Assembly (NCBI RefSeq): GCF_000025945.1
Contig: NC_006138.1
Span: 2,040,001-2,072,000 of the forward strand
Length of the DNA stretch: 32,000 nucleotides
DNA from: Desulfotalea psychrophila LSv54
GTDB taxonomy: Bacteria > Desulfobacterota > Desulfobulbia > Desulfobulbales > Desulfocapsaceae
Direction: 5' to 3'
Part shown: piece by piece, positions 1-32,000 of the stretch
Numbering within the stretch: the first letter of the stretch is position 1
Layout of the letters: every line of letters starts with the position of its first letter
The notes under the pieces: model-generated
Told to the model about the DNA's origin: nothing
Seen by the model: only the letters and a program-made list of their open reading frames with translations
Database searches by the model: none
Made by a program: the position numbers and the translations under genes

Positions 1-632
1 AGTATAAGTCTCTGGTCGCAACTCCTGTCACCCGGGCCTATTCCATGGCCAACTATCCTGGGGAAAAGGGGATCATCAAGCTCAACGTCCGAATTGCCAC
101 GCCCCCTCCCGGTGAGGTGGCCGCGCCTCCGGGTAAGTCATCCTCATATATATTTAATCTTCAGGAGGGGGATGAGGTAACCATCAGTGGCCCCTTTGGC
201 GATTTTTTTATGGACGATAGTGATTCTGAGGTGCTTCTCATCGGTGGAGGTGCAGGAATGGCTCCACTGCGCAGCCATGTCTTTGATCTCTTTCAGGGCA
301 AGCATACTGGGCGTAAGGTCTCTTTTTGGTATGGTGGTCGGAGTCTGCAGGAGGTGTTTTATCAGACAGAGTTGAACGCCCTTGCCAATGAATATGATAA
401 TTTCACATATCATTTGGGGCTTTCTGATCCGCAAGAGGAGGACAACTGGACTGGGGAGGTCGGGTATATCCATCTCATCTTATATGAGAATTATCTCAAG
501 GATCATCCTGCCCCTGAGGATATCAACTACTATCTCTGTGGTCCGCCAGTAATGAACAGGTCAGTACAGGAGATGCTTGATAATCTGGGTGTTGAGCGGA
601 CAAATATTCACTTTGATGATTTTGGAGGGTAG
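1..632 (+). CDS. nqrF: Na+-translocating NADH:quinone oxidoreductase subunit F, C-terminal FAD/NAD(H)-binding part (5' end lies outside the window)
   Basis: The frame is open from the window edge (..[27 protein letters not shown]..). Rx[28 protein letters not shown] and the C-terminal DDFGG* follow the NqrF/FNR-family pattern. Confidence 0.88.
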
Positions 633-806
633 ATGATGGGGACATTTTTGCTTTTACTGCTCATTACATTTTGTCTCTTTCTCCTAGCGGCGGGCTTAGT
701 TAATTTTTCTAAGCGCCGCCAGGAAAAGAGCAAGCTCAGCTGTCTCTGTGGTGGGGCGGGGGGCAATCATTGTTCAGACCGGAAAAAGTCGTGCAAGGAG
801 CTTTAG
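633..806 (+). CDS. 57-aa single-TM Cys-rich protein, NqrM-like Nqr maturation factor candidate (too short for the ORF track)
   Basis: ATG directly abuts the nqrF TAG (TAGATG). My translation is MMGTFLLLLLITFCLFLLAAGLVNFSKRRQEKSKLSCLCGGAGGNHCSDRKKSCKEL*: one hydrophobic helix followed by a basic tail with 4 Cys. Position after nqrF matches the known NqrM (DUF539) arrangement. Confidence 0.55.
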   Translation: MMGTFLLLLLITFCLFLLAAGLVNFSKRRQEKSKLSCLCGGAGGNHCSDRKKSCKEL

Positions 807-2086
807 GTGGAGCTACCCGCCCTTTTCTTGCCCTGCTGGAAATGACGATGCTTGGCCAATATTTCCGTTAAGTGTACTACCTTAATCGTTGAACCCGCCG
901 AGGCAACGGCACTGCGCCACTGCATCAGGCAGCCGGAGCAGGTGGTGGTGATGATATCAGGGTTAAGGGCCAGGACCTTATCTCTCAGATCGTCACGGAT
1001 AGCAGTGGATATTTTCATCGCCGCAAGGGAAAACAGGCCTCCCATGCCACAGCACTGGGGGCCATCTGCCAGTTCCACCAGCTCTATTCCGCTACATTCT
1101 TTGAGTAGCTTACGAGGTTCATCGACGATATTCAGCTCGTTGCGGAAATGACAGGGGTCGTGGTAAAATACCCGTAGATTCTTTTGTTCGTTTACTGCCT
1201 TCTCTTCGCTCTTTTTCTCGTCCTTTTTCAAGGTCTGCAAAAATTCAGTCAGCTCGACACAGCGTCCGCTGATCCGTTTGGCCCGTTCCTGCCATGCCTT
1301 CTCATCTGCGAAAACATTTTCCAGGGAGTGCAGTTGGAAGAAGCAGGAGGCGCAGCTGACCAGAATCGGTCCCTCTGTTTTTTCTAAGGCGATAATGTTT
1401 TTTTCTGCAAGCCTTCTTGCCCCGGCCAGATCTCCAGCAGAAAAGGCACTGAGCCCACAGCAGGAAAGTCCTGTCGGCACCTGAAGACTGTAGCCTAGGG
1501 TGGCAAAGAAACGACGGTGTTTCTCCAGCAGGGCAGGGGTGATATAGCTGGTAGCACAACCGGGAAAGTAAAGCAGTGGCTGGAGATCAGGGTCTGTAGG
1601 CAACGGGCAGGGGGCTGTCGCCTCCGACTCTTTACTGTCTGTCAGATGATCTTCACTTAACATGGCCAGACGCAGGCGTAGGCCACTCTCGGCAGGTAGT
1701 CCTTTGGCTAGTAATCTGTCAAGGTGCAGAGCAATCTTGCGTAGGTGGACAAGCATTTGAGGGCGTTCAAGCGCTTTGCCTGCCAAGTATTTTTTGTAGC
1801 CACCCGGTATTACAGTGATTTCACTACGTACCTGCCGGACATGGGCAAGGGTGTCGATTCCCCGAGGGCATACCTGCGAGCAAGCACCACAGAGCAGGCA
1901 TTTGGAGAATATATCTTTAACGTCGGCGCCCGAGGCATCTTCCCCTATTTTTTGCAGGTGTTGTCGGCCGCGGGAAGAGTAAAATTCTTTGCCACCACTT
2001 GCCCTGTAAACAGGGCAGACCACTGTGCAGGCACCACAGCGGGCGCACTCTTTTTCCGGCCCTTTTTTTGTCTGCCCTTTTTTCAT
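803..2086 (-). CDS. (Fe-S)-binding oxidoreductase subunit, GlcF/LutA/HdrD-like (2x[4Fe-4S] ferredoxin motifs plus two CCG domains)
   Basis: CARCGACTVVCP and CLLCGACSQVCP cluster motifs; FPGC..CCGLSAF and YHDPC..CCGMGG cysteine-rich CCG repeats. Its ATG overlaps the prfB stop (TAATG). Confidence 0.8.
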   Translation of the reverse strand: MKKGQTKKGPEKECARCGACTVVCPVYRASGGKEFYSSRGRQHLQKIGEDASGADVKDIFSKCLLCGACSQVCPRGIDTLAHVRQVRSEITVIPGGYKKYLAGKALERPQMLVHLRKIALHLDRLLAKGLPAESGLRLRLAMLSEDHLTDSKESEATAPCPLPTDPDLQPLLYFPGCATSYITPALLEKHRRFFATLGYSLQVPTGLSCCGLSAFSAGDLAGARRLAEKNIIALEKTEGPILVSCASCFFQLHSLENVFADEKAWQERAKRISGRCVELTEFLQTLKKDEKKSEEKAVNEQKNLRVFYHDPCHFRNELNIVDEPRKLLKECSGIELVELADGPQCCGMGGLFSLAAMKISTAIRDDLRDKVLALNPDIITTTCSGCLMQWRSAVASAGSTIKVVHLTEILAKHRHFQQGKKRAGSST

Positions 2087-3196
2087 TATTTTCCCCAGAG
2101 TAGGAAGGCCTTGATAAAGCCATCGAGACCGCCGTCAAGTACAGCATCGACATTACCTGCCTCAAAATCTGTACGATGATCCTTAATTAGACGATATGGT
2201 TGCAGTACATAGGAACGAATCTGGCTTCCCCAGGAGATGCCCTTCTTCTCGCCGTGCAGTCCTTCCTGCTGATCTGCTTTTTTTTGCTTTTCGAGCTGAT
2301 ATATCTGGGCAATAAGCATCTTCATTGCCATCTCTTTATTGCGATGTTGAGACCTTTCATTTTGGCACTGGACAACAACGCCGGTCGGCAGATGGGTTAA
2401 ACGAATTGCCGAGTCGGTCTTATTTACATGCTGACCACCTGCGCCACTGGCACGATAGGTATCTACCCGCAGATCTTTTTCGTCGATATCAACATCAACC
2501 GTATTATCGAGTTCTGGCATGACCATCACCGAGGCAAAGGAGGTGTGGCGTCTGCCACTGGTGTCAAAGGGAGAGATCCGTACCAGGCGATGGATGCCAA
2601 GCTCTGAACGCAGATAACCATAGGCCCATTGCCCCTTGATCAGAATGGTAATACTCTTGGTACCTGCCTCATCACCGGGGAGTAAATCAAGGATCTCGGT
2701 CTTAAATTTATGGCGTTCCGCCCAGCGCAGATACATACGTAGGAGAATATCAGTCCAATCCTGGGCCTCGGTTCCACCGGCACCTGCGTGGATAGAAATA
2801 ATGGCGTTGCAGCTGTCATGTTCACCGATGAACATGCACTCCAGCTCGATGGCGGCCAGGGCGTTGGCAAAGCTCCCTAGCTTCAGCGCAATTTCCTGCT
2901 CAATTTCCTGGTCACCCTCTTCGGCGGCCATCTCAAGAAGCATTTCACTCTCTTCGAGGTCGTCCCACTTATTCTGCCAGCCTTTAACTTTATCCTGAAT
3001 CTGGCCATGCTCTTTTTGTATCTTTTGGGCAGTGGCAGCATCATTCCAAAAATTGGGGGCAAGGGTCTGACGTTCCAGCTCTTCTAGTTTTTCTATAAGA
3101 TGAGCTAAGTCAAAGATGCTCCTTCAAGGCCTGCAGTCTGGCCCTCAGTTCAGTGATTTTTTGTTTAGAGACCGCTGCTCCATCATCAATAGCCAT
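2086..3196 (-). CDS. prfB: Peptide chain release factor 2, made from two frames by programmed +1 frameshift
   Basis: The 285-aa ORF carries SGAGGQHVNKTDSAIRLTH (GGQ) and RF2-typical SPF (ISPFD). Upstream frame: ATG at 3196 (RBS GGTGGAAGG), 28 codons, then CTT TGA C. Reading GAC in +1 joins seamlessly to ..DLAHLIEKLEELERQTLAPNFWND... Total about 369 aa. Confidence 0.93.
3109..3123 (-). promoter_or_regulatory. RF2 autoregulatory +1 frameshift site (internal SD-like AGGAG, then CTT TGA C)
   Basis: The minus strand reads AAG GAG CAT CTT TGA C. In-frame TGA is at 3110-3112, slippery CTT at 3113-3115 and AGGAG at 3119-3123. Architecture matches the E. coli prfB site. Confidence 0.9.
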
Positions 3197-3230
3197 ATCC
3201 TTCCACCTCTTTATAATTCTAACAACTTGA

Positions 3231-4787
3231 TCATAATCGTTTGAGCTGGCAACTTTTCCTTCTGTAGAGGAGAAGATAGCCGCCCACTATCAATAAACAT
3301 AATGGCGCAAAAAGATAGCCCCAACAAACAAAAAACGTTCGTTTTTCCAGGAGAGGGATCTCTTCCACCCCCACCCAGGAACTAAAGAGTGGTGAGACCT
3401 GTACCAGCGTTCCCAAGGGGCTGATGAATGCCGAAAATCCCGTATTTGCAGAGCGGACTATACTGCGTCTTGTCTCAACTGCCCGCATAGCTGTCATTGC
3501 CAAACTATGATATGGGGCACTCGATCTACCATACCAGGCATCATTGGTCAAATTCACCAGAACATTAGCACCGGAGTCAACCCATTTTCTGGAGATGTCG
3601 GCAAAGACAGACTCAAAACAGATAAGCACCCCGGAACGGGCATTCTGCCAATCCAGGGTCTTCTCTACTCGACCCGGAGTGAAATCTCCCACGGAGACCA
3701 CAAGCGGTTCCAGAAATGGCAGGTATTTTCGAAAAGGGACATACTCTCCAAAGGGAACCAGGTGACTCTTGTAGTAGGATCCTGAGAATCCTTTCCGGGA
3801 GAGTAGTTGTGCACTGTTATAATAGTCTATATCGCGTGCTTTTTGATCGACAATCCGGAACCAGGGGGCGCCAGTAAGGAGAGCATAGTCATAGCGACTA
3901 ACGGAATCCTGCAGGGACTGGGTGTAGATAGACTTTTCCGGGTAGAAGGGGAGAGCGGTCTCTGGCCAGACAACCATCTCCGGTCTGTTTTGCCTGAAGA
4001 GCCCCTCGGTCAGGCCCAGATATTTTTCCACAGTCTGGCCTGTCTGATTGACAGACCACTTGAGGTTCTGTTCAATATTGCCCTGGACAATGGCCACCGT
4101 TATGGTCTTGGCCTCAGCCATTTCCAAGCTTATCTGTTTTTGCCGTAGCTGTGAATAGGCAGTTAGGGCAAGGATAATAAGCCACGGGGTAAGGAGGCTT
4201 ATTGGTCTTCTTTTAATTCTCCCACCTCTTAGGAAAAACGAGATAAGCTGGTAAAAAGAGACGTTCAGCATGATAATGACAAAGGTCAGGCCATGGTGGC
4301 CAAAGAGATCGGCAAATTGGAGCAGGGAGGGGGTAAGGGCAAGCCCGTAGCCCAGATCCATCCAGGGAAAACCGGTGAAGAGATATGCTCGTAGCCAATC
4401 AATTCCCACCCAGAGTGCGGGCAGGAGCCAGAGCCCGGCTCTGCCTGTCAGGAAGGTCCGGCCCACCAGGACAAAGGTAAGCAGGTATATGCTCATATAG
4501 AGGGCAAGCATGGCCAGGGCTGGCAGGGCAAGATAAAGGGGCAGCCCGCCGTACTGTTTGAGAACGATGACAATCCAGTAGAGCTGCCACATATAGTGAA
4601 CAGATCCTGCCAGAAGGGCGCAGGCACCTGCCTGTTTAGCTCCTGTTCCTTGTAGGGCAAAAAACAGAGGTATCAGGGCAAGAGGAAGCAGGGGCCAGAA
4701 GCCACCACTGCCTGGCATTGCCAGGGAGAGGGAGATGCCTGTAAGTAGGGAGAGGAGGTAGGGCAGGGATCGTCGACAGATATTCAT
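3231..4787 (-). CDS. lnt: Apolipoprotein N-acyltransferase
   Basis: Multi-TM N-terminal half plus a C-terminal CN-hydrolase domain (VVWPETALPF, YYKSHLVPFGEYVPF, LICFESVF). Lies 2 nt after the corC stop, the classic ybeX-lnt order. Confidence 0.9.
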   Translation of the reverse strand: MNICRRSLPYLLSLLTGISLSLAMPGSGGFWPLLPLALIPLFFALQGTGAKQAGACALLAGSVHYMWQLYWIVIVLKQYGGLPLYLALPALAMLALYMSIYLLTFVLVGRTFLTGRAGLWLLPALWVGIDWLRAYLFTGFPWMDLGYGLALTPSLLQFADLFGHHGLTFVIIMLNVSFYQLISFFLRGGRIKRRPISLLTPWLIILALTAYSQLRQKQISLEMAEAKTITVAIVQGNIEQNLKWSVNQTGQTVEKYLGLTEGLFRQNRPEMVVWPETALPFYPEKSIYTQSLQDSVSRYDYALLTGAPWFRIVDQKARDIDYYNSAQLLSRKGFSGSYYKSHLVPFGEYVPFRKYLPFLEPLVVSVGDFTPGRVEKTLDWQNARSGVLICFESVFADISRKWVDSGANVLVNLTNDAWYGRSSAPYHSLAMTAMRAVETRRSIVRSANTGFSAFISPLGTLVQVSPLFSSWVGVEEIPLLEKRTFFVCWGYLFAPLCLLIVGGYLLLYRRKSCQLKRL

Positions 4788-4789
4788 TA

Positions 4790-5662
4790 TTAGCTCTTGG
4801 CTCTCATATCGGTGATATGTACCTGAAGTATATGACGGTTTGTGGCATTTGTTATTTCAAAACGCAGTCCCGAGGACTCAACGATATCGCCCACAGCACC
4901 CAGGCGACCGAGGAGGTGGATAAGGAGGCCTCCCAGGGATTCATGCAGACCCTCGGGAAGCGTTACCCCAAAGTGCCTTTCTATTTTTTCTATGTCAATG
5001 CGGGCATGGGCGAGGAGCATTCCGTCACCAATCTCTTCAAGCTTATCCTGCTCATCGTCATATTCGTCGTCGATTTCACCGACGATTTCTTCTAAAATAT
5101 CTTCCATGGTGATCAGTCCGCGGATGGCACCAAATTCATCGGTCACCATTGCCATATGTGCCTTTCGTTTTTGGAAATCACGGAGCAGGTCGACAATGGG
5201 TTTTGCTTCGGGGATGAAGTAGATTGGGAGCAAAAAATCCTCAAGAGAGACAACCTGGGAAGAGTTGTTCATGGCAAGTTTGAGTAAATCTTTGACATGG
5301 ATAATACCGATGACCCTATCCGGGTTTTCCCGGTAGATGGGGATTCGGGTAAAACCTTGCTTAACAACACCGTCCACAATTTCTTCAACAGAGCTGGAAA
5401 TTTCAAAGGAGATAACTTCAGCAACAGGGGTCATAATCTCTGCGGCCTGGGTATCCCGGAAATCAAAAATGGAGTTGATCATCCTCTCTTCAAGGCTTGA
5501 GATAAGACCCTGTTCTTCGCCTTCCTCAAGTAACTCCTGGATCTCTAGTTCAAGGTCTTCCTTTGTTCCCGGTTTACCGAAGGAAAATAAGGAGGATAAT
5601 TTCTTGAGGAGGCTTTTCTGTTCACCCTCATCAGGAGGGTCTGCTTTTGTTTCTGCGTTCAC
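4790..5662 (-). CDS. corC: CBS-pair / CorC_HlyC transporter-associated domain protein (CorC/YbeX family)
   Basis: 290 aa. CBS-pair region (AAEIMTP..., VIGIIHVKDLL) and a C-terminal CorC/HlyC-like domain (LPEG..ESLGGLLIHLLGRLG..G). Synteny with lnt. Confidence 0.82.
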   Translation of the reverse strand: MNAETKADPPDEGEQKSLLKKLSSLFSFGKPGTKEDLELEIQELLEEGEEQGLISSLEERMINSIFDFRDTQAAEIMTPVAEVISFEISSSVEEIVDGVVKQGFTRIPIYRENPDRVIGIIHVKDLLKLAMNNSSQVVSLEDFLLPIYFIPEAKPIVDLLRDFQKRKAHMAMVTDEFGAIRGLITMEDILEEIVGEIDDEYDDEQDKLEEIGDGMLLAHARIDIEKIERHFGVTLPEGLHESLGGLLIHLLGRLGAVGDIVESSGLRFEITNATNRHILQVHITDMRAKS

Positions 5663-6081
5663 AGGCTATTAAATTGGTAGAATTAATCTTTAGGAGGTAA
5701 GATACTTGTTACCATTCTGGGGAATAACTATCTCCGATACTCTACAGGATAGTCTATAATAATGTACAAAGAATGATCATTAAAGAAAGGAAAATCAATA
5801 AGCTCTTTTTTTTATCTAAGCAGGTGCCAATAAAACATAAATAGCAGATGCTACCGCTATTTAGGAAAATTTAGAGCCAAAGGCTTTAAAAAAAATCTTT
5901 GCCAAAAGAGCCAAGCAAGATTATATTACTGTTGTTTATGCTCGGCCTTCTCTTTGAATTTAGATTATTTTAGCTGCTCAGCATAAGAGAAAAAAGCTCT
6001 ATAAATAAAGGCAGGATGTAAGGAACACACTTGCTTGATTACACCCATAACTGCCAATAATCACAACAAACGAGGAACAAT

Positions 6082-7485
6082 TTGGAAGGAAAAGTTCTTA
6101 TAGCTAATCGTGGTGAAATTGCCATTCGTATTATGAACGCCTGCAAAGACCTTGGACTTGACTACGTAGTAGTATATACGGATGCAGACAAAGATTCTGA
6201 ACATGTGCAACAAAATATCACCCAGGGTCCAGGACAGAACGCATGGCGCATCACGAATTACACGGAACCAAATGATATTTTTGCGATAGCCGATCACACC
6301 GGTTGTACTGCAATCCATCCTGGTTATGGCTTCTTCTCTGAAGATTTTCGTTTTGCCAGAAGGGCAACCCTTCGAGATCGCCCACTGACCTTTATCGGTC
6401 CGAATTGGGAGGTTATTAAGAACCTTGGTGATAAGATTAACACCAAAAAGGTTGCAAATGAACTGGGTATTCCCACAATCCCTGGAACTTCTGCTCCTAT
6501 CTACAATGAAATGGAAGCTGAGGAGATAGCCAGCAAACTCCTGCAAGATCAGCTTGCTCAGGGTATTGAGAATCCATCCATTCTGGTGAAAGCTGCCGCC
6601 GGTGGTGGTGGAATGGGAATTGAAGAGGTTACGGAAATTGAACAGTTTCGTCGTACCTATCGTCAGTTGCAAAACTATGCCAAACGTCAGTTTGGCGATG
6701 GTGGTGTCCTGATTGAGCAGTGTCTGCGAGATTATAATCACCTTGAAGTACAGTTGGTCTGCTCTAAGCATAAAGAGATTGTTCATTTCGGTTCGAGAAA
6801 CTGTACCATTCAGTCCACTGGTCGACAAAAACGGGTTGAGGCGGCACCGGGTTTTCACAGATCATGCTTTGACTATGACTTTGACGAAGAGAAGTTACTG
6901 GAGCAAATAGTTGAATACTCTATTCGCCTTGCCAAGCATGTTTCTTATGATAATGTGGGCACTTGGGAGTGGATTGTTAGTCGTTCCGGGCAACCATATC
7001 TGCTTGAGGTTAATACCAGAATTCAGGTAGAAAATGATATCTCTGCTCGTATCAGCTATCTGGATAACAAGCATCCGAATCTCCTGCGGGAACAGATCCG
7101 GCTGGGGCTGGGCGATAAGATGGGTTATAGCCAGAAAGATATCGTCTTTCGAGGTACCGCCATTGAGCTCCGTATTGTTGCTGAAGATACCCGCCGTGGT
7201 TTTGCTCCCTGGATTGGCACAATTGATGAGTTTAGCCTGCCTCAGTATGATTGGTCGGCAGTTTATACTCATGTACCAAGCGATAGACCCTACCCTATTC
7301 CTAGTGATTTTGATCCCAACCTTGCTCTCGCCCTTGTCTGGGGAGATAGCGTGGAGGAGGCCAAGGAACGGGCTGTTCAATTTTTAAAGGAAACAACTAT
7401 TAAGGGTAAGGATTCAAGCGGCCAACCGATTATTACAAACCTACCATATCTTAGGGATAATCTTTCCAGACTGTTAAAGTTCTAA
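6082..7485 (+). CDS. accC: Biotin carboxylase-like ATP-grasp enzyme (divergent AccC homologue), TTG start
   Basis: KVLIANRGEIAIRIMNACKDLG, IHPGYGFFSE, KAAAGGGGMGI and LEVNTRIQVEN align with E. coli AccC motifs (IANRGEIA, HPGYGFLSE, GGGGRGM, EMNTRIQVEH). RBS GAGGAA lies upstream of the TTG. Confidence 0.8.
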   Translation: MEGKVLIANRGEIAIRIMNACKDLGLDYVVVYTDADKDSEHVQQNITQGPGQNAWRITNYTEPNDIFAIADHTGCTAIHPGYGFFSEDFRFARRATLRDRPLTFIGPNWEVIKNLGDKINTKKVANELGIPTIPGTSAPIYNEMEAEEIASKLLQDQLAQGIENPSILVKAAAGGGGMGIEEVTEIEQFRRTYRQLQNYAKRQFGDGGVLIEQCLRDYNHLEVQLVCSKHKEIVHFGSRNCTIQSTGRQKRVEAAPGFHRSCFDYDFDEEKLLEQIVEYSIRLAKHVSYDNVGTWEWIVSRSGQPYLLEVNTRIQVENDISARISYLDNKHPNLLREQIRLGLGDKMGYSQKDIVFRGTAIELRIVAEDTRRGFAPWIGTIDEFSLPQYDWSAVYTHVPSDRPYPIPSDFDPNLALALVWGDSVEEAKERAVQFLKETTIKGKDSSGQPIITNLPYLRDNLSRLLKF

Positions 7486-7577
7486 GAAGATTGCCTTAAA
7501 ACGTATTTGTAATAACAAAATTCTACTAATAATAGGATCAGGTGCTTCCCTCTTTAAGAGAGCGCTGATATTTATAT

Positions 7578-9839
7578 ATGACTGAACAGTTAAAAAAATT
7601 GCATAAGATAGAAGAGAGGATCAACTATCTTCTGCAGGTAAAAGACTTCAACAACTGGGGAAATCTTGAAGAATTTAAGGCCGGTTGTGAGAGCATTAAA
7701 AACAGCATCTACGATTTCACCGCTGAAGAAACGGCCAGTGAAATAACTAAGCTTGACGAATCGATCTCCTTTCTTGAAGAGCGGGCGGAAGAACAGCTCA
7801 CCCCCATGGAACGGGTGCGTATTGTTCGCGCCACCCAACGCTTTTCGCTCAAGGATATTTTAGAAAATGTCTATGAGGATTATACCGAACTCGGTGGCGA
7901 AGAGGATGCTAATATTGATCCAGCAATGGTCTGCGCTAAGGCAACCATCGTTCGTCGCATAAAAGACAAGCCATACACCTCCTCTGTTATGGTCATTGGC
8001 CAGGAAAAAGGGCACGGTGAGGAGTATCGTAACGGTGGCTCCTGTAAGCCGGAGGGAAATGAAAAGGCCCTCCGTTATATGAAGGTTGCGGAAACCGAAG
8101 GTATTCCCATTCATTTCTATATCTTCACCCCTGGTTCTTATCCCGTTGAAGAGTATCCAGGTGCCGCTCAGCAGATTGCCCGAAATATTTATGCCATGGC
8201 TAAGCTCCGTGTGCCCATGGTATCGATTATCTCCGAGGGTGGTTCCGGTGGTGCAGAGGCCATTGGTCTCTCTGATTACCGGATGATGGCCTCCCATGGT
8301 TACTACTCTGTTATCTCTCCCGAGGGCGCGGCTGCCATCGAGGGACGGGTAGGCGAGGGAAAGAAGGTGCCCCGCGAGCTTATTGAGGTTTGTGCCGATC
8401 GTCTCCGTCTTACCGCTAAGGATAATCTTGAGCATGGTACCATTGATCGCATCATCCAAGAGCCTCCTTTGGGCGCTCATCGTGATGACTTTGCCTTCTT
8501 TGCCAAGGTGCGCTCGGAGATGATTCGGGCCACGGATCAGGTTGTTCTCTCTACCAAGAGCTTCAGTGCCCTGCGTAGTTATGAGCTCATGCGTAAAAAA
8601 TCTAAATCAGAAAGTGAAGAACTGCAGATCCAGGTACCTTGGGATCTGAGCCGGGATGAGATTCGTCGTCTGCTCAAACTACGCTCAAAAAAATATCTGA
8701 GCCTTGCCCGAAATGGTTTTACCGGCAGGATAGATAGCGCTGAGGGAAGCGGCAAGCAGCTTGCTATCAAGGCGGAAAAGCTCTACTACACGCTTCGCTA
8801 TGACATTCTTAAGAGCCACCAACGTCAGGTACGCAAGGTTATTACCGATGTCTCCGGTGAAAGTTCTGTCATGTTCAAAAAGATTATCGATCCCGTCCAT
8901 TCGGTTTTGAACACCATCAGTAACAAGGGCAAAAAAATCGGCAAAAGGCAACTTTCCTCGCAGAGTAGTTCGCCTGCTCCCAGGGTAGATCCACTTGAGC
9001 TGACCGGCACCTATACCAGTCCCCTTGCTAATCAGGATCGAACCATCTCCTGTCCTAATGCCGATAAGCATGGTTGTAAAGATATGTGGATTCCCGATCT
9101 CTTTGGTGAATTTGCCGGTGTCTGTGAAACATGTGGTCACCACTTTCCCATGGAACATCAGTGGTACCTGGAAAATGTCTTTGATAAGGGCTCCATCAAA
9201 AAATTTAATACCAATATCACTTCCGGCAATCCGTTGAACTATAAGGGTTTTATGGATCGTTTGAATGCTGCCAAAAAGAAGACCGGCGAGAAGGCCGGTA
9301 ATATGACCTTCTTTGCTGAGGTTGACGGTATTAAGATTGTAGTCTGTATGCTCTACTCAGATTTTAGAAGTGGCACATTCGGCTCTGCTGAAGGTGAGAA
9401 GTTTGCCCAGGCATGTGCCATCGCTCAACGAAAAAAGCGGCCGCTTCTTGCCTATGTCCATACTACGGGTGGCATCAGGATCCAGGAGGGTACTCTGGGT
9501 GTTGCTCAAATGCCAAAGTGTACCATGGCTGTGCGTGAATATATTGATGCAGGTGGCCTTTATATGGTTGTCTATGACAATAACTCCTATGCAGGGCCTG
9601 TGGCATCTTTTCTGGGATGTTCTCCCTACCAATTTGCCATTCGCTCCAGTCGAGTGGGCTTTGCCGGTCCTCGCGTTATTCGAGAGACCACTGGTATCGA
9701 TATACCACCTGATTACCACTCAGCTCGCAATGCCCTGCGCCGCGGACATATCCAGGGTATCTGGGACAGAAGAGAGTTTCGCCGAAACTTGCATAAGTCT
9801 CTTCTCACTATGGGAAGCTCAAGTCTCTACTATCGTTAA
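7578..9839 (+). CDS. Fused carboxyltransferase, AccA-like N-terminal half plus AccD-like C-terminal half with a zinc-ribbon-like Cys motif
   Basis: The N-terminal half resembles AccA (LTPMERVRIVRATQR.., IHFYIFTPGSYP..GAAQQIARNIYAMAKLRVPMVSIISEGGSGGAEA). The C-terminal half resembles AccD (CPNADKHGC...CETCGHHFPM.., then crotonase-fold HTTGGIRIQEG.., GFAGPRVI). Confidence 0.8.
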   Translation: MTEQLKKLHKIEERINYLLQVKDFNNWGNLEEFKAGCESIKNSIYDFTAEETASEITKLDESISFLEERAEEQLTPMERVRIVRATQRFSLKDILENVYEDYTELGGEEDANIDPAMVCAKATIVRRIKDKPYTSSVMVIGQEKGHGEEYRNGGSCKPEGNEKALRYMKVAETEGIPIHFYIFTPGSYPVEEYPGAAQQIARNIYAMAKLRVPMVSIISEGGSGGAEAIGLSDYRMMASHGYYSVISPEGAAAIEGRVGEGKKVPRELIEVCADRLRLTAKDNLEHGTIDRIIQEPPLGAHRDDFAFFAKVRSEMIRATDQVVLSTKSFSALRSYELMRKKSKSESEELQIQVPWDLSRDEIRRLLKLRSKKYLSLARNGFTGRIDSAEGSGKQLAIKAEKLYYTLRYDILKSHQRQVRKVITDVSGESSVMFKKIIDPVHSVLNTISNKGKKIGKRQLSSQSSSPAPRVDPLELTGTYTSPLANQDRTISCPNADKHGCKDMWIPDLFGEFAGVCETCGHHFPMEHQWYLENVFDKGSIKKFNTNITSGNPLNYKGFMDRLNAAKKKTGEKAGNMTFFAEVDGIKIVVCMLYSDFRSGTFGSAEGEKFAQACAIAQRKKRPLLAYVHTTGGIRIQEGTLGVAQMPKCTMAVREYIDAGGLYMVVYDNNSYAGPVASFLGCSPYQFAIRSSRVGFAGPRVIRETTGIDIPPDYHSARNALRRGHIQGIWDRREFRRNLHKSLLTMGSSSLYYR

Positions 9840-9862
9840 TTAGGGGCAGTTGATCGTTTAAG

Positions 9863-9893
9863 GGCCTGGCAGATTATGTCAGGCCTTTTTTTT
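9863..9893 (+). terminator. Rho-independent terminator after the carboxyltransferase gene
   Basis: GGCCTG..(loop)..CAGGCC hairpin followed by an 8-T run (aggccttttttttat). Confidence 0.7.
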
Positions 9894-10162
9894 ATACCCA
9901 GGGATGGGTTTGTATGACGCGGTGCCAGGGATGGCAAGGAGCGGCAATGCCCTGTCCTTTAGCAAACACCCATGTTAGTCCAGAAAGCTGTGAAAGAATA
10001 ACAGCTGTCAGAAACGGCTGAACAGCAAAAGCATTTACCACAGAGACCACAAAGAACAGAGAGCCTTAAGACAAGTTATACCTTTACTACCGTTTCTGTT
10101 TATACTCTTTAAGCCCCTACTCTCCTGCACTGGCAAAAAAAACTCCTCCCGCCTGCTTCTCT

Positions 10163-10191
10163 TTCACAATTTTTTCTCTTATGTGTATAAT
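10163..10191 (+). promoter_or_regulatory. Sigma70-like promoter for the SIMPL gene
   Basis: TTCACA, 17-nt spacer, TATAAT. The -10 ends 80 nt upstream of the ATG at 10271. Confidence 0.4.
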
Positions 10192-10270
10192 AGGGAGGTC
10201 AAAGCTCTCCGAGGTTCATTTTGGCAGAGACCTAGTATTACCTTTAGTCTAAATATAAAAGAGGGAAAAA

Positions 10271-10960
10271 ATGCGAATACTTATGGCTGTCTGTATGGTT
10301 TTTCTTATGAGTCTCCACGCTCAGGCAGGTCCTCTCCCTGCGGCCCCGCATATCGTGGTTGCTGGTGGCTCCGAGGTGAAGGCAGTTCCTGATACTCTCT
10401 CTATGTCTCTGCAGATAATAGAGGTTGGCAGGGATGCTGAGCAGGCTCGAGCAGAGGTTGAAAAACGGGCACGGAAATTGATCGAGACCGCTAAGGGGCT
10501 GGGGATAAAGGCTGGGGATATTAACTCTGCTGCTCTCTCGGTTACCCCCAAATATAATTGGAAAAATAATCAGCAAATCTATACAGGTACCGAGGTTTCA
10601 CGGAGTGTAGCTCTGACCCTGCGTGATCTCTCTAAGTACGATGCCCTTATTCAGGCTGTGCTTAAGAGCAATGTTGTTCGTATCAACAGTACTCAACTCA
10701 GCTCTTCCAAGGATAAAGAGATTCAGGCAGAGGCCCTGCAAAAGGCGGTGGCCGATGCTAAGATTCAAGCTCAACTCTTGGTAGCGGGGCTTCCACAACA
10801 GGTAGGCGATGTTTATGCGATAAATGCCACATCTCGTCCCATGCAGGCAGCTCCTGCCATGTATCGTATGGCGGCGCAGGTAAATGACAGTGCCTTTGAA
10901 CCCGGCACCCTCTCTTATTCTAAATCTGTTCAGGTAGTATTTTATTTAATCAGTAGGTAA
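10271..10960 (+). CDS. SIMPL/DUF541-family periplasmic protein (YggE-like)
   Basis: Signal peptide MRILMAVCMVFLMSLHAQA, then VVAGGSEVKAVPDTLSMSLQI..DAEQARAEVEKRARKLIETAKGLGI.. and a C-terminal FEPGTLSYSKSVQVVF, typical of SIMPL proteins. Confidence 0.78.
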   Translation: MRILMAVCMVFLMSLHAQAGPLPAAPHIVVAGGSEVKAVPDTLSMSLQIIEVGRDAEQARAEVEKRARKLIETAKGLGIKAGDINSAALSVTPKYNWKNNQQIYTGTEVSRSVALTLRDLSKYDALIQAVLKSNVVRINSTQLSSSKDKEIQAEALQKAVADAKIQAQLLVAGLPQQVGDVYAINATSRPMQAAPAMYRMAAQVNDSAFEPGTLSYSKSVQVVFYLISR

Positions 10961-10969
10961 GGATGCCCT

Positions 10970-10997
10970 GGGCAGGAGGACACCAGCCCTCCTGCCC
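10970..10997 (+). terminator. Perfect 10-bp GC-rich hairpin between the SIMPL and transglycosylase genes (weak terminator or attenuator)
   Basis: GGGCAGGAGG-acaccagc-CCTCCTGCCC, with no clear T-tract after it. Confidence 0.4.
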
Positions 10998-11022
10998 TTC
11001 ACCTCTAGCCATATAGGTAACT

Positions 11023-12243
11023 ATGCCTCGTTTTTCAGCCTGCCTTCTTGCCCTCTTTATTCTGCTCTGCTCTCCGCTTCTCTCCACCTGGAGCCATGCC
11101 GATCAGGGCTTTGCCAGCTGGGTAGAGAACTTCTATCAACAGGAAGCACGGCCTGTAGGGATCAGCCGCCAGACCTTTGACAGTGTCTTCTCCCGGGTCA
11201 CGGCCCCGGAGCCAGTGGTCCTCAAAAAGGCGAAATATCAGCCAGAGTTTACCACGGAGATATGGGATTATCTGGATATGCGACTGACTCCCCTTGCCGT
11301 TAGCCGTGGCCAGAAGATGGCTAGGAAGTATAGTCATACTCTGCAGAAGATAGAGACGCAATTTGGCGTGAGCCGTTTTGTGGTGCTTGCCATCTGGTCC
11401 ATGGAATCTAATTACGGTGCTGTCCTCAGTAATAAGAGCCGACTTCACTATGTGCCGACAGCCCTTGCCACCCTTGCCTACCAGGACAAGAGACGGGCCC
11501 GCTTTGCTCGCAAACAGCTTATTGCCGTTTTGCAAATGGTGCAGGCAGGAGAGGTGCAACCTCAACAGCTGGTTGGCAGTTGGGCCGGAGCGATGGGTCA
11601 TACTCAGTTCATCCCCAGCAGTTACAGGGCCTATGCGGTCAGCCTGGATAAGAGGGGAGGCAGTGATATCTGGAATTCGGTTCCCGATGCCTTGGCCTCT
11701 GCCGCTAATCTACTCCATAAAAATGGCTGGCAGACAGGGCGAACCTGGGGCTATGAGGTCATGAGCCCTGGGAATGGCGAGTTGTACAGGGATAAGAGCA
11801 TGGCACTCGGTGAGTGGAGTCAAAAGGGTTTTAGGCGATCGGCCCATAGGCAGTTTCCCCATCTAGAGGAGAGAGCTTTTCTAAAGCTTCCTGGCGGAGG
11901 AAATAATCCGGGGTTTTTAGTAATTAAAAACTTTTCGGTTCTAAAAAGATATAATAACTCTGATTACTATGCCTTGGCCGTTGGTCTCCTGGCCGATCGC
12001 ATTGCCGGTTTCAGGGGTATGCAACAGAAATGGATTCTTCCCCTCGGTGCCCTTAGTCTGGAGGAGAGATATGAGAGCCAACGCCTGCTTCGCTCGCATG
12101 GGTACTATGCCGGAACTATCGATGGTAATCTTGGTCGTGGCAGTCGGGATGCCATTCGTCGCTTCCAGCAGGTTCGGGGGCTGAAGGATACCGGTATTGC
12201 CAATAAAGACATTTTGACCCTGTTACGCAAGGCCAGAAAATAG
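11023..12243 (+). CDS. Lytic murein transglycosylase (MltB/SLT_2 type) with a C-terminal peptidoglycan-binding domain
   Basis: Signal peptide; WSMESNYG (catalytic Glu context) and GAMGHTQFIPSSY; C-terminal LLRSHGYYAGTIDGNLGRGSRDAIRRFQ, which is PG_binding_1-like. Confidence 0.85.
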   Translation: MPRFSACLLALFILLCSPLLSTWSHADQGFASWVENFYQQEARPVGISRQTFDSVFSRVTAPEPVVLKKAKYQPEFTTEIWDYLDMRLTPLAVSRGQKMARKYSHTLQKIETQFGVSRFVVLAIWSMESNYGAVLSNKSRLHYVPTALATLAYQDKRRARFARKQLIAVLQMVQAGEVQPQQLVGSWAGAMGHTQFIPSSYRAYAVSLDKRGGSDIWNSVPDALASAANLLHKNGWQTGRTWGYEVMSPGNGELYRDKSMALGEWSQKGFRRSAHRQFPHLEERAFLKLPGGGNNPGFLVIKNFSVLKRYNNSDYYALAVGLLADRIAGFRGMQQKWILPLGALSLEERYESQRLLRSHGYYAGTIDGNLGRGSRDAIRRFQQVRGLKDTGIANKDILTLLRKARK

Positions 12244-12266
12244 TTGGAGCATCGTCCTCGTCTATT

Positions 12267-12298
12267 GGAAAATCCCTCTTTTCTCGGGGGATTTTTCC
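12267..12298 (+). terminator. Candidate intrinsic terminator after the transglycosylase gene
   Basis: GGAAAATCCC-tcttttctcg-GGGGATTTTTCC imperfect hairpin whose T-run lies in the descending arm. Confidence 0.45.
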
Positions 12299-12425
12299 CC
12301 ATCGCATTATTCTCGGTTGAACTCATCCTGATTTACAAATATGGCGGATAGAAGTATATTGGGCGACATTTATGATAATTACCCATACCTTCAATAGCTA
12401 AAAATAATAAAAGACATCATTGCCC

Positions 12426-13715
12426 ATGAGGATATTACTCGTTAATCCGCCTAATAGTGGTCGTTCTATCCCCGAAGAACGCTATGGCATCACCTCCCTC
12501 AAGCAGATATTTCGTGGTGAACCGCTGGGCCTTGAGGTACTGGCGGCCAGTTTGAGTAAGCATGAGGTACGCATTTTGGATCTGAAGGTTGTCCCCCAAC
12601 TGTTGGAGGAGACCCTTGAGCTATTTGCTCCGGATATAGTTGCCTTTACCGCCATGACCTGTGAGGCTCAGGCGGTTTTGCAATTGGCCTCTCAGGTAAG
12701 GGCCTGTGACGAGCGTATTCTGATCACCGTTGGTGGTGTTCATGCCTCATCTGATCCGGAATTTTTCAACAGGGAGATGATCGACTGGATTATTATTGGC
12801 CTCGGTGTTCAGTCCTTTCCCCTCTTGGCTGAGGCCTTGGAGAGAGGTCTCTTGGTAGAGATTGATGGAGTCGCCCGCAGCCAAGCGGGTAAAAAACTTG
12901 TCTACAGGCCTCGCTCTTTTAGTCAAGATGATCTCTTGACAATATCACCCCGATATGACCTTGTTCATGAGTATCGTCCCAGCTATATCCTGGAGACTCT
13001 GGGGCTTCAGCTTGGCTTTGTTTCCACTGCTGCCGGATGTCCCTTTGACTGCTCTTTTTGTTGTATTGGGCCCCTGACCGGTGGCAGGTATTTCACTGCC
13101 AAAATTGAAAATGTTATCCGTGATATTCAGAGAGTGCCCACCCCGGTTATTCGCCTGGTGGATGCCAATACCTTTGGCAAACCCAAGCATGCGGAAGAGC
13201 TGGCCCGGGCAATTGGCCACTATGGTATTAAAAAGCAGTTTATTGCCGATGTTCGCTCCGATACCGTTGTTCTTCACCCACAGTTGATGAGGCAGTGGCG
13301 GGAAATCGGCCTGCGAGCGGTGATTATCGGCTTTGAAGAGATTGACGATTCCGCCCTGGGGGCTATGAACAAGAAGAACAGCGCCGCAACCAATAAACAT
13401 GCCATTGAGATACTGCATGATCTGGGTATTACCATTGTCGGCGACTTTATCATTTCACCGGATTATCGGGAGGAGCAGTTTGAGCGTCTCGATGCCTTTG
13501 TTCAGGCCCAGGCCATAGAGCTGCCCATGTATACGGTGCTTACTCCGCTGCCGGGGACTGCTCTTCATAGAGAGGTCCGGGATCAGATAATCCTGGATGA
13601 TCTTGACTATTACACCCTGACGAATGCTGTTCTCCCCACCTATCTTGATGAGCAGCTCTTCTATCAACGTTATGCAGATCTCTTGGCCAAGGGACACCGC
13701 TCTGCAAAGGTTTAA
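12426..13715 (+). CDS. B12-binding-domain radical SAM protein
   Basis: MRILLVNPP.. B12-binding-like N-terminal domain and a CxxxCxxC motif (AAGCPFDCSFCC). The ORF track starts at TTG 12420; ATG 12426 is more likely. Confidence 0.78.
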   Translation: MRILLVNPPNSGRSIPEERYGITSLKQIFRGEPLGLEVLAASLSKHEVRILDLKVVPQLLEETLELFAPDIVAFTAMTCEAQAVLQLASQVRACDERILITVGGVHASSDPEFFNREMIDWIIIGLGVQSFPLLAEALERGLLVEIDGVARSQAGKKLVYRPRSFSQDDLLTISPRYDLVHEYRPSYILETLGLQLGFVSTAAGCPFDCSFCCIGPLTGGRYFTAKIENVIRDIQRVPTPVIRLVDANTFGKPKHAEELARAIGHYGIKKQFIADVRSDTVVLHPQLMRQWREIGLRAVIIGFEEIDDSALGAMNKKNSAATNKHAIEILHDLGITIVGDFIISPDYREEQFERLDAFVQAQAIELPMYTVLTPLPGTALHREVRDQIILDDLDYYTLTNAVLPTYLDEQLFYQRYADLLAKGHRSAKV

Positions 13716-13718
13716 ATA

Positions 13719-14867
13719 ATGTCTGTTTATATTACTGATATCGCATCTTTTCTGCCAAATGCCCCGGTGGATAACGAGCAAATGGAAGAGATCCTGGGTA
13801 TGGTTAATCAGTTGCCCTCCAGAACAAGGCGCATCATCCTCCGTAATAACCGGATCAAGACCCGCTATTATGCTATTGATCCTGTGACGGGTGAAACGAC
13901 TCATAGCAATACCCAGTTGACGGCCGAGGCGGTGAGGAGGTTGCGTCCAGCGGCCAACTTTCAACTCGATGAGATTGAATGTCTCTGCTGCGGTACTTCA
14001 TCACCCGATCAGCTCATGCCCGGTCATGCCCCCATGGTCCATGGCGAACTGGGCAATGCGGCCTGCGAGGTAATGACTGCCGCCGGTATTTGCACCTCCG
14101 GGATGACGGCCATGCGCTATGCCTGGCTTAATGTTCTGGCGGGACAGAGTAGTAATGCGGTGGCCACCGGCTCTGAGCTGGCCTCGACCTTTATGCGTTC
14201 GCGTCTTTGTAACTCGGTGGTTAGTGAGGAGAAGATTGAGCAGATGGAAAAACAGCCCGTGCTCTCCTTTGAGGCAGATTTTCTGCGCTGGATGCTCTCC
14301 GATGGGGCTGGAGCCGCCTATCTGACCAATGCGCCCAGGGCGGAGGGACTCTCTCTGAAGATTGAGTGGATTGATCTGCTCTCCTTTGCCCATGAGCTCC
14401 CGACCTGTATGTATGCCGGAGCCAGTAAGGGGAAGAGTGGTGCGCTGGTCGGTTGGCGAGAGCACGCTCCCGTCGATGCCTTGAGTCAGGGGGCCATGCT
14501 TATTAAGCAGGATGTGAAGCTGCTCAACGAGGAGATCATTACCACCGCCGTTGAACGGACCCTCCCGAGGTTAATAGAGAAGTATGATCTGCAGGCCGAG
14601 GAAATTGACTGGTTTCTTCCCCACTACTCTTCGGATTATTTTCGCTTGGCCTTTTATGAGCGAATGGAAAAAATTGGCTTTGCCATCCCTTTGGATCGTT
14701 GGTTTACCAATCTCACCAGCAAGGGTAACACCGGATCGGCCTCTATCTATATCATTCTCGCCGAGCTCTTTCATTCGGGCAGGATCAAGCGGGGCGAAAA
14801 GATCCTCTGTTTTATCCCTGAGAGTGGTCGCTTTTCCATGTGTTATATGCTTCTCACGGCTTGTTAG
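13719..14867 (+). CDS. KAS III (FabH)-like thiolase-fold condensing enzyme
   Basis: Cys in AAGICTSGMTAM, His in FLPHYSS and Asn in KGNTGSASIYI form a FabH-like C-H-N triad arrangement. Starts 3 nt after the radical SAM stop. Confidence 0.78.
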   Translation: MSVYITDIASFLPNAPVDNEQMEEILGMVNQLPSRTRRIILRNNRIKTRYYAIDPVTGETTHSNTQLTAEAVRRLRPAANFQLDEIECLCCGTSSPDQLMPGHAPMVHGELGNAACEVMTAAGICTSGMTAMRYAWLNVLAGQSSNAVATGSELASTFMRSRLCNSVVSEEKIEQMEKQPVLSFEADFLRWMLSDGAGAAYLTNAPRAEGLSLKIEWIDLLSFAHELPTCMYAGASKGKSGALVGWREHAPVDALSQGAMLIKQDVKLLNEEIITTAVERTLPRLIEKYDLQAEEIDWFLPHYSSDYFRLAFYERMEKIGFAIPLDRWFTNLTSKGNTGSASIYIILAELFHSGRIKRGEKILCFIPESGRFSMCYMLLTAC

Positions 14868-15063
14868 TAGTTGGTAATGGTGGTGAGACTGTTTTCTTTT
14901 CCAGCGCATAAAAAAATTGCCTTACTGTAAAGAACATTTCAAGGGGTGTTCCTTGCATTTTTCTCCTCTCTTCTTTAGAACTTCTCCTTGTTTGCCATTG
15001 ATCTATCCACTTGCGAGGAAGATTTAGATCAAAGTTAATATTGACAAGTTTAAATATTTTTTA

Positions 15064-15094
15064 TTGACATTCCCCTACAGGGTAAAGGTATCTT
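15064..15094 (+). promoter_or_regulatory. MerR-type promoter P1 (TTGACA, 19-bp spacer with CCCT-ac-AGGG dyad, TATCTT) upstream of the DMT permease operon
   Basis: The 19-mer TATTGACATTCCCCTACAG (15062-15080) is identical to 18144-18162. An over-long 19-bp spacer is the hallmark of MerR-activated promoters. Confidence 0.55.
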
Positions 15095-15181
15095 CAGGAA
15101 TCAGTAAATTGTTTTTATACGCAAAAACAAACACTTCTATGATATTCCAGTATTTACCTATTAAAAGTTGAGGAGAGAAAA

Positions 15182-16270
15182 ATGGGGCAAACATCTGCTG
15201 CACCAAGTCTTGTTGCTGTTGCAGCGAAAAAACAGCTTGATTCCAGTTTTAGACGAAGAGGGATTACCATAGCATTGGCTTCAGGCCTATTTTATGGATT
15301 TTACACTGCTTTTATGACACTTGGTATGTCTAAAGGTATTTGGCTTGAGTGGTATGGTTCGCAGTCAAATTTATCAGCCTTTGCCGTTATGTATCTCCTC
15401 AGTGCCCTGGGCGCCGCCACCACGGATACCTGCAGTGCTCTCTGGGCTGTCTCTTTTGCAGTACTCAGAGGACGTTTTGGTGATTTTACCCGCTGCATAA
15501 GGACAAAACCGGGTATGGTAATGGTTGCGGCTGCTATCATAGGTGGGCCACTGGCCAGTACAGCCTATGTTATAGGACTTCAGCTAGCAGGATCCATTGT
15601 CGTGCCCATAGCTGCCCTCTGCCCTGCCTTTGGCGCAATAATTGGTCACTTTCTTTTTAAGCAAAAATTAACAGCGCGTATTATGCTGGGAATAGCAATT
15701 TGCTTTGCCGCCAGTTTCCTTATTGGTAGTACAGGGCTTGGTGCTAATGTTCCGGATAATCTCTTTCTTGGTCTCTTCTTCGGTTTGGCTGCCGCAGTTT
15801 TCTGGGGTATAGAGGGATGTATCTGTGGCTATGGAACCTCAATGATTGATCCTGAAATAGGAATTACCATTCGCCAGGTAACCGCTGGTTTTTCAAATCT
15901 ATTTATTCTCGTGCCCCTCTTTGGCATAATTGCTCAGGTAGATAGCTTTGCCATGGTGACCCAATCTTTTACCGATGGTGGTTCGATTATCTATTTTGCC
16001 ATTGCCGGATTGTGTGCCTACCTGACATTTATGTACTGGTATAAAGGTAATGGCATGTGTGGTGCTGCCCTTGGCATGTCCTGTAACGGAACCTTCTCTT
16101 TCTGGGGTCCTTTTTGTTGCTGGATTGTTTTGGGTATTGTTTTTGGCATTGAGGGCTGGTCCATGCCTCCGATAGCTTGGGCTGCGGCCATTCTTATGGT
16201 TATTGGTATTTTTATTATAGCAATGAACCCCTTAGATCTGTTTAAAAAAAGTAATCAGGAGACAGCATGA
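15182..16270 (+). CDS. 10-TM permease, drug/metabolite transporter (DMT/EamA-GRP-like) superfamily; candidate substrate importer for the cut locus
   Basis: 362 aa, about 10 hydrophobic segments in two halves. GGPLASTAYVIGLQLAGSIVVPIAALCPAFGAIIGHFLFKQKL is an EamA-like repeat. RBS GAGGAGAG. Confidence 0.65.
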   Translation: MGQTSAAPSLVAVAAKKQLDSSFRRRGITIALASGLFYGFYTAFMTLGMSKGIWLEWYGSQSNLSAFAVMYLLSALGAATTDTCSALWAVSFAVLRGRFGDFTRCIRTKPGMVMVAAAIIGGPLASTAYVIGLQLAGSIVVPIAALCPAFGAIIGHFLFKQKLTARIMLGIAICFAASFLIGSTGLGANVPDNLFLGLFFGLAAAVFWGIEGCICGYGTSMIDPEIGITIRQVTAGFSNLFILVPLFGIIAQVDSFAMVTQSFTDGGSIIYFAIAGLCAYLTFMYWYKGNGMCGAALGMSCNGTFSFWGPFCCWIVLGIVFGIEGWSMPPIAWAAAILMVIGIFIIAMNPLDLFKKSNQETA

Positions 16271-16533
16271 TTCCATTAAATTACGCCATCTTGAAATTTT
16301 TTACCAAAAATGATGATGCATCAGCTGATTGTGTTATGAGTGCCTTGCAGGACCAGTACGGTCACTATAAGGCCTTCAAAAAAGGCTCAATCATCAATGC
16401 CATAATGACAGCCGAGGCCAATGGTCTTCTTGAAGAGGCTAGATTAGAGCTTGATCCTAGTCAAGAGCTGAAGGTTTATTACAGGGCCCATGAAGAGGGC
16501 GCTGCAACAATAAACAAGTATATCAAGGGTTAG
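16267..16533 (+). CDS. 88-aa soluble protein of unknown function, possibly a small winged-helix fold
   Basis: ATGA overlap with the permease stop implies translational coupling. ..NAIMTAEANGLLEEARLELDPSQELKVYYRAHEEGAATINKYI resembles the wing region of PadR-like proteins, but weakly. Confidence 0.45.
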   Translation: MIPLNYAILKFFTKNDDASADCVMSALQDQYGHYKAFKKGSIINAIMTAEANGLLEEARLELDPSQELKVYYRAHEEGAATINKYIKG

Positions 16534-16550
16534 TAGAATATTCAGTGTCG

Positions 16551-16577
16551 GTGAGTCTCCTCTTGCAGGAGGCTCAC
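16551..16577 (+). terminator. Hairpin after the permease operon (weak terminator)
   Basis: GTGAGTCTCCT-cttgc-AGGAGGCTCAC, 11 bp including one G-U pair. No strong T-tract. Confidence 0.35.
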
Positions 16578-16996
16578 TGGCTCTGTCTGTAGAACCAGAG
16601 AAAAAAATCAGTACCGTTTCTCTCTGTAGGATACCGCTCAGATTAGAGTGGTTTGTAACACCCTGCATTAGAAAGTTATTCTCCCTAGTAAAACCTATCC
16701 TCTCTATTCTCCCCCCTTATTTGTCCAATTTTGAGCTAACAGCTAGGCTGTTTCAGGGTCTCTTATGAATTTGTTTGAGGTGAGGCGAGGTCTATGCATT
16801 TATTTTTCGTCTCTTGACATACGAGAAAGTATCTGTTCCAACAGGAGTTGGATATGATATTTTATTGTTGTCCTTCTCTCAGCGGTCAGAGTGTTTATTT
16901 GGCGACAATACGAAGAGATGGGTCTCTTGTTCTGTCCTGCTTATTGTGCTAGCCCAGCCTTGAATATTGACCGATCCATAAGAGGGATAAGAGAGT

Positions 16997-17848
16997 ATGA
17001 GTCACAAAAAGAAATATTTCATAGGAGATATGAGTAAGATATGTAATTTGTCAAAAAAGGCTCTTCGATTTTATGACAAAATAGGCATAATTCCATCTCA
17101 TAGGCATGACTGTAATAATTACAGGTACTATACCAGTGAATCACTGTTGGCCGTTCCGGTAATAAAGTACTATAAGCAGATGGGGTTTACTCTGGAAGAG
17201 ATGAAGGAGTTTATCGAAGGCAAAGACCCTAACGTTTTTAAGAGTATAAAAAAATCCTTTTTGAATAAAATTAAATCATTTGAAGAGGAGCAGGAGAAGA
17301 TTGAGCGGAAACATATTGCCGTTAAAGACTGGTATGAACTCATTTTGGAAGCTGAGACGGTTATTGAGAACAGTATATCCGATGTTTCCGTTAAGTACAT
17401 CGATAGCGCAGAGCTATTATGTCAGGAGCAATACTATGAAAAAGATATAAAGGCCTCCATTGTCAATATTGACTTTACAAATTATGTCGAAGAGCTGGAT
17501 AACGAGATAACCGGGCCGGTAATAATCTATTTTTCACCCCTGCAAGATAGAATTGAAAATCGGCCACAGGCAATTAAGATTCTGCAAAAAACAATAAAAA
17601 CCTGTAGTAAGAAGAACAGGGAAACATTCGGTGGCTGCATGATGGCTTCCTGTTACCATATAGGTTCGCATGATACGATCCAACAGACATATCAAAAAAT
17701 ATGTAAATGGGCCGGGCAAAATGGTTATGTTCTGGGCAAAGGCTCCTATGAACGGTATGTTACAGATTACTGGACCACGCGGAACACCTCTAAGTTTATC
17801 ACTGAGATATTAATCAAGGCGACCAGAATGAGAGAGGCTATTCAGTAA
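16997..17848 (+). CDS. MerR-family transcriptional regulator with a C-terminal GyrI-like effector-binding domain (BmrR-like architecture)
   Basis: N-terminal YFIGDMSKICNLSKKALRFYDKIGIIPSHR..NYRYYT is a MerR HTH, followed by a coiled-coil linker. C-terminal ..ASCYHIGSHDTIQQTYQKICKWAGQNGYVLGKGSYERYVTDYW is GyrI-like. Confidence 0.85.
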   Translation: MSHKKKYFIGDMSKICNLSKKALRFYDKIGIIPSHRHDCNNYRYYTSESLLAVPVIKYYKQMGFTLEEMKEFIEGKDPNVFKSIKKSFLNKIKSFEEEQEKIERKHIAVKDWYELILEAETVIENSISDVSVKYIDSAELLCQEQYYEKDIKASIVNIDFTNYVEELDNEITGPVIIYFSPLQDRIENRPQAIKILQKTIKTCSKKNRETFGGCMMASCYHIGSHDTIQQTYQKICKWAGQNGYVLGKGSYERYVTDYWTTRNTSKFITEILIKATRMREAIQ

Positions 17849-17911
17849 GAGGTGCATTGCTCTCGATGAGTAGTTGTTATCTTAGTTTCTTGTCGTCACG
17901 GGCTGGCAAAG

Positions 17912-17938
17912 CTTCCCCTATAGGGGAGGTCGTTTTTT
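17912..17938 (+). terminator. Intrinsic terminator of the MerR gene; its stem is a perfect CCCCTATAGGGG palindrome resembling the P1/P2 operator
   Basis: CTTCCCC-tata-GGGGAGG stem-loop, then tcgTTTTTT. TTCCCCTATAG matches TTCCCCTACAG in P1 and P2 at 10 of 11 positions. Confidence 0.6.
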
Positions 17939-18145
17939 CCGGAGCAGGTATTTTTGCTCTAAGAGAGCGGTAGCTACCCTGGCAGAACTCCCTCTTTTTT
18001 TCCAACTCTCTACAGCGAATAGATACTCTCTTCCTCCTGTCATGTGAGCATTTTCCCCGGAAAATCAGCTTGAAGCCTGTCTCTTGCGCTAAGGCACAAA
18101 AATGAATAGAGGCCTCTGCCGGCAAAATAATTTTCAAAAACAGTA

Positions 18146-18177
18146 TTGACATTCCCCTACAGTGGAGACCTTATAGT
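18146..18177 (+). promoter_or_regulatory. MerR-type promoter P2 upstream of the BMC/cut operon
   Basis: TTGACA, then a 19-nt spacer ttcccctacagtggagacc, then TTATAG (or a 20-nt spacer and TATAGT). Shares the 19-mer with P1. Confidence 0.55.
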
Positions 18178-18267
18178 GGTTAAGTGTAAAAAAAGATGAT
18201 TATAAGGTTCACCTCTTTTGATCAATTGCAACCACTTTCAAACAAGTAACAGCTTGATGGAGATTAT

Positions 18268-18879
18268 ATGGGGTATCACGTTGACGGGGCTTTAGGCTTA
18301 ATTGAAACTCTTGGAATGGTTCCTGCCATTAGTGGCGCGGACGCTATGCTGAAAACAGCTGATGTCACCTTGGTTTCCTATGAAAATATTGGCTCTACTC
18401 TGGTGGCTGTGATGGTCAAGGGAGATACTGCGGCAGTTCAGGCTTCGGTGGATGCGGGGGCCAAGGCTGCGGCCAAAGTAGGCCAGGTTACAGCGCAAAA
18501 TGTTATGCCCCGCCCTGTTCGGGAGGTGGATGCTATTGCTGCCGTTCACGGTATAGACAGATCTGAGGCGGTCAGCGGGTCGCGACCAAAATCCATGGGC
18601 TTTGTTGAGACCTTTGGCATTGTTTTTGCCCTGGAAGCAATCGATGCCATGGTTAAGGCTGCCAATGTAGAGGTTATCGGCTATGAGAACGTCGCCTCGG
18701 GATATATATCCGTATTAGTTGAGGGTGATGTCGCTGCCTGCCAGGCCGGCGTTGCTGCAGGCGTTCAGGCTGTTGAACGGATGGGTGGAGAGGTACATAG
18801 CTCTCTTGTTATCCCCACCCCTCACCCTGATATAGAGCTGATAACCAGGACCTATGCCTTGGATAAACTTTTACCCTAG
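18268..18879 (+). CDS. BMC shell protein, fusion of two canonical PduA/J-like BMC domains (tandem)
   Basis: Two repeats of the BMC-H signature: ALGLIETLGMVPAISGADAMLKTADVTLVSYENIG..VAVMVKGDTAAVQASV and MGFVETFGIVFALEAIDAMVKAANVEVIGYENV..ISVLVEGDVAACQAGV. Confidence 0.85.
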   Translation: MGYHVDGALGLIETLGMVPAISGADAMLKTADVTLVSYENIGSTLVAVMVKGDTAAVQASVDAGAKAAAKVGQVTAQNVMPRPVREVDAIAAVHGIDRSEAVSGSRPKSMGFVETFGIVFALEAIDAMVKAANVEVIGYENVASGYISVLVEGDVAACQAGVAAGVQAVERMGGEVHSSLVIPTPHPDIELITRTYALDKLLP

Positions 18880-18951
18880 CCCTCCGTTACTGACAGATGA
18901 TATTGGCAGAAACCTCAACCTGCATGCAGGGTGTAGATAAAGGCAAATATA

Positions 18952-20454
18952 ATGATTGTTGACAACGATTTACTCTCCGTTCAAGAGGCCAGAATTCTGG
19001 TTGAGGATGCTTTTGAAGCCCAAAAGAAATTGGCAACATTCTCCCAGGAAAAGCTGGATGAGATTGTTGAAGGTATGACCCGGGCTGTTGAAGGTCAGCT
19101 TCGGGATCTTGCCCAGATGTCTCAAGAAGAAACCGAAATTGGCAAATGGCAGGACAAGCATATCAAGAACAGCTTTGTCTGTAGCTATAGCCGTAGCCAT
19201 CTGCGCTATATGCACTGTGTTGGTGTTATTGGTGAAGACCCGATGAACGCCATCACCGAGATAGGGGTCCCCATTGGGGTTATTGTATCCACCTGCCCTG
19301 AGACAAGCCCTGTCTCTACAGCTATATATAATACACTTATTGCCATTAAGTCCGGCAATGCCATCATCTTCTCTCCCCATCCCAGAGCCCGACAGAGTAT
19401 TGGCAAAACCCTGGATATTATGAGAGAGGCGGCTCAGGCCCATGGGCTTCCCGAGGGCTGTCTGGCTTATTTGCAGACCGTAGATCATAGTGGTCTTCTG
19501 GAGTTGATGAACCATGACTGCACCTCACTTCTTCTTATTGGTGGAGATGAAATCTTACTGCAGACCGCAGCTGGCACAGGTAAAACCATCATCTATGGTG
19601 GTACCGGAAACGGACCGGCCTTTATAGAACGCTCGGCCGATATTGAACAGGCGGCACGAGATATCATTGCCAGCAAATCCTTTGATAATGGTATTGCCCC
19701 GGCGGCAGAACAGTCTCTGGTGGTGGATGCTCCGGTGGCAGAAGATGTACGTCGGGCAATGAAGAGAAATGGGGCATATTTTATGTCCGAGCAGGAGGCT
19801 AGTCAGCTCGTTCAGATATTTTTTACCTCCGCCGGCAAGCATAAAAAGGGAGTTGTTGGTATCTCGGCTCAGAGGCTTGCCCAACGGGCCGGTTTTATCG
19901 TGCCTGCAGACGTGACCCTCCTCGTGGCTGAGCGTAAATATGTCTCCGAAGCCGATCCCTACTATCGTGCCTTTCTTGCCCCCGTTCTTGCCATGTATGT
20001 GGAAGAGGACTGGATGGATGCCTGTGAAAAATGTATAGAACTTCTTCTCTATGAGAAAAAGGCCCACTCTCTGGTTATTCACTCTTGCAATAAAGAGATT
20101 ATTCATCAGTTCGCCCTGAAAAAACCGGTGGCCAGACTCTTGGTGAACACCCCGGGAGCCTTTGGTGGCATGGGTGCAACGACCAACCTCTTTCCCTCTA
20201 TGATGCTGGGAAGCTCCTCCGCTGGACACGGTGTTACCTCTGACAATGTCTCACCCTTAAATCTTATCTATAGGAGAAAGGTGGGCTATCAGGTCAGAAG
20301 TATGGAGGAAGTAAAAAAAACAATAATGGTCGAGGAACCCCTTCGCCATGTGAGCAGTACCCCGATAGAAAGTAATGATTCAGTGACGGTGGAGGTAATA
20401 CATCAAATCCTGAAGAAGGCGATTAAGACCATAAATGACCCCGCCGCTCATTGA
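18952..20454 (+). CDS. AdhE-type (CoA-acylating) aldehyde dehydrogenase homologue, apparently lacking the catalytic Cys and Asn; C-terminal amphipathic helix
   Basis: Aligns along its length with the AdhE N-terminal domain (NAIIFSPHPRAR, GGTGNGPAFIERSADI). The active-site block reads SKSFDNGIAPAAEQS where AdhE has SKTFDNGVICASEQS. TNPTST is replaced by TSPVST. Confidence 0.8.
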   Translation: MIVDNDLLSVQEARILVEDAFEAQKKLATFSQEKLDEIVEGMTRAVEGQLRDLAQMSQEETEIGKWQDKHIKNSFVCSYSRSHLRYMHCVGVIGEDPMNAITEIGVPIGVIVSTCPETSPVSTAIYNTLIAIKSGNAIIFSPHPRARQSIGKTLDIMREAAQAHGLPEGCLAYLQTVDHSGLLELMNHDCTSLLLIGGDEILLQTAAGTGKTIIYGGTGNGPAFIERSADIEQAARDIIASKSFDNGIAPAAEQSLVVDAPVAEDVRRAMKRNGAYFMSEQEASQLVQIFFTSAGKHKKGVVGISAQRLAQRAGFIVPADVTLLVAERKYVSEADPYYRAFLAPVLAMYVEEDWMDACEKCIELLLYEKKAHSLVIHSCNKEIIHQFALKKPVARLLVNTPGAFGGMGATTNLFPSMMLGSSSAGHGVTSDNVSPLNLIYRRKVGYQVRSMEEVKKTIMVEEPLRHVSSTPIESNDSVTVEVIHQILKKAIKTINDPAAH

Positions 20455-20478
20455 TATCCCTTAGATGGAGGAAGCAAA

Positions 20479-23019
20479 TTGGATCTTCAAAGTTTTTCTG
20501 AAAAACTCATAGTAGCAACCAAAAACCTTAATGCTGCGGAGCGCGCCTCCCTGAAAAAGATCTTCGATGGTGATTCCACCGAGATTGCAGAGGACAAGAA
20601 TGTGCCATCGGCTCATCTCTCTGTAGACCCATGTGCTATACCCAATGGGCCTACTGATCGACATATAAAGCTTAAGAAAAAATTCCTTACTCACGTGCCC
20701 ACCATCACCACCCATCGGGCTCGGGCCATCACCAAGATTGCTCAGGAAAACCCAGGATTGCCCAAGGCTATTCTGCGCGGTAAATCCTTTAAGTACTGTT
20801 GTGAAACGGCACCCCTGGTAATCCAGGATAATGAGCTCATCGTTGGTTCTCCCTGCGGTGCTCCCCGGGCCGGTGCCTTCTCGCCAGATATCGCTTGGCG
20901 CTGGGTTAAGGATGAACTTGATACCATCGGCACTCGTCCTCAGGATCCCTTCTTTATCTCCGAAGAGGATAAAAAGATCATGCGCGAAGAGCTCTTCCCC
21001 TTCTGGGAAGGCCGATCCATTGATGAGTATTGTGAGCAGCAGTACCGCGAAGCGGGTATGTGGGAACTCTCCGGTGAATCCTATGTTACCGATTGCTCTT
21101 ATCACGCCACAAATGGCGGTGGTGATTCTAATCCTGGCTACGATGTAATCCTGATGAAAAAGGGTATGCTTGATATCGTCAGGGAGTCTCAGGAGAAGTT
21201 GGCCGAACTGGATTATGAAAATCCCGATGATATGGATAAGATCTATTTTTATAAGTCTCTTATCGATACCGCAGAAGGGGTAATGATCTACGCCAAGCGT
21301 CTCTCTGACTATGCGGCCCAATTGGCAGCCAGTGAGAAAGATCCCCAGCGTAAGGCAGAACTTGAGAAGATCTCAGCTGTAAACGCCCGGGTTCCTGCTC
21401 ATAAGCCCGAGACCTATTGGGAGGCTATTCAGGCAGTCTGGACCGTTGAATCTCTTCTTATCGTTGAAGAGAATCAGACAGGCATGTCCATTGGTCGTGT
21501 TGATCAGTATATGTACCCATTTTATAAGGCAGATATTGAAGCAGGACGCATGACCGAGTATGAGGCCTTTGATCTCTCCGGTTGTCTGCTGGTGAAATGT
21601 TCCGAGATGATGTGGATCACCAGTGAGGATGCCTCCAAGTTCTTCGCTGGCTATCAACCCTTCGTCAATATGTGCCTGGGCGGGGTGACCCGCGAGGGTC
21701 TTGATGCCACCAATGATCTTACCTACCTCCTTATGGATGCCGTTCGTCATGTTAAGGTTTATCAACCCTCTGTGTCCACCCGTGTTCATAACCAATCTCC
21801 TCAGAAGTATCTGAAGAAGATTGTGGATGTGATTCGTGCCGGCATGGGCTTTCCCGCCATCCACTTCGACGATGCCCATATTAAGATAATGCTGGCCAAG
21901 GGCTGCTCCATTGAAGATTCCCGTGATTATTGCCTCATGGGTTGCGTAGAGCCTCAGAAGTCTGGTCGTCTCTATCAGTGGACTTCCACCGCCTACACCC
22001 AGTGGCCCATCTGTATTGAGATGGCTCTCAACCACGGAGTGCCTCTCTGGTACGGCAAGCAGGTCTGTCCTGATCTTGGCGCCCTGGAGTCCTTTGATAC
22101 CTATGAGAAATTTGACGCGGCCGTTAAGGAGCAGATCAAGTATGTGACCAAGTGGACCAGTGTCGGTACCGTTATTTCCCAACGCATTCACCGGGATCTG
22201 GCTCCTAAACCTCTTATGTCTATGATGTACGAGGGTTGTATGGAGTCCGGTAAAGATGTCTCGGCAGGCGGTGCTATGTATAACTTTGGCCCCGGTGTTG
22301 TCTGGAGTGGCCTTGCCACCCATGCCGACTCCATGGCAGCTATTAAAAAACTGGTCTTTGATGACAAGAAGTACAGCTTGACCCAGCTTAATGAAGCCCT
22401 AAAGGCCGAGTTTAAGGGCTATGACCAGCTGAAGGCCGATTGTCTTGCCGCTCCTAAGTTTGGTAACGATGACGATTACGCTGATCTTATCGTTAATGAT
22501 CTGGTGAACTTCACCGAGCGGGAGCATCGTAAGTTTAAGACCCTCTATTCGGTTTTGAGCCATGGTACCCTCTCCATCTCTAATAATACGCCATTTGGTC
22601 AACTCCTTGGTGCTTCAGCCAATGGTCGTGATGCCTGGATGCCCCTCTCCGATGGTATCAGCCCTACCCAGGGTGCTGACTTTAAGGGGCCCACCGCCAT
22701 CATTAAGTCCGTATCGAAAATGCCCACCGATAGCATGAACATCGGTATGGTGCATAACTTCAAGCTGATGTCCGGTCTTTTGGATACACCCGAAGGTGAG
22801 AACGGTATCATCACCCTGATCCGTACTGCCAGTATGATGGGTAACGGTGAGATGCAGTTTAACTATCTCGATAATGACACCCTGCTTGATGCTCAGTTAC
22901 ATCCTGAAAAGTATCGTGATCTGGTGGTTCGGGTTGCCGGTTACAGTGCCTTTTTTGTTGAGCTGTGCAAGGATGTACAGGATGAAATTATCAGCAGAAC
23001 CATGTTGACTGAAATTTAG
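20479..23019 (+). CDS. cutC: Choline trimethylamine-lyase (glycyl radical enzyme), TTG start
   Basis: 846 aa. RVAGYSAFF puts the radical Gly at residue 821; GCVEP gives C489/E491. By my own residue count, Y208, D216, F395, T502 and Y506 fall at the numbering I recall for the Desulfovibrio alaskensis CutC choline pocket. RBS GGAGGAAG. Confidence 0.93.
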
Positions 23020-23067
23020 GCTTTTATCCCCTCTTAGGGCAGATATTTAAGACGAAGAGAGTGTATC

Positions 23068-24000
23068 GTGGCAGAAAGAAAAGCACATATATTTAATATC
23101 CAAAAGTATAATATGTACGATGGCCCCGGGGTGAGAACCCTGGTCTTTTTCAAAGGGTGCCCTCTTCGTTGCCTGTGGTGCTCGAATCCCGAAGGACAAC
23201 TGCGCCAGCCTCAGGTTTTGCTGAAGCAGGATCGCTGTATTGACTGCGGTGACTGTGTCCCGGTTTGTCCCGTTGGCATTCATCGTCTCCTGCCTGGTAG
23301 TAAAAAGCATGAGATAAATCAGAAGATAGAGTGCATAGGCTGTGGGAAGTGTGAGGCGGCTTGCAAGCAGGGGGCCCTTGCCATCACCGGTGGTTTGCAG
23401 ACTATCTCTCAGTTGCTTGAGGTGATTGAAGAGGATAGGCCCTTCTACGAGATGTCTGGTGGAGGGGTTACCCTTGGCGGAGGTGAGGTGTTGATGCAAC
23501 CGAAGGCTGCGGCAAGTCTTTTGATGAGCTGTAAGCAGAGGGGAATTAATACCGCCATTGAAACCTGTGGCTATGCCCGTCCCGAGGTGATCAAGAGTGT
23601 TGCGGAGTTTACAGATCTCTTTCTTTTTGATATCAAACATATGAACTCGGAAAGACACCGCGAACTGACCGGGGTGCGTAATGAGCTTATTCTCAGCAAT
23701 GTCCAGTGGCTTCTGGAAAACCGATTTAACGTCCGGATCAGGGTACCGGTTCTGAGAGGAGTTAATGACGGTGAGACGGAACTGGCTCAGCTGATAGATT
23801 TTCTCCGGCCATATCTTGGCTTGAAGAATTTCAAGGGAGTTGATATTCTCCCCTATCATAAAATGGGTGTTAATAAATACAGGCAGTTGGGCTGGGACTA
23901 TCCCATCGAGGGTCCCGTTGAACTAAATACTGCTGATCTGGAACGTATTGAGAGCTATTTTAAACTAAATAATTTTCCGGTATCGGTGATTCAGCACTGA
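23068..24000 (+). CDS. cutD: Glycyl-radical enzyme activating enzyme (radical SAM), GTG start
   Basis: GPGVRTLVFFKGCPLRCLWCSNPE (CX3CX2C), plus two ferredoxin-like motifs CIDCGDCVPVCP and CIGCGKCEAAC. Lies immediately downstream of cutC. Confidence 0.9.
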   Translation: MAERKAHIFNIQKYNMYDGPGVRTLVFFKGCPLRCLWCSNPEGQLRQPQVLLKQDRCIDCGDCVPVCPVGIHRLLPGSKKHEINQKIECIGCGKCEAACKQGALAITGGLQTISQLLEVIEEDRPFYEMSGGGVTLGGGEVLMQPKAAASLLMSCKQRGINTAIETCGYARPEVIKSVAEFTDLFLFDIKHMNSERHRELTGVRNELILSNVQWLLENRFNVRIRVPVLRGVNDGETELAQLIDFLRPYLGLKNFKGVDILPYHKMGVNKYRQLGWDYPIEGPVELNTADLERIESYFKLNNFPVSVIQH

Positions 24001-24039
24001 TGTCAGGGCTGACCTTATCTGTTGCAAAATAGGGGAAAT

Positions 24040-24609
24040 ATGAAGAAGAATCAGGAAATTGATACATTAGGTGTTGTTGAGTCAGCAACCATTGCTGCCG
24101 GGGTGGCCCTGACGGACACCATGTTAAAGGTTGCCGATGTTGAGTTGCTTCAGGCCACGACCATCTGCTCCGGTAGATATATGATCTATATTTCCGGCGA
24201 TTGTGCTGCGGTTACTGCTGCGGTTCAGGCAGCAGAAGGGTCGGGGCGTAAAATACTCGGTAGCTATGTCCTCTCAAACGTTTCCCCTGAACTGGTCAGC
24301 TTTTTGCGTAAGGGGACCGTCGTTAAAGAGGTTGAATCCCTAGCCGTTGTTGAATGCCGCAATGTCTCTTCTGGCATTGCCGCCGCCGATAAGGCCCTGA
24401 AGAGTTCCGCAGTCTGTTTGGCTCGACTGGTTACAGGTCAGGGGATTAACGGTAAATCGTATTTTGTTATCAGCGGAGATGTTGCCTCCGTTGGAGAAGC
24501 GGCAAAGGTCGCAGAGTCCGTTTTGGGCAAAAATCTTATCGAGGTAGTTATTATCCCCCAACCCCACGCCTCGGTGGTAAGGTCTCTGGTAAAAGGGGTG
24601 AGGTTATAG
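24040..24609 (+). CDS. PduT-like tandem BMC shell protein
   Basis: Aligns with PduT as I recall it (LGVVE.., TTICSGRYMIYISGD retaining the pore Cys, second domain LAVVECRNVSSGIAAADKALKSS.., VIIPQPH). ATG 24040 with RBS AGGGG is preferred over the TTG 24022 in the ORF track. Confidence 0.85.
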   Translation: MKKNQEIDTLGVVESATIAAGVALTDTMLKVADVELLQATTICSGRYMIYISGDCAAVTAAVQAAEGSGRKILGSYVLSNVSPELVSFLRKGTVVKEVESLAVVECRNVSSGIAAADKALKSSAVCLARLVTGQGINGKSYFVISGDVASVGEAAKVAESVLGKNLIEVVIIPQPHASVVRSLVKGVRL

Positions 24610-24969
24610 ATGAAGAAAAAACTTGTTGAAGCGAGCAATGTAGAGTCCTATCTGTGCGAAAATGGCACTAAGATTTATATTGATAAGAGCATGGTCTTAA
24701 CTCCGGGCGCCCGAGATGTATTGAATGGCAGAAGAGTTGAATTTATCTATGGAGAGCGGCCGGGCTCTGAAGGCTCTCTTGCGACGATCCTGAAGGGCTG
24801 TGCCTCAGCAAATGCCTTTTCGGCAGTTGCCGGCAATGAAAATGGCGATTATGAAAAGTTTGTCCTGGGTATAGGGGCAATGCTTAAAGACTCTTATGGG
24901 ATTGTCGATCCTGCTGAGCGGAAGAGATACACCAAGAGGGCCATCCAGATAATCAAAGAGAATATCTAG
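24610..24969 (+). CDS. 119-aa protein of unknown function embedded in the BMC operon
   Basis: ATG directly follows the PduT-like TAG, with RBS GGTGAGG. The N-terminal ..KSMVLTPGARDVLNGRRVEF resembles a short motif I recall from several BMC-associated proteins. No confident family call, and it is not EutN-like. Confidence 0.45.
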   Translation: MKKKLVEASNVESYLCENGTKIYIDKSMVLTPGARDVLNGRRVEFIYGERPGSEGSLATILKGCASANAFSAVAGNENGDYEKFVLGIGAMLKDSYGIVDPAERKRYTKRAIQIIKENI

Positions 24970-25031
24970 GCCTCTTTTGTCGTTGATGCAAAAAGAGACA
25001 ATTGCCCATTTAAAAGTGAAAACAGCCAGCC

Positions 25032-25391
25032 ATGTCTGAAATATCAAGAGAGCCAAAACAGCGAATTATTCAAGAGTATGTCCCGGGAAAGCAGATCAGC
25101 CTTGCCCATCTCATTGCCAGCCCCGATAAGAGCATCTATCTTAAACTGGGCTTGGATGAGGAGGCCAGCGGGGCCCTTGGGGTACTGACCATAACCCCGA
25201 GCGAGGGGGTTATCGTTGCCTCGGATATTGCCACCAAGGCGGCCTCTGTTGAGATTGGCTTTCTTGATAGGTTTGGCGGTTCACTTCTCCTCCTCGGTGA
25301 TGTGGGTGGTGTCGATGCTGCCCTGCAGGCGGTTTTGGATTATTTTGGTAATACCCTGCACTATTCGGTGGTGGAGATGACCCGGACCTAA
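25032..25391 (+). CDS. PduU/EutS-type (circularly permuted) BMC shell protein
   Basis: [74 protein letters not shown] matches the PduU sequence I recall ([53 protein letters not shown]). Confidence 0.88.
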   Translation: [119 protein letters not shown]

Positions 25392-25476
25392 GAGTCTGTT
25401 ACAAAATAAGATGGCCCGAAGCTGAGATGCAAGATGTTCATGTTATTTTTGCCAGGCCCTAGGGGTTAGAATCACA

Positions 25477-25897
25477 ATGAAAAAAATGATGCTGATAGGC
25501 GAGACTCATGCCGGTAAGAGTTCTCTGATCAAGGCCCTCTCCGGGCAGGAGTTTCAGCCTCGCAGGGCCATGGCCCTGCAGTACTTTGGCCCCTTTATCA
25601 ACACTCCGGGAGAGTTTATAGAAAACCACTTTTTCTTTCCCGCCCTGATAACCACCTCGGCTGACTGTCATGTCCTGGCCATGGTTCAGGATGCAAGTAG
25701 CCGGAGCAGTCTCTTTCCACCCCTCTTGCCTCGATGTTCAACCGCAGGGGGTCGGGCTGATCACCAAGATTGACAGTCCCCATGCCAATGTCGAGCGAGC
25801 CAAACTCTTCTTAAAAAACGCCGGTATCAAAGAGACTCTCTGCTGTAGCAGTATAACGGGGGCCGGATTGGAAGAGATTCGTCAGCTGATCCAGTAG
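25477..25897 (+). pseudogene. EutP/PduV-family small GTPase, interrupted by two apparent 1-nt frameshifts at homopolymers
   Basis: P-loop MLIGETHAGKSSL and INTPGEF are in frame 1. LASMFNRR is in a second frame and VGLITKID..GAGLEEIRQLIQ* in the third. The switches coincide with C4 (25720-25723) and G5 (25747-25751). Adding one base to each gives a 140-aa EutP-like protein. Confidence 0.72.
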
Positions 25898-25906
25898 TCC
25901 TTCCTT

Positions 25907-25944
25907 CCCTCGGTAGTTAGCACTACCCTTTCCACTACAGAGGG
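25907..25944 (+). terminator. Alternative hairpins just after eutP/pduV (possible operon terminator)
   Basis: GGTAGT-tagc-ACTACC (25912-25927), or the outer CCCTCGGTAG...CTACAGAGGG. The following T-tract is weak. Confidence 0.3.
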
Positions 25945-26051
25945 CTTGCGGTGGAGCCTATCTCGGTGGCGCTCTTATCGCCCACGCCTGCGTCCTCCCT
26001 CTTCTTTGCCCACTGCGCCTGTTTCTAATTGTTTGATTAAAATGACAGCCA

Positions 26052-26148
26052 TTTTGTCACAGAAAATGTAACAACTTAAATCAATAATATTAATTAATTA
26101 TACCAGTTCGACGTTTTTTTCTGATAAAGAAAGTGTAATAATTTTTAT
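26052..26148. repeat. ~97-bp direct repeat, copy A (downstream of the Fic gene)
   Basis: 41 of 43 nt identical to 27522-27564, then a 17-nt divergent core of equal length, then cgtttttttctgataaagaaa identical and a partly matching tail. The offset is a constant 1470 nt. Confidence 0.9.
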
Positions 26149-26388
26149 CTTGGCTAAGAGGCTATCGGCTGTAGAGGTTCCTAGCTTTTTTCTAGCGAGG
26201 TGAGAGCTGTTCTCTGGCCTCTGCCACTTTCTTGAGAGAAGGGTGCTGAGACGGTATTTTCTTTATTTCACATATAATATCGACGTATGCTGAAAATCTA
26301 ATGGCACCAATGTTATTTGTAATGACCCTTACCTGTGGTGCAGTTGCTGTATGTGGCGCTTCCGGCTGAACCTCTTTCCTTCCTCTAC

Positions 26389-27510
26389 TTAACCTAGAGC
26401 TCGATAGTTGAGTTCATATTTCTTGGCATCATCTTCCTTAAGAAGATTCTTTTCTAACAGTTTTTTGATATCCCTTCTGGCTGTCTGTTCGCTCGCCTTT
26501 TGGTAGAGAATTTTAAAGGGATAGTTGTCCATCAGGTCTTTAAGGGTAAAGGCAATGGGATTATCCAGCAGTAAAGAGAGCAGGGCAAACTGTCTTTTGC
26601 TTATTGCCCTGTTTTTCTGTTCATGGGTGTAAAAATCTCTTAGGGCAAATCTTCTGATCAGAAAGGTTATTGACTCTTTTATATCCATGAGGCTTTCCAC
26701 TACCCCTTCAAGCATAAACTGGATAAAGGGGGTGACATCTTTTCTGTTTTTAATGCTTTTGGAAAATGCTGCATAGTAATCATCTACATTTCGATAGTAG
26801 TAGTTTGAGAGTTCTTTCGGAACGTATTTTATATTGGCAGAATGGAGAAGGCATGATTCAAGAAATCTGGCAGTTCTGCCATTGCCATCCCAAAAAGGAT
26901 GGATGAGGCAGAGATGATAATGGGCCAGTGCTGCCCTGAGAAAGGGGTTGAGACCTAAAATTTCTTCGCTGTTGAGCCAGGCCACGAACTCTTTCATGAG
27001 CATTTTTACATCTGCCAGTATTTTAGGTGGTCTGTATACGCCACCGTGCCCTTTGTCGCCGACAATAACCTCACCATTTCTATAGGCCCCTGGAATATTG
27101 TACTCATGTGGAATTTCCGTGGTAATGATCCTATGCATGGTTTTGATAAAATCTTCACTAACAATCAGGGGGCCATTTTGAGGCTCCATCTCCGAGAGTA
27201 TCTGGTATAGGGAGAGTAGGTTTTTGATCTCCTGCTTATCCTTTTGGGTGTAGAGAGGCATCTCTTCACCGGCCGCGATCTTTTTGACCCCCTCCTCTTC
27301 AATGGGATTTCCCTCAATCATGGCTGTTCCGGAAATAGAGCTATACATGATCTTTGGATCCAGCCTTGCCGACATTCCGGGAAGAATTGGCAGATCCGTG
27401 ACGGTCTCATAGAGCAGATTGGCCTTAAAGAGCAGGTTATCGACTATGACCATCTCTGTTTCGTGGCAAAAATAAAACTTCCCTGATTTATAGGTTAAAA
27501 TGTCTTTCAT
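26389..27510 (-). CDS. Fic-family protein (class II auto-inhibited type) with a C-terminal winged-helix-like domain
   Basis: HPFWDGNGRTAR Fic motif (26866-26901). N-terminal inhibitory-type motif TAMIEG, i.e. [S/T]xxxE[G/N], at 27310-27327. Start chosen at MKDILTYK (27510, RBS GAGAGGG). The longer ORF-track N-terminus runs through the repeat/promoter. Confidence 0.85.
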   Translation of the reverse strand: MKDILTYKSGKFYFCHETEMVIVDNLLFKANLLYETVTDLPILPGMSARLDPKIMYSSISGTAMIEGNPIEEEGVKKIAAGEEMPLYTQKDKQEIKNLLSLYQILSEMEPQNGPLIVSEDFIKTMHRIITTEIPHEYNIPGAYRNGEVIVGDKGHGGVYRPPKILADVKMLMKEFVAWLNSEEILGLNPFLRAALAHYHLCLIHPFWDGNGRTARFLESCLLHSANIKYVPKELSNYYYRNVDDYYAAFSKSIKNRKDVTPFIQFMLEGVVESLMDIKESITFLIRRFALRDFYTHEQKNRAISKRQFALLSLLLDNPIAFTLKDLMDNYPFKILYQKASEQTARRDIKKLLEKNLLKEDDAKKYELNYRALG

Positions 27511-27521
27511 TTTGCCCTCTC

Positions 27522-27618
27522 TTTTGTCATAGAAAATGTAACAACTTAAATCAATTATATTAATAGCTTGCAGTGTGCCGGCGTTTTTTTCTGATAAAGA
27601 AAATGTAACAACTTTCGT
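27522..27618. repeat. ~97-bp direct repeat, copy B (Fic promoter/operator region)
   Basis: Contains two identical 17-nt boxes AGAAAATGTAACAACTT (27531-27547 and 27598-27614). On the Fic strand a TTGATT-17-TATGAC promoter overlaps box 1. Confidence 0.9.
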
Positions 27619-27677
27619 CATGAAAGTAATCATCTTTTTTGTCCCCTCCTCGTAGCACTCGAATTTATCTTGGGAGC

Positions 27678-27694
27678 GCGGACGTCTCGTCCGC
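27678..27694. repeat. GC-rich perfect hairpin GCGGACG-tct-CGTCCGC
   Basis: 7-bp perfect stem in an intergenic segment upstream of Fic. Single copy in this window. Confidence 0.5.
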
Positions 27695-27855
27695 AAAGCT
27701 TGCCATCCTGTAATGCCCAATTTGATTAGCCTAATTATTTCATCAAAGATGTTTTGGGGCAAGATTGAGCCAAGGGGGATTTAGTGGAGATGGAGAGTCT
27801 GATCGTCTTTGTTGGAGATTCAGGGGTTTTAATTTGCCTCGGCTTTTTTAGAGAA

Positions 27856-27881
27856 GATGGGCATGCTTTGCTTTGCCCATC
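27856..27881. repeat. Hairpin GATGGGCA-(10 nt)-TGCCCATC
   Basis: 8-bp perfect stem in intergenic DNA. Single copy in this window. Confidence 0.5.
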
Positions 27882-28018
27882 CTACATCCTCGCCAGTGGC
27901 CAGATTCTGGCTTTAGGCATTAAACCGATAGGCATTTGCTATGCTGAATGAATCTAATCTCTACTTTTTTTGAAAAGGATATAGGGGGGTAGGCGGCTTG
28001 GCACCGTCCTCCGGACCT

Positions 28019-28363
28019 TTATTGGGGATAGTATTCCCCTGTGCGTTGATTGATTGCCCCACTATGATTATCCCTACTATTTTTAGTTATGATATCTGGA
28101 TGTTCAGCTCCGTTTTCATGCTCAATCCCAGACGGATTAAACTTCATGTCAGCACCCTGTTGTTCTTTTATGAGCTTATCATGGGCCTGATCCAGCATGC
28201 GCTGACTTTCCTCTGCACTATCTGCAAGGCGGTAGCCGGGGCGAGTTTCGCCGCTTTGTCTCATATGCTCTTCTGGTTCGGCTTTCGGCTCCACTCATGT
28301 TTTTGTATGGGCCGTGGATGATAACAAAACTGCTGCCAGTGCTAAAACGATAAACCCTTTCAT
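28019..28363 (-). pseudogene. Small secreted acidic protein with an in-frame TGA after the signal peptide (pseudogene, read-through, or two-part ORF)
   Basis: ATG at 28363 with a strong RBS (AGAGGGGGGG). MKGFIVLALAAVLLSSTAHTKT, then TGA (28295-28297), then in the same frame VEPKAEPEEHMRQSGE...GEYYPQ*. Confidence 0.35.
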
Positions 28364-28779
28364 GTCCACCCCCCTCTATGATTGACCATCCCCCTGTTGC
28401 TGTCATTTTAGATTTTATCATAAGATAACCCACCTTTTAAGGTTAGGGAAAAATCCCCTGATTTACAATGGCTCTTTTTGGGGGGAGGAGTTGAGTGGCC
28501 GATGCCACTCTTCCATGCCGATCTCTTCGGCCTTGCCAGGATTTCCCCTCCCACTCCAGGCCACTCCCTGACTCAAGCAGATATAAAACTACTGGCAGAA
28601 GATCATTGTCAGGAGTATGGTTGGCATGTTTGTAAGTGTACGATAGAACTGGCGATATCTGGTCTTCTTGTGAGGACGGAATGTTTCCATGTTTGATGGA
28701 TGATATCGGGGTAGGTGGAAAGTCTTGGTCGTATGGGGACTACTGCTGTAATCAGGAGGGACGTTCCTTCAACAAGAGA

Positions 28780-28808
28780 TTGGCATCACGACCAATTTGA
28801 TTGATAAT
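28780..28808 (+). promoter_or_regulatory. Sigma70-like promoter for the AT-rich cassette
   Basis: TTGGCA, 17-nt spacer, GATAAT. The -10 ends 31 nt upstream of the ATG at 28839. Confidence 0.45.
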
Positions 28809-28838
28809 ATTTAAGAGCAGGGTCTGGAATCTTGAGAT

Positions 28839-29915
28839 ATGAAAAAAGTTAAGAACAAAATGCAATATAATCGGTTATCAAAAAGACGATTTGAAAAAAA
28901 AATAAAGAGAAAAAAACATAAAAAAGAGCTAATAAAATTAGCTATACAACAAAAAAAAAGCATTTTGAATGTAAAAAGAAATAAATTAAAATTACATAAA
29001 AAAGCAAATGCTGAAGACTTTATCGAACTAAAGCCACCATCGCATTTTAGTATTATTGAGAACCCAAATGAAACTTTAACTTTTTTTGAAAGTTTAGAAA
29101 GTAACCTTCTTAACTACGATCCAATTTATATTAACATGTCGGAAATAAGCAGAATGACTGTAGATGCATTGTTATATTATATTTCAATTTTACAGCATAT
29201 TAAAACAAAGCTTAGTGCCTATATTTTAAAAGGTTCATTTCCCGAAGATGAAGAAACTTTAACATTGATGAAGCGATCCGGCTTTTTAAGGTATTTTAAA
29301 ACATCTGAAGATAATATTAATACTCATAGAGATTATGTTGAAATAAAAAGTGGTAATATTGCAGATAATCAAGTTGTTAAAGATATATGTCTTTTTGTTA
29401 TGGAGAAAATGAAAGTCGGTAGGGTAAAAACACAAAAATTGTATGATATTATTTTTGAAATGATGTTAAACACAAAACAACATGCCTATAATGCTAATAC
29501 GAATAAATATGATAATTGGTTATTGTTTTTGAAGTTTAATCCGGATAAATCTAATATAGAGTTTATTTTTTTGGATAAGGGCTTTGGTATTCCTCAAACA
29601 GTAAGAAAAAATAAATTAGAAATAGCCGTAAAATGGTTTTCTAAAATAGGGATAACTGAATTTAGCGAGACTGATTTAGTTGATTCAGCATTAAAGGGAG
29701 CATTTAGAACTAAAACGGAAAAAGGATATAGAGGGAAAGGTTTACCTAAAATAAATCAATATTTTGAAAATGGATATATAAAATCATTAAATATTATATC
29801 TAAAAAAGCTTGTATAACTGCAGAAAACAAACATGATTTGGAAAAAGAAATAATCGGTACACTATATTCCTGGAAAATCACAAAGGATAGTATAAATGGC
29901 AACAATAATTATTAG
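28839..29915 (+). CDS. GHKL-superfamily ATPase / RsbW-SpoIIAB-like serine-kinase-type protein with a Lys/Arg-rich N-terminal tail
   Basis: N-box FEMMLNTKQHAY, G1 box FLDKGFGIP and G2 box YRGKGLPKI. The first ~55 aa are extremely basic (KKVKNK..KRRFEKKIKRKKHKKE..KRNKLKLHKK). The middle segment (IYINMSEISRMTVDALLYYISIL) looks STAS-like. Confidence 0.68.
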   Translation: MKKVKNKMQYNRLSKRRFEKKIKRKKHKKELIKLAIQQKKSILNVKRNKLKLHKKANAEDFIELKPPSHFSIIENPNETLTFFESLESNLLNYDPIYINMSEISRMTVDALLYYISILQHIKTKLSAYILKGSFPEDEETLTLMKRSGFLRYFKTSEDNINTHRDYVEIKSGNIADNQVVKDICLFVMEKMKVGRVKTQKLYDIIFEMMLNTKQHAYNANTNKYDNWLLFLKFNPDKSNIEFIFLDKGFGIPQTVRKNKLEIAVKWFSKIGITEFSETDLVDSALKGAFRTKTEKGYRGKGLPKINQYFENGYIKSLNIISKKACITAENKHDLEKEIIGTLYSWKITKDSINGNNNY

Positions 29916-30213
29916 TGAAACATTTACAGATGCACCTGGTGGAAGGTTGCGTTCCGATGGCCCAAAGTCTGGAGAAGAATTCAGAAATGATTTTTTGATA
30001 CCGGTTTTTGACAAGCTAACTGAATCAGAACAGATAACTATTGATTTAGACGGTTGTTTTGGATACGCAACCAGTTTTTTAGAAGAAGTTTTTGGAGGGT
30101 TATCAAGAGAATACGGAGCAAAAAAAGTTTTGGAAAAATTAAAATTTAAATCTGATGAAGAACCTCTTTTAATAACAGAAATTCAGGAGTATATAAAAGA
30201 TGCTTCGAAATAA
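29896..30213 (+). CDS. STAS-like small protein (DUF4325-type)
   Basis: 105 aa. ..QITIDLDGCFGYATSFLEEVFGGL.. follows the STAS-like 'v.lDf.gv...tsSFldE.fg' pattern. Overlaps the ATPase gene by 20 nt. RBS AAGGA. Confidence 0.6.
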   Translation: MATIIISETFTDAPGGRLRSDGPKSGEEFRNDFLIPVFDKLTESEQITIDLDGCFGYATSFLEEVFGGLSREYGAKKVLEKLKFKSDEEPLLITEIQEYIKDASK

Positions 30214-30508
30214 AGTAGGGATTTTTCTTGTTTTTTTAATTTTAGTAATCACCATTGATTTGTTAACAATCAATTTTCTGAAATGGGACTTTCTAAGTGT
30301 TAATTTTTTTAATTGTCGATTAATTGAAATTTTAAGGCTACTTGTAATGATATTTTTAAGTTGTTACGTTGCTTATTGGGTTTCAATTAAAAGTAATGCA
30401 ATTCAAAAAAAGAAGGATCTTTGTTTGGTTTTGATAAATGAGGGTAACTTGATTCTATCAGAACAAAAAGAGTTAACACTTTTCGTTTACACAGCAAACA
30501 AGCAATAA
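30200..30508 (+). CDS. Small membrane protein with two predicted TM helices
   Basis: VGIFLVFLILVITIDLLTINFL and LIEILRLLVMIFLSCYVAYWVSI. Overlaps the STAS-like gene by 14 nt. RBS AGGAG. Confidence 0.55.
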   Translation: MLRNKVGIFLVFLILVITIDLLTINFLKWDFLSVNFFNCRLIEILRLLVMIFLSCYVAYWVSIKSNAIQKKKDLCLVLINEGNLILSEQKELTLFVYTANKQ

Positions 30509-30545
30509 AGATGATGGCAAGTTAGTTTTAAGTGGCTTTAGGCGA

Positions 30546-30761
30546 ATGAACAATAAATTAGATGCTATAAATATATTGTGCAGCAAAATTGATTCCAAGC
30601 TATCTGCTAGTACATTAATTACAAATTTTAAAATAATAAAAGAGCAGTTTGGGGATAGTTATATGGCAGGTTTTGCACTTGAAGATTCAAAAAAAATAGA
30701 AAAAAATTTTGATAAATTTGAAAAACTGTTTGATGACTTAAGGATTCAATTGTTAATTTAA
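30546..30761 (+). CDS. 71-aa helical protein of unknown function (may be the displaced C-terminus of the 2-TM protein)
   Basis: Same AT-rich composition as the cassette. Its frame is open upstream to 30477 and overlaps the end of the preceding ORF. Confidence 0.4.
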   Translation: MNNKLDAINILCSKIDSKLSASTLITNFKIIKEQFGDSYMAGFALEDSKKIEKNFDKFEKLFDDLRIQLLI

Positions 30762-30770
30762 GTATTCTCA

Positions 30771-30828
30771 GCTAACAAAACGTTGCACCGGATTCGCTGA
30801 AGCCTGTCGGTGAACTACCCGTCATACC
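30771..30828 (+). other. attC-like imperfect hairpin at the 3' end of the AT-rich cassette (decayed R' box)
   Basis: AGCTAAC-aaaac-GTT[G]CACCG...CGGTGAAC-taccc-GTCATAC. It has the same layout as classical attC (R'' RYYYAAC, 5-nt spacer, L''/L' with one extrahelical base after GTT), but R' reads GTCATAC rather than GTTRRRY. Confidence 0.3.
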
Positions 30829-30898
30829 TATTATTGATTACTATGATTGATCGAGTTGTCAGCTAGGCAGTGGGTATTTTCTTTCATCAGCAAGAGAA

Positions 30899-30920
30899 GA
30901 TGCAGTAAGATCTTTGCATC
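30899..30920 (-). terminator. Hairpin downstream of the ACP gene (candidate terminator on the minus strand)
   Basis: GATGCA-(10 nt)-TGCATC, followed on the minus strand by ttctctt. Confidence 0.35.
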
Positions 30921-30941
30921 TCCTCTATTCTGGTTATTAGG

Positions 30942-30981
30942 CTAGCATCTAGCATCTAGCATCTAGCATCTAGCATCTAGC
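30942..30981. repeat. Heptanucleotide tandem repeat (CTAGCAT) x5 plus a partial copy
   Basis: Directly read: ctagcat ctagcat ctagcat ctagcat ctagcat ctagc. The last partial unit supplies the TAG stop of the minus-strand ACP gene. Confidence 0.95.
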
Positions 30982-31243
30982 CGATTTCCTGCGAAATAAA
31001 GTCGGCCAAACTAGCAATGGATTCGAGGACCCTACGGCTGGTGTCTTCGCCGCCGATGCGGATATCGTACTGCTTCTGGACCAGGAAGACTATCTCGACG
31101 GCGTCGAGGGAGTCGAGGCCGAGGGGTGAGTCCGGGCCGATGAGTTGGGCATCACTGGGGAAATCGTCGGGGGCATCCATCACCTTGCAGGCATCAATAA
31201 TTAGTAGCTTCAGATTCCTTTCTAACTCTGCTCTCTTCTCCAT
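30977..31243 (-). CDS. Acyl carrier protein-like (phosphopantetheine attachment site)
   Basis: 88 aa, acidic, with LGLDSLDAVEIVF (DSL Ser motif). Confidence 0.82.
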   Translation of the reverse strand: MEKRAELERNLKLLIIDACKVMDAPDDFPSDAQLIGPDSPLGLDSLDAVEIVFLVQKQYDIRIGGEDTSRRVLESIASLADFISQEIG

Positions 31244-31508
31244 ATCTTTCCTTAAAAACGGCCCCTCTCAGAGGTGGCACAATATAAATTTATTATAAAA
31301 TAGCCTACCTGTAGGCTTGAAAACCATTGTCTAAAGGGTGTCTTTGAAAAATGAGACTTTTCGATAAATATCAGCTAAGCCCCGACTGCGAGGCATTTGG
31401 AAAATATTACCACAGGCATCGTTGATATCGGAGTCTACGCTTACCTCCGAGGATAAAATTTTTCATACAACGCAGAGATTTGAAGAAGAGACCATTTTTC
31501 GAGGCTCC

Positions 31509-32000
31509 CTAGAGGGTACCCTTGCCATATCTCCAAGAAAAAACCAAGCGGGAAAGGACAAGGCAGACCAGAAAAAAGCCCAGCAAAAGACCAATATTGC
31601 TCAGGATCGAGTGGATATCACCGCCCCGGACAAAGAGTTCGACAAAGCCCTCTAATCCCCAGGCCAGGGGGGAAAAGCCACTCAGTGTTTTCATAAATGC
31701 AGGCATAACATAGGTGGGAACCATGATTCCACCTATGGCGGCGGCAATGACCACTGAGACGGCACCGAGCATGGAGGCCTGATCGTAGCTACGGGCAAAG
31801 GCACCGAGGAGGAGACCATAGCCGGTGGCCGCCAGGGCCGCACAGAGGGCGAGGAGGAAGACCGCCCCCGGATGATCTCCGAGAAGGAGGGCGGGGGTGC
31901 CAAAGAGGGGCAGAATCCATTTACCCACCGCCAACATCAGAGAGAACTGGATGAGGCAGACCAGCACATAGGCCGCCGTCTTTCCTGCGACGATGACCTC
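31509..32000 (-). CDS. ABC-2-type transporter permease, C-terminal part (5' end beyond the window)
   Basis: Frame open to the window edge (EVIVAGKTAAYVLVCLIQ..). There are several TM segments and a C-terminal ..LSGFSPLAWGLEGF.. typical of ABC-2 permeases. Confidence 0.72.
   Translation of the reverse strand, partial: EVIVAGKTAAYVLVCLIQFSLMLAVGKWILPLFGTPALLLGDHPGAVFLLALCAALAATGYGLLLGAFARSYDQASMLGAVSVVIAAAIGGIMVPTYVMPAFMKTLSGFSPLAWGLEGFVELFVRGGDIHSILSNIGLLLGFFLVCLVLSRLVFSWRYGKGTL

Follow-up and report, generated by a model that had tools for sequence, protein, structure and literature searches.

Paired promoters of MerR-type design and an operator-like palindrome at a type I cut microcompartment locus of Desulfotalea psychrophila

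Introduction

A 32,000-nucleotide stretch of Desulfotalea psychrophila DNA, hereafter the window, raises the question of why the 19-mer TATTGACATTCCCCTACAG stands exactly at 15062-15080 and again at 18144-18162, both times on the + strand, and whether one regulator acts through the two copies on the genes that follow each of them. The anaerobic conversion of choline to trimethylamine matters for nitrogen and carbon cycling in the gut and in marine settings as well as for TMAO-linked disease in humans, and the switching of cut clusters is therefore of practical interest. A sequence-only reading of the window had proposed a small regulon in which a MerR protein switches on uptake and catabolism together. 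This proposal is supported by the assignment of the regulator to NF053782, by the cut equivalogs, by promoters conserved in related loci and by published data on the orthologue Dde_3291 (PMC4045070). The reading is right but not new: publications of 2014-2015 already describe the regulator together with its signal, motif and targets.

Results

Gene content of the locus

The downstream operon is a genuine type I cut microcompartment cluster that encodes CutC, CutD, BMC shell proteins and an aldehyde dehydrogenase; its first genes span 18268..24000 on the + strand, and more shell genes lie beyond (Table 1). The upstream operon begins with a gene that had been labeled a DMT permease, a name that asks too much of the match to Pfam EamA, which at 24.4 bits lies below the gathering score of 28.2. 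The protein has no NCBIfam family, and the EamA match of its orthologues is only faint. Membership in the DMT/EamA superfamily is thus tentative, and the protein is transporter-like by context. It is 63-81% identical to the product of the same-position gene in most related Desulfobacterota cut loci. The D. desulfuricans orthologue, Ddes_1354, shows a 32-fold induction by choline (PMC4453576), and the orthologous operon Dde_3288:Dde_3291 is needed for choline fitness in D. alaskensis G20.

The 88-aa ORF that follows the transporter gene has no Pfam or NCBIfam family and gives a sub-threshold PadR-like hint (E 0.023). The regulator gene lies 463 nt farther downstream. An Rfam scan of positions 14800-18400 at E values up to 1 returned no riboswitch or known RNA in the leaders or in the 463-nt gap, and a comparison of the three intergenic regions with 109 loci by blastn and tblastx returned promoter cores only, with no relic gene recognizable in the gap. 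A minus-strand ORF at 17877-18152 (91 aa), which overlaps the palindrome that follows the regulator gene, was rejected as a gene, since no Pfam family matches it and related loci contain no conserved homologue.

Between the two promoters, the sequence-only reading had placed one gene, for a MerR/GyrI-like regulator. Such a regulator is indeed encoded there, but as one of three genes, together with the transporter gene and the 88-aa ORF. The protein matches the NCBIfam equivalog NF053782, "choline utilization transcriptional activator," with 503.6 bits (cutoff 450) over residues 1-277 of 283, and its Pfam matches are MerR, MerR_1, and GyrI-like. The nearest solved structures are those of EcmrR (E 7.8e-17) and BmrR (about 2e-11), and a D. 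psychrophila entry in nr matches the protein with 100% identity. Its neighborhood, with the type I cut cluster directly downstream and the transporter upstream, is alike in related loci. MerR/GyrI-type control of cut loci, of which the earlier reader was not aware, has been in print since 2014-2015 and is encoded in the NCBI annotation model. Genetic evidence identified Dde_3291 of D. alaskensis G20 as a choline-dependent activator, and the motif CnTTCCCCnnnnGGGGAAnG was found upstream of both operons, centered at -23 (PMC4045070). Martinez-del Campo et al. (2015) reported the regulator in nearly all type I cut clusters.

Table 1. Coordinates of genes and of assigned or candidate regulatory elements in the window
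Feature	Position	Strand	Basis
-35 hexamer TTGACA, P_dmt	15064..15069	+	sequence; TTGACN abuts TTCCCC at equivalent orthologue promoter
Operator 1, CATTCCCCTACAGGGTAAAG	15068..15087	+	1 mismatch to published CnTTCCCCnnnnGGGGAAnG; dyad center between 15077 and 15078
19-bp spacer TTCCCCTACAGGGTAAAGG, P_dmt	15070-15088	+	sequence
-10-like hexamer TATCTT, P_dmt	15089..15094	+	19 bp past -35; orthologue transporter promoters mostly 19-bp
Putative choline transporter, 362 aa, weak EamA/DMT-like membrane protein	15182..16270	+	locus context; sub-threshold Pfam
Conserved 88-aa ORF	16267..16533	+	always after transporter gene; tblastn in related loci
Choline utilization transcriptional activator, 283 aa, MerR HTH and GyrI-like domain	16997..17848	+	NF053782; Dde_3291 orthologue
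Operator-like palindrome GCTTCCCCTATAGGGGAGGT, then CG and T6; terminator-like hairpin	17911..17938	+	terminator scan; RNA fold
-35 hexamer TTGACA, P_cut	18146..18151	+	sequence; orthologue comparison
Operator 2, CATTCCCCTACAGTGGAGAC	18150..18169	+	3 mismatches to published motif; dyad center between 18159 and 18160
20-bp spacer, P_cut, starts at TTCCCC (18152)	18152-18171	+	sequence
-10-like hexamer TATAGT, P_cut	18172..18177	+	20 bp past -35; alternative TTATAG at 19-bp spacing
Tandem-BMC shell protein, first cut-operon gene	18268-18879	+	BMC domains
Acylating aldehyde dehydrogenase, EutE-like	18952-20454	+	family match
CutC	20479-23019	+	TIGR04394, 1667.8 bits (cutoff 1050)
CutD	23068-24000	+	TIGR04395, 569.6 bits (cutoff 360)

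Two promoters with operators inside over-long spacers

As the sequence-only reading had supposed, the repeat is hardly a product of chance: the expected number of matches is 0, none arose in 100 shuffles, and the window holds no additional copy at up to three mismatches. Each copy consists of a -35 hexamer that directly abuts a TTCCCC-N4-GGGxAx dyad. Matches to the published 20-nt motif stand at 15068, 17911, and 18150, with 1, 3, and 3 mismatches, respectively. At both promoters, the left half-site and the -35 hexamer are exact, and the dyad center lies 8 bp past the -35 and 11-12 bp before the -10, which places the operator within the spacer. Both spacers have the over-long 19-20 bp of a MerR-family activator-dependent promoter, a length shared by all 28 experimentally confirmed MerR-family promoters surveyed (PMC7722741). 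Neither promoter was picked up by a sigma-70 scan limited to 16-18 nt spacers, an expected miss given spacers of 19-20 bp, and the scan found fewer sites than in shuffles.

The -10 hexamers of both promoters are only moderate; TATCTT at the transporter promoter (P_dmt) scores 4/6. The earlier assignment of TTGACA, a 19-bp spacer, and a -10 hexamer to both promoters holds at P_dmt; at the cut promoter (P_cut), TTATAG would lie at a 19-bp and TATAGT at a 20-bp spacing. By analogy, we chose TATAGT over TTATAG because the cut promoters of related loci use the 20-bp register (xTAnnnT). The CCCT-N2-AGGG dyad, likewise ascribed to both, is exact in the first promoter, but the second reads CCCTACAGTGG, with a degenerate right half-site (GTGGAG). 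This poor half-site is the reason for the three mismatches of Operator 2, all of which lie in or beyond it, and the right half-site is similarly degenerate at the cut promoters of most close orthologues. On the analogy of the -23 centering reported for G20 (PMC4045070), transcription would start near 15100 from P_dmt and near 18182-18184 from P_cut.

A motif search of orthologous loci, which the sequence-only reading had named as a check, found the design conserved before the transporter and cut operons: TTGACN abuts TTCCCC at both promoters in each of 10 close orthologous loci. A set of 70 non-redundant related loci yielded 58 promoters of such design, of which all but one (57/58, with 16-22 bp allowed) have their best -10 at a spacing of 19 or 20 bp. 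Across 591 kb, a -35 with at least 5/6 matches directly abuts 39 of the 80 motif matches with at most one mismatch. The survey thereby adds to earlier work that the combination of a -35-abutting operator and a 19/20-bp spacer is nearly universal in this regulator family. It also adds a preference by target, 19 bp being the commoner spacer at the transporter promoters among the 58 and 20 bp at the cut promoters, the same division as in the window. Judged by their sequence, the two copies of TATTGACATTCCCCTACAG are very probably the upstream halves of two MerR-type promoters.

An operator-like palindrome after the regulator gene

A third copy of the dyad, TTCCCCTATAGGGGAG, is located at 17913-17928, 65 nt past the regulator stop codon, and its core has one mismatch to TTCCCC-N4-GGGGAA. 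The hairpin that it would form has an 8-pair stem and a 4-nt loop, with CG and T6 next in the sequence, as in a rho-independent terminator. With a predicted RNA fold of -18.8 kcal/mol (z -1.5), it does not exceed shuffled sequence significantly in stability. The sequence-only reading had described a perfect 15-nt palindrome in the stem of the regulator's terminator; the hairpin is there, but the strictly perfect part is 14 nt (TCCCCTATAGGGGA, 17914-17927). From its sequence, the element most likely terminates the regulator transcript and would keep read-through out of the cut operon.

Equivalent elements occur 3-111 nt past the regulator gene in 15 of 18 co-directional loci, and their operator core is conserved while their flanks covary. 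In divergent loci, a stand-alone copy is found in the transporter leader, 35-41 bp downstream of the operator of the transporter promoter. We considered these leader palindromes as minus-strand promoters and dropped the idea, as their -10-like sequences are inconsistent across loci. The distances between the post-regulator palindrome and the cut operator (197, 239, 246, and 277 bp) are not helically phased.

The palindrome at 17911-17938 could be an intrinsic terminator only, its operator likeness being without any binding function, an account that we find somewhat doubtful but that carries real weight. No -35 or -10 surrounds the element, and its 8-pair G+C-rich stem and T6 run are consistent with a terminator. 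Related loci have arms that reach 11-20 bp, the flanks of which vary in sequence yet are complementary; about half of the post-regulator hairpins have runs of at least five T, and the mid-stem departures in the window and in loci L067 and L090 are wobble-compatible. A stem kept for pairing only should, however, drift between regulators that are 39-100% identical, whereas the core is at most two mismatches from TTCCCC-N3-4-GGGGAA in those 15 of 18 co-directional loci. The 150 nt after the regulator gene also hold motif matches with at most one mismatch at ~30 times the density found elsewhere, and several post-regulator copies (L054 and L056) have no T run. Moreover, the second stand-alone copy, in the leaders of divergent loci, has 8-bp operator arms only and shares the non-pairing GGGTAA variant with the promoter operators.

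The operator sequence persists in its core even between distant loci, and for this reason the third palindrome probably also binds the regulator; it may be both terminator and operator. We suggest, tentatively and short of calling it probable, that stand-alone operator-like palindromes are a conserved third component of the regulon, serving as candidate activator-binding DNA and as an RNA-level hairpin; a conserved third operator-like site is a further addition of the survey. If this suggestion is true, the palindrome would insulate the cut promoter, with the help of a roadblock, against read-through from the regulator gene, or would exert negative feedback on the operon of transporter and regulator. 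We know of no MerR-family system in which an operator is reported to serve also as the terminator of the regulator gene, and this dual role is the one part of the present account that may be new.

Identity of the two 19-mer copies

The identity of the two copies might instead reflect a recent duplication or gene conversion between the promoter regions rather than constraint at every position, in which case the promoters could still be functional. We consider this origin unlikely, although the identity does cover ~7 positions that are free in the published motif (the first G, the TA that precedes the -35, and TACA in the center). The paired promoters within an orthologue's genome agree exactly over shorter stretches, of ~9-15 nt, with central tetranucleotides that often differ, and the D. 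psychrophila locus is rearranged to a co-directional order, unlike its closest relatives. Outside the block formed by the -35 and the left half-site, however, similarity between the two promoters ends abruptly, and blastn of the intergenic regions found no similarity wider than the promoter cores. That block makes up 12 of the 19 positions and is near-invariant across the 58 promoters, in which the central tetranucleotide is itself compositionally biased (TTAA, CTAA, and TATA).

Discussion

What is observed directly is the geometry of the promoters, the families to which the proteins belong, and the conserved design of about 58 promoters from 70 loci. We are highly confident in the account as a whole, namely that MerR-type promoters and an orthologue of Dde_3291 provide choline-responsive co-activation of both operons. 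For D. psychrophila, direct binding, ligand identity, activation by distortion, and the transcription start sites are what we infer; in the orthologue, activation was shown to depend on choline and the motif to be centered at -23. According to the mechanism that we propose, a TTCCCC-N4-GGGGAA operator would fill the over-long spacer of each promoter (19 bp for the transporter operon, 20 bp for the cut operon). A regulator dimer with a BmrR/EcmrR-like GyrI-like sensor domain would sit on this operator, on the face opposite RNA polymerase. In the presence of choline, the dimer would kink and under-twist the spacer and so bring the -35 and -10 into register, and the putative choline transporter and the choline TMA-lyase microcompartment operon would be switched on together.

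The Dde_3291 regulon of Desulfovibrio (Oleidesulfovibrio) alaskensis G20 (Kuehl et al. 2014, PMC4045070) has the same regulator family, the same operator motif, likewise between -35 and -10, and the same pair of targets, the cut operon and one that contains a transporter gene. In G20 and in the closest relatives found here, however, the transporter-regulator operon is divergent from the cut operon, whereas the genes of the window are all co-directional. The window further differs from G20 in the 463-nt gap between the 88-aa ORF and the regulator gene and in the operator-like terminator between the regulator gene and the cut promoter. It is a clean, rearranged example from a psychrophilic marine sulfate reducer, and the known picture of cut regulation is unchanged by the window and the survey. 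The type II cut clusters of Gammaproteobacteria likewise have choline-inducible cutC/cutD and microcompartment genes; unlike the type I cluster of the window, they use a TetR-family regulator and have no MerR regulator (PMC4453576).

BmrR of B. subtilis and EcmrR of E. coli, the best PDB matches, have the same domain architecture as the window regulator, although the likeness in sequence does not extend beyond the HTH and the final part of the GyrI-like domain. The core of the bmr operator (TCCCCTA...) resembles the window operator. Both proteins activate promoters with 19-20 bp spacers by DNA distortion (PMC7722741, PMC8113463), and the central kink made by BmrR lies at -24 (PMC7722741). They are multidrug sensors that control efflux pumps, whereas the window regulator would control the catabolism and uptake of one nutrient. 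That the regulator senses something other than choline (acetaldehyde, trimethylamine, or another quaternary amine), or mainly represses at these sites, is quite improbable: BmrR and EcmrR are promiscuous cation sensors, and the support for choline in the G20 orthologue is an in vivo dependence on choline medium that a metabolite could mediate, but the G20 mutant loses induction within 1 h of transfer to choline, its authors conclude that the protein is a choline-dependent activator (PMC4045070), an operator inside a 19-20 bp spacer is an activator design, and co-regulation of the transporter fits substrate sensing.

As to the 20-nt motif itself, the three-mismatch level also arises by chance in the window. 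A motif-like match inside cutC (20992-21011) covers codons for the conserved peptide FPFWE, and orthologues have it too within coding sequence; we attribute it to coding constraint.

Two promoters and a known choline regulon

Two promoters in the window, one before a transporter gene and one before the cut operon, share a 19-mer, TATTGACATTCCCCTACAG, already picked out by the sequence-only reading; its two exact copies, both on the + strand, lie at 15062-15080 and 18144-18162. There are no further copies at ≤3 mismatches in the window, and 100 dinucleotide-preserving shuffles yielded no match. The CCCT-N2-AGGG dyad described for both spacers is exact in the first promoter and inexact in the second, whose right half-site is degenerate (GTGGAG). 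The MerR/GyrI-like regulator said to be the gene between the promoters does lie there, but three genes intervene, not one. All the genes listed, from 15182 through the cut operon, are on the + strand. CutC and CutD match TIGR04394 (1667.8 bits versus a cutoff of 1050) and TIGR04395 (569.6 versus 360), and the regulator matches the NCBIfam equivalog NF053782, "choline utilization transcriptional activator" (503.6 versus 450). Among solved structures, the regulator is closest to EcmrR and BmrR, both MerR regulators with GyrI-like sensor domains.

Features of the locus and of related cut loci (L numbers)
Feature	Position	Strand	Detail
Transporter promoter -35, TTGACA	15064-15069	+	read from sequence
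Transporter promoter spacer, TTCCCCTACAGGGTAAAGG		+	19 bp; read from sequence
Transporter promoter -10, TATCTT	15089-15094	+	read from sequence
362-aa membrane protein	15182-16270	+	EamA match below threshold
88-aa ORF	16267-16533	+	no family
283-aa regulator	16997-17848	+	MerR HTH and GyrI-like domain
Third related sequence, TTCCCCTATAGGGGAG	17913-17928		65 nt past regulator stop codon; read from sequence
Cut promoter -35, TTGACA	18146-18151	+	read from sequence
Cut promoter spacer, start TTCCCCTACAGTGGAG		+	read from sequence
Cut promoter -10 candidate, TTATAG		+	at 19 bp; read from sequence
Cut promoter -10 candidate, TATAGT	18172-18177	+	at 20 bp; read from sequence
Cut operon	18268 onward	+	tandem-BMC shell protein, acylating aldehyde dehydrogenase, CutC, CutD, further shell genes
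Leader copies	L001 4242-4256; L002 4325-4340; L003 4387-4401; L007 4324-4339; L010 4233-4248; L027 4360-4375		also in L004, L006, L009, L030, L032
Distant loci keeping the operator core in a hairpin	L047 ~4345-4385; L043 4327; L061 4337; L067 3615; L076 1924; L090 4393

In Desulfovibrio alaskensis G20, choline induction of the cut cluster requires the MerR-like factor Dde_3291, and upstream regions compared in three Desulfovibrio species yielded the palindromic motif CnTTCCCCnnnnGGGGAAnG (Kuehl et al. 2014, PMC4045070). In G20, the motif occurs ahead of Dde_3288, which opens the regulator-containing operon Dde_3288:Dde_3291, and ahead of Dde_3284, the cut cluster start; the latter site has its centre at -23, "as expected for MerR-type activators" (PMC4045070). 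Synteny in related loci suggests that the Dde_3288:Dde_3291 operon begins with the transporter gene. In D. desulfuricans, choline induces the neighboring predicted transporter 32-fold (Martinez-del Campo et al. 2015, PMC4453576). The same study finds this MerR regulator with nearly all type I cut clusters, and a TetR-family regulator instead in type II clusters (PMC4453576). In the window, the published 20-nt motif recurs with one mismatch at 15068-15087 and with three each at 18150-18169 and 17911-17930. The earlier inference of a MerR regulator of both the transporter and cut operons is therefore correct, but its claim of novelty is not, the system being already present in Kuehl et al. 2014 and Martinez-del Campo et al. 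2015. The finding correctly rediscovers, in a new organism, a system that was already known.

According to the best-supported reading, which we consider very probable, a dimer of a Dde_3291-type activator would sit on the operator in each over-long spacer and, with choline present, distort the DNA so that the -35 and -10 elements are re-aligned. The transporter, putatively for choline, and the choline TMA-lyase microcompartment would thereby be induced together. Behind the regulator gene, the palindrome would terminate the regulator transcript and protect the cut promoter against read-through. The evidence for activation by choline and for centring at -23 is from G20 (PMC4045070); for D. psychrophila, we infer operator binding, ligand, distortion, and start sites.

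Promoter design across related loci

Geometry, family memberships, and conservation were observed directly here. We collected 25 genome loci, four loci via related proteins, and 80 metagenome loci, with a non-redundant set of 70 loci (591 kb). The motif is present in orthologs, and TTGAC[ACT] directly abuts TTCCCC at both promoters in 10/10 close orthologs. The non-redundant set holds 80 motif matches at ≤1 mismatch, 39 of which have a -35 (at least 5/6 matches) directly against a half-site. A search for TTGACN plus a TTCCCC-like half-site in the 70 loci returned 58 promoters; with 16-22 bp allowed, 22 of them have their best -10-like hexamer at 19 bp and 35 have it at 20 bp (57/58). Most transporter promoters use 19 bp (TATAAA, TACAAA, TATCTT) and most cut promoters 20 bp (xTAnnnT), where the right half-site is regularly degenerate (GGTCAG, GGGCAG, GGGTGA), like that of the window's cut promoter (GTGGAG). 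Because the window follows this spacing pattern, TATAGT is the likelier -10 of its cut promoter. As a general rule, the spacers of confirmed MerR-family promoters measure 19-20 bp, and BmrR makes a central kink at -24 (PMC7722741); the spacer geometry found here fits that rule.

Shared constraint probably explains most of the 19-nt identity. The -35 and left half-site, near-invariant in the family, account for 12 of the 19 positions; the other seven (TA before the -35, central TACA, first G) are free or show just a compositional bias in orthologs, in which the stretches shared between a genome's two promoters span about 9-15 nt. Some concerted evolution within the rearranged locus may add to the identity.

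An additional TTGACA lies at 15041-15046, 23 bp upstream of the transporter promoter -35; no suitably spaced -10 follows it, the next TA-rich hexamer being just 15 bp off. In a low-G+C group (L054 3386-3420, 4524-4555, 4653-4685; also L056, L077), a promoter-type operator (ATTGCA-TTCCTC...GGGGAA, -10 TATACT at 20 bp) lies ahead of the regulator gene itself, and a tandem pair of promoter-type operators lies ahead of the shell genes.

The palindrome after the regulator gene

The third version of the motif, described as a perfect palindrome at 17913-17927, is indeed palindromic and forms a predicted terminator stem after the regulator gene, but its strictly perfect part is 14 nt. A terminator scan reports a stem of 8 pairs closed by a 4-nt loop and trailed by T6; the predicted fold has an energy of -18.8 kcal/mol (z -1.5), not significantly better than shuffles. 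In 15 of the 18 loci where co-directional cut or transporter genes follow the regulator gene, a stand-alone operator-like palindrome without a -35 lies 3-111 nt past the stop codon, and the density of such sites (≤1 mismatch) within 150 nt past the regulator gene is ~30 times that found elsewhere. The arms often reach 11-20 bp, the flanks vary between loci yet stay complementary (AAAAGG/CCTTTT, GAAACC/GGTTTC, AGAAACA/TGTTTCT), and T runs of at least 5 occur in about half; these features are evidence that the palindromes act as terminator hairpins. The core TTCCCC...GGGGAA is kept across regulators with just 39-100% identity, and in the distant locus L047 even though the regulator is the last cluster gene, with no regulated promoter after it. 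Together, these observations are evidence that the core may also be selected in sequence, most simply for regulator binding. The full dual-function reading, a terminator doubling as operator, is plausible, if tentative. Kuehl et al. 2014 and Martinez-del Campo et al. 2015 do not describe an operator-like site of this kind. The operator-like terminator is a modest possible addition to the known system.

Gene order and smaller features

The cut operon is divergent from the transporter/88-aa ORF/regulator unit in all closest relatives, including a Desulfotalea sp. genome (61% regulator identity), Desulfopila, Desulfosediminicola, and Maridesulfovibrio, and likewise in G20, whereas the window is co-directional. 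This difference points to a local inversion or re-insertion in D. psychrophila. When window positions 13719-24000 were compared with L001-L010 and L026-L029, the unit was co-directional with the cut operon in the window alone, and no breakpoints were recognizable. Co-directional order recurs in the more distant loci L037, L061, L062, and L067.

Divergent loci carry a stand-alone copy, CCTTCCCC-N3/4-GGGGAAGG, without a -35, 35-41 bp past the operator of the transporter promoter, which corresponds to about +8 to +30 of the leader; L008, L026, L029, and the window's transporter leader lack it. Because its arms end at the 8-bp CCTTCCCC and it shares a non-pairing GGGTAA variant with the promoter operators, it is more suggestive of a DNA site than of an RNA hairpin, and could serve as a roadblock or negative-feedback site.

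A motif-like CTCTTCCCCTTCTGGGAAGG at 20992-21011 in cutC, found at the same place in orthologs, encodes the conserved peptide FPFWE and thus probably reflects coding constraint rather than an internal operator. The 88-aa ORF overlaps the transporter stop codon and accompanies the transporter throughout the related loci examined, mostly at 50-79% identity; its family search turned up nothing beyond a PadR-like winged-helix hint below threshold (E 0.023). The non-coding gap that follows (16534-16996) spans 463 nt, versus roughly 70-300 nt in most orthologs, and contains a weak hairpin at 16837-16852 and no Rfam match, conserved ORF, or operator motif. The public regulator entry (nr, 100% identical), which identifies the organism as Desulfotalea psychrophila, has 272 aa, starting 11 residues later than the ORF (16997-17029); because alignments with orthologs extend back to residue 1 and the HTH starts near residue 6, the annotated protein appears truncated and the longer start better.

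Follow-up and report, generated by a model that had tools for sequence, protein, structure and literature searches.

Gene content of the cut locus

We identified an eight-gene operon for choline utilisation (cut) at positions 18268-25897 of the window, i.e., the whole stretch of 32,000 nucleotides that was analysed, which belongs to the finished Desulfotalea psychrophila LSv54 chromosome of 3,523,383 bp (Table 1). Profile searches confirmed the gene content and coordinates that a preliminary description, made from the sequence alone, had given for this region. The operon is accompanied by an intact regulator and transporter, and seven of its eight retained genes are intact. The regulator is of the Dde_3291 type, whose function was demonstrated in D. 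alaskensis G20 (PMC4045070). Our comparison set consisted of 80 other cut loci, and in almost every one of them an EamA homologue with 63-80% identity adjoins the operon, which makes the transporter a conserved cut-locus companion and a candidate choline importer. A Pfam search assigned the 88-aa protein encoded next to it to no family. Directly downstream of the operon there are a Fic gene and an islet of low GC.

Table 1. Genes and deletion junctions of the D. psychrophila cut locus (window coordinates).
Feature	Position	Strand	Evidence
EamA/DMT-family membrane transporter	15182..16270	+	weak PF00892 match
88-aa conserved protein, always paired with the EamA gene	16267..16533	+	co-occurrence in related loci
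Choline-dependent cut operon activator, MerR-type (Dde_3291 type)	16997..17848	+	NF053782, 503.6 bits (cut-off 450)
Tandem-domain shell protein, BMC-T single-stacking type, 203 aa	18268..18879	+	two PF00936, 161.9 bits
Catalytically inactive aldehyde dehydrogenase, CutB-like	18952..20454	+	TIGR02518 (EutE-type), 501.6 bits (cut-off 620)
Choline trimethylamine-lyase CutC, 846 aa	20479..23019	+	TIGR04394, 1667.8 bits (cut-off 1050)
CutC-activating radical SAM enzyme CutD	23068..24000	+	TIGR04395, 569.6 bits (cut-off 360)
Deletion junction 1 (CutD / PduT)	24001..24039	.	synteny with L001-L013, L085, L093; also in L106
PduT-like BMC-T	24022..24609	+	two PF00936 domains; pore Cys for 4Fe-4S cluster
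119-aa protein (u119)	24610..24969	+	homologues at same position, 30-39% identity
Deletion junction 2 (u119 / EutS)	24970..25031	.	synteny; also in metagenome contig L081
EutS/PduU-type circularly permuted single-domain shell protein	25032..25391	+	NF012012, 114 bits; one PF00936 domain
EutP/PduV GTPase pseudogene	25477..25897	+	PF10662 split across two ORFs

The residues by which CutC had been recognised (Y208, D216, F395, C489, E491, T502, Y506, and G821) are all present and sit exactly at the numbering of the preliminary description; the enzyme shares 88-90% identity with CutC of Desulfobacterota and also has a conserved N-terminal targeting-like helix. CutD contains a CX3CX2C motif at residue 31 and two ferredoxin-type Cys motifs, and has a dN/dS of 0.062 to its relative. 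The protein previously called ALDH-like does belong to the aldehyde dehydrogenase family, but it is not merely divergent, as its catalytic Cys is replaced by P250 ('DNGIAPAAEQS' versus 'DNGT[IV]CASEQ' in the active paralogue). The same loss was found in the corresponding ALDH of all 80 other cut loci, and the inactive copy has already been published (Axen 2014). Its C-terminal 'VEVIHQILKKAIKTIN' is a conserved, amphipathic helix motif that resembles an encapsulation peptide, and the protein is probably a scaffold with an encapsulation peptide. Of the inactive and active AldDh that are paired in GRM1 loci, the window holds the inactive copy and lacks the active one that nearly all other loci have beside it.

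The tandem BMC-T, whose gene comes first in the operon at every cut locus compared, consists of two canonical, non-permuted BMC domains with a CcmO-like match over residues 5-190, and its family was named 'T_grm / Ts_dust' by Sutter 2021. The PduT-like protein starts at either TTG 24022 or ATG 24040 (public records hold 189-aa and 195-aa versions) and has a dN/dS of 0.064. The closest solved structures are PduT chains, and Cys49 ('TTICSGRY') aligns with their Cys38, the position of the cluster ligand, so that the pore Cys noted earlier is indeed retained. The 119-aa protein had no match in Pfam, NCBIfam, PADLOC, and PDB searches; it always directly follows PduT in GRM1B loci, has a dN/dS of 0.14-0.32, and may correspond to what Sutter 2021 termed the 'GRM1B specific protein'. 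EutS shares 117 of 119 residues with its relative (dN/dS 0.038). The gene for EutP, the last of the canonical operon, had been described as broken, in accordance with our three-frame reconstruction: the reading frame changes from 1 to 3 ('PLASMFNRR') and then to 2 ('VGLITKID'), with one frameshift at a C4 run and the other at a G5 run. As two frameshifts are needed to restore the protein, the gene is a pseudogene.

Genes absent from the window

Six-frame tblastn of the whole window (E<=1) with EutN, PduL, Pta, Fe-ADH, EutJ, PduS, canonical BMC-H, and the 224-aa protein of related cut loci gave neither a match nor a relic fragment, and Pfam searches of the remaining window ORFs revealed none of the missing shell or pathway families. 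PF03319 was detected in no window ORF and in no six-frame search. The metabolosome core enzymes, i.e., an active acylating AldDh, a phosphotransacylase, and an alcohol dehydrogenase, are likewise absent from the window and are all present in the canonical relatives. The lack of EutN, alcohol dehydrogenase, PduL/Pta, and PduS/EutJ stated in the preliminary description is confirmed for all 32 kb. Its statement that there is no single-domain hexamer is correct for the canonical PduA/EutM type and incorrect for the permuted type, because EutS/PduU, the sole single-domain BMC protein in the window, is a permuted BMC-H. The missing genes do not lie next to the window in the same operon, a location that would have overturned the earlier reading: the operon is bounded by opposite-strand genes.

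Synteny with other cut loci

Nearly all 80 loci of the comparison set carry the full gene set. The Desulfobacterota order is BMC-T, inactive ALDH, CutC, CutD, a block of seven genes, PduT, u119, a block of four genes, EutS, and EutP. The window retains this order minus both blocks, so that 11 of about 19 genes are gone: BMC-H with an extension, active ALDH, BMC-H, PduL, EutJ, the 224-aa protein, and EutN from the first block, and BMC-H, Fe-ADH, PduS, and a second BMC-T from the second. The retained genes are colinear with those of L001-L013, L073, L085, and L093. CutC with choline-pocket and radical residues and a dedicated, adjoining activase CutD place the locus in GRM1; the tandem BMC-T in first position, PduT with its small protein, EutS-EutP in last position, and the adjacent MerR and EamA genes are features of type GRM1B. 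Judged by gene content and order, the locus is a real, reduced GRM1B-type choline-utilisation operon of which both ends are kept.

GRM1B loci of Desulfovibrionaceae and other Desulfobacterota (e.g., the G20 cut cluster, Dde_3282 region) share with the window the regulator, the transporter pair, the first four genes, the PduT-u119 pair, the terminal EutS-EutP, and the colinear order, with CutC identities of 78-90%. They differ by the 11 additional internal genes, which include all canonical BMC-H, BMC-P, active ALDH, and PduL as well as Fe-ADH, PduS, its BMC-T partner, EutJ, and the 224-aa protein. In D. alaskensis G20, 16 genes of the cut cluster are necessary for choline growth, among them those of aldehyde and alcohol dehydrogenases and of shell proteins, and most genes missing from the window have G20 counterparts among those required (PMC4045070).

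Both deletion junctions are tight (about 20-60 bp) and recur in metagenome contigs that belong to a relative. Contig L106 (CutD-PduT-u119) contains junction 1 with 89.6% nucleotide identity and contig L081 (end of PduT-u119-EutS) contains junction 2 with 87% nucleotide identity; both contigs derive from one metagenome series and have a dS of 0.33-0.52 to the window. Loss of the missing parts during formation of the adjacent island, as had been considered in the preliminary description, finds no support in view of the retained EutS-EutP end, the internal position of both gaps, and the junctions common to a relative.

A second microcompartment locus on the chromosome

The 3,523,383-bp D. psychrophila contig also encodes two EutM-type BMC-H with accession numbers separated by 11 (CAG37763.1 and CAG37774.1). 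A further protein on this contig, P0004, is an active ALDH of the EutE type with the N-terminal encapsulation peptide 'EQIESIVAEVISQI'. For strain LSv54, Table S2 of Axen 2014 lists two loci with 7 BMC-H, 4 BMC-T, and 2 BMC-P and zero satellite-like loci, and the same study assigns two active ALDHs to 'a second GRM1 locus'. The total equals one BMC-H and two BMC-T of the window plus two copies of a unit of three BMC-H, one BMC-T, and one BMC-P. These data support the option, raised previously, that the missing parts are encoded elsewhere: EutM-type BMC-H and an active ALDH are on the same chromosome, and the two BMC-P are in the published count. The 20-kb merging rule of Axen keeps the window locus and the second locus separate. 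The ALDH of the second locus is of a different, EUT1-like lineage (Axen 2014), and the locus is a metabolosome locus of different ancestry and not a classical shell-only satellite.

For D. psychrophila, we infer what the second locus contains in full from Axen's count, from two clusters of proteins, and from homologues of the locus in other organisms. The homologous Halodesulfovibrio locus (L082-L084) comprises Fe-ADH ... EutQ, Pta, BMC-H, PduS, BMC-T, BMC, BMC-H, EutN, ALDH, and EutJ, with no glycyl radical or other signature enzyme within 10 kb. With the single exception of the 224-aa protein, all classes missing from the cut operon are represented in this type of locus. Pta stands in place of PduL at the second locus. 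Contigs L107-L109 have the order Pta, BMC-H, PduS, and their BMC-H is identical to that of D. psychrophila; two of these contigs share samples with L106 and L081, which does not prove that they derive from one organism. The type of the presumed partner locus is that of the IslAB (GRMguf) locus of Bilophila wadsworthia and its Halodesulfovibrio relatives, characterised by an ALDH with N-terminal encapsulation peptide, EutN, Pta, EutQ, BMC-H, a PduT-like BMC-T, PduS, and a nearby amidohydrolase; it is distinct from the locus in the window. Halodesulfovibrio aestuarii has this locus type together with a complete cut locus (L028), and co-residence alone thus does not drive reduction.

Proposed function of the reduced operon and alternative explanations

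Since G20 needs cut-cluster genes that are absent here, the D. psychrophila locus must be compensated. We consider it probable that the reduced cut operon is a signature-enzyme module that is complemented by a second metabolosome locus, itself duplicated, elsewhere on the chromosome. The operon retains the choline sensor (MerR), the transporter pair, CutC, CutD, and the inactive ALDH, together with those shell proteins that appear to have no clear counterpart at the other locus, i.e., the tandem BMC-T, the first of the PduT paralogues along with the 119-aa protein, and EutS. The two clean internal deletions removed every component class that would have a counterpart at the second locus, which would supply canonical BMC-H, BMC-P, an active acylating ALDH, and phosphotransacylase, and further an alcohol dehydrogenase, PduS together with its partner BMC-T, and EutJ. 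Upon induction by choline, CutC and CutB, both of which have kept targeting-type helices, may be packaged with, or work beside, shells composed mostly of trans-encoded hexamers and pentamers, and conversion of acetaldehyde would fall to the ALDH, Pta, and ADH encoded in trans. Compatibility of cargo and shell between the two lineages is assumed in this scheme, and we infer co-expression and physical mixing of both gene sets in one compartment. A literature search on D. psychrophila returned no physiological report on choline use.

Alternatively, the tandem BMC-T, PduT, and EutS could form, with the inactive ALDH as scaffold, a shell, sheet, or open scaffold that surrounds CutC and has neither pentamers nor hexamers; acetaldehyde would escape and then be handled by cytosolic enzymes. 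Strong purifying selection on PduT and EutS in the reduced context and the retained helices of CutC and CutB are consistent with such an autonomous minimal assembly, as is the existence of even smaller cut loci (L014, L071, L034) and of reduced loci in Peptococcaceae (L056) and Hathewaya (L045). A cytosolic aldehyde:ferredoxin oxidoreductase adds to choline fitness of G20 (PMC4045070), and acetaldehyde-releasing isethionate lyases function without BMC genes in Desulfovibrio (PMC8667426). Nevertheless, we regard this explanation as rather unlikely: canonical hexamers, pentamers, and an ALDH with encapsulation peptide are encoded elsewhere in the genome, and the lost gene set mirrors what loci of the second type offer, which is unexpected for a self-sufficient module. 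The minimal shell of trimer-type and permuted proteins envisaged in the preliminary description is less likely, given the support for missing parts being encoded elsewhere. We know of no closed shell that is made solely of BMC-T and permuted BMC-H. We likewise doubt that the quartet of BMC-T, inactive ALDH, CutC, and CutD is by itself an autonomous unit without canonical hexamers, pentamers, and an encapsulated aldehyde pathway, to which PduT, the 119-aa protein, and EutS were added in Desulfotalea. Such a quartet might serve the oxygen-sensitive radical enzyme as a protein scaffold that is open or lacks pentamers. That it survived independently in Desulfotalea, Neisseriaceae, and a gammaproteobacterium, and as related reduced forms in two Firmicutes lineages, would then reflect function and not leftovers.

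The loss of 11 of about 19 genes, the two frameshifts in EutP, and the neighbouring Fic gene and low-GC islet would also fit a decaying remnant, in which the microcompartment function is lost, CutC and CutD are free in the cytosol or idle, and the shell genes are vestigial. This is improbable, as the regulator, the transporter, and seven of eight retained genes are intact, the tight junctions contain zero relic fragments, and CutD, PduT, and EutS have dN/dS values of 0.04-0.06 in a lineage that already had both deletions; such values indicate purifying selection and hence that the locus is not decaying. That an assembly or annotation artefact dropped part of the cluster is suggested by nothing but the unusual gene content, and has a negligible probability given that two independent metagenome contigs show both junctions colinearly and the source chromosome is finished.

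If complementation in trans is true, a complete microcompartment locus has naturally shed exactly those parts that a second locus made redundant, and the remainder is a plug-in module of signature enzyme plus dedicated tiles. As the organism is cultivated, it would then be testable whether shell proteins can mix with cargo of a different metabolosome lineage inside a single compartment. The shell proteins that were kept (tandem BMC-T, PduT with its partner, and EutS) are candidates for substrate-specific shell proteins, and the role of the conserved inactive aldehyde dehydrogenase becomes testable. Locus-based predictions of choline-to-trimethylamine capacity or microcompartment type can mislabel reduced loci.

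Relation to satellite-like and other reduced loci

A satellite locus contains PF00936 or PF03319 genes, not both (Axen 2014), and the window has three PF00936 and zero PF03319 genes. As in satellite-like or consolidated loci, a signature enzyme and few shell proteins appear to be set apart from a locus with the bulk shell and core enzymes, the shell genes are PF00936 only, and there is another BMC locus in the genome, as evident from the two EutM-type BMC-H and the active ALDH on the same contig and from the two loci and 2 BMC-P in Table S2 of Axen. Strict satellites consist of shell genes only, whereas this locus holds the signature enzyme, its activase, the inactive AldDh, and EutP. It is at most 'satellite-like', and Axen's table gives zero such loci for this genome. 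The loci with which it was compared include in particular the 'EUT modules' (EutABC and EutL), by which HO and SPU compartments are extended (Axen 2014; Sutter 2021). Unlike these add-ons, the window locus is a remnant of a once complete main locus, has its own regulator and transporter, and is presumed to have a host locus that belongs to another metabolosome lineage.

Cut loci of four genes occur in Neisseria sp. Ec49-e6-T10, Snodgrassella alvi, and gammaproteobacterium AwWohl (L014, L071, and L034, respectively). Like the window, they have the tandem BMC-T, inactive ALDH, CutC, and CutD as well as the EamA/88-aa pair; unlike the window, they are without PduT, u119, EutS, and EutP, and their CutC has a duplicated N-terminal helix motif. 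No other BMC gene was found within 10 kb and no pathway enzymes were found nearby. The three loci are each other's closest CutC relatives (about 83%), and their reduction is thus separate from that of Desulfotalea. The four-gene loci that recur in Neisseriaceae suggest that CutC needs hardly any shell context in order to persist, and they bear on how strict the need for acetaldehyde sequestration is.

Gene content of the cut operon

The gene list of the window was taken from the ORF listing and profile searches, which bore out the choline-utilisation (cut) operon as it had been read in the preliminary description, including all eight CutC residues named there (8/8). The pore Cys claimed for the PduT-like protein is Cys49, which aligns with the cluster-binding Cys position in solved PduT chains. 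EutP/PduV is broken as described: the conserved reading '...FPP / PLASMFNRR / VGLITKID...' is restored only by shifting the frame twice, once at a C4 run and once at a G5 run, so that EutP is a pseudogene. None of EutN, canonical BMC-H, PduL, Pta, Fe-ADH, PduS or EutJ was found by Pfam among the remaining ORFs of the window, and a tblastn search across all six frames of the window, for which both canonical and second-locus markers served as queries (E ≤ 1), gave no match and no relic fragments, so that the pentamer and the pathway enzymes are indeed absent from it. The further claim that no single-domain hexamer is encoded applies to the PduA/EutM type but not to EutS, which is a permuted hexamer protein with a single domain. 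Promoter and terminator scans gave counts no better than those of shuffled sequence.

Features of the window and their positions
Feature	Position	Strand	Remarks
Release factor 2 ORF	2086-3115	-	PCRF profile match only from position 57 onward
CTTTGAC motif	3109-3115	-	upstream of the release factor 2 match
B12-binding radical SAM enzyme, KAS III-like protein	12420-14867	+	upstream of the cut region
EamA transporter	15182-16270		upstream of MerR gene
88-aa partner of EamA transporter	16267-16533		upstream of MerR gene
MerR-type regulator	16997-17848		NCBIfam choline-utilisation activator model, 503.6 bits (cut-off 450)
Tandem BMC protein	18268-18879		two canonical PF00936 domains
EutE-like aldehyde dehydrogenase, 500 aa	18952-20454		score below family cut-off
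CutC	20479-23019		TIGR04394, 1667.8 bits
CutD	23068-24000		TIGR04395, 569.6 bits
PduT-like tandem BMC protein	24022-24609		two BMC domains
119-aa protein	24610-24969		no family
EutS/PduU-type permuted BMC protein	25032-25391		NF012012
EutP/PduV	25477-25897		split between two ORFs
Fic-domain protein	26389-27762	-	just downstream of the operon; PADLOC SoFic match, 162.6 bits
Low-GC islet	28839-30761	+	28-31% GC, about 48% nearby
Acyl carrier protein, ABC-2 permease	30977-31967	-	downstream of the cut region

In an alignment of 146 sequences from the related loci, the catalytic Cys is replaced by S, P or A in every first-position aldehyde dehydrogenase (ALDH) (P250 in 'DNGIAPAAEQS' in the window protein), while every second ALDH carries 'GT[IV]CASEQ'. 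The window, whose ALDH is of the first-position type, therefore holds no active aldehyde dehydrogenase. The inactive ALDH of GRM1 loci was reported, with a proposed scaffold or regulatory role, by Axen et al. 2014 (PMC4207490) and restated by Sutter et al. 2021 (PMC8217296); found in all cut loci and known from these earlier papers, it is not a peculiarity of the window locus. Terminal amphipathic helices are kept on both CutC and the inactive ALDH, which fits with these proteins still being targeted or clustered as cargo.

With an alignment of two sequences as input, the predicted structure of the 119-aa protein had a mean pLDDT of 40, and neither a PDB sequence search nor PADLOC returned a match. 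Its one non-self match among 5.8 billion proteins (79% identity) is encoded on metagenome contig L081.

Two internal blocks are missing from a GRM1B operon

With CutC as query, 80 loci were recovered from species-representative genomes. The closest CutC proteins (L001-L013, 83-90% identity) are all from Desulfobacterota, namely Desulfopila, Desulfosediminicola, Desulforhopalus, Desulfotalea sp., Desulfoluna, Desulfobacterium and Desulfovibrio. Markers placed on the loci of this group, together with their Pfam annotation, gave one canonical order that starts with the tandem BMC-T, inactive ALDH, CutC and CutD, continues with block 1 (BMC-H with extension, active ALDH, BMC-H, PduL, EutJ, a 224-aa protein and EutN), PduT, the 119-aa protein and block 2 (BMC-H, Fe-ADH, PduS and a second BMC-T), and ends with EutS and EutP. 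Metagenome loci L085 and L093 have the identical order, and an EutS-anchored scan of metagenome contigs (best identity 71%) added only further canonical loci. This order is what Sutter 2021 (PMC8217296) classes as GRM1B, a GRM1 subtype with extra BMC-T proteins and one unassigned type-specific protein.

The window operon is colinear with the canonical order and keeps both of its ends, minus exactly block 1 (seven genes) and block 2 (four genes); the CutD-PduT junction measures about 20-40 bp and that between the 119-aa gene and EutS 62 bp. It is GRM1B by descent, and lacks two defining features of a main metabolosome locus, the combination of BMC-H with BMC-P and the set of core enzymes. Loss through formation of the adjacent island, as had been proposed, is rejected in view of the internal position of both gaps and the presence of EutP, the canonical last gene, because of which neither the Fic gene nor the low-GC islet is seen as having truncated the operon.

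The D. psychrophila genome has been public for two decades. Its window locus was typed as GRM1 by Axen (PMC4207490), and our literature search found neither a description of the reduced state of this cut locus nor D. psychrophila physiology for it.

The reduced form predates a lineage split and is maintained

Two contigs of one metagenome series carry the junctions of the window operon. The 801-bp contig L081 comprises the end of PduT, the 119-aa gene and EutS at 87% DNA identity, and the 1,646-bp contig L106, which carries a member of the PduT cluster, reads CutD, PduT and the 119-aa gene, colinear with window positions 23103-24752 at 89.6%. Both deletions are therefore older than the split of these lineages, and an assembly artefact behind the missing genes, ruled out by two independent contigs, has practically no probability left. 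Nei-Gojobori estimates gave low dN/dS for CutD (0.062 at dS 0.52), PduT (0.064 at dS 0.33) and EutS (0.038 at dS 0.39), and 0.14-0.32 for the 119-aa gene (dS 0.37-0.39). Judged by these substitution patterns the retained shell genes are being maintained, which argues against simple decay and makes a decaying remnant, for all its lost genes and broken EutP, very unlikely. The observation of a reduced locus is correct; its explanation by decay falls, as does that by the island.

A second locus on the chromosome

For D. psychrophila, Table S2 of Axen 2014 (PMC4207490) lists two loci, 0 satellite loci, seven BMC-H, four BMC-T and two BMC-P, and the paper assigns two active ALDHs that are outliers to 'a second GRM1 locus'. 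The window proteins are recorded on a single 3,523,383-bp contig. A search with a D. psychrophila LSv54 ALDH sequence from Axen's supplement returned proteins named Desulfotalea psychrophila, of which one, P0004, is on a contig of that same length; P0004 is an ALDH in which the catalytic Cys is present and which begins with an encapsulation-peptide-like helix, N-terminal 'EQIESIVAEVISQI'. The closest homologues with accessible gene context (76% identity to this ALDH) are in Halodesulfovibrio loci L082-L084, which contain Fe-ADH ... EutQ, Pta, BMC-H, PduS, BMC-T, BMC, BMC-H, EutN, ALDH and EutJ (L082 4840-12246). The 90%-identity cluster of the first BMC-H in these loci includes D. psychrophila CAG37763.1 and CAG37774.1, both on the 3,523,383-bp contig and with accession numbers 11 apart. 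Twice a set of three BMC-H, one BMC-T and one BMC-P, together with the one BMC-H and two BMC-T of the window, equals Axen's seven, four and two exactly. An identical copy of one of these D. psychrophila BMC-H proteins is moreover encoded by each of four short contigs in the L081/L106 metagenome series; three of the four have the order Pta, BMC-H, PduS, and two come from the samples that yielded L106 and L081. The main puzzle, why the window has no pentamer and no pathway, thus finds most of its answer where the preliminary description had suggested, in parts encoded elsewhere, namely at this second locus of the genome, whose gene list we infer.

In content, the second-locus type is similar to the isethionate compartment cluster of Bilophila (PMC8667426), but the Halodesulfovibrio loci have no glycyl radical enzyme and no recognisable signature enzyme within 10 kb. 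They are flanked by a TRAP transporter and by a sensor kinase plus sigma-54 regulator pair.

Complementarity of the two loci

The second-locus type has counterparts of canonical BMC-H, BMC-P, active ALDH, phosphotransacylase, alcohol dehydrogenase, PduS, the PduS-partner BMC-T and EutJ; among the classes lost from the cut operon only the 224-aa protein is without one. Compared with the window PduT, the Halodesulfovibrio BMC-T is the better match to the second BMC-T found in canonical GRM1B loci. Kept genes without an evident second-locus counterpart are the tandem BMC-T, which heads every cut operon, the inactive ALDH, the first PduT and its small partner, EutS and, before it was broken, EutP. 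Choline growth of Desulfovibrio alaskensis G20 depends on 16 genes of the canonical cluster, among them genes for aldehyde and alcohol dehydrogenases and for shell proteins (PMC4045070); given this requirement, and a loss that left the remainder under selection, the lineage must be compensated. We consider it fairly probable that the cut operon is a signature-enzyme module to which the second locus would supply, in trans, what the module has lost. The window locus behaves like a satellite-like or 'consolidated' locus, and among published systems it comes closest to the EutABC-EutL 'EUT module', which extends other compartments.

Autonomous assembly of the retained proteins, as a pentamer-free compartment or an open scaffold, appears rather unlikely, although loci of only tandem BMC-T, inactive ALDH, CutC and CutD with transporter genes occur elsewhere, and reduced forms are also present in a Peptococcaceae MAG and Hathewaya massiliensis. 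The four-gene loci are mutually nearest CutC relatives, so their reduction is separate from the Desulfotalea event.

Reduced cut loci in other lineages and further features of the window

The four-gene loci are those of Neisseria sp. Ec49-e6-T10 (L014 7777-13511), Snodgrassella alvi (L071 7839-13543) and gammaproteobacterium AwWohl (L034 1157-7093). No further BMC gene was found in their flanks (about 5-10 kb). Each is adjoined by an EamA transporter, with the 88-aa partner in two of three, and their CutC N-termini carry a conserved helix motif twice. Among Firmicutes, the Peptococcaceae MAG (L056 9341-13493) has only tandem BMC-T, CutC and CutD, without the inactive ALDH, and Hathewaya massiliensis (L045 8053-14812) has BMC-H, inactive ALDH, CutC, CutD, EutS, EutP and BMC-H; the 10 kb on either side lack EutN, active ALDH and PduL. 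The Desulfobacterium MAG L008 encodes a second CutC-like glycyl radical enzyme (20573-22537, 57% identity to CutC) about 7 kb downstream of CutD, and its remaining BMC genes are upstream of transporter genes.

The SoFic match of the Fic-domain protein suggests a defence or toxin gene. The low-GC islet, probably horizontally acquired, encodes a 358-aa protein that matches no family, together with a DUF4325 STAS-like protein and two small ORFs, with zero PADLOC matches. Given the B12-binding radical SAM enzyme and KAS III-like protein on one side and the acyl carrier protein and ABC-2 permease on the other, the cut region plus islet may belong to or adjoin a cluster of lipid or polyketide type. 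The release factor 2 ORF and its CTTTGAC motif are consistent with the known programmed +1 frameshift of prfB.

Follow-up and report, generated by a model that had tools for sequence, protein, structure and literature searches.

The cut locus of Desulfotalea psychrophila LSv54, which lies in the 32-kb window analysed here (the window being the whole stretch of 32,000 nucleotides), raises the question of what an aldehyde dehydrogenase (ALDH)-like protein would do beside a choline trimethylamine-lyase if its catalytic residues are missing, and of why it should be the only protein of its kind in the locus. The open reading frame concerned is the following:

18952-20454, forward strand: cutB, 500 aa, an ALDH-fold protein without catalytic residues

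Sequence comparison identifies it as the D. psychrophila orthologue of CutB, the predicted inert second ALDH paralogue of type I (GRM1) loci. It shares 60-62% identity with CutB of O. alaskensis and Desulfosediminicola (loci L081 and L083), as against just 40-42% with CutF of the same two loci, and in a neighbour-joining tree it falls inside the single clade formed by the Cys-less ALDHs (33 representatives at 50% identity). While PF00171 matches it with 61.9 bits (cutoff 23), the protein misses both the TIGR02518 equivalog cutoff (501.6 against 620.1 bits) and that of the AdhE family NF010378 (388.5 against 951 bits). The initial annotation had described an end-to-end alignment with the AdhE-type acylating ALDH domain, and this is borne out by the alignment of TIGR02518 profile positions 1-485 with residues 4-488 and by a Foldseek superposition on 3k9d (TM 0.82/0.90). 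At the level of residues the finding is already known and goes no further than earlier work, which reported a Cys-to-Pro/Ser change in CutB, judged it likely inactive and put forward, as a hypothesis, a scaffold or regulator role for CutB/GRM1 AldDh(-) (Axen 2014; Martinez-del Campo 2015; Sutter 2021; PMC4207490, PMC4453576, PMC8217296). The sole new point is that D. psychrophila kept cutB yet lost the neighbouring gene for the active enzyme.

Three codons mark the altered catalytic columns:

19306-19308, forward strand: codon AGC for Ser119, replacing the oxyanion-hole Asn of TNPT
19699-19701, forward strand: codon CCG for Pro250, at the nucleophile Cys position
19969-19971, forward strand: codon for Ala340, where the EKLSP block has its Glu; private to D. 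psychrophila CutB

Around the nucleophile column the sequence runs ttt gat aat ggt att gcc CCG gcg gca gaa cag tct (FDNGIA-P250-AAEQS), and at the oxyanion hole cct gag aca AGC cct gtc (P-E-T-S119-P-V). Aligned by phmmer to 3k9d, 5j78 and E. coli AdhE (6ahc/6tqh), the protein shows no gaps around the catalytic motifs. The Cys of FDNGxICASEQS pairs with P250, the Asn of TNPT with S119, and EKL(S/A)P with RAFLAP, whose Ala340 falls at the Glu; the Pro, Ser and RAFLAP readings of the initial annotation thus all stand. The loss of the Cys and of the Asn is shared by the homologues. Among the best 120 homologues (59-67% identity), the Cys column holds Pro in 66, Ser in 43, Ala in 10, Val in one and Cys in none, and the Asn column holds Ser in 112 and Gly in eight; Glu340, however, is kept in 115 of the 120, and D. 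psychrophila CutB alone has Ala there. In 77 active relatives the TNPT Asn column is 100% Asn, the set having been chosen for possessing Cys and Asn, and the EKLxP Glu is present in 94% of them. With Pro250 and Ser119 in place of Cys and Asn, the thiohemiacetal and thioester intermediates in the conversion of acetaldehyde, CoA and NAD+ to acetyl-CoA would be impossible. CutB is hence predicted to be catalytically inert.

More broadly, compared with CutF and the EutE-type I dehydrogenases (TIGR02518; 3k9d, 5j78; the AdhE N-terminal domain), CutB has the same fold and length at 40-44% identity and a C-terminal extension at the same place, but the D. psychrophila protein lacks the Cys, Asn and Glu, and motifs conserved at 85-100% in the active enzymes are altered in it. 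The statement that all other structural motifs are retained was too strong: the conserved ATGG of active relatives is IGGD in D. psychrophila CutB, GKP is GKT, and the GVGxGN stretch is YGGTGN.

Two readings would make the protein an enzyme after all. One is that sequencing or assembly errors produced the substitutions in a normal acetaldehyde dehydrogenase, as the initial annotation had allowed. This is refuted for the Cys and Asn positions by their loss in all 120 nearest homologues, which come from independent genomes and metagenomes, and the ORF is moreover orthologous to CutB rather than CutF; nothing speaks in favour of such errors, as the frameshift in the neighbouring cutS shows merely that an error or mutation occurred nearby, and we regard the idea as scarcely conceivable. 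The other, that CutB remains an enzyme with a different nucleophile, for example Cys115, or uses the ALDH scaffold for another reaction, is very improbable. It could appeal to the presence of Cys115, four residues before Ser119, in 109 of the 120 homologues, to the invariance of C89, C358 and C361, and to the retention of E253 and H372. Yet the remaining 11 homologues have Ser, Thr or Val at position 115, the ungapped phmmer alignments put Pro and no Cys in the nucleophile column, and the oxyanion Asn is lost as well. That the nucleophile column tolerates Pro, Ser, Ala and Val likewise speaks against a catalytic residue there.

CutB also carries a tail:

20377-20436, forward strand: C-terminal amphipathic helix VTVEVIHQILKKAIKTI, residues 476-495; encapsulation-peptide-like tail

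AlphaFold2 models residues 476-495 as a helix that follows a linker of low pLDDT (460-477), in keeping with the appended amphipathic helix of the initial annotation, and in the orthologues, too, a variable linker leads into a conserved xxLxxILKEAIxxL helix. The modelled helix is encapsulation-peptide-like, and type I AldDh enzymes bear C-terminal encapsulation peptides (PMC8217296). The confidence of the model is low at residues 250-252 (pLDDT <50) and 391-432.

Around cutB, the window holds the following features of the locus:

15070-15085, no strand assigned: MerR-box-like palindrome TTCCCCTACAGGGTAA upstream of the transporter gene, 1 mismatch to TTCCCCnnnnGGGGAA
15182-16270, forward strand: cut-associated EamA-like membrane protein, 362 aa, putative choline transporter
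16267-16533, forward strand: conserved 88-aa product encoded beside the transporter gene, with 71-74% identity to its 88-aa counterpart at the equivalent place in L081 and L083
16997-17848, forward strand: MerR-type choline-utilisation transcriptional activator (NF053782, 503.6 bits, cutoff 450)
17913-17928, no strand assigned: MerR-box-like palindrome TTCCCCTATAGGGGAG upstream of cutA, 1 mismatch to TTCCCCnnnnGGGGAA
18152-18167, no strand assigned: second MerR-box-like site upstream of cutA, TTCCCCTACAGTGGAG, 2 mismatches to TTCCCCnnnnGGGGAA
18268-18879, forward strand: cutA, tandem-BMC-domain shell protein, 203 aa (PF00936 twice; about 70% identity to cutA of L081 and L083)
20479-23019, forward strand: cutC, choline trimethylamine-lyase, 846 aa (TIGR04394, 1667.8 bits, cutoff 1050; 88.7% identity to L081 CutC)
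23068-24000, forward strand: cutD, CutC-activating radical SAM enzyme (TIGR04395, 569.6 bits, cutoff 360)
24022-24609, forward strand: cutL orthologue, PduT-like BMC-T, 195 aa, directly 3' of cutD at the junction of the cutE-cutK loss
24610-24969, forward strand: cutM orthologue, 119 aa, no known domain (32-39% identity to the gene that follows cutL in L081 and L083)
25032-25391, forward strand: EutS-like permuted BMC shell protein, 119 aa (NF012012, 114 bits, cutoff 123; PF00936 match)
25477-25897, forward strand: cutS/eutP GTPase-like gene split by a frameshift; pseudogene or sequence error

The conserved 15182-16270 product, whose transporter role is putative, has 72-77% identity to the gene flanking the cut operon in L081 and L083; its Pfam match to EamA is weak, and family searches with the 88-aa protein beside it gave no match. 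The activator combines MerR and GyrI-like domains and is orthologous to Dde_3291 of D. alaskensis, a regulator that has been described together with its MerR-box motif, TTCCCCnnnnGGGGAA, the one used here (PMC4045070). Seven MerR-box-like sites occur in the window against 2.3 expected by chance. At the other end of the locus, the EutP profile is divided between two frames, positions 1-83 matching ORF 25477-25773 and positions 90-139 ORF 25670-25897. A pattern search for the prfB frameshift site returned chance-level matches alone.

The comparison with complete loci explains why CutB stands alone. Like the type I clusters of D. alaskensis G20 and D. desulfuricans, the D. psychrophila locus has CutB in the cutA-cutB-cutC-cutD position, with the same MerR activator and transporter genes adjoining, although this module and the operon share a strand here, whereas in four relatives the two are divergent; its CutB, 60% identical to that of O. 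alaskensis, shares with it the Cys-to-Pro and Asn-to-Ser changes and the C-terminal amphipathic tail. [quoted passage not shown] Seven genes, cutE to cutK, are absent between cutD and cutL in the D. psychrophila window and are kept in four Desulfobacterota relatives (L081, L083, L088 and L089); the lost genes include those for the active CutF, the phosphotransacylase (PTAC), EutJ, the BMC-P pentamer and two shell proteins. The gene 3' of cutD is the orthologue of cutL and not of cutE, its product being 60-61% identical to cutL of L081 and L083 and 35-38% identical to cutE over short stretches. A chimeric cutE/cutL gene at the junction was considered and rejected, as the 195-aa protein matches cutL over 182 residues and cutE over just 55-71 at that lower identity. 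No second PF00171 ORF, and no active AldDH, PTAC, alcohol dehydrogenase or BMC-P pentamer, occurs among the window ORFs; the four relatives have AldDH, PTAC and BMC-P, with the alcohol dehydrogenase beyond the flank fetched. CutC and CutD of the complete GRM1 locus are both in the window, above their curated cutoffs. The D. psychrophila cut locus is thus a reduced derivative, which underwent lineage-specific loss of cutE to cutK. CutB is its sole ALDH-like gene because CutF went with that segment; the observation that it is the only ALDH of the locus was correct, but its cause lies in this loss and not in the design of cut loci.

The arrangement that survived is itself widely conserved. The window order of BMC gene (18268-18879), cutB, cutC and cutD recurs in seven related loci, and in these seven independent loci (L081, L083, L085, L086, L087, L088 and L089) a Cys-less ALDH of 35-67% identity stands immediately upstream of the glycyl-radical enzyme and its activase and downstream of BMC genes. 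In five of them (L081, L083, L085, L088 and L089) a second ALDH, taken as CutF, keeps FDNGT(V/I)C-ASEQ (FDYGTICASEQ in L085) and STNPTS. The retention of cutA-cutB-cutC-cutD, together with the adjacency of cutB and cutC in at least seven loci, might mean that CutB works with CutC and CutD rather than CutF, and the persistence of CutB after the loss of CutF likewise hints at service to the lyase rather than to the dehydrogenase. CutB is a widespread conserved pseudo-enzyme of the microcompartments that make trimethylamine from choline. The modest addition of the present comparison is threefold: one deep Cys-less clade invariably adjacent to CutC, the erosion within it of positions that align with cofactor-binding motifs, and one genome with CutB and without CutF.

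The explanation that we favour, and consider rather probable, is that CutB is an inert paralogue acting as a structural or organising part tied to CutC and CutD, in a reduced locus. As the most likely role, the C-terminal helix would target the protein to the shell lumen, and CutB would assist in packing or tethering the lyase; it might anchor or stabilise the glycyl-radical enzyme, or load it into a shell. The scaffold role is inferred from the fold and tail of CutB and from synteny. The initial annotation had likewise proposed a pseudo-enzyme kept as an organiser or scaffold: the conserved non-catalytic ALDH fold upholds the first part and matches the published view of CutB, and the scaffold part stays a proposal. 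To be set against it are transposon data from D. alaskensis, by which genes of the cut cluster, 'including aldehyde dehydrogenases', matter on choline; insertions in cutB would, however, be polar on cutC. A thematic parallel lies in carboxysomes, to whose organisers, themselves non-catalytic enzyme homologues, CutB was likened by Axen 2014. Both cases have in common an enzyme fold kept without catalytic residues, a microcompartment locus and a proposed scaffold role, though the folds are unrelated.

A less flattering account is that D. psychrophila cutB is a relic of a decaying cut locus, without selected function though its reading frame is still open. This is possible but doubtful. It draws on the disappearance of cutE to cutK, with the active AldDH, PTAC and pentamer, and on the frameshifted cutS/eutP, and also on the divergence of CutB itself, which departs at 13 of the 224 columns that are at least 90% conserved among the 120 homologues (rank 2 of 120; family mean 5.3, sd 3.4) and has the longest branch of three taxa (0.33 against 0.19 and 0.24). 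Among the 13 departures are E340A and T197G, which no other homologue has; the private substitutions that set it apart from CutB of the type I clusters are E340A, T197G, V199D, P212T and C261P. Against this, the 500-codon ORF is intact with AAGG about 10 nt before its start, 211 of the 224 conserved columns are kept, and the other proteins of the cut locus also have somewhat longer branches in the D. psychrophila lineage; CutC, with 88.7% identity to its nearest examined relative, and CutD remain whole and far above curated cutoffs, and the activator gene and MerR-box-like sites are present. The D. psychrophila type strain was scored negative for choline as electron donor in one study, but so was Desulfosediminicola flagellatus, which has a complete cluster (PMC8497536), and the choline phenotype is thus not diagnostic. 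A third account, unlikely to be correct in our estimation, is that CutB is a cofactor-binding module that would hold or buffer NAD(H) or CoA in the compartment without turnover, as the initial annotation had also suggested. It would fit with Glu340 being kept in 115 of the 120 homologues and with the many residues conserved in active relatives that are invariant in close CutB orthologues (K69, K72, T118, P120, T123, K133, N136, G217, G219, N220, K242, D245, H372, R395 and N399). The D. psychrophila copy weakens it, having lost Glu340 and carrying G197, D199 and T212 in place of the T, V and P of the family (E340A and T197G each occur in one of the 120 homologues); E340, T197 and P212 would lie at the cofactor-binding positions of ALDHs in general. 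The wider Cys-less clade points the same way, with no consensus at the ATGG-equivalent positions 196-199, E and L for K69 and K72 in about half of its members and N220 kept in 42%, such that positions aligning with the cofactor-binding motifs of active relatives erode across it.

The claim that acetaldehyde made by CutC has no local processing enzyme is true in the window, but the species has two intact EutE-type dehydrogenases (P0121 and P0122), both encoded outside it, both retaining TNP and the Cys and both having a targeting-type helix at the N terminus. Any acetaldehyde made by CutC would have to pass to enzymes encoded elsewhere, such as these two. In a further version, to which we give a minor share of credence, D. 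psychrophila is a natural deletion variant that shed the entire aldehyde-processing half of the cut locus and retained the cutA-cutB-cutC-cutD block intact; CutB would then work with CutC and CutD and not CutF, and the reduced locus might borrow the shell and AldDHs of a second microcompartment locus of the organism. With the EutE-type AldDH 'B' of the Axen supplement as query, the contig scan gave matches in relatives of at most 76% identity. The Halodesulfovibrio locus with the closest AldDH (L002), which by analogy may serve as a guide to the second locus of D. psychrophila, holds genes for an Fe-ADH, Pta, a PduS-like protein, BMC-T, BMC-H, EutN and EutJ.

The ORF at 18952-20454 (+) encodes a 500-aa protein with PF00171 as its sole Pfam match, and it sits within the following gene order:

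Upstream of the tandem-BMC gene: EamA-like membrane protein, then an 88-aa protein, then a MerR-type choline activator (NF053782, above cutoff)
Directly before cutB: tandem-BMC shell gene
18952-20454 (+): cutB, the gene under study
After cutB: CutC (TIGR04394, 1667.8 bits)
After CutC: CutD (TIGR04395), then further shell genes
24022-24969, directly after cutD (junction 24000-24022): orthologues of cutL, then cutM
25477-25897 (+), downstream of a EutS-like shell gene: cutS/eutP (EutP/PduV-type), in two frames

The same order of shell gene(s), Cys-less ALDH, GRE and activase is found in 7/7 related loci, namely those of Desulfosediminicola (L081), Oleidesulfovibrio alaskensis (L083), Desulforhopalus (L088) and Maridesulfovibrio (L089), and three distant ones (L085, L086 and L087) with the Cys-less ALDH at 35-41% identity. 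With the ALDH encoded upstream of CutC in L081 and L083 the window protein shares 60-62% identity, and just 40-42% with their second ALDH, which keeps FDNGT(V/I)C-ASEQ and STNPTS. Sequence comparison therefore identifies the window gene as cutB and the second gene as cutF.

CutB aligns end-to-end with the acetylating acetaldehyde dehydrogenase profile TIGR02518 of NCBIfam (residues 4-488 against positions 1-485), but its score of 501.6 bits does not reach the curated cutoff of 620.1, and the cutoff of the AdhE NCBIfam profile is likewise not reached. In phmmer alignments to the solved structures 3k9d, 5j78 and E. coli AdhE (6ahc/6tqh), free of gaps near the catalytic motifs, FDNGIA-P-AAEQS lies opposite FDNGxIC(A)SEQS, PETSPVS opposite P(S/T)TNPTS, and RAFLAPVLA opposite (R/H)EKL(A/S)PxLA. 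The DNA reads CCG at the nucleophile-Cys position (19699-19701) and AGC at the oxyanion-Asn position (19306-19308), bearing out the Cys-to-Pro and Asn-to-Ser replacements described in the initial annotation. The deposited Desulfotalea psychrophila protein (3.52-Mb chromosome) is 100% identical.

The loss of both residues is shared by the homologues. Among the best 120 matches (59-67% identity, from Desulfobacterota and Clostridia), the nucleophile column holds Pro in 66, Ser in 43, Ala in 10 and Val in 1, and the oxyanion column Ser in 112 and Gly in 8. With Cys and Asn each at 0/120, the sequencing or assembly error earlier raised as a possibility does not hold. At least 90% conservation is seen in 224 alignment columns of this set, and CutB is a family under constraint in which the catalytic residues were given up. 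When 1.84 billion cluster representatives were searched exhaustively with HMMER and the matches aligned, a neighbour-joining tree gathered the Cys-less sequences in one clade of 33 representatives (nucleophile column: Pro 30, Ser 1, Thr 1, Val 1), apart from the Cys/Asn-bearing AdhE-, EutE- and CutF-type enzymes.

This clade reaches 31-38% identity, far deeper than the close CutB orthologues (L085, L086, L087; representatives P0253, P0254, P0265). Pro is nearly fixed at its Cys position, yet the motif positions that active relatives conserve have degenerated, and a CutC-sized GRE lies directly downstream of the Cys-less ALDH in every member examined.

The proposal that the protein is a pseudo-enzyme is supported, and is already known from the literature, where three studies record the missing Cys and presume inactivity. 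Axen et al. (PMC4207490), whose data set includes D. psychrophila LSv54 with two GRM1 loci, suggested a scaffold or regulator role for the second AldDh and drew the analogy to defunct carboxysomal enzyme domains. CutB was noted to lack the essential catalytic cysteine and to be likely non-functional, and CutF was shown to be the active CoA-acylating enzyme (Martinez-del Campo et al. 2015, PMC4453576). A C-terminal encapsulation peptide was described on type I AldDhs (Sutter et al., PMC8217296). Our literature search found no paper with a functional test of CutB; we infer that an organiser or scaffold mechanism would be tied to CutC.

An AlphaFold2 model (50-sequence alignment) has the ALDH fold, with mean pLDDT 77 and pTM 0.75, low confidence at residues 250-252 and 391-432, and 3k9d and 5j78 as top Foldseek matches (TM 0.81-0.90). 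The tail, a variable linker followed by the amphipathic helix VEVIHQILKKAIKTI, has its pattern xxLxxILKEAIxxL again in orthologues; a helix is predicted at 476-495 after a low-confidence linker (460-477), and CutF carries a separate C-terminal helix, AITAMIVEQLKKMA. The CutB tail fits an encapsulation peptide, by which the protein would be encapsulated.

A comparison was made at columns where 77 active relatives show conservation of 85% or more. K69, K72, T118, P120, K133, N136, G217, G219, N220, K242, D245, H372, R395 and N399 are invariant in close CutB orthologues, and Glu340 is present in 115/120. ATGG- and GVGxGN-type positions, which we take to be associated with cofactor binding, are degenerate across the wider Cys-less clade. 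The D. psychrophila protein departs from the family at 13 conserved columns, where the mean is 5.3 (rank 2/120), with T197G and E340A each unique among 120 and V199D, P212T and C261P rare, and its branch is the longest of three taxa (0.33 versus 0.19 and 0.24). Given these extra departures, cofactor binding is less likely here than a purely structural role.

In four Desulfobacterota relatives, cutD is followed by cutE (BMC), cutF (ALDH), cutG (BMC-H), cutH (PTAC), cutI (EutJ-like), cutJ, cutK (EutN), cutL (PduT-like BMC-T), cutM, cutN and onward. The cutD gene of the window stops at 24000, and 21 bp further on starts a 195-aa BMC-T gene with 60-61% identity to cutL and only weak similarity to cutE. 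Since cutL and cutM orthologues come right after cutD, seven genes (cutE, cutF, cutG, cutH, cutI, cutJ and cutK) are missing, and with them the active aldehyde dehydrogenase, the phosphotransacylase and the only shell pentamer. The earlier statement that this is the only aldehyde dehydrogenase of the locus stands, no second ALDH ORF being found within the 32-kb window, but its explanation is lineage-specific loss. In cutS, EutP profile positions 1-83 fall in 25477-25773 and 90-139 in 25670-25897, with a shift of +1 in frame somewhere within about 25728-25745; either cutS is a pseudogene or the sequence carries an error here. That CutB was kept after CutF was lost may hint at a function of CutB in the service of the lyase, or may show a locus caught in the course of decay.

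CutC-made acetaldehyde could go to one of two Cys-bearing AldDHs listed for LSv54 in the Axen supplement (PMC4207490). Both were recovered (P0121, P0122); they begin with a PduP/EutE targeting-type helix and contain the motifs PSTNPGST and FDNNLIC-ANEKE. Of the relatives available, the one nearest to the D. psychrophila EutE-type AldDH lies in a full metabolosome locus of Halodesulfovibrio aestuarii (L002, 1314-12138) with Fe-ADH, Pta, PduS-like flavoprotein, BMC-T, two BMC-H, EutN and a EutJ-like gene, which by analogy is a possible model for the second D. psychrophila locus. The type strain was negative for choline as electron donor in one study (PMC8497536); this decides nothing, because a relative with a complete cluster was likewise negative there.

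The regulatory side looks intact from its sequence elements: the activator gene is present, with three TTCCCCnnnnGGGG-like boxes upstream of the transporter gene and cutA. These three boxes (15070-15085, 17913-17928 and 18152-18167) closely match the operator motif TTCCCCnnnnGGGGAA of Dde_3291 (PMC4045070) and lie in the locus's two promoter regions; across the window 7 matches occur where chance would give 2.3. The transporter/88-aa/MerR-activator module (15182-17848, +) shares its strand with the cut operon here but is divergent in Desulfosediminicola, Desulforhopalus, Oleidesulfovibrio and Maridesulfovibrio, so an inversion in the D. psychrophila lineage is suggested.

Other features of the window are:

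2086-2943 (-): release factor 2 ORF (PCRF and RF-1 domains), beginning at profile position 57
26389-27762 (-): Fic-domain protein (PADLOC single-gene defence model SoFic, E 4e-48)
28839-30508 (+): low-GC block (GC 0.29-0.31 at 29-31 kb)

The Fic gene lies directly beyond the truncated cut-locus end on the opposite strand, with the low-GC stretch after it. This block encodes a 358-aa protein without a family match, a DUF4325 (STAS-like) protein and a 102-aa ORF, and looks like horizontally acquired DNA. No tRNA gene was found in the 32-kb window. The prfB frameshift site was not found by simple pattern matching; the start of the release factor 2 ORF within the profile is as expected if its N-terminal part lies in another frame (programmed prfB frameshift).

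Follow-up and report, generated by a model that had tools for sequence, protein, structure and literature searches.

A short AT-rich gene cassette in the chromosome of Desulfotalea psychrophila LSv54 raises the question of whether a serine kinase-like protein, its STAS-like neighbour and a small membrane protein serve ordinary stress signalling or a conflict or defence function. The cassette lies within the 32,000-nucleotide stretch analysed here (the window). A first-pass annotation had reported an abrupt drop in base composition, and this is indeed the case: G+C is 0.274 in the 1.9-kb stretch 28839-30761 against 0.477 in the remainder of the window (27% inside vs 48% flanking), and 300-nt windows over 28800-30800 range from 0.24 to 0.34, with about 0.47 on either side. 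The four open reading frames listed there (28839-29915, 29896-30213, 30200-30508 and 30546-30761) are all on the same strand and, as claimed, gene 1 overlaps gene 2 by 20 nt and gene 2 overlaps gene 3 by 14 nt.

The borders of the cassette are less distinctive. A promoter-like site, TTGGCA-17-GATAAT (28780-28808, + strand), lies 31 nt 5' of the start of gene 1. It is the top + strand match to the consensus (10/12) in a scan of 27700-31400, in agreement with its earlier designation as the promoter. However, 17 such sites occur in the AT-rich stretch against 12.1 +/- 3.1 expected, which is scarcely above chance, so the site is only a candidate. Downstream of the cassette, a weak terminator-like hairpin (30898-30921, + strand) was picked up by pattern scan only; terminator-like sites in the region are at chance level (5 observed vs 3.3 expected). 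The membrane-protein gene is followed on its 3' side by a convergent carrier-protein gene, and no integrase or other mobility gene adjoins the cassette in the 32-kb window. An attC-like site had also been placed beside it. This could not be reproduced, since shuffled sequence folds just as well as the segment 30755-30900 (z = +0.61) and no Rfam match is found anywhere in the window. No significant inverted repeat was found in 30755-30900 either. An integron gene cassette, with neither attC hairpin, inverted repeat nor Rfam match at its 3' end, is therefore rejected.

The last two reading frames, initially counted as genes 3 and 4, together align end to end with one homologous protein of 172-193 aa (typically ~185 aa), which is a single protein in all homologous loci. 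The N-terminal part (30200-30508, + strand) encodes two predicted transmembrane helices (hydrophobic segments ~1-29 and 36-65) and the start of a cytoplasmic helix before a premature stop; it matches the gene 3 profile with E 8e-26 and corresponds to residues 1-110 of full-length homologues. The C-terminal part (30507-30761, + strand), which holds the ORF 30546-30761, encodes a helical-bundle domain, matches the same profile with E 2.3e-11 and corresponds to residues ~103-185. Comparison of the reading frames with homologues places a frameshift zone at 30488-30507 (+ strand), and the tblastn HSPs change frame at 30495-30505. Here frame 2 reads ...FVYTANKQ before a stop and frame 0 reads ...QQTSNKDDGKLVLSGFRRMNNKL, continuing the ...KDEGKIVLSGFRRLSNKL of the homologues. 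Because the two frames are one protein split by a frameshift, the cassette comprises three genes, and the four-gene arrangement is rejected. The description of a 2-TM protein and a helical peptide was thus right about the two transmembrane helices and the helical nature of the remainder, but these are halves of a single polypeptide.

The model of an intact gene 3 homologue (P0160) is all-helical, with helices at 102-129, 136-155 and 159-184. Foldseek returned nothing significant for it, the best match (E 0.12) being to generic four-helix bundles, with no nuclease among the matches; gene 3 itself has neither a PIN nor any other Pfam match. The protein diverges quickly, with 12-26% identity among distant family members. 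Since its effector gene is frameshifted, the D. psychrophila copy probably does not function, barring an error in the sequence or two fragments that still work in concert.

Gene 1 ('K'; 28839-29915, + strand) encodes 358 aa, and its product is 100% identical to a hypothetical protein of D. psychrophila. Residues 64-353 match positions 7-294 of the 304 in phrog_3364 (E 3.6e-35), a full-length match to the profile of a phage protein family of unknown function. The gene 1 family numbers 3887 representatives at 50% identity, or 1070 when restricted to E <= 1e-30, and no Pfam, NCBIfam or PADLOC model matches the protein. Its AF2 model (pLDDT 83.7) begins with a long helix (residues 2-57), which is followed by a STAS-like domain of alpha/beta structure and then by a Bergerat fold. 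The helix occupies residues 1-57 (28839-29009, + strand) as a single Lys/Arg-rich element, with K or R at 25 of the first 60 positions, and the bias is common to the family (16-27 K+R vs 1-9 D+E in the basic N-terminal segment). The ~55-aa Lys/Arg-rich tail reported earlier is thus real, but it is at the N-terminus. Residues ~60-155 (29016-29303, + strand) form the internal STAS-like domain that had been proposed, as judged from the secondary structure of the model, a weak profile match to the SpoIIAA-like 4hyl (E 1.6) and a Foldseek match to RsbV (6m37_C, E 0.056).

Residues ~165-350 (29331-29888, + strand) form the GHKL (Bergerat) ATP-binding/kinase domain. The N, G1 and G2 boxes of anti-sigma-type kinases, already noted from the sequence, are accompanied by a G3 box. 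The catalytic residues, namely E207/N211/H215 (N box), D246-G248-G250 (G1), R298-G299-G301 (G2) and G340 (G3), are invariant in 46 family members and are also found in the phage versions and in VapK, a kinase discussed below. Profile evidence for the domain is missing from Pfam and NCBIfam, but the GHKL fold emerges from Foldseek against the PDB, where the best match is SpoIIAB (1tid_C; E 5e-4, target-normalised TM 0.69, prob 1.0), followed by CheA P4, SiaB and RsbV/RsbW. The model thus points to a SpoIIAB-like GHKL kinase domain with predicted kinase activity.

Gene 2 ('S'; 29896-30213, + strand), found directly 3' of gene 1 in every locus, encodes 105 aa and matches Pfam DUF4325 (PF14213) with E 1.6e-14 (53.7 bits, cut-off 23). 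By this profile match it is a bona fide, free-standing STAS-like protein, as had been supposed, and it is a candidate kinase substrate and antitoxin. The motif YATSF had been singled out for a possible phospho-acceptor. The invariant hydroxyl residue within it, and hence the candidate for phosphorylation, is Ser60 (codon 30073-30075, + strand), part of GY-x-x-S-F-L-E-E and conserved in 18/18 family members as well as in the versions of Marinobacter phage AS1 and a Helicobacter prophage, while T59 varies (T/S/P). The family also shares a C-terminal helix motif with S86, E89, P90 and Y99.

The synteny sample comprised 20 loci searched with the cassette's own profiles and a further five taken from gene calls, plus viral contigs and two phages. 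The order gene 1-gene 2-gene 3 is intact at every related locus examined. The genes are contiguous or overlapping in all 20 profiled loci, and the same order is read from the called genes of the five further loci and in all three viral contigs with enough downstream sequence. Analogous triplets are present in phage AS1 and the Helicobacter prophage. The gene table of Francisella phage KIRK lists a similar trio, made up of a 293-aa hypothetical protein, a DUF4325 protein and a TM protein (PMC7924643). The cassette spans at least five phyla, and its kinase family ranges from Desulfobacterota to Bacillota, Bacteroidota, Planctomycetota and Proteobacteria. Co-occurrence beyond D. psychrophila is therefore strict, and the suggested coupling of a kinase and its STAS partner with a membrane protein is borne out by a trio that is kept in order across phyla.

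Carriage on mobile elements is common. The usual neighbours of the cassette are integrases or phage repressors, and in 19 of the 20 loci it is AT-richer than its flanks. An integrase, an HTH repressor and an ImmA-like peptidase adjoin it in L007 and L029/L030; in L003 it is flanked by lysis genes and an integrase, and in phage AS1 its neighbour is Cro/CI. Other copies are found in non-phage islands, in Tn916-like, serine recombinase or transposase contexts, such as a Tn916-type Xis/Int pair in L031, and L001/L002 are islands at smpB. The D. psychrophila cassette stands alone in the chromosome, with a foreign base composition. Together with the prophages and integrative elements that carry its relatives, this upholds the view that it was acquired horizontally.

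The 130 neighbour proteins, taken from 17 loci, include 5 Phage_integrase, 2 AbiH and 2 MzaA matches, raw counts without background control, as well as matches to PDC-S51, PDC-S04/SoFic, a DRT-type helicase, mad2/3 and LmuB. Matches to IetA/TRIP13 probably reflect AAA proteins with housekeeping roles, FtsH for example.

The closest characterised relative is VapKSC, in which a STAS-GHKL kinase is switched on by ssDNA and phosphorylates its DUF4325 antitoxin, whereupon a PIN toxin is released (Chambers et al., EMBO J 2026; PMC13373217). This kinase-controlled toxin-antitoxin system has been established experimentally and protects against phage Bas42 (PMC13373217). The defining traits of such a system include neutralisation of the toxin by the STAS protein and a phage protection for which kinase, serine and toxin are all required. 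The operon order is the same in both cases, i.e. a STAS-GHKL kinase, a small DUF4325/STAS protein and then the effector, and both are carried on mobile or defence-type DNA. Aligned to VapK by hhalign, gene 1 gives E 2.8e-6 across 232 columns that take in both STAS and GHKL (16% identity, probability 88%), and all catalytic motifs of VapK are in register with those of gene 1. By these alignments gene 1 is a distant VapK homologue. In hmmsearch, VapK scores only 15 bits against the gene 1 family profile (E 6e-7 for two targets), which marks the gene 1 family as separate from VapK.

VapS and gene 2 both pass the DUF4325 cut-off (VapS with E 2.7e-17), and both have a conserved serine in helix 2 and a short C-terminal helix. 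In VapS the phospho-site is S48 and the C-terminal helix is inhibitory (PMC13373217). The gene 2 profile matches VapS with E 0.07, which is not significant alone, and ungapped alignments place S48 opposite T59, one residue from S60.

Several features set the cassette apart from VapKSC. Where VapKSC has a PIN nuclease, the cassette has a ~185-aa membrane protein in which two transmembrane helices are joined to a helical bundle. At its N-terminus, gene 1 is extended by an additional basic helix of ~57 residues. In the STAS-GHKL groove, ssDNA is bound by stacking on a conserved aromatic residue, W68 in CapK and F54 in VapK (PMC13373217). F54 aligns with R105 of gene 1 by hhalign and with M106 by MAFFT, which at 16% identity is not reliable to the residue, and both columns are non-aromatic and variable across the family. 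The trigger may therefore differ from ssDNA. Finally, VapKSC is an anti-phage toxin-antitoxin by experiment, whereas the cassette is known here from sequences and models. Assignment to VapKSC itself was rejected, since VapC/PIN is replaced by an all-helical TM protein without a PIN match. The cassette looks like a membrane-effector cousin of VapKSC that has not been described previously.

CapK-CapS, an ssDNA-activated kinase with a STAS-wHTH repressor that controls CBASS, Bub or Thoeris operons, is a further relative; CapK also consists of an N-terminal extension, STAS and GHKL, and its STAS substrate, with a conserved serine, is encoded directly after it (PMC13373217). However, the N-terminus of CapK is an HTH and that of gene 1 is one continuous basic helix (2-57); CapS has a C-terminal winged-helix, whereas the 105 aa of gene 2 contain DUF4325 only, with no HTH match. 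An immune operon lies downstream of CapK-CapS, and a single membrane-protein gene takes its place here and in related loci. Lacking HTH, winged-helix and downstream immune operon, the cassette was not assigned to CapK-CapS. PADLOC-DB v2.0.0, which predates VapKSC, gives no match at E <= 1 for genes 1-4. Nor does it return anything meaningful for full-length gene 3 homologues, phage AS1 gene 1, VapK or VapS. The claim that the cassette is not any named system holds only by half: PIN and PADLOC matches are absent, but CapKS and VapKSC have been named relatives since 2026.

It appears somewhat probable, by analogy with the logic of VapKSC, that the cassette is a kinase-gated membrane-effector toxin-antitoxin or abortive-infection module. 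According to this model, the sensor would be gene 1, acting as a serine kinase of STAS-GHKL architecture to which a basic N-terminal helix has been added. A trigger tied to infection or DNA damage would lead it to phosphorylate gene 2 at Ser60. Unphosphorylated gene 2 would restrain the gene 3 protein and phosphorylation would free it; the freed protein would then harm membrane function, resulting in cell arrest or death. This could amount to abortive infection or superinfection exclusion, or it could serve the carrier prophage or island as an addiction device. The domain architectures, the conserved catalytic residues and Ser60, the fixed gene order across phyla, the presence on mobile elements and the distant homology to VapK and VapS are observed directly. 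From these we infer a conflict or defence role, together with kinase activity, a gene 2-gene 3 interaction, gene 3 toxicity, the nature of the trigger and an anti-phage effect. A broader proposal is made tentatively: the cassette may be the first member seen of a large immune-or-addiction family of prophages and islands, phylogenetically wide and hitherto undescribed, in which a VapK-like STAS-GHKL kinase would control membrane effectors of a new type by phosphorylating a DUF4325 protein, the basic helix would bind nucleic acid and the trigger is maybe not ssDNA. There is also an analogy with prophage exclusion modules of the lambda RexAB type, which pair a cytoplasmic sensor with a small membrane protein. 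Like these, the cassette can be prophage-borne beside an immunity region (Cro/CI in AS1; integrase, HTH repressor and ImmA-like peptidase in L007/L029), but its sensing chemistry would be that of a kinase and STAS pair, and no sequence or fold relationship to RexAB was detected.

An alternative, rather unlikely, model assumes that the cassette tunes the life cycle of the carrier phage without cell killing, gene 3 being a holin/antiholin, a lysis-timing protein or an injection-blocking exclusion protein. It draws on L003, where the cassette follows endolysin-like and Phage_holin_5_2 genes on the same strand, on its position within the Cro/CI immunity region of AS1, and on the small size of gene 3, with one or two transmembrane helices as in holins and Sie proteins. 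Yet lysis genes are not adjacent in most loci, no holin family in Pfam or PHROGs matches the gene 3 homologues, and the cassette also occurs in non-phage islands and alone in the D. psychrophila chromosome. It is less probable still that gene 1 is a non-phosphorylating GHKL ATPase (a clamp, a chaperone or a nucleic-acid switch acting via the basic helix), with gene 2 as adaptor and regulation by nucleotide-dependent binding. Many GHKL domains are indeed non-kinase ATPases, and the invariant E207 occupies the position of the general base used by GHKL ATPases; however, the catalytic Glu and Asn are common to SpoIIAB-type kinases too. The strongly basic N-terminal helix suggests nucleic-acid binding, and the register of Ser60 with VapS S48 is one off in the ungapped alignments. 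On the other hand, the closest structures are SpoIIAB, RsbW, SiaB and histidine-kinase CA domains, not MutL, GyrB, Hsp90 or MORC, and the invariant serine of the STAS partner lies where helix 2 starts, which is true of all characterised kinase-STAS pairs (PMC13373217).

That the cassette serves ordinary stress signalling by partner switching, as RsbW/RsbV or SpoIIAB/SpoIIAA do, with a sigma factor or housekeeping output encoded elsewhere, is very improbable. Gene 1 does fold like an anti-sigma kinase and gene 2, as a STAS protein, resembles the antagonists of such kinases, and one family member is annotated 'anti-sigma regulatory factor (Ser/Thr protein kinase)'. The best structural matches to the kinase domain (1tid, 1l0o, 1th8, 6m37) come from these systems, and sequence and structure alike indicate a GHKL kinase with a STAS partner bearing a serine at the N-terminus of helix 2. 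Nevertheless, as first reported, no sigma factor or PP2C phosphatase adjoins the cassette in the window; across the 17 loci, sigma-70 domains occur in only 2 of the 130 neighbours and no phosphatase is among the families matched at least twice. Moreover, a STAS domain and a basic helix are built into gene 1 itself, the invariant partner is a membrane protein, and the prophage, ICE-like and island contexts vary by locus, with foreign base composition. The partner switching proposed in the first-pass annotation is thus not supported in its sigma-factor sense; a toxin that is let go by its STAS antitoxin upon phosphorylation is the better analogy.

The first descriptions of kinase-STAS pairs that control immune effectors, CapKS and VapKSC, date from 2026. 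Since the local effector gene is broken, the D. psychrophila locus is mostly a pointer to a large kinase family that is absent from Pfam, NCBIfam and PADLOC and resides on temperate phages and islands. The cassette would add a membrane effector as a third output beside a repressor (CapKS) and a nuclease (VapKSC) and, if the proposal is true, the kinase-STAS pair would be a general, swappable sensor. The family would thus offer a handle on the modularity of kinase-STAS pairs, on triggers besides ssDNA and on the role of small helical-bundle membrane proteins.

The AT-rich cassette on the plus strand (28839-30761) encodes three proteins, which we refer to as gene 1 (STAS-GHKL kinase-like), gene 2 (DUF4325) and gene 3 (membrane protein), and not the four proposed in the first-pass annotation. 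The compositional anomaly that first drew attention to it is real. A window scan reveals a G+C trough of 0.24-0.34 at ~28800-30800 with ~0.47 on either side, and the cassette as a whole has a G+C content of 0.274 against 0.477 for the rest of the window. The trough contains four ORFs on the same strand, at 28839-29915, 29896-30213, 30200-30508 and 30546-30761, of which the first three overlap by 20 and 14 nt. The best promoter-like match on this strand, TTGGCA-17-GATAAT, is found at 28780-28808; such matches occur at near chance frequency in the AT-rich DNA here.

The third and fourth ORFs are two parts of a single gene. Each homologous locus has, after the DUF4325 gene, a gene for one protein of 172-193 amino acids. 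ORF 3 (30200-30508) aligns to the first ~100 residues of these full-length homologues, and the remainder aligns with the frame of ORF 4 (30546-30761) once this is carried upstream to 30507 (KDDGKLVLSGFRRMNNKL versus KDEGKIVLSGFRRLSNKL). The same gene 3 profile matches both ORF 3 (E 8e-26) and ORF 4 (E 2e-11), and tblastn places the two halves in different frames, with the junction at 30495-30505. Programmed +1 frameshifting at CAA-UAA-A was considered and set aside, since this is not a recognised slippery sequence and the best gapless alignment to L002, one of the related loci, puts the shift a few codons upstream of it. Another split gene is found 5 kb upstream of the gene 3 frameshift, where the BMC/choline-lyase cluster ends. 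It is a PduV/EutP-type GTPase gene on the plus strand, divided into overlapping ORFs (25477-25773 and 25670-25897) that cover positions 1-85 and 91-141 of the Pfam profile. Its presence so close by argues that the gene 3 split arose by mutation or sequencing error and is not programmed. Two apparent frameshifts within 5 kb suggest local pseudogenisation or sequencing errors in the genome record. Because the gene for the putative effector is frameshifted, the D. psychrophila copy of the cassette may be a decaying remnant.

Two hydrophobic helices stand at the N-terminus of the intact gene 3 protein. The closest intact homologue was modelled with AF2 (pLDDT 81.7), and there the second transmembrane helix runs on into a helical bundle. 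Searches of gene 3 homologues against PADLOC, Pfam and PHROGs gave weak, inconsistent matches and no credible family. The Foldseek matches were all generic four-helix bundles (best E 0.12) and were rejected as a sign of relationship.

Gene 1 is 100% identical to a D. psychrophila hypothetical protein and has no match in Pfam, NCBIfam or PADLOC. Sequence searches against the PDB yielded only noise, except for one weak SpoIIAA-like match. The phage family phrog_3364, on the other hand, matches gene 1 over its full length (E 3.6e-35). A word-indexed search recovered only 12 relatives; when their profile was used in an exhaustive HMMER search, it matched 3887 representatives at 50% identity with E <= 1e-3, and 1070 with E <= 1e-30. 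The cassette belongs to a large family that existing catalogues have missed. Nearly all of the best 150 among the 3887 members are 310-400 amino acids long, the few shorter ones being N-terminally incomplete, and one family member is named at its source 'anti-sigma regulatory factor (Ser/Thr protein kinase)'.

The AF2 model of gene 1 (pLDDT 83.7, pTM 0.80) has three parts: a single long helix (residues 2-57), a beta-alpha-beta STAS-like domain (~60-155) and a Bergerat-fold domain with a disordered ATP lid (~165-350). In a Foldseek search of the PDB, the top match is SpoIIAB (1tid_C; E 5e-4, TM 0.69 on the target, probability 1.0), followed by CheA P4, SiaB, HK853 and the RsbV/RsbW complex. A search of the viral structure library is led by J7KH07, a phage protein without a name (E 2.5e-7), ahead of phage 'histidine kinase-like ATPases'. 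Ten residues (E207, N211, H215, D246, G248, G250, R298, G299, G301 and G340) are invariant in 46 diverse members, and also in the distant phage versions. The N-terminal 60 residues include 25 Lys/Arg, a basic bias that is a family trait. The kinase motifs, the basic segment and the internal STAS-like segment recognised at first pass are all borne out by these data. Within the STAS-like domain, Thr107 (29157-29159) is Thr or Ser in most of the family. It stands directly before helix 108-124 and the invariant D109, where SpoIIAA-type STAS proteins have their phosphorylated serine, and could be a cis-autophosphorylation site, a pseudosubstrate site or a mere helix cap.

Gene 2 had been described as STAS-like, accurately so: it is a clear DUF4325 protein (E 1.6e-14). 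Alignment of 18 family members reveals an almost invariant G-Y-x-x-S-F-L-E-E-x-F-G-G motif. Ser60 is invariant in all 18 and is preceded by T, S or P; conservation extends to a C-terminal S-x-x-E-P...Y helix. PDB searches with the single sequence and with the profile gave no meaningful match, and the VapS-VapC entry 9Z7O did not come up, being either missing from the copy searched or too distant. Gene 2 also matches the phage family phrog_5816 (E 6e-14), though only over its last ~100 positions (341-439 of 441), which implies that some phages have the DUF4325 module joined to a larger N-terminal part. That part, which gene 1 does not match, may be another effector or sensor partner of the STAS module.

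The three genes travel together. Twenty loci drawn from metagenomes and species-representative genomes were tested with the three protein profiles, and all 20 carry gene 1, gene 2 and gene 3 in this order, contiguous or overlapping. They come from Pirellulales (Planctomycetota), several families of Bacillota and Paludibacteraceae (Bacteroidota), in addition to D. psychrophila (Desulfobacterota). Each of the three IMG/VR viral contigs that extend far enough downstream has the triplet too, and it is visible in the called genes of five further loci. In Marinobacter phage AS1 and a Helicobacter prophage, gene 1 is divergent, gene 2 shares the P-G-x-R-Y...S-G-E-x-F-R and S-F-L motifs, and the third gene encodes a small protein whose single N-terminal transmembrane helix is accompanied by a helical tail. 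For Francisella phage KIRK, a published gene table (PMC7924643) gives the same arrangement: between the CI repressor and the integrase lie genes for a hypothetical protein of 293 aa, a DUF4325 protein and a TM protein.

The nearest described systems are those of Chambers et al. (EMBO J 2026, PMC13373217). CapK, composed of HTH, STAS and GHKL domains, is activated by ssDNA, and the STAS-wHTH repressor CapS is phosphorylated on a conserved serine. In VapKSC, which protects against phage Bas42, the STAS-GHKL kinase VapK phosphorylates the antitoxin VapS, releasing the PIN toxin VapC. VapS consists of a STAS domain together with a short helix at the C terminus, with S48 as the phospho-site. Using the VapK and VapS sequences from the AlphaFold files of that paper, we find that VapS belongs to the same Pfam family as gene 2, DUF4325 (E 2.7e-17), in agreement with an older remark (PMC5499597) on the coupling of one PIN clade with DUF4325 genes. 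The direct match between gene 2 and VapS is weak (E 0.07); in ungapped alignments, S48 of VapS lies opposite T59 of gene 2, whose next residue is the invariant S60. Over 232 columns spanning STAS and GHKL, VapK aligns with the gene 1 family profile (hhalign E 2.8e-6, probability 88%; HMMER 15 bits), with every catalytic motif in register. The homology is distant: identity is only ~16%, and VapK would fall outside the 3887 family matches. VapK also has Arg or Leu at the position of Thr107, and its ssDNA-stacking aromatic, F54, aligns with non-aromatic, variable positions in the gene 1 family, at an identity too low to fix the register of single residues. A transmembrane effector is not mentioned in PMC13373217. 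Full-text literature searches (DUF4325, STAS-GHKL anti-phage, partner switching, abortive infection) found no description of the three-gene system, the closest being the CapKS/VapKSC paper and incidental mentions of DUF4325.

In the window, the cassette is preceded by the end of a choline/BMC-type cluster and by a Fic gene on the opposite strand, and followed by a convergent carrier-protein (PP-binding) gene at 30977-31243. The Fic gene (26389-27762, minus strand; PADLOC SoFic model E 4e-48, and Pfam Fic) is the nearest conflict-type gene, 1.1 kb upstream of the cassette; the TTG listed as its start is probably placed too far upstream. It is flanked by direct repeats at 26052-26152 and 27522-27631 (families D1/D5; ~100 nt, 84-95% identity, 1470 nt apart), which may mark regulatory DNA that was duplicated or the two ends of an inserted unit. 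The ~1.05 kb between Fic gene and cassette (27763-28838) has an ordinary G+C content of ~0.47. No ORF in it exceeds 107 aa, its four longest ORFs (at least 70 aa) have no Pfam match, and it shows neither an Rfam match nor similarity to the cassette's flanking genes at other loci. The 7-nt unit CTAGCAT is repeated perfectly in tandem, x 5.7 (30942-30981; 100% matches, score 80), in the interval that separates the cassette from the carrier-protein gene's stop codon. The attC-like site said to adjoin the cassette was rejected, being unsupported by Rfam, inverted-repeat and folding checks, and no tRNA or Rfam match was found anywhere in the window.

Elsewhere, contexts vary among loci but are typically mobile, and in 19 of 20 loci the A+T content of the cassette exceeds that of its flanks. 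In L007 and L029/L030 it directly adjoins an integrase, an HTH repressor and an ImmA-like peptidase; the context is Tn916-type Xis/Int in L031, and an integrase, a transposase and a serine recombinase in L027/L028. The two closest homologues of the window cassette, L001 and L002, lie in islands beside smpB. These islands look like small integrative elements. Directly upstream of the cassette, both carry a Rep-like (REP_ORF2-G2P-like) replication gene and a weak tyrosine-integrase-like gene (L001 5602-7981, L002 5448-8001). In L002, the second closest, the gene directly after the cassette (9992-11056) has a weak CAP12/Pycsar-type TIR match (E 2.6e-4, below the Pfam cut-off), which hints at a neighbouring defence gene. 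In tblastn searches, the window shows no feature of the smpB-type islands and no remnant of their integrase and Rep genes; only the three cassette genes are common to the window and the related loci.

On balance, we lean towards a VapKSC-like module with a membrane-protein effector, serving as an abortive-infection, exclusion or addiction device. The gene 1 kinase would sense a cue and phosphorylate Ser60 of the DUF4325 protein; this would release or activate the helical gene 3 effector, with its two transmembrane helices, which would then compromise the membrane to the benefit of the carrier prophage or island. The architecture, the conserved motifs, the synteny, the mobility and the distant homology stand as observations; kinase activity, an interaction between genes 2 and 3, toxicity, the trigger and an anti-phage effect are proposed by analogy. 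The cassette lies between lysis genes and an integrase in L003 and adjoins Cro/CI in phage AS1, and a role in regulating the carrier phage's own lysis or exclusion is a less probable alternative. That gene 1 is a non-kinase ATPase switch seems doubtful.

Ordinary sigma-factor partner switching of the SpoIIAB and RsbV/RsbW type is very improbable, since the context of the cassette is mobile and variable and the related loci have no conserved sigma factor or phosphatase. Indeed, among 130 neighbour proteins from 17 loci there are two Sigma-70 domains and no recurrent phosphatase family. The commonest Pfam family in this set is Phage_integrase (5 matches), and the PADLOC models matched include AbiH (2), MzaA (2), PDC-S51, PDC-S04/SoFic, DRT-type helicase, mad2/3, LmuB and KwaA, all of these being raw counts without a background control.

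The cassette is best classed, as a variant, with the recently described kinase-STAS-effector immune or toxin-antitoxin modules. The family matters more than the D. psychrophila copy, which is probably broken.
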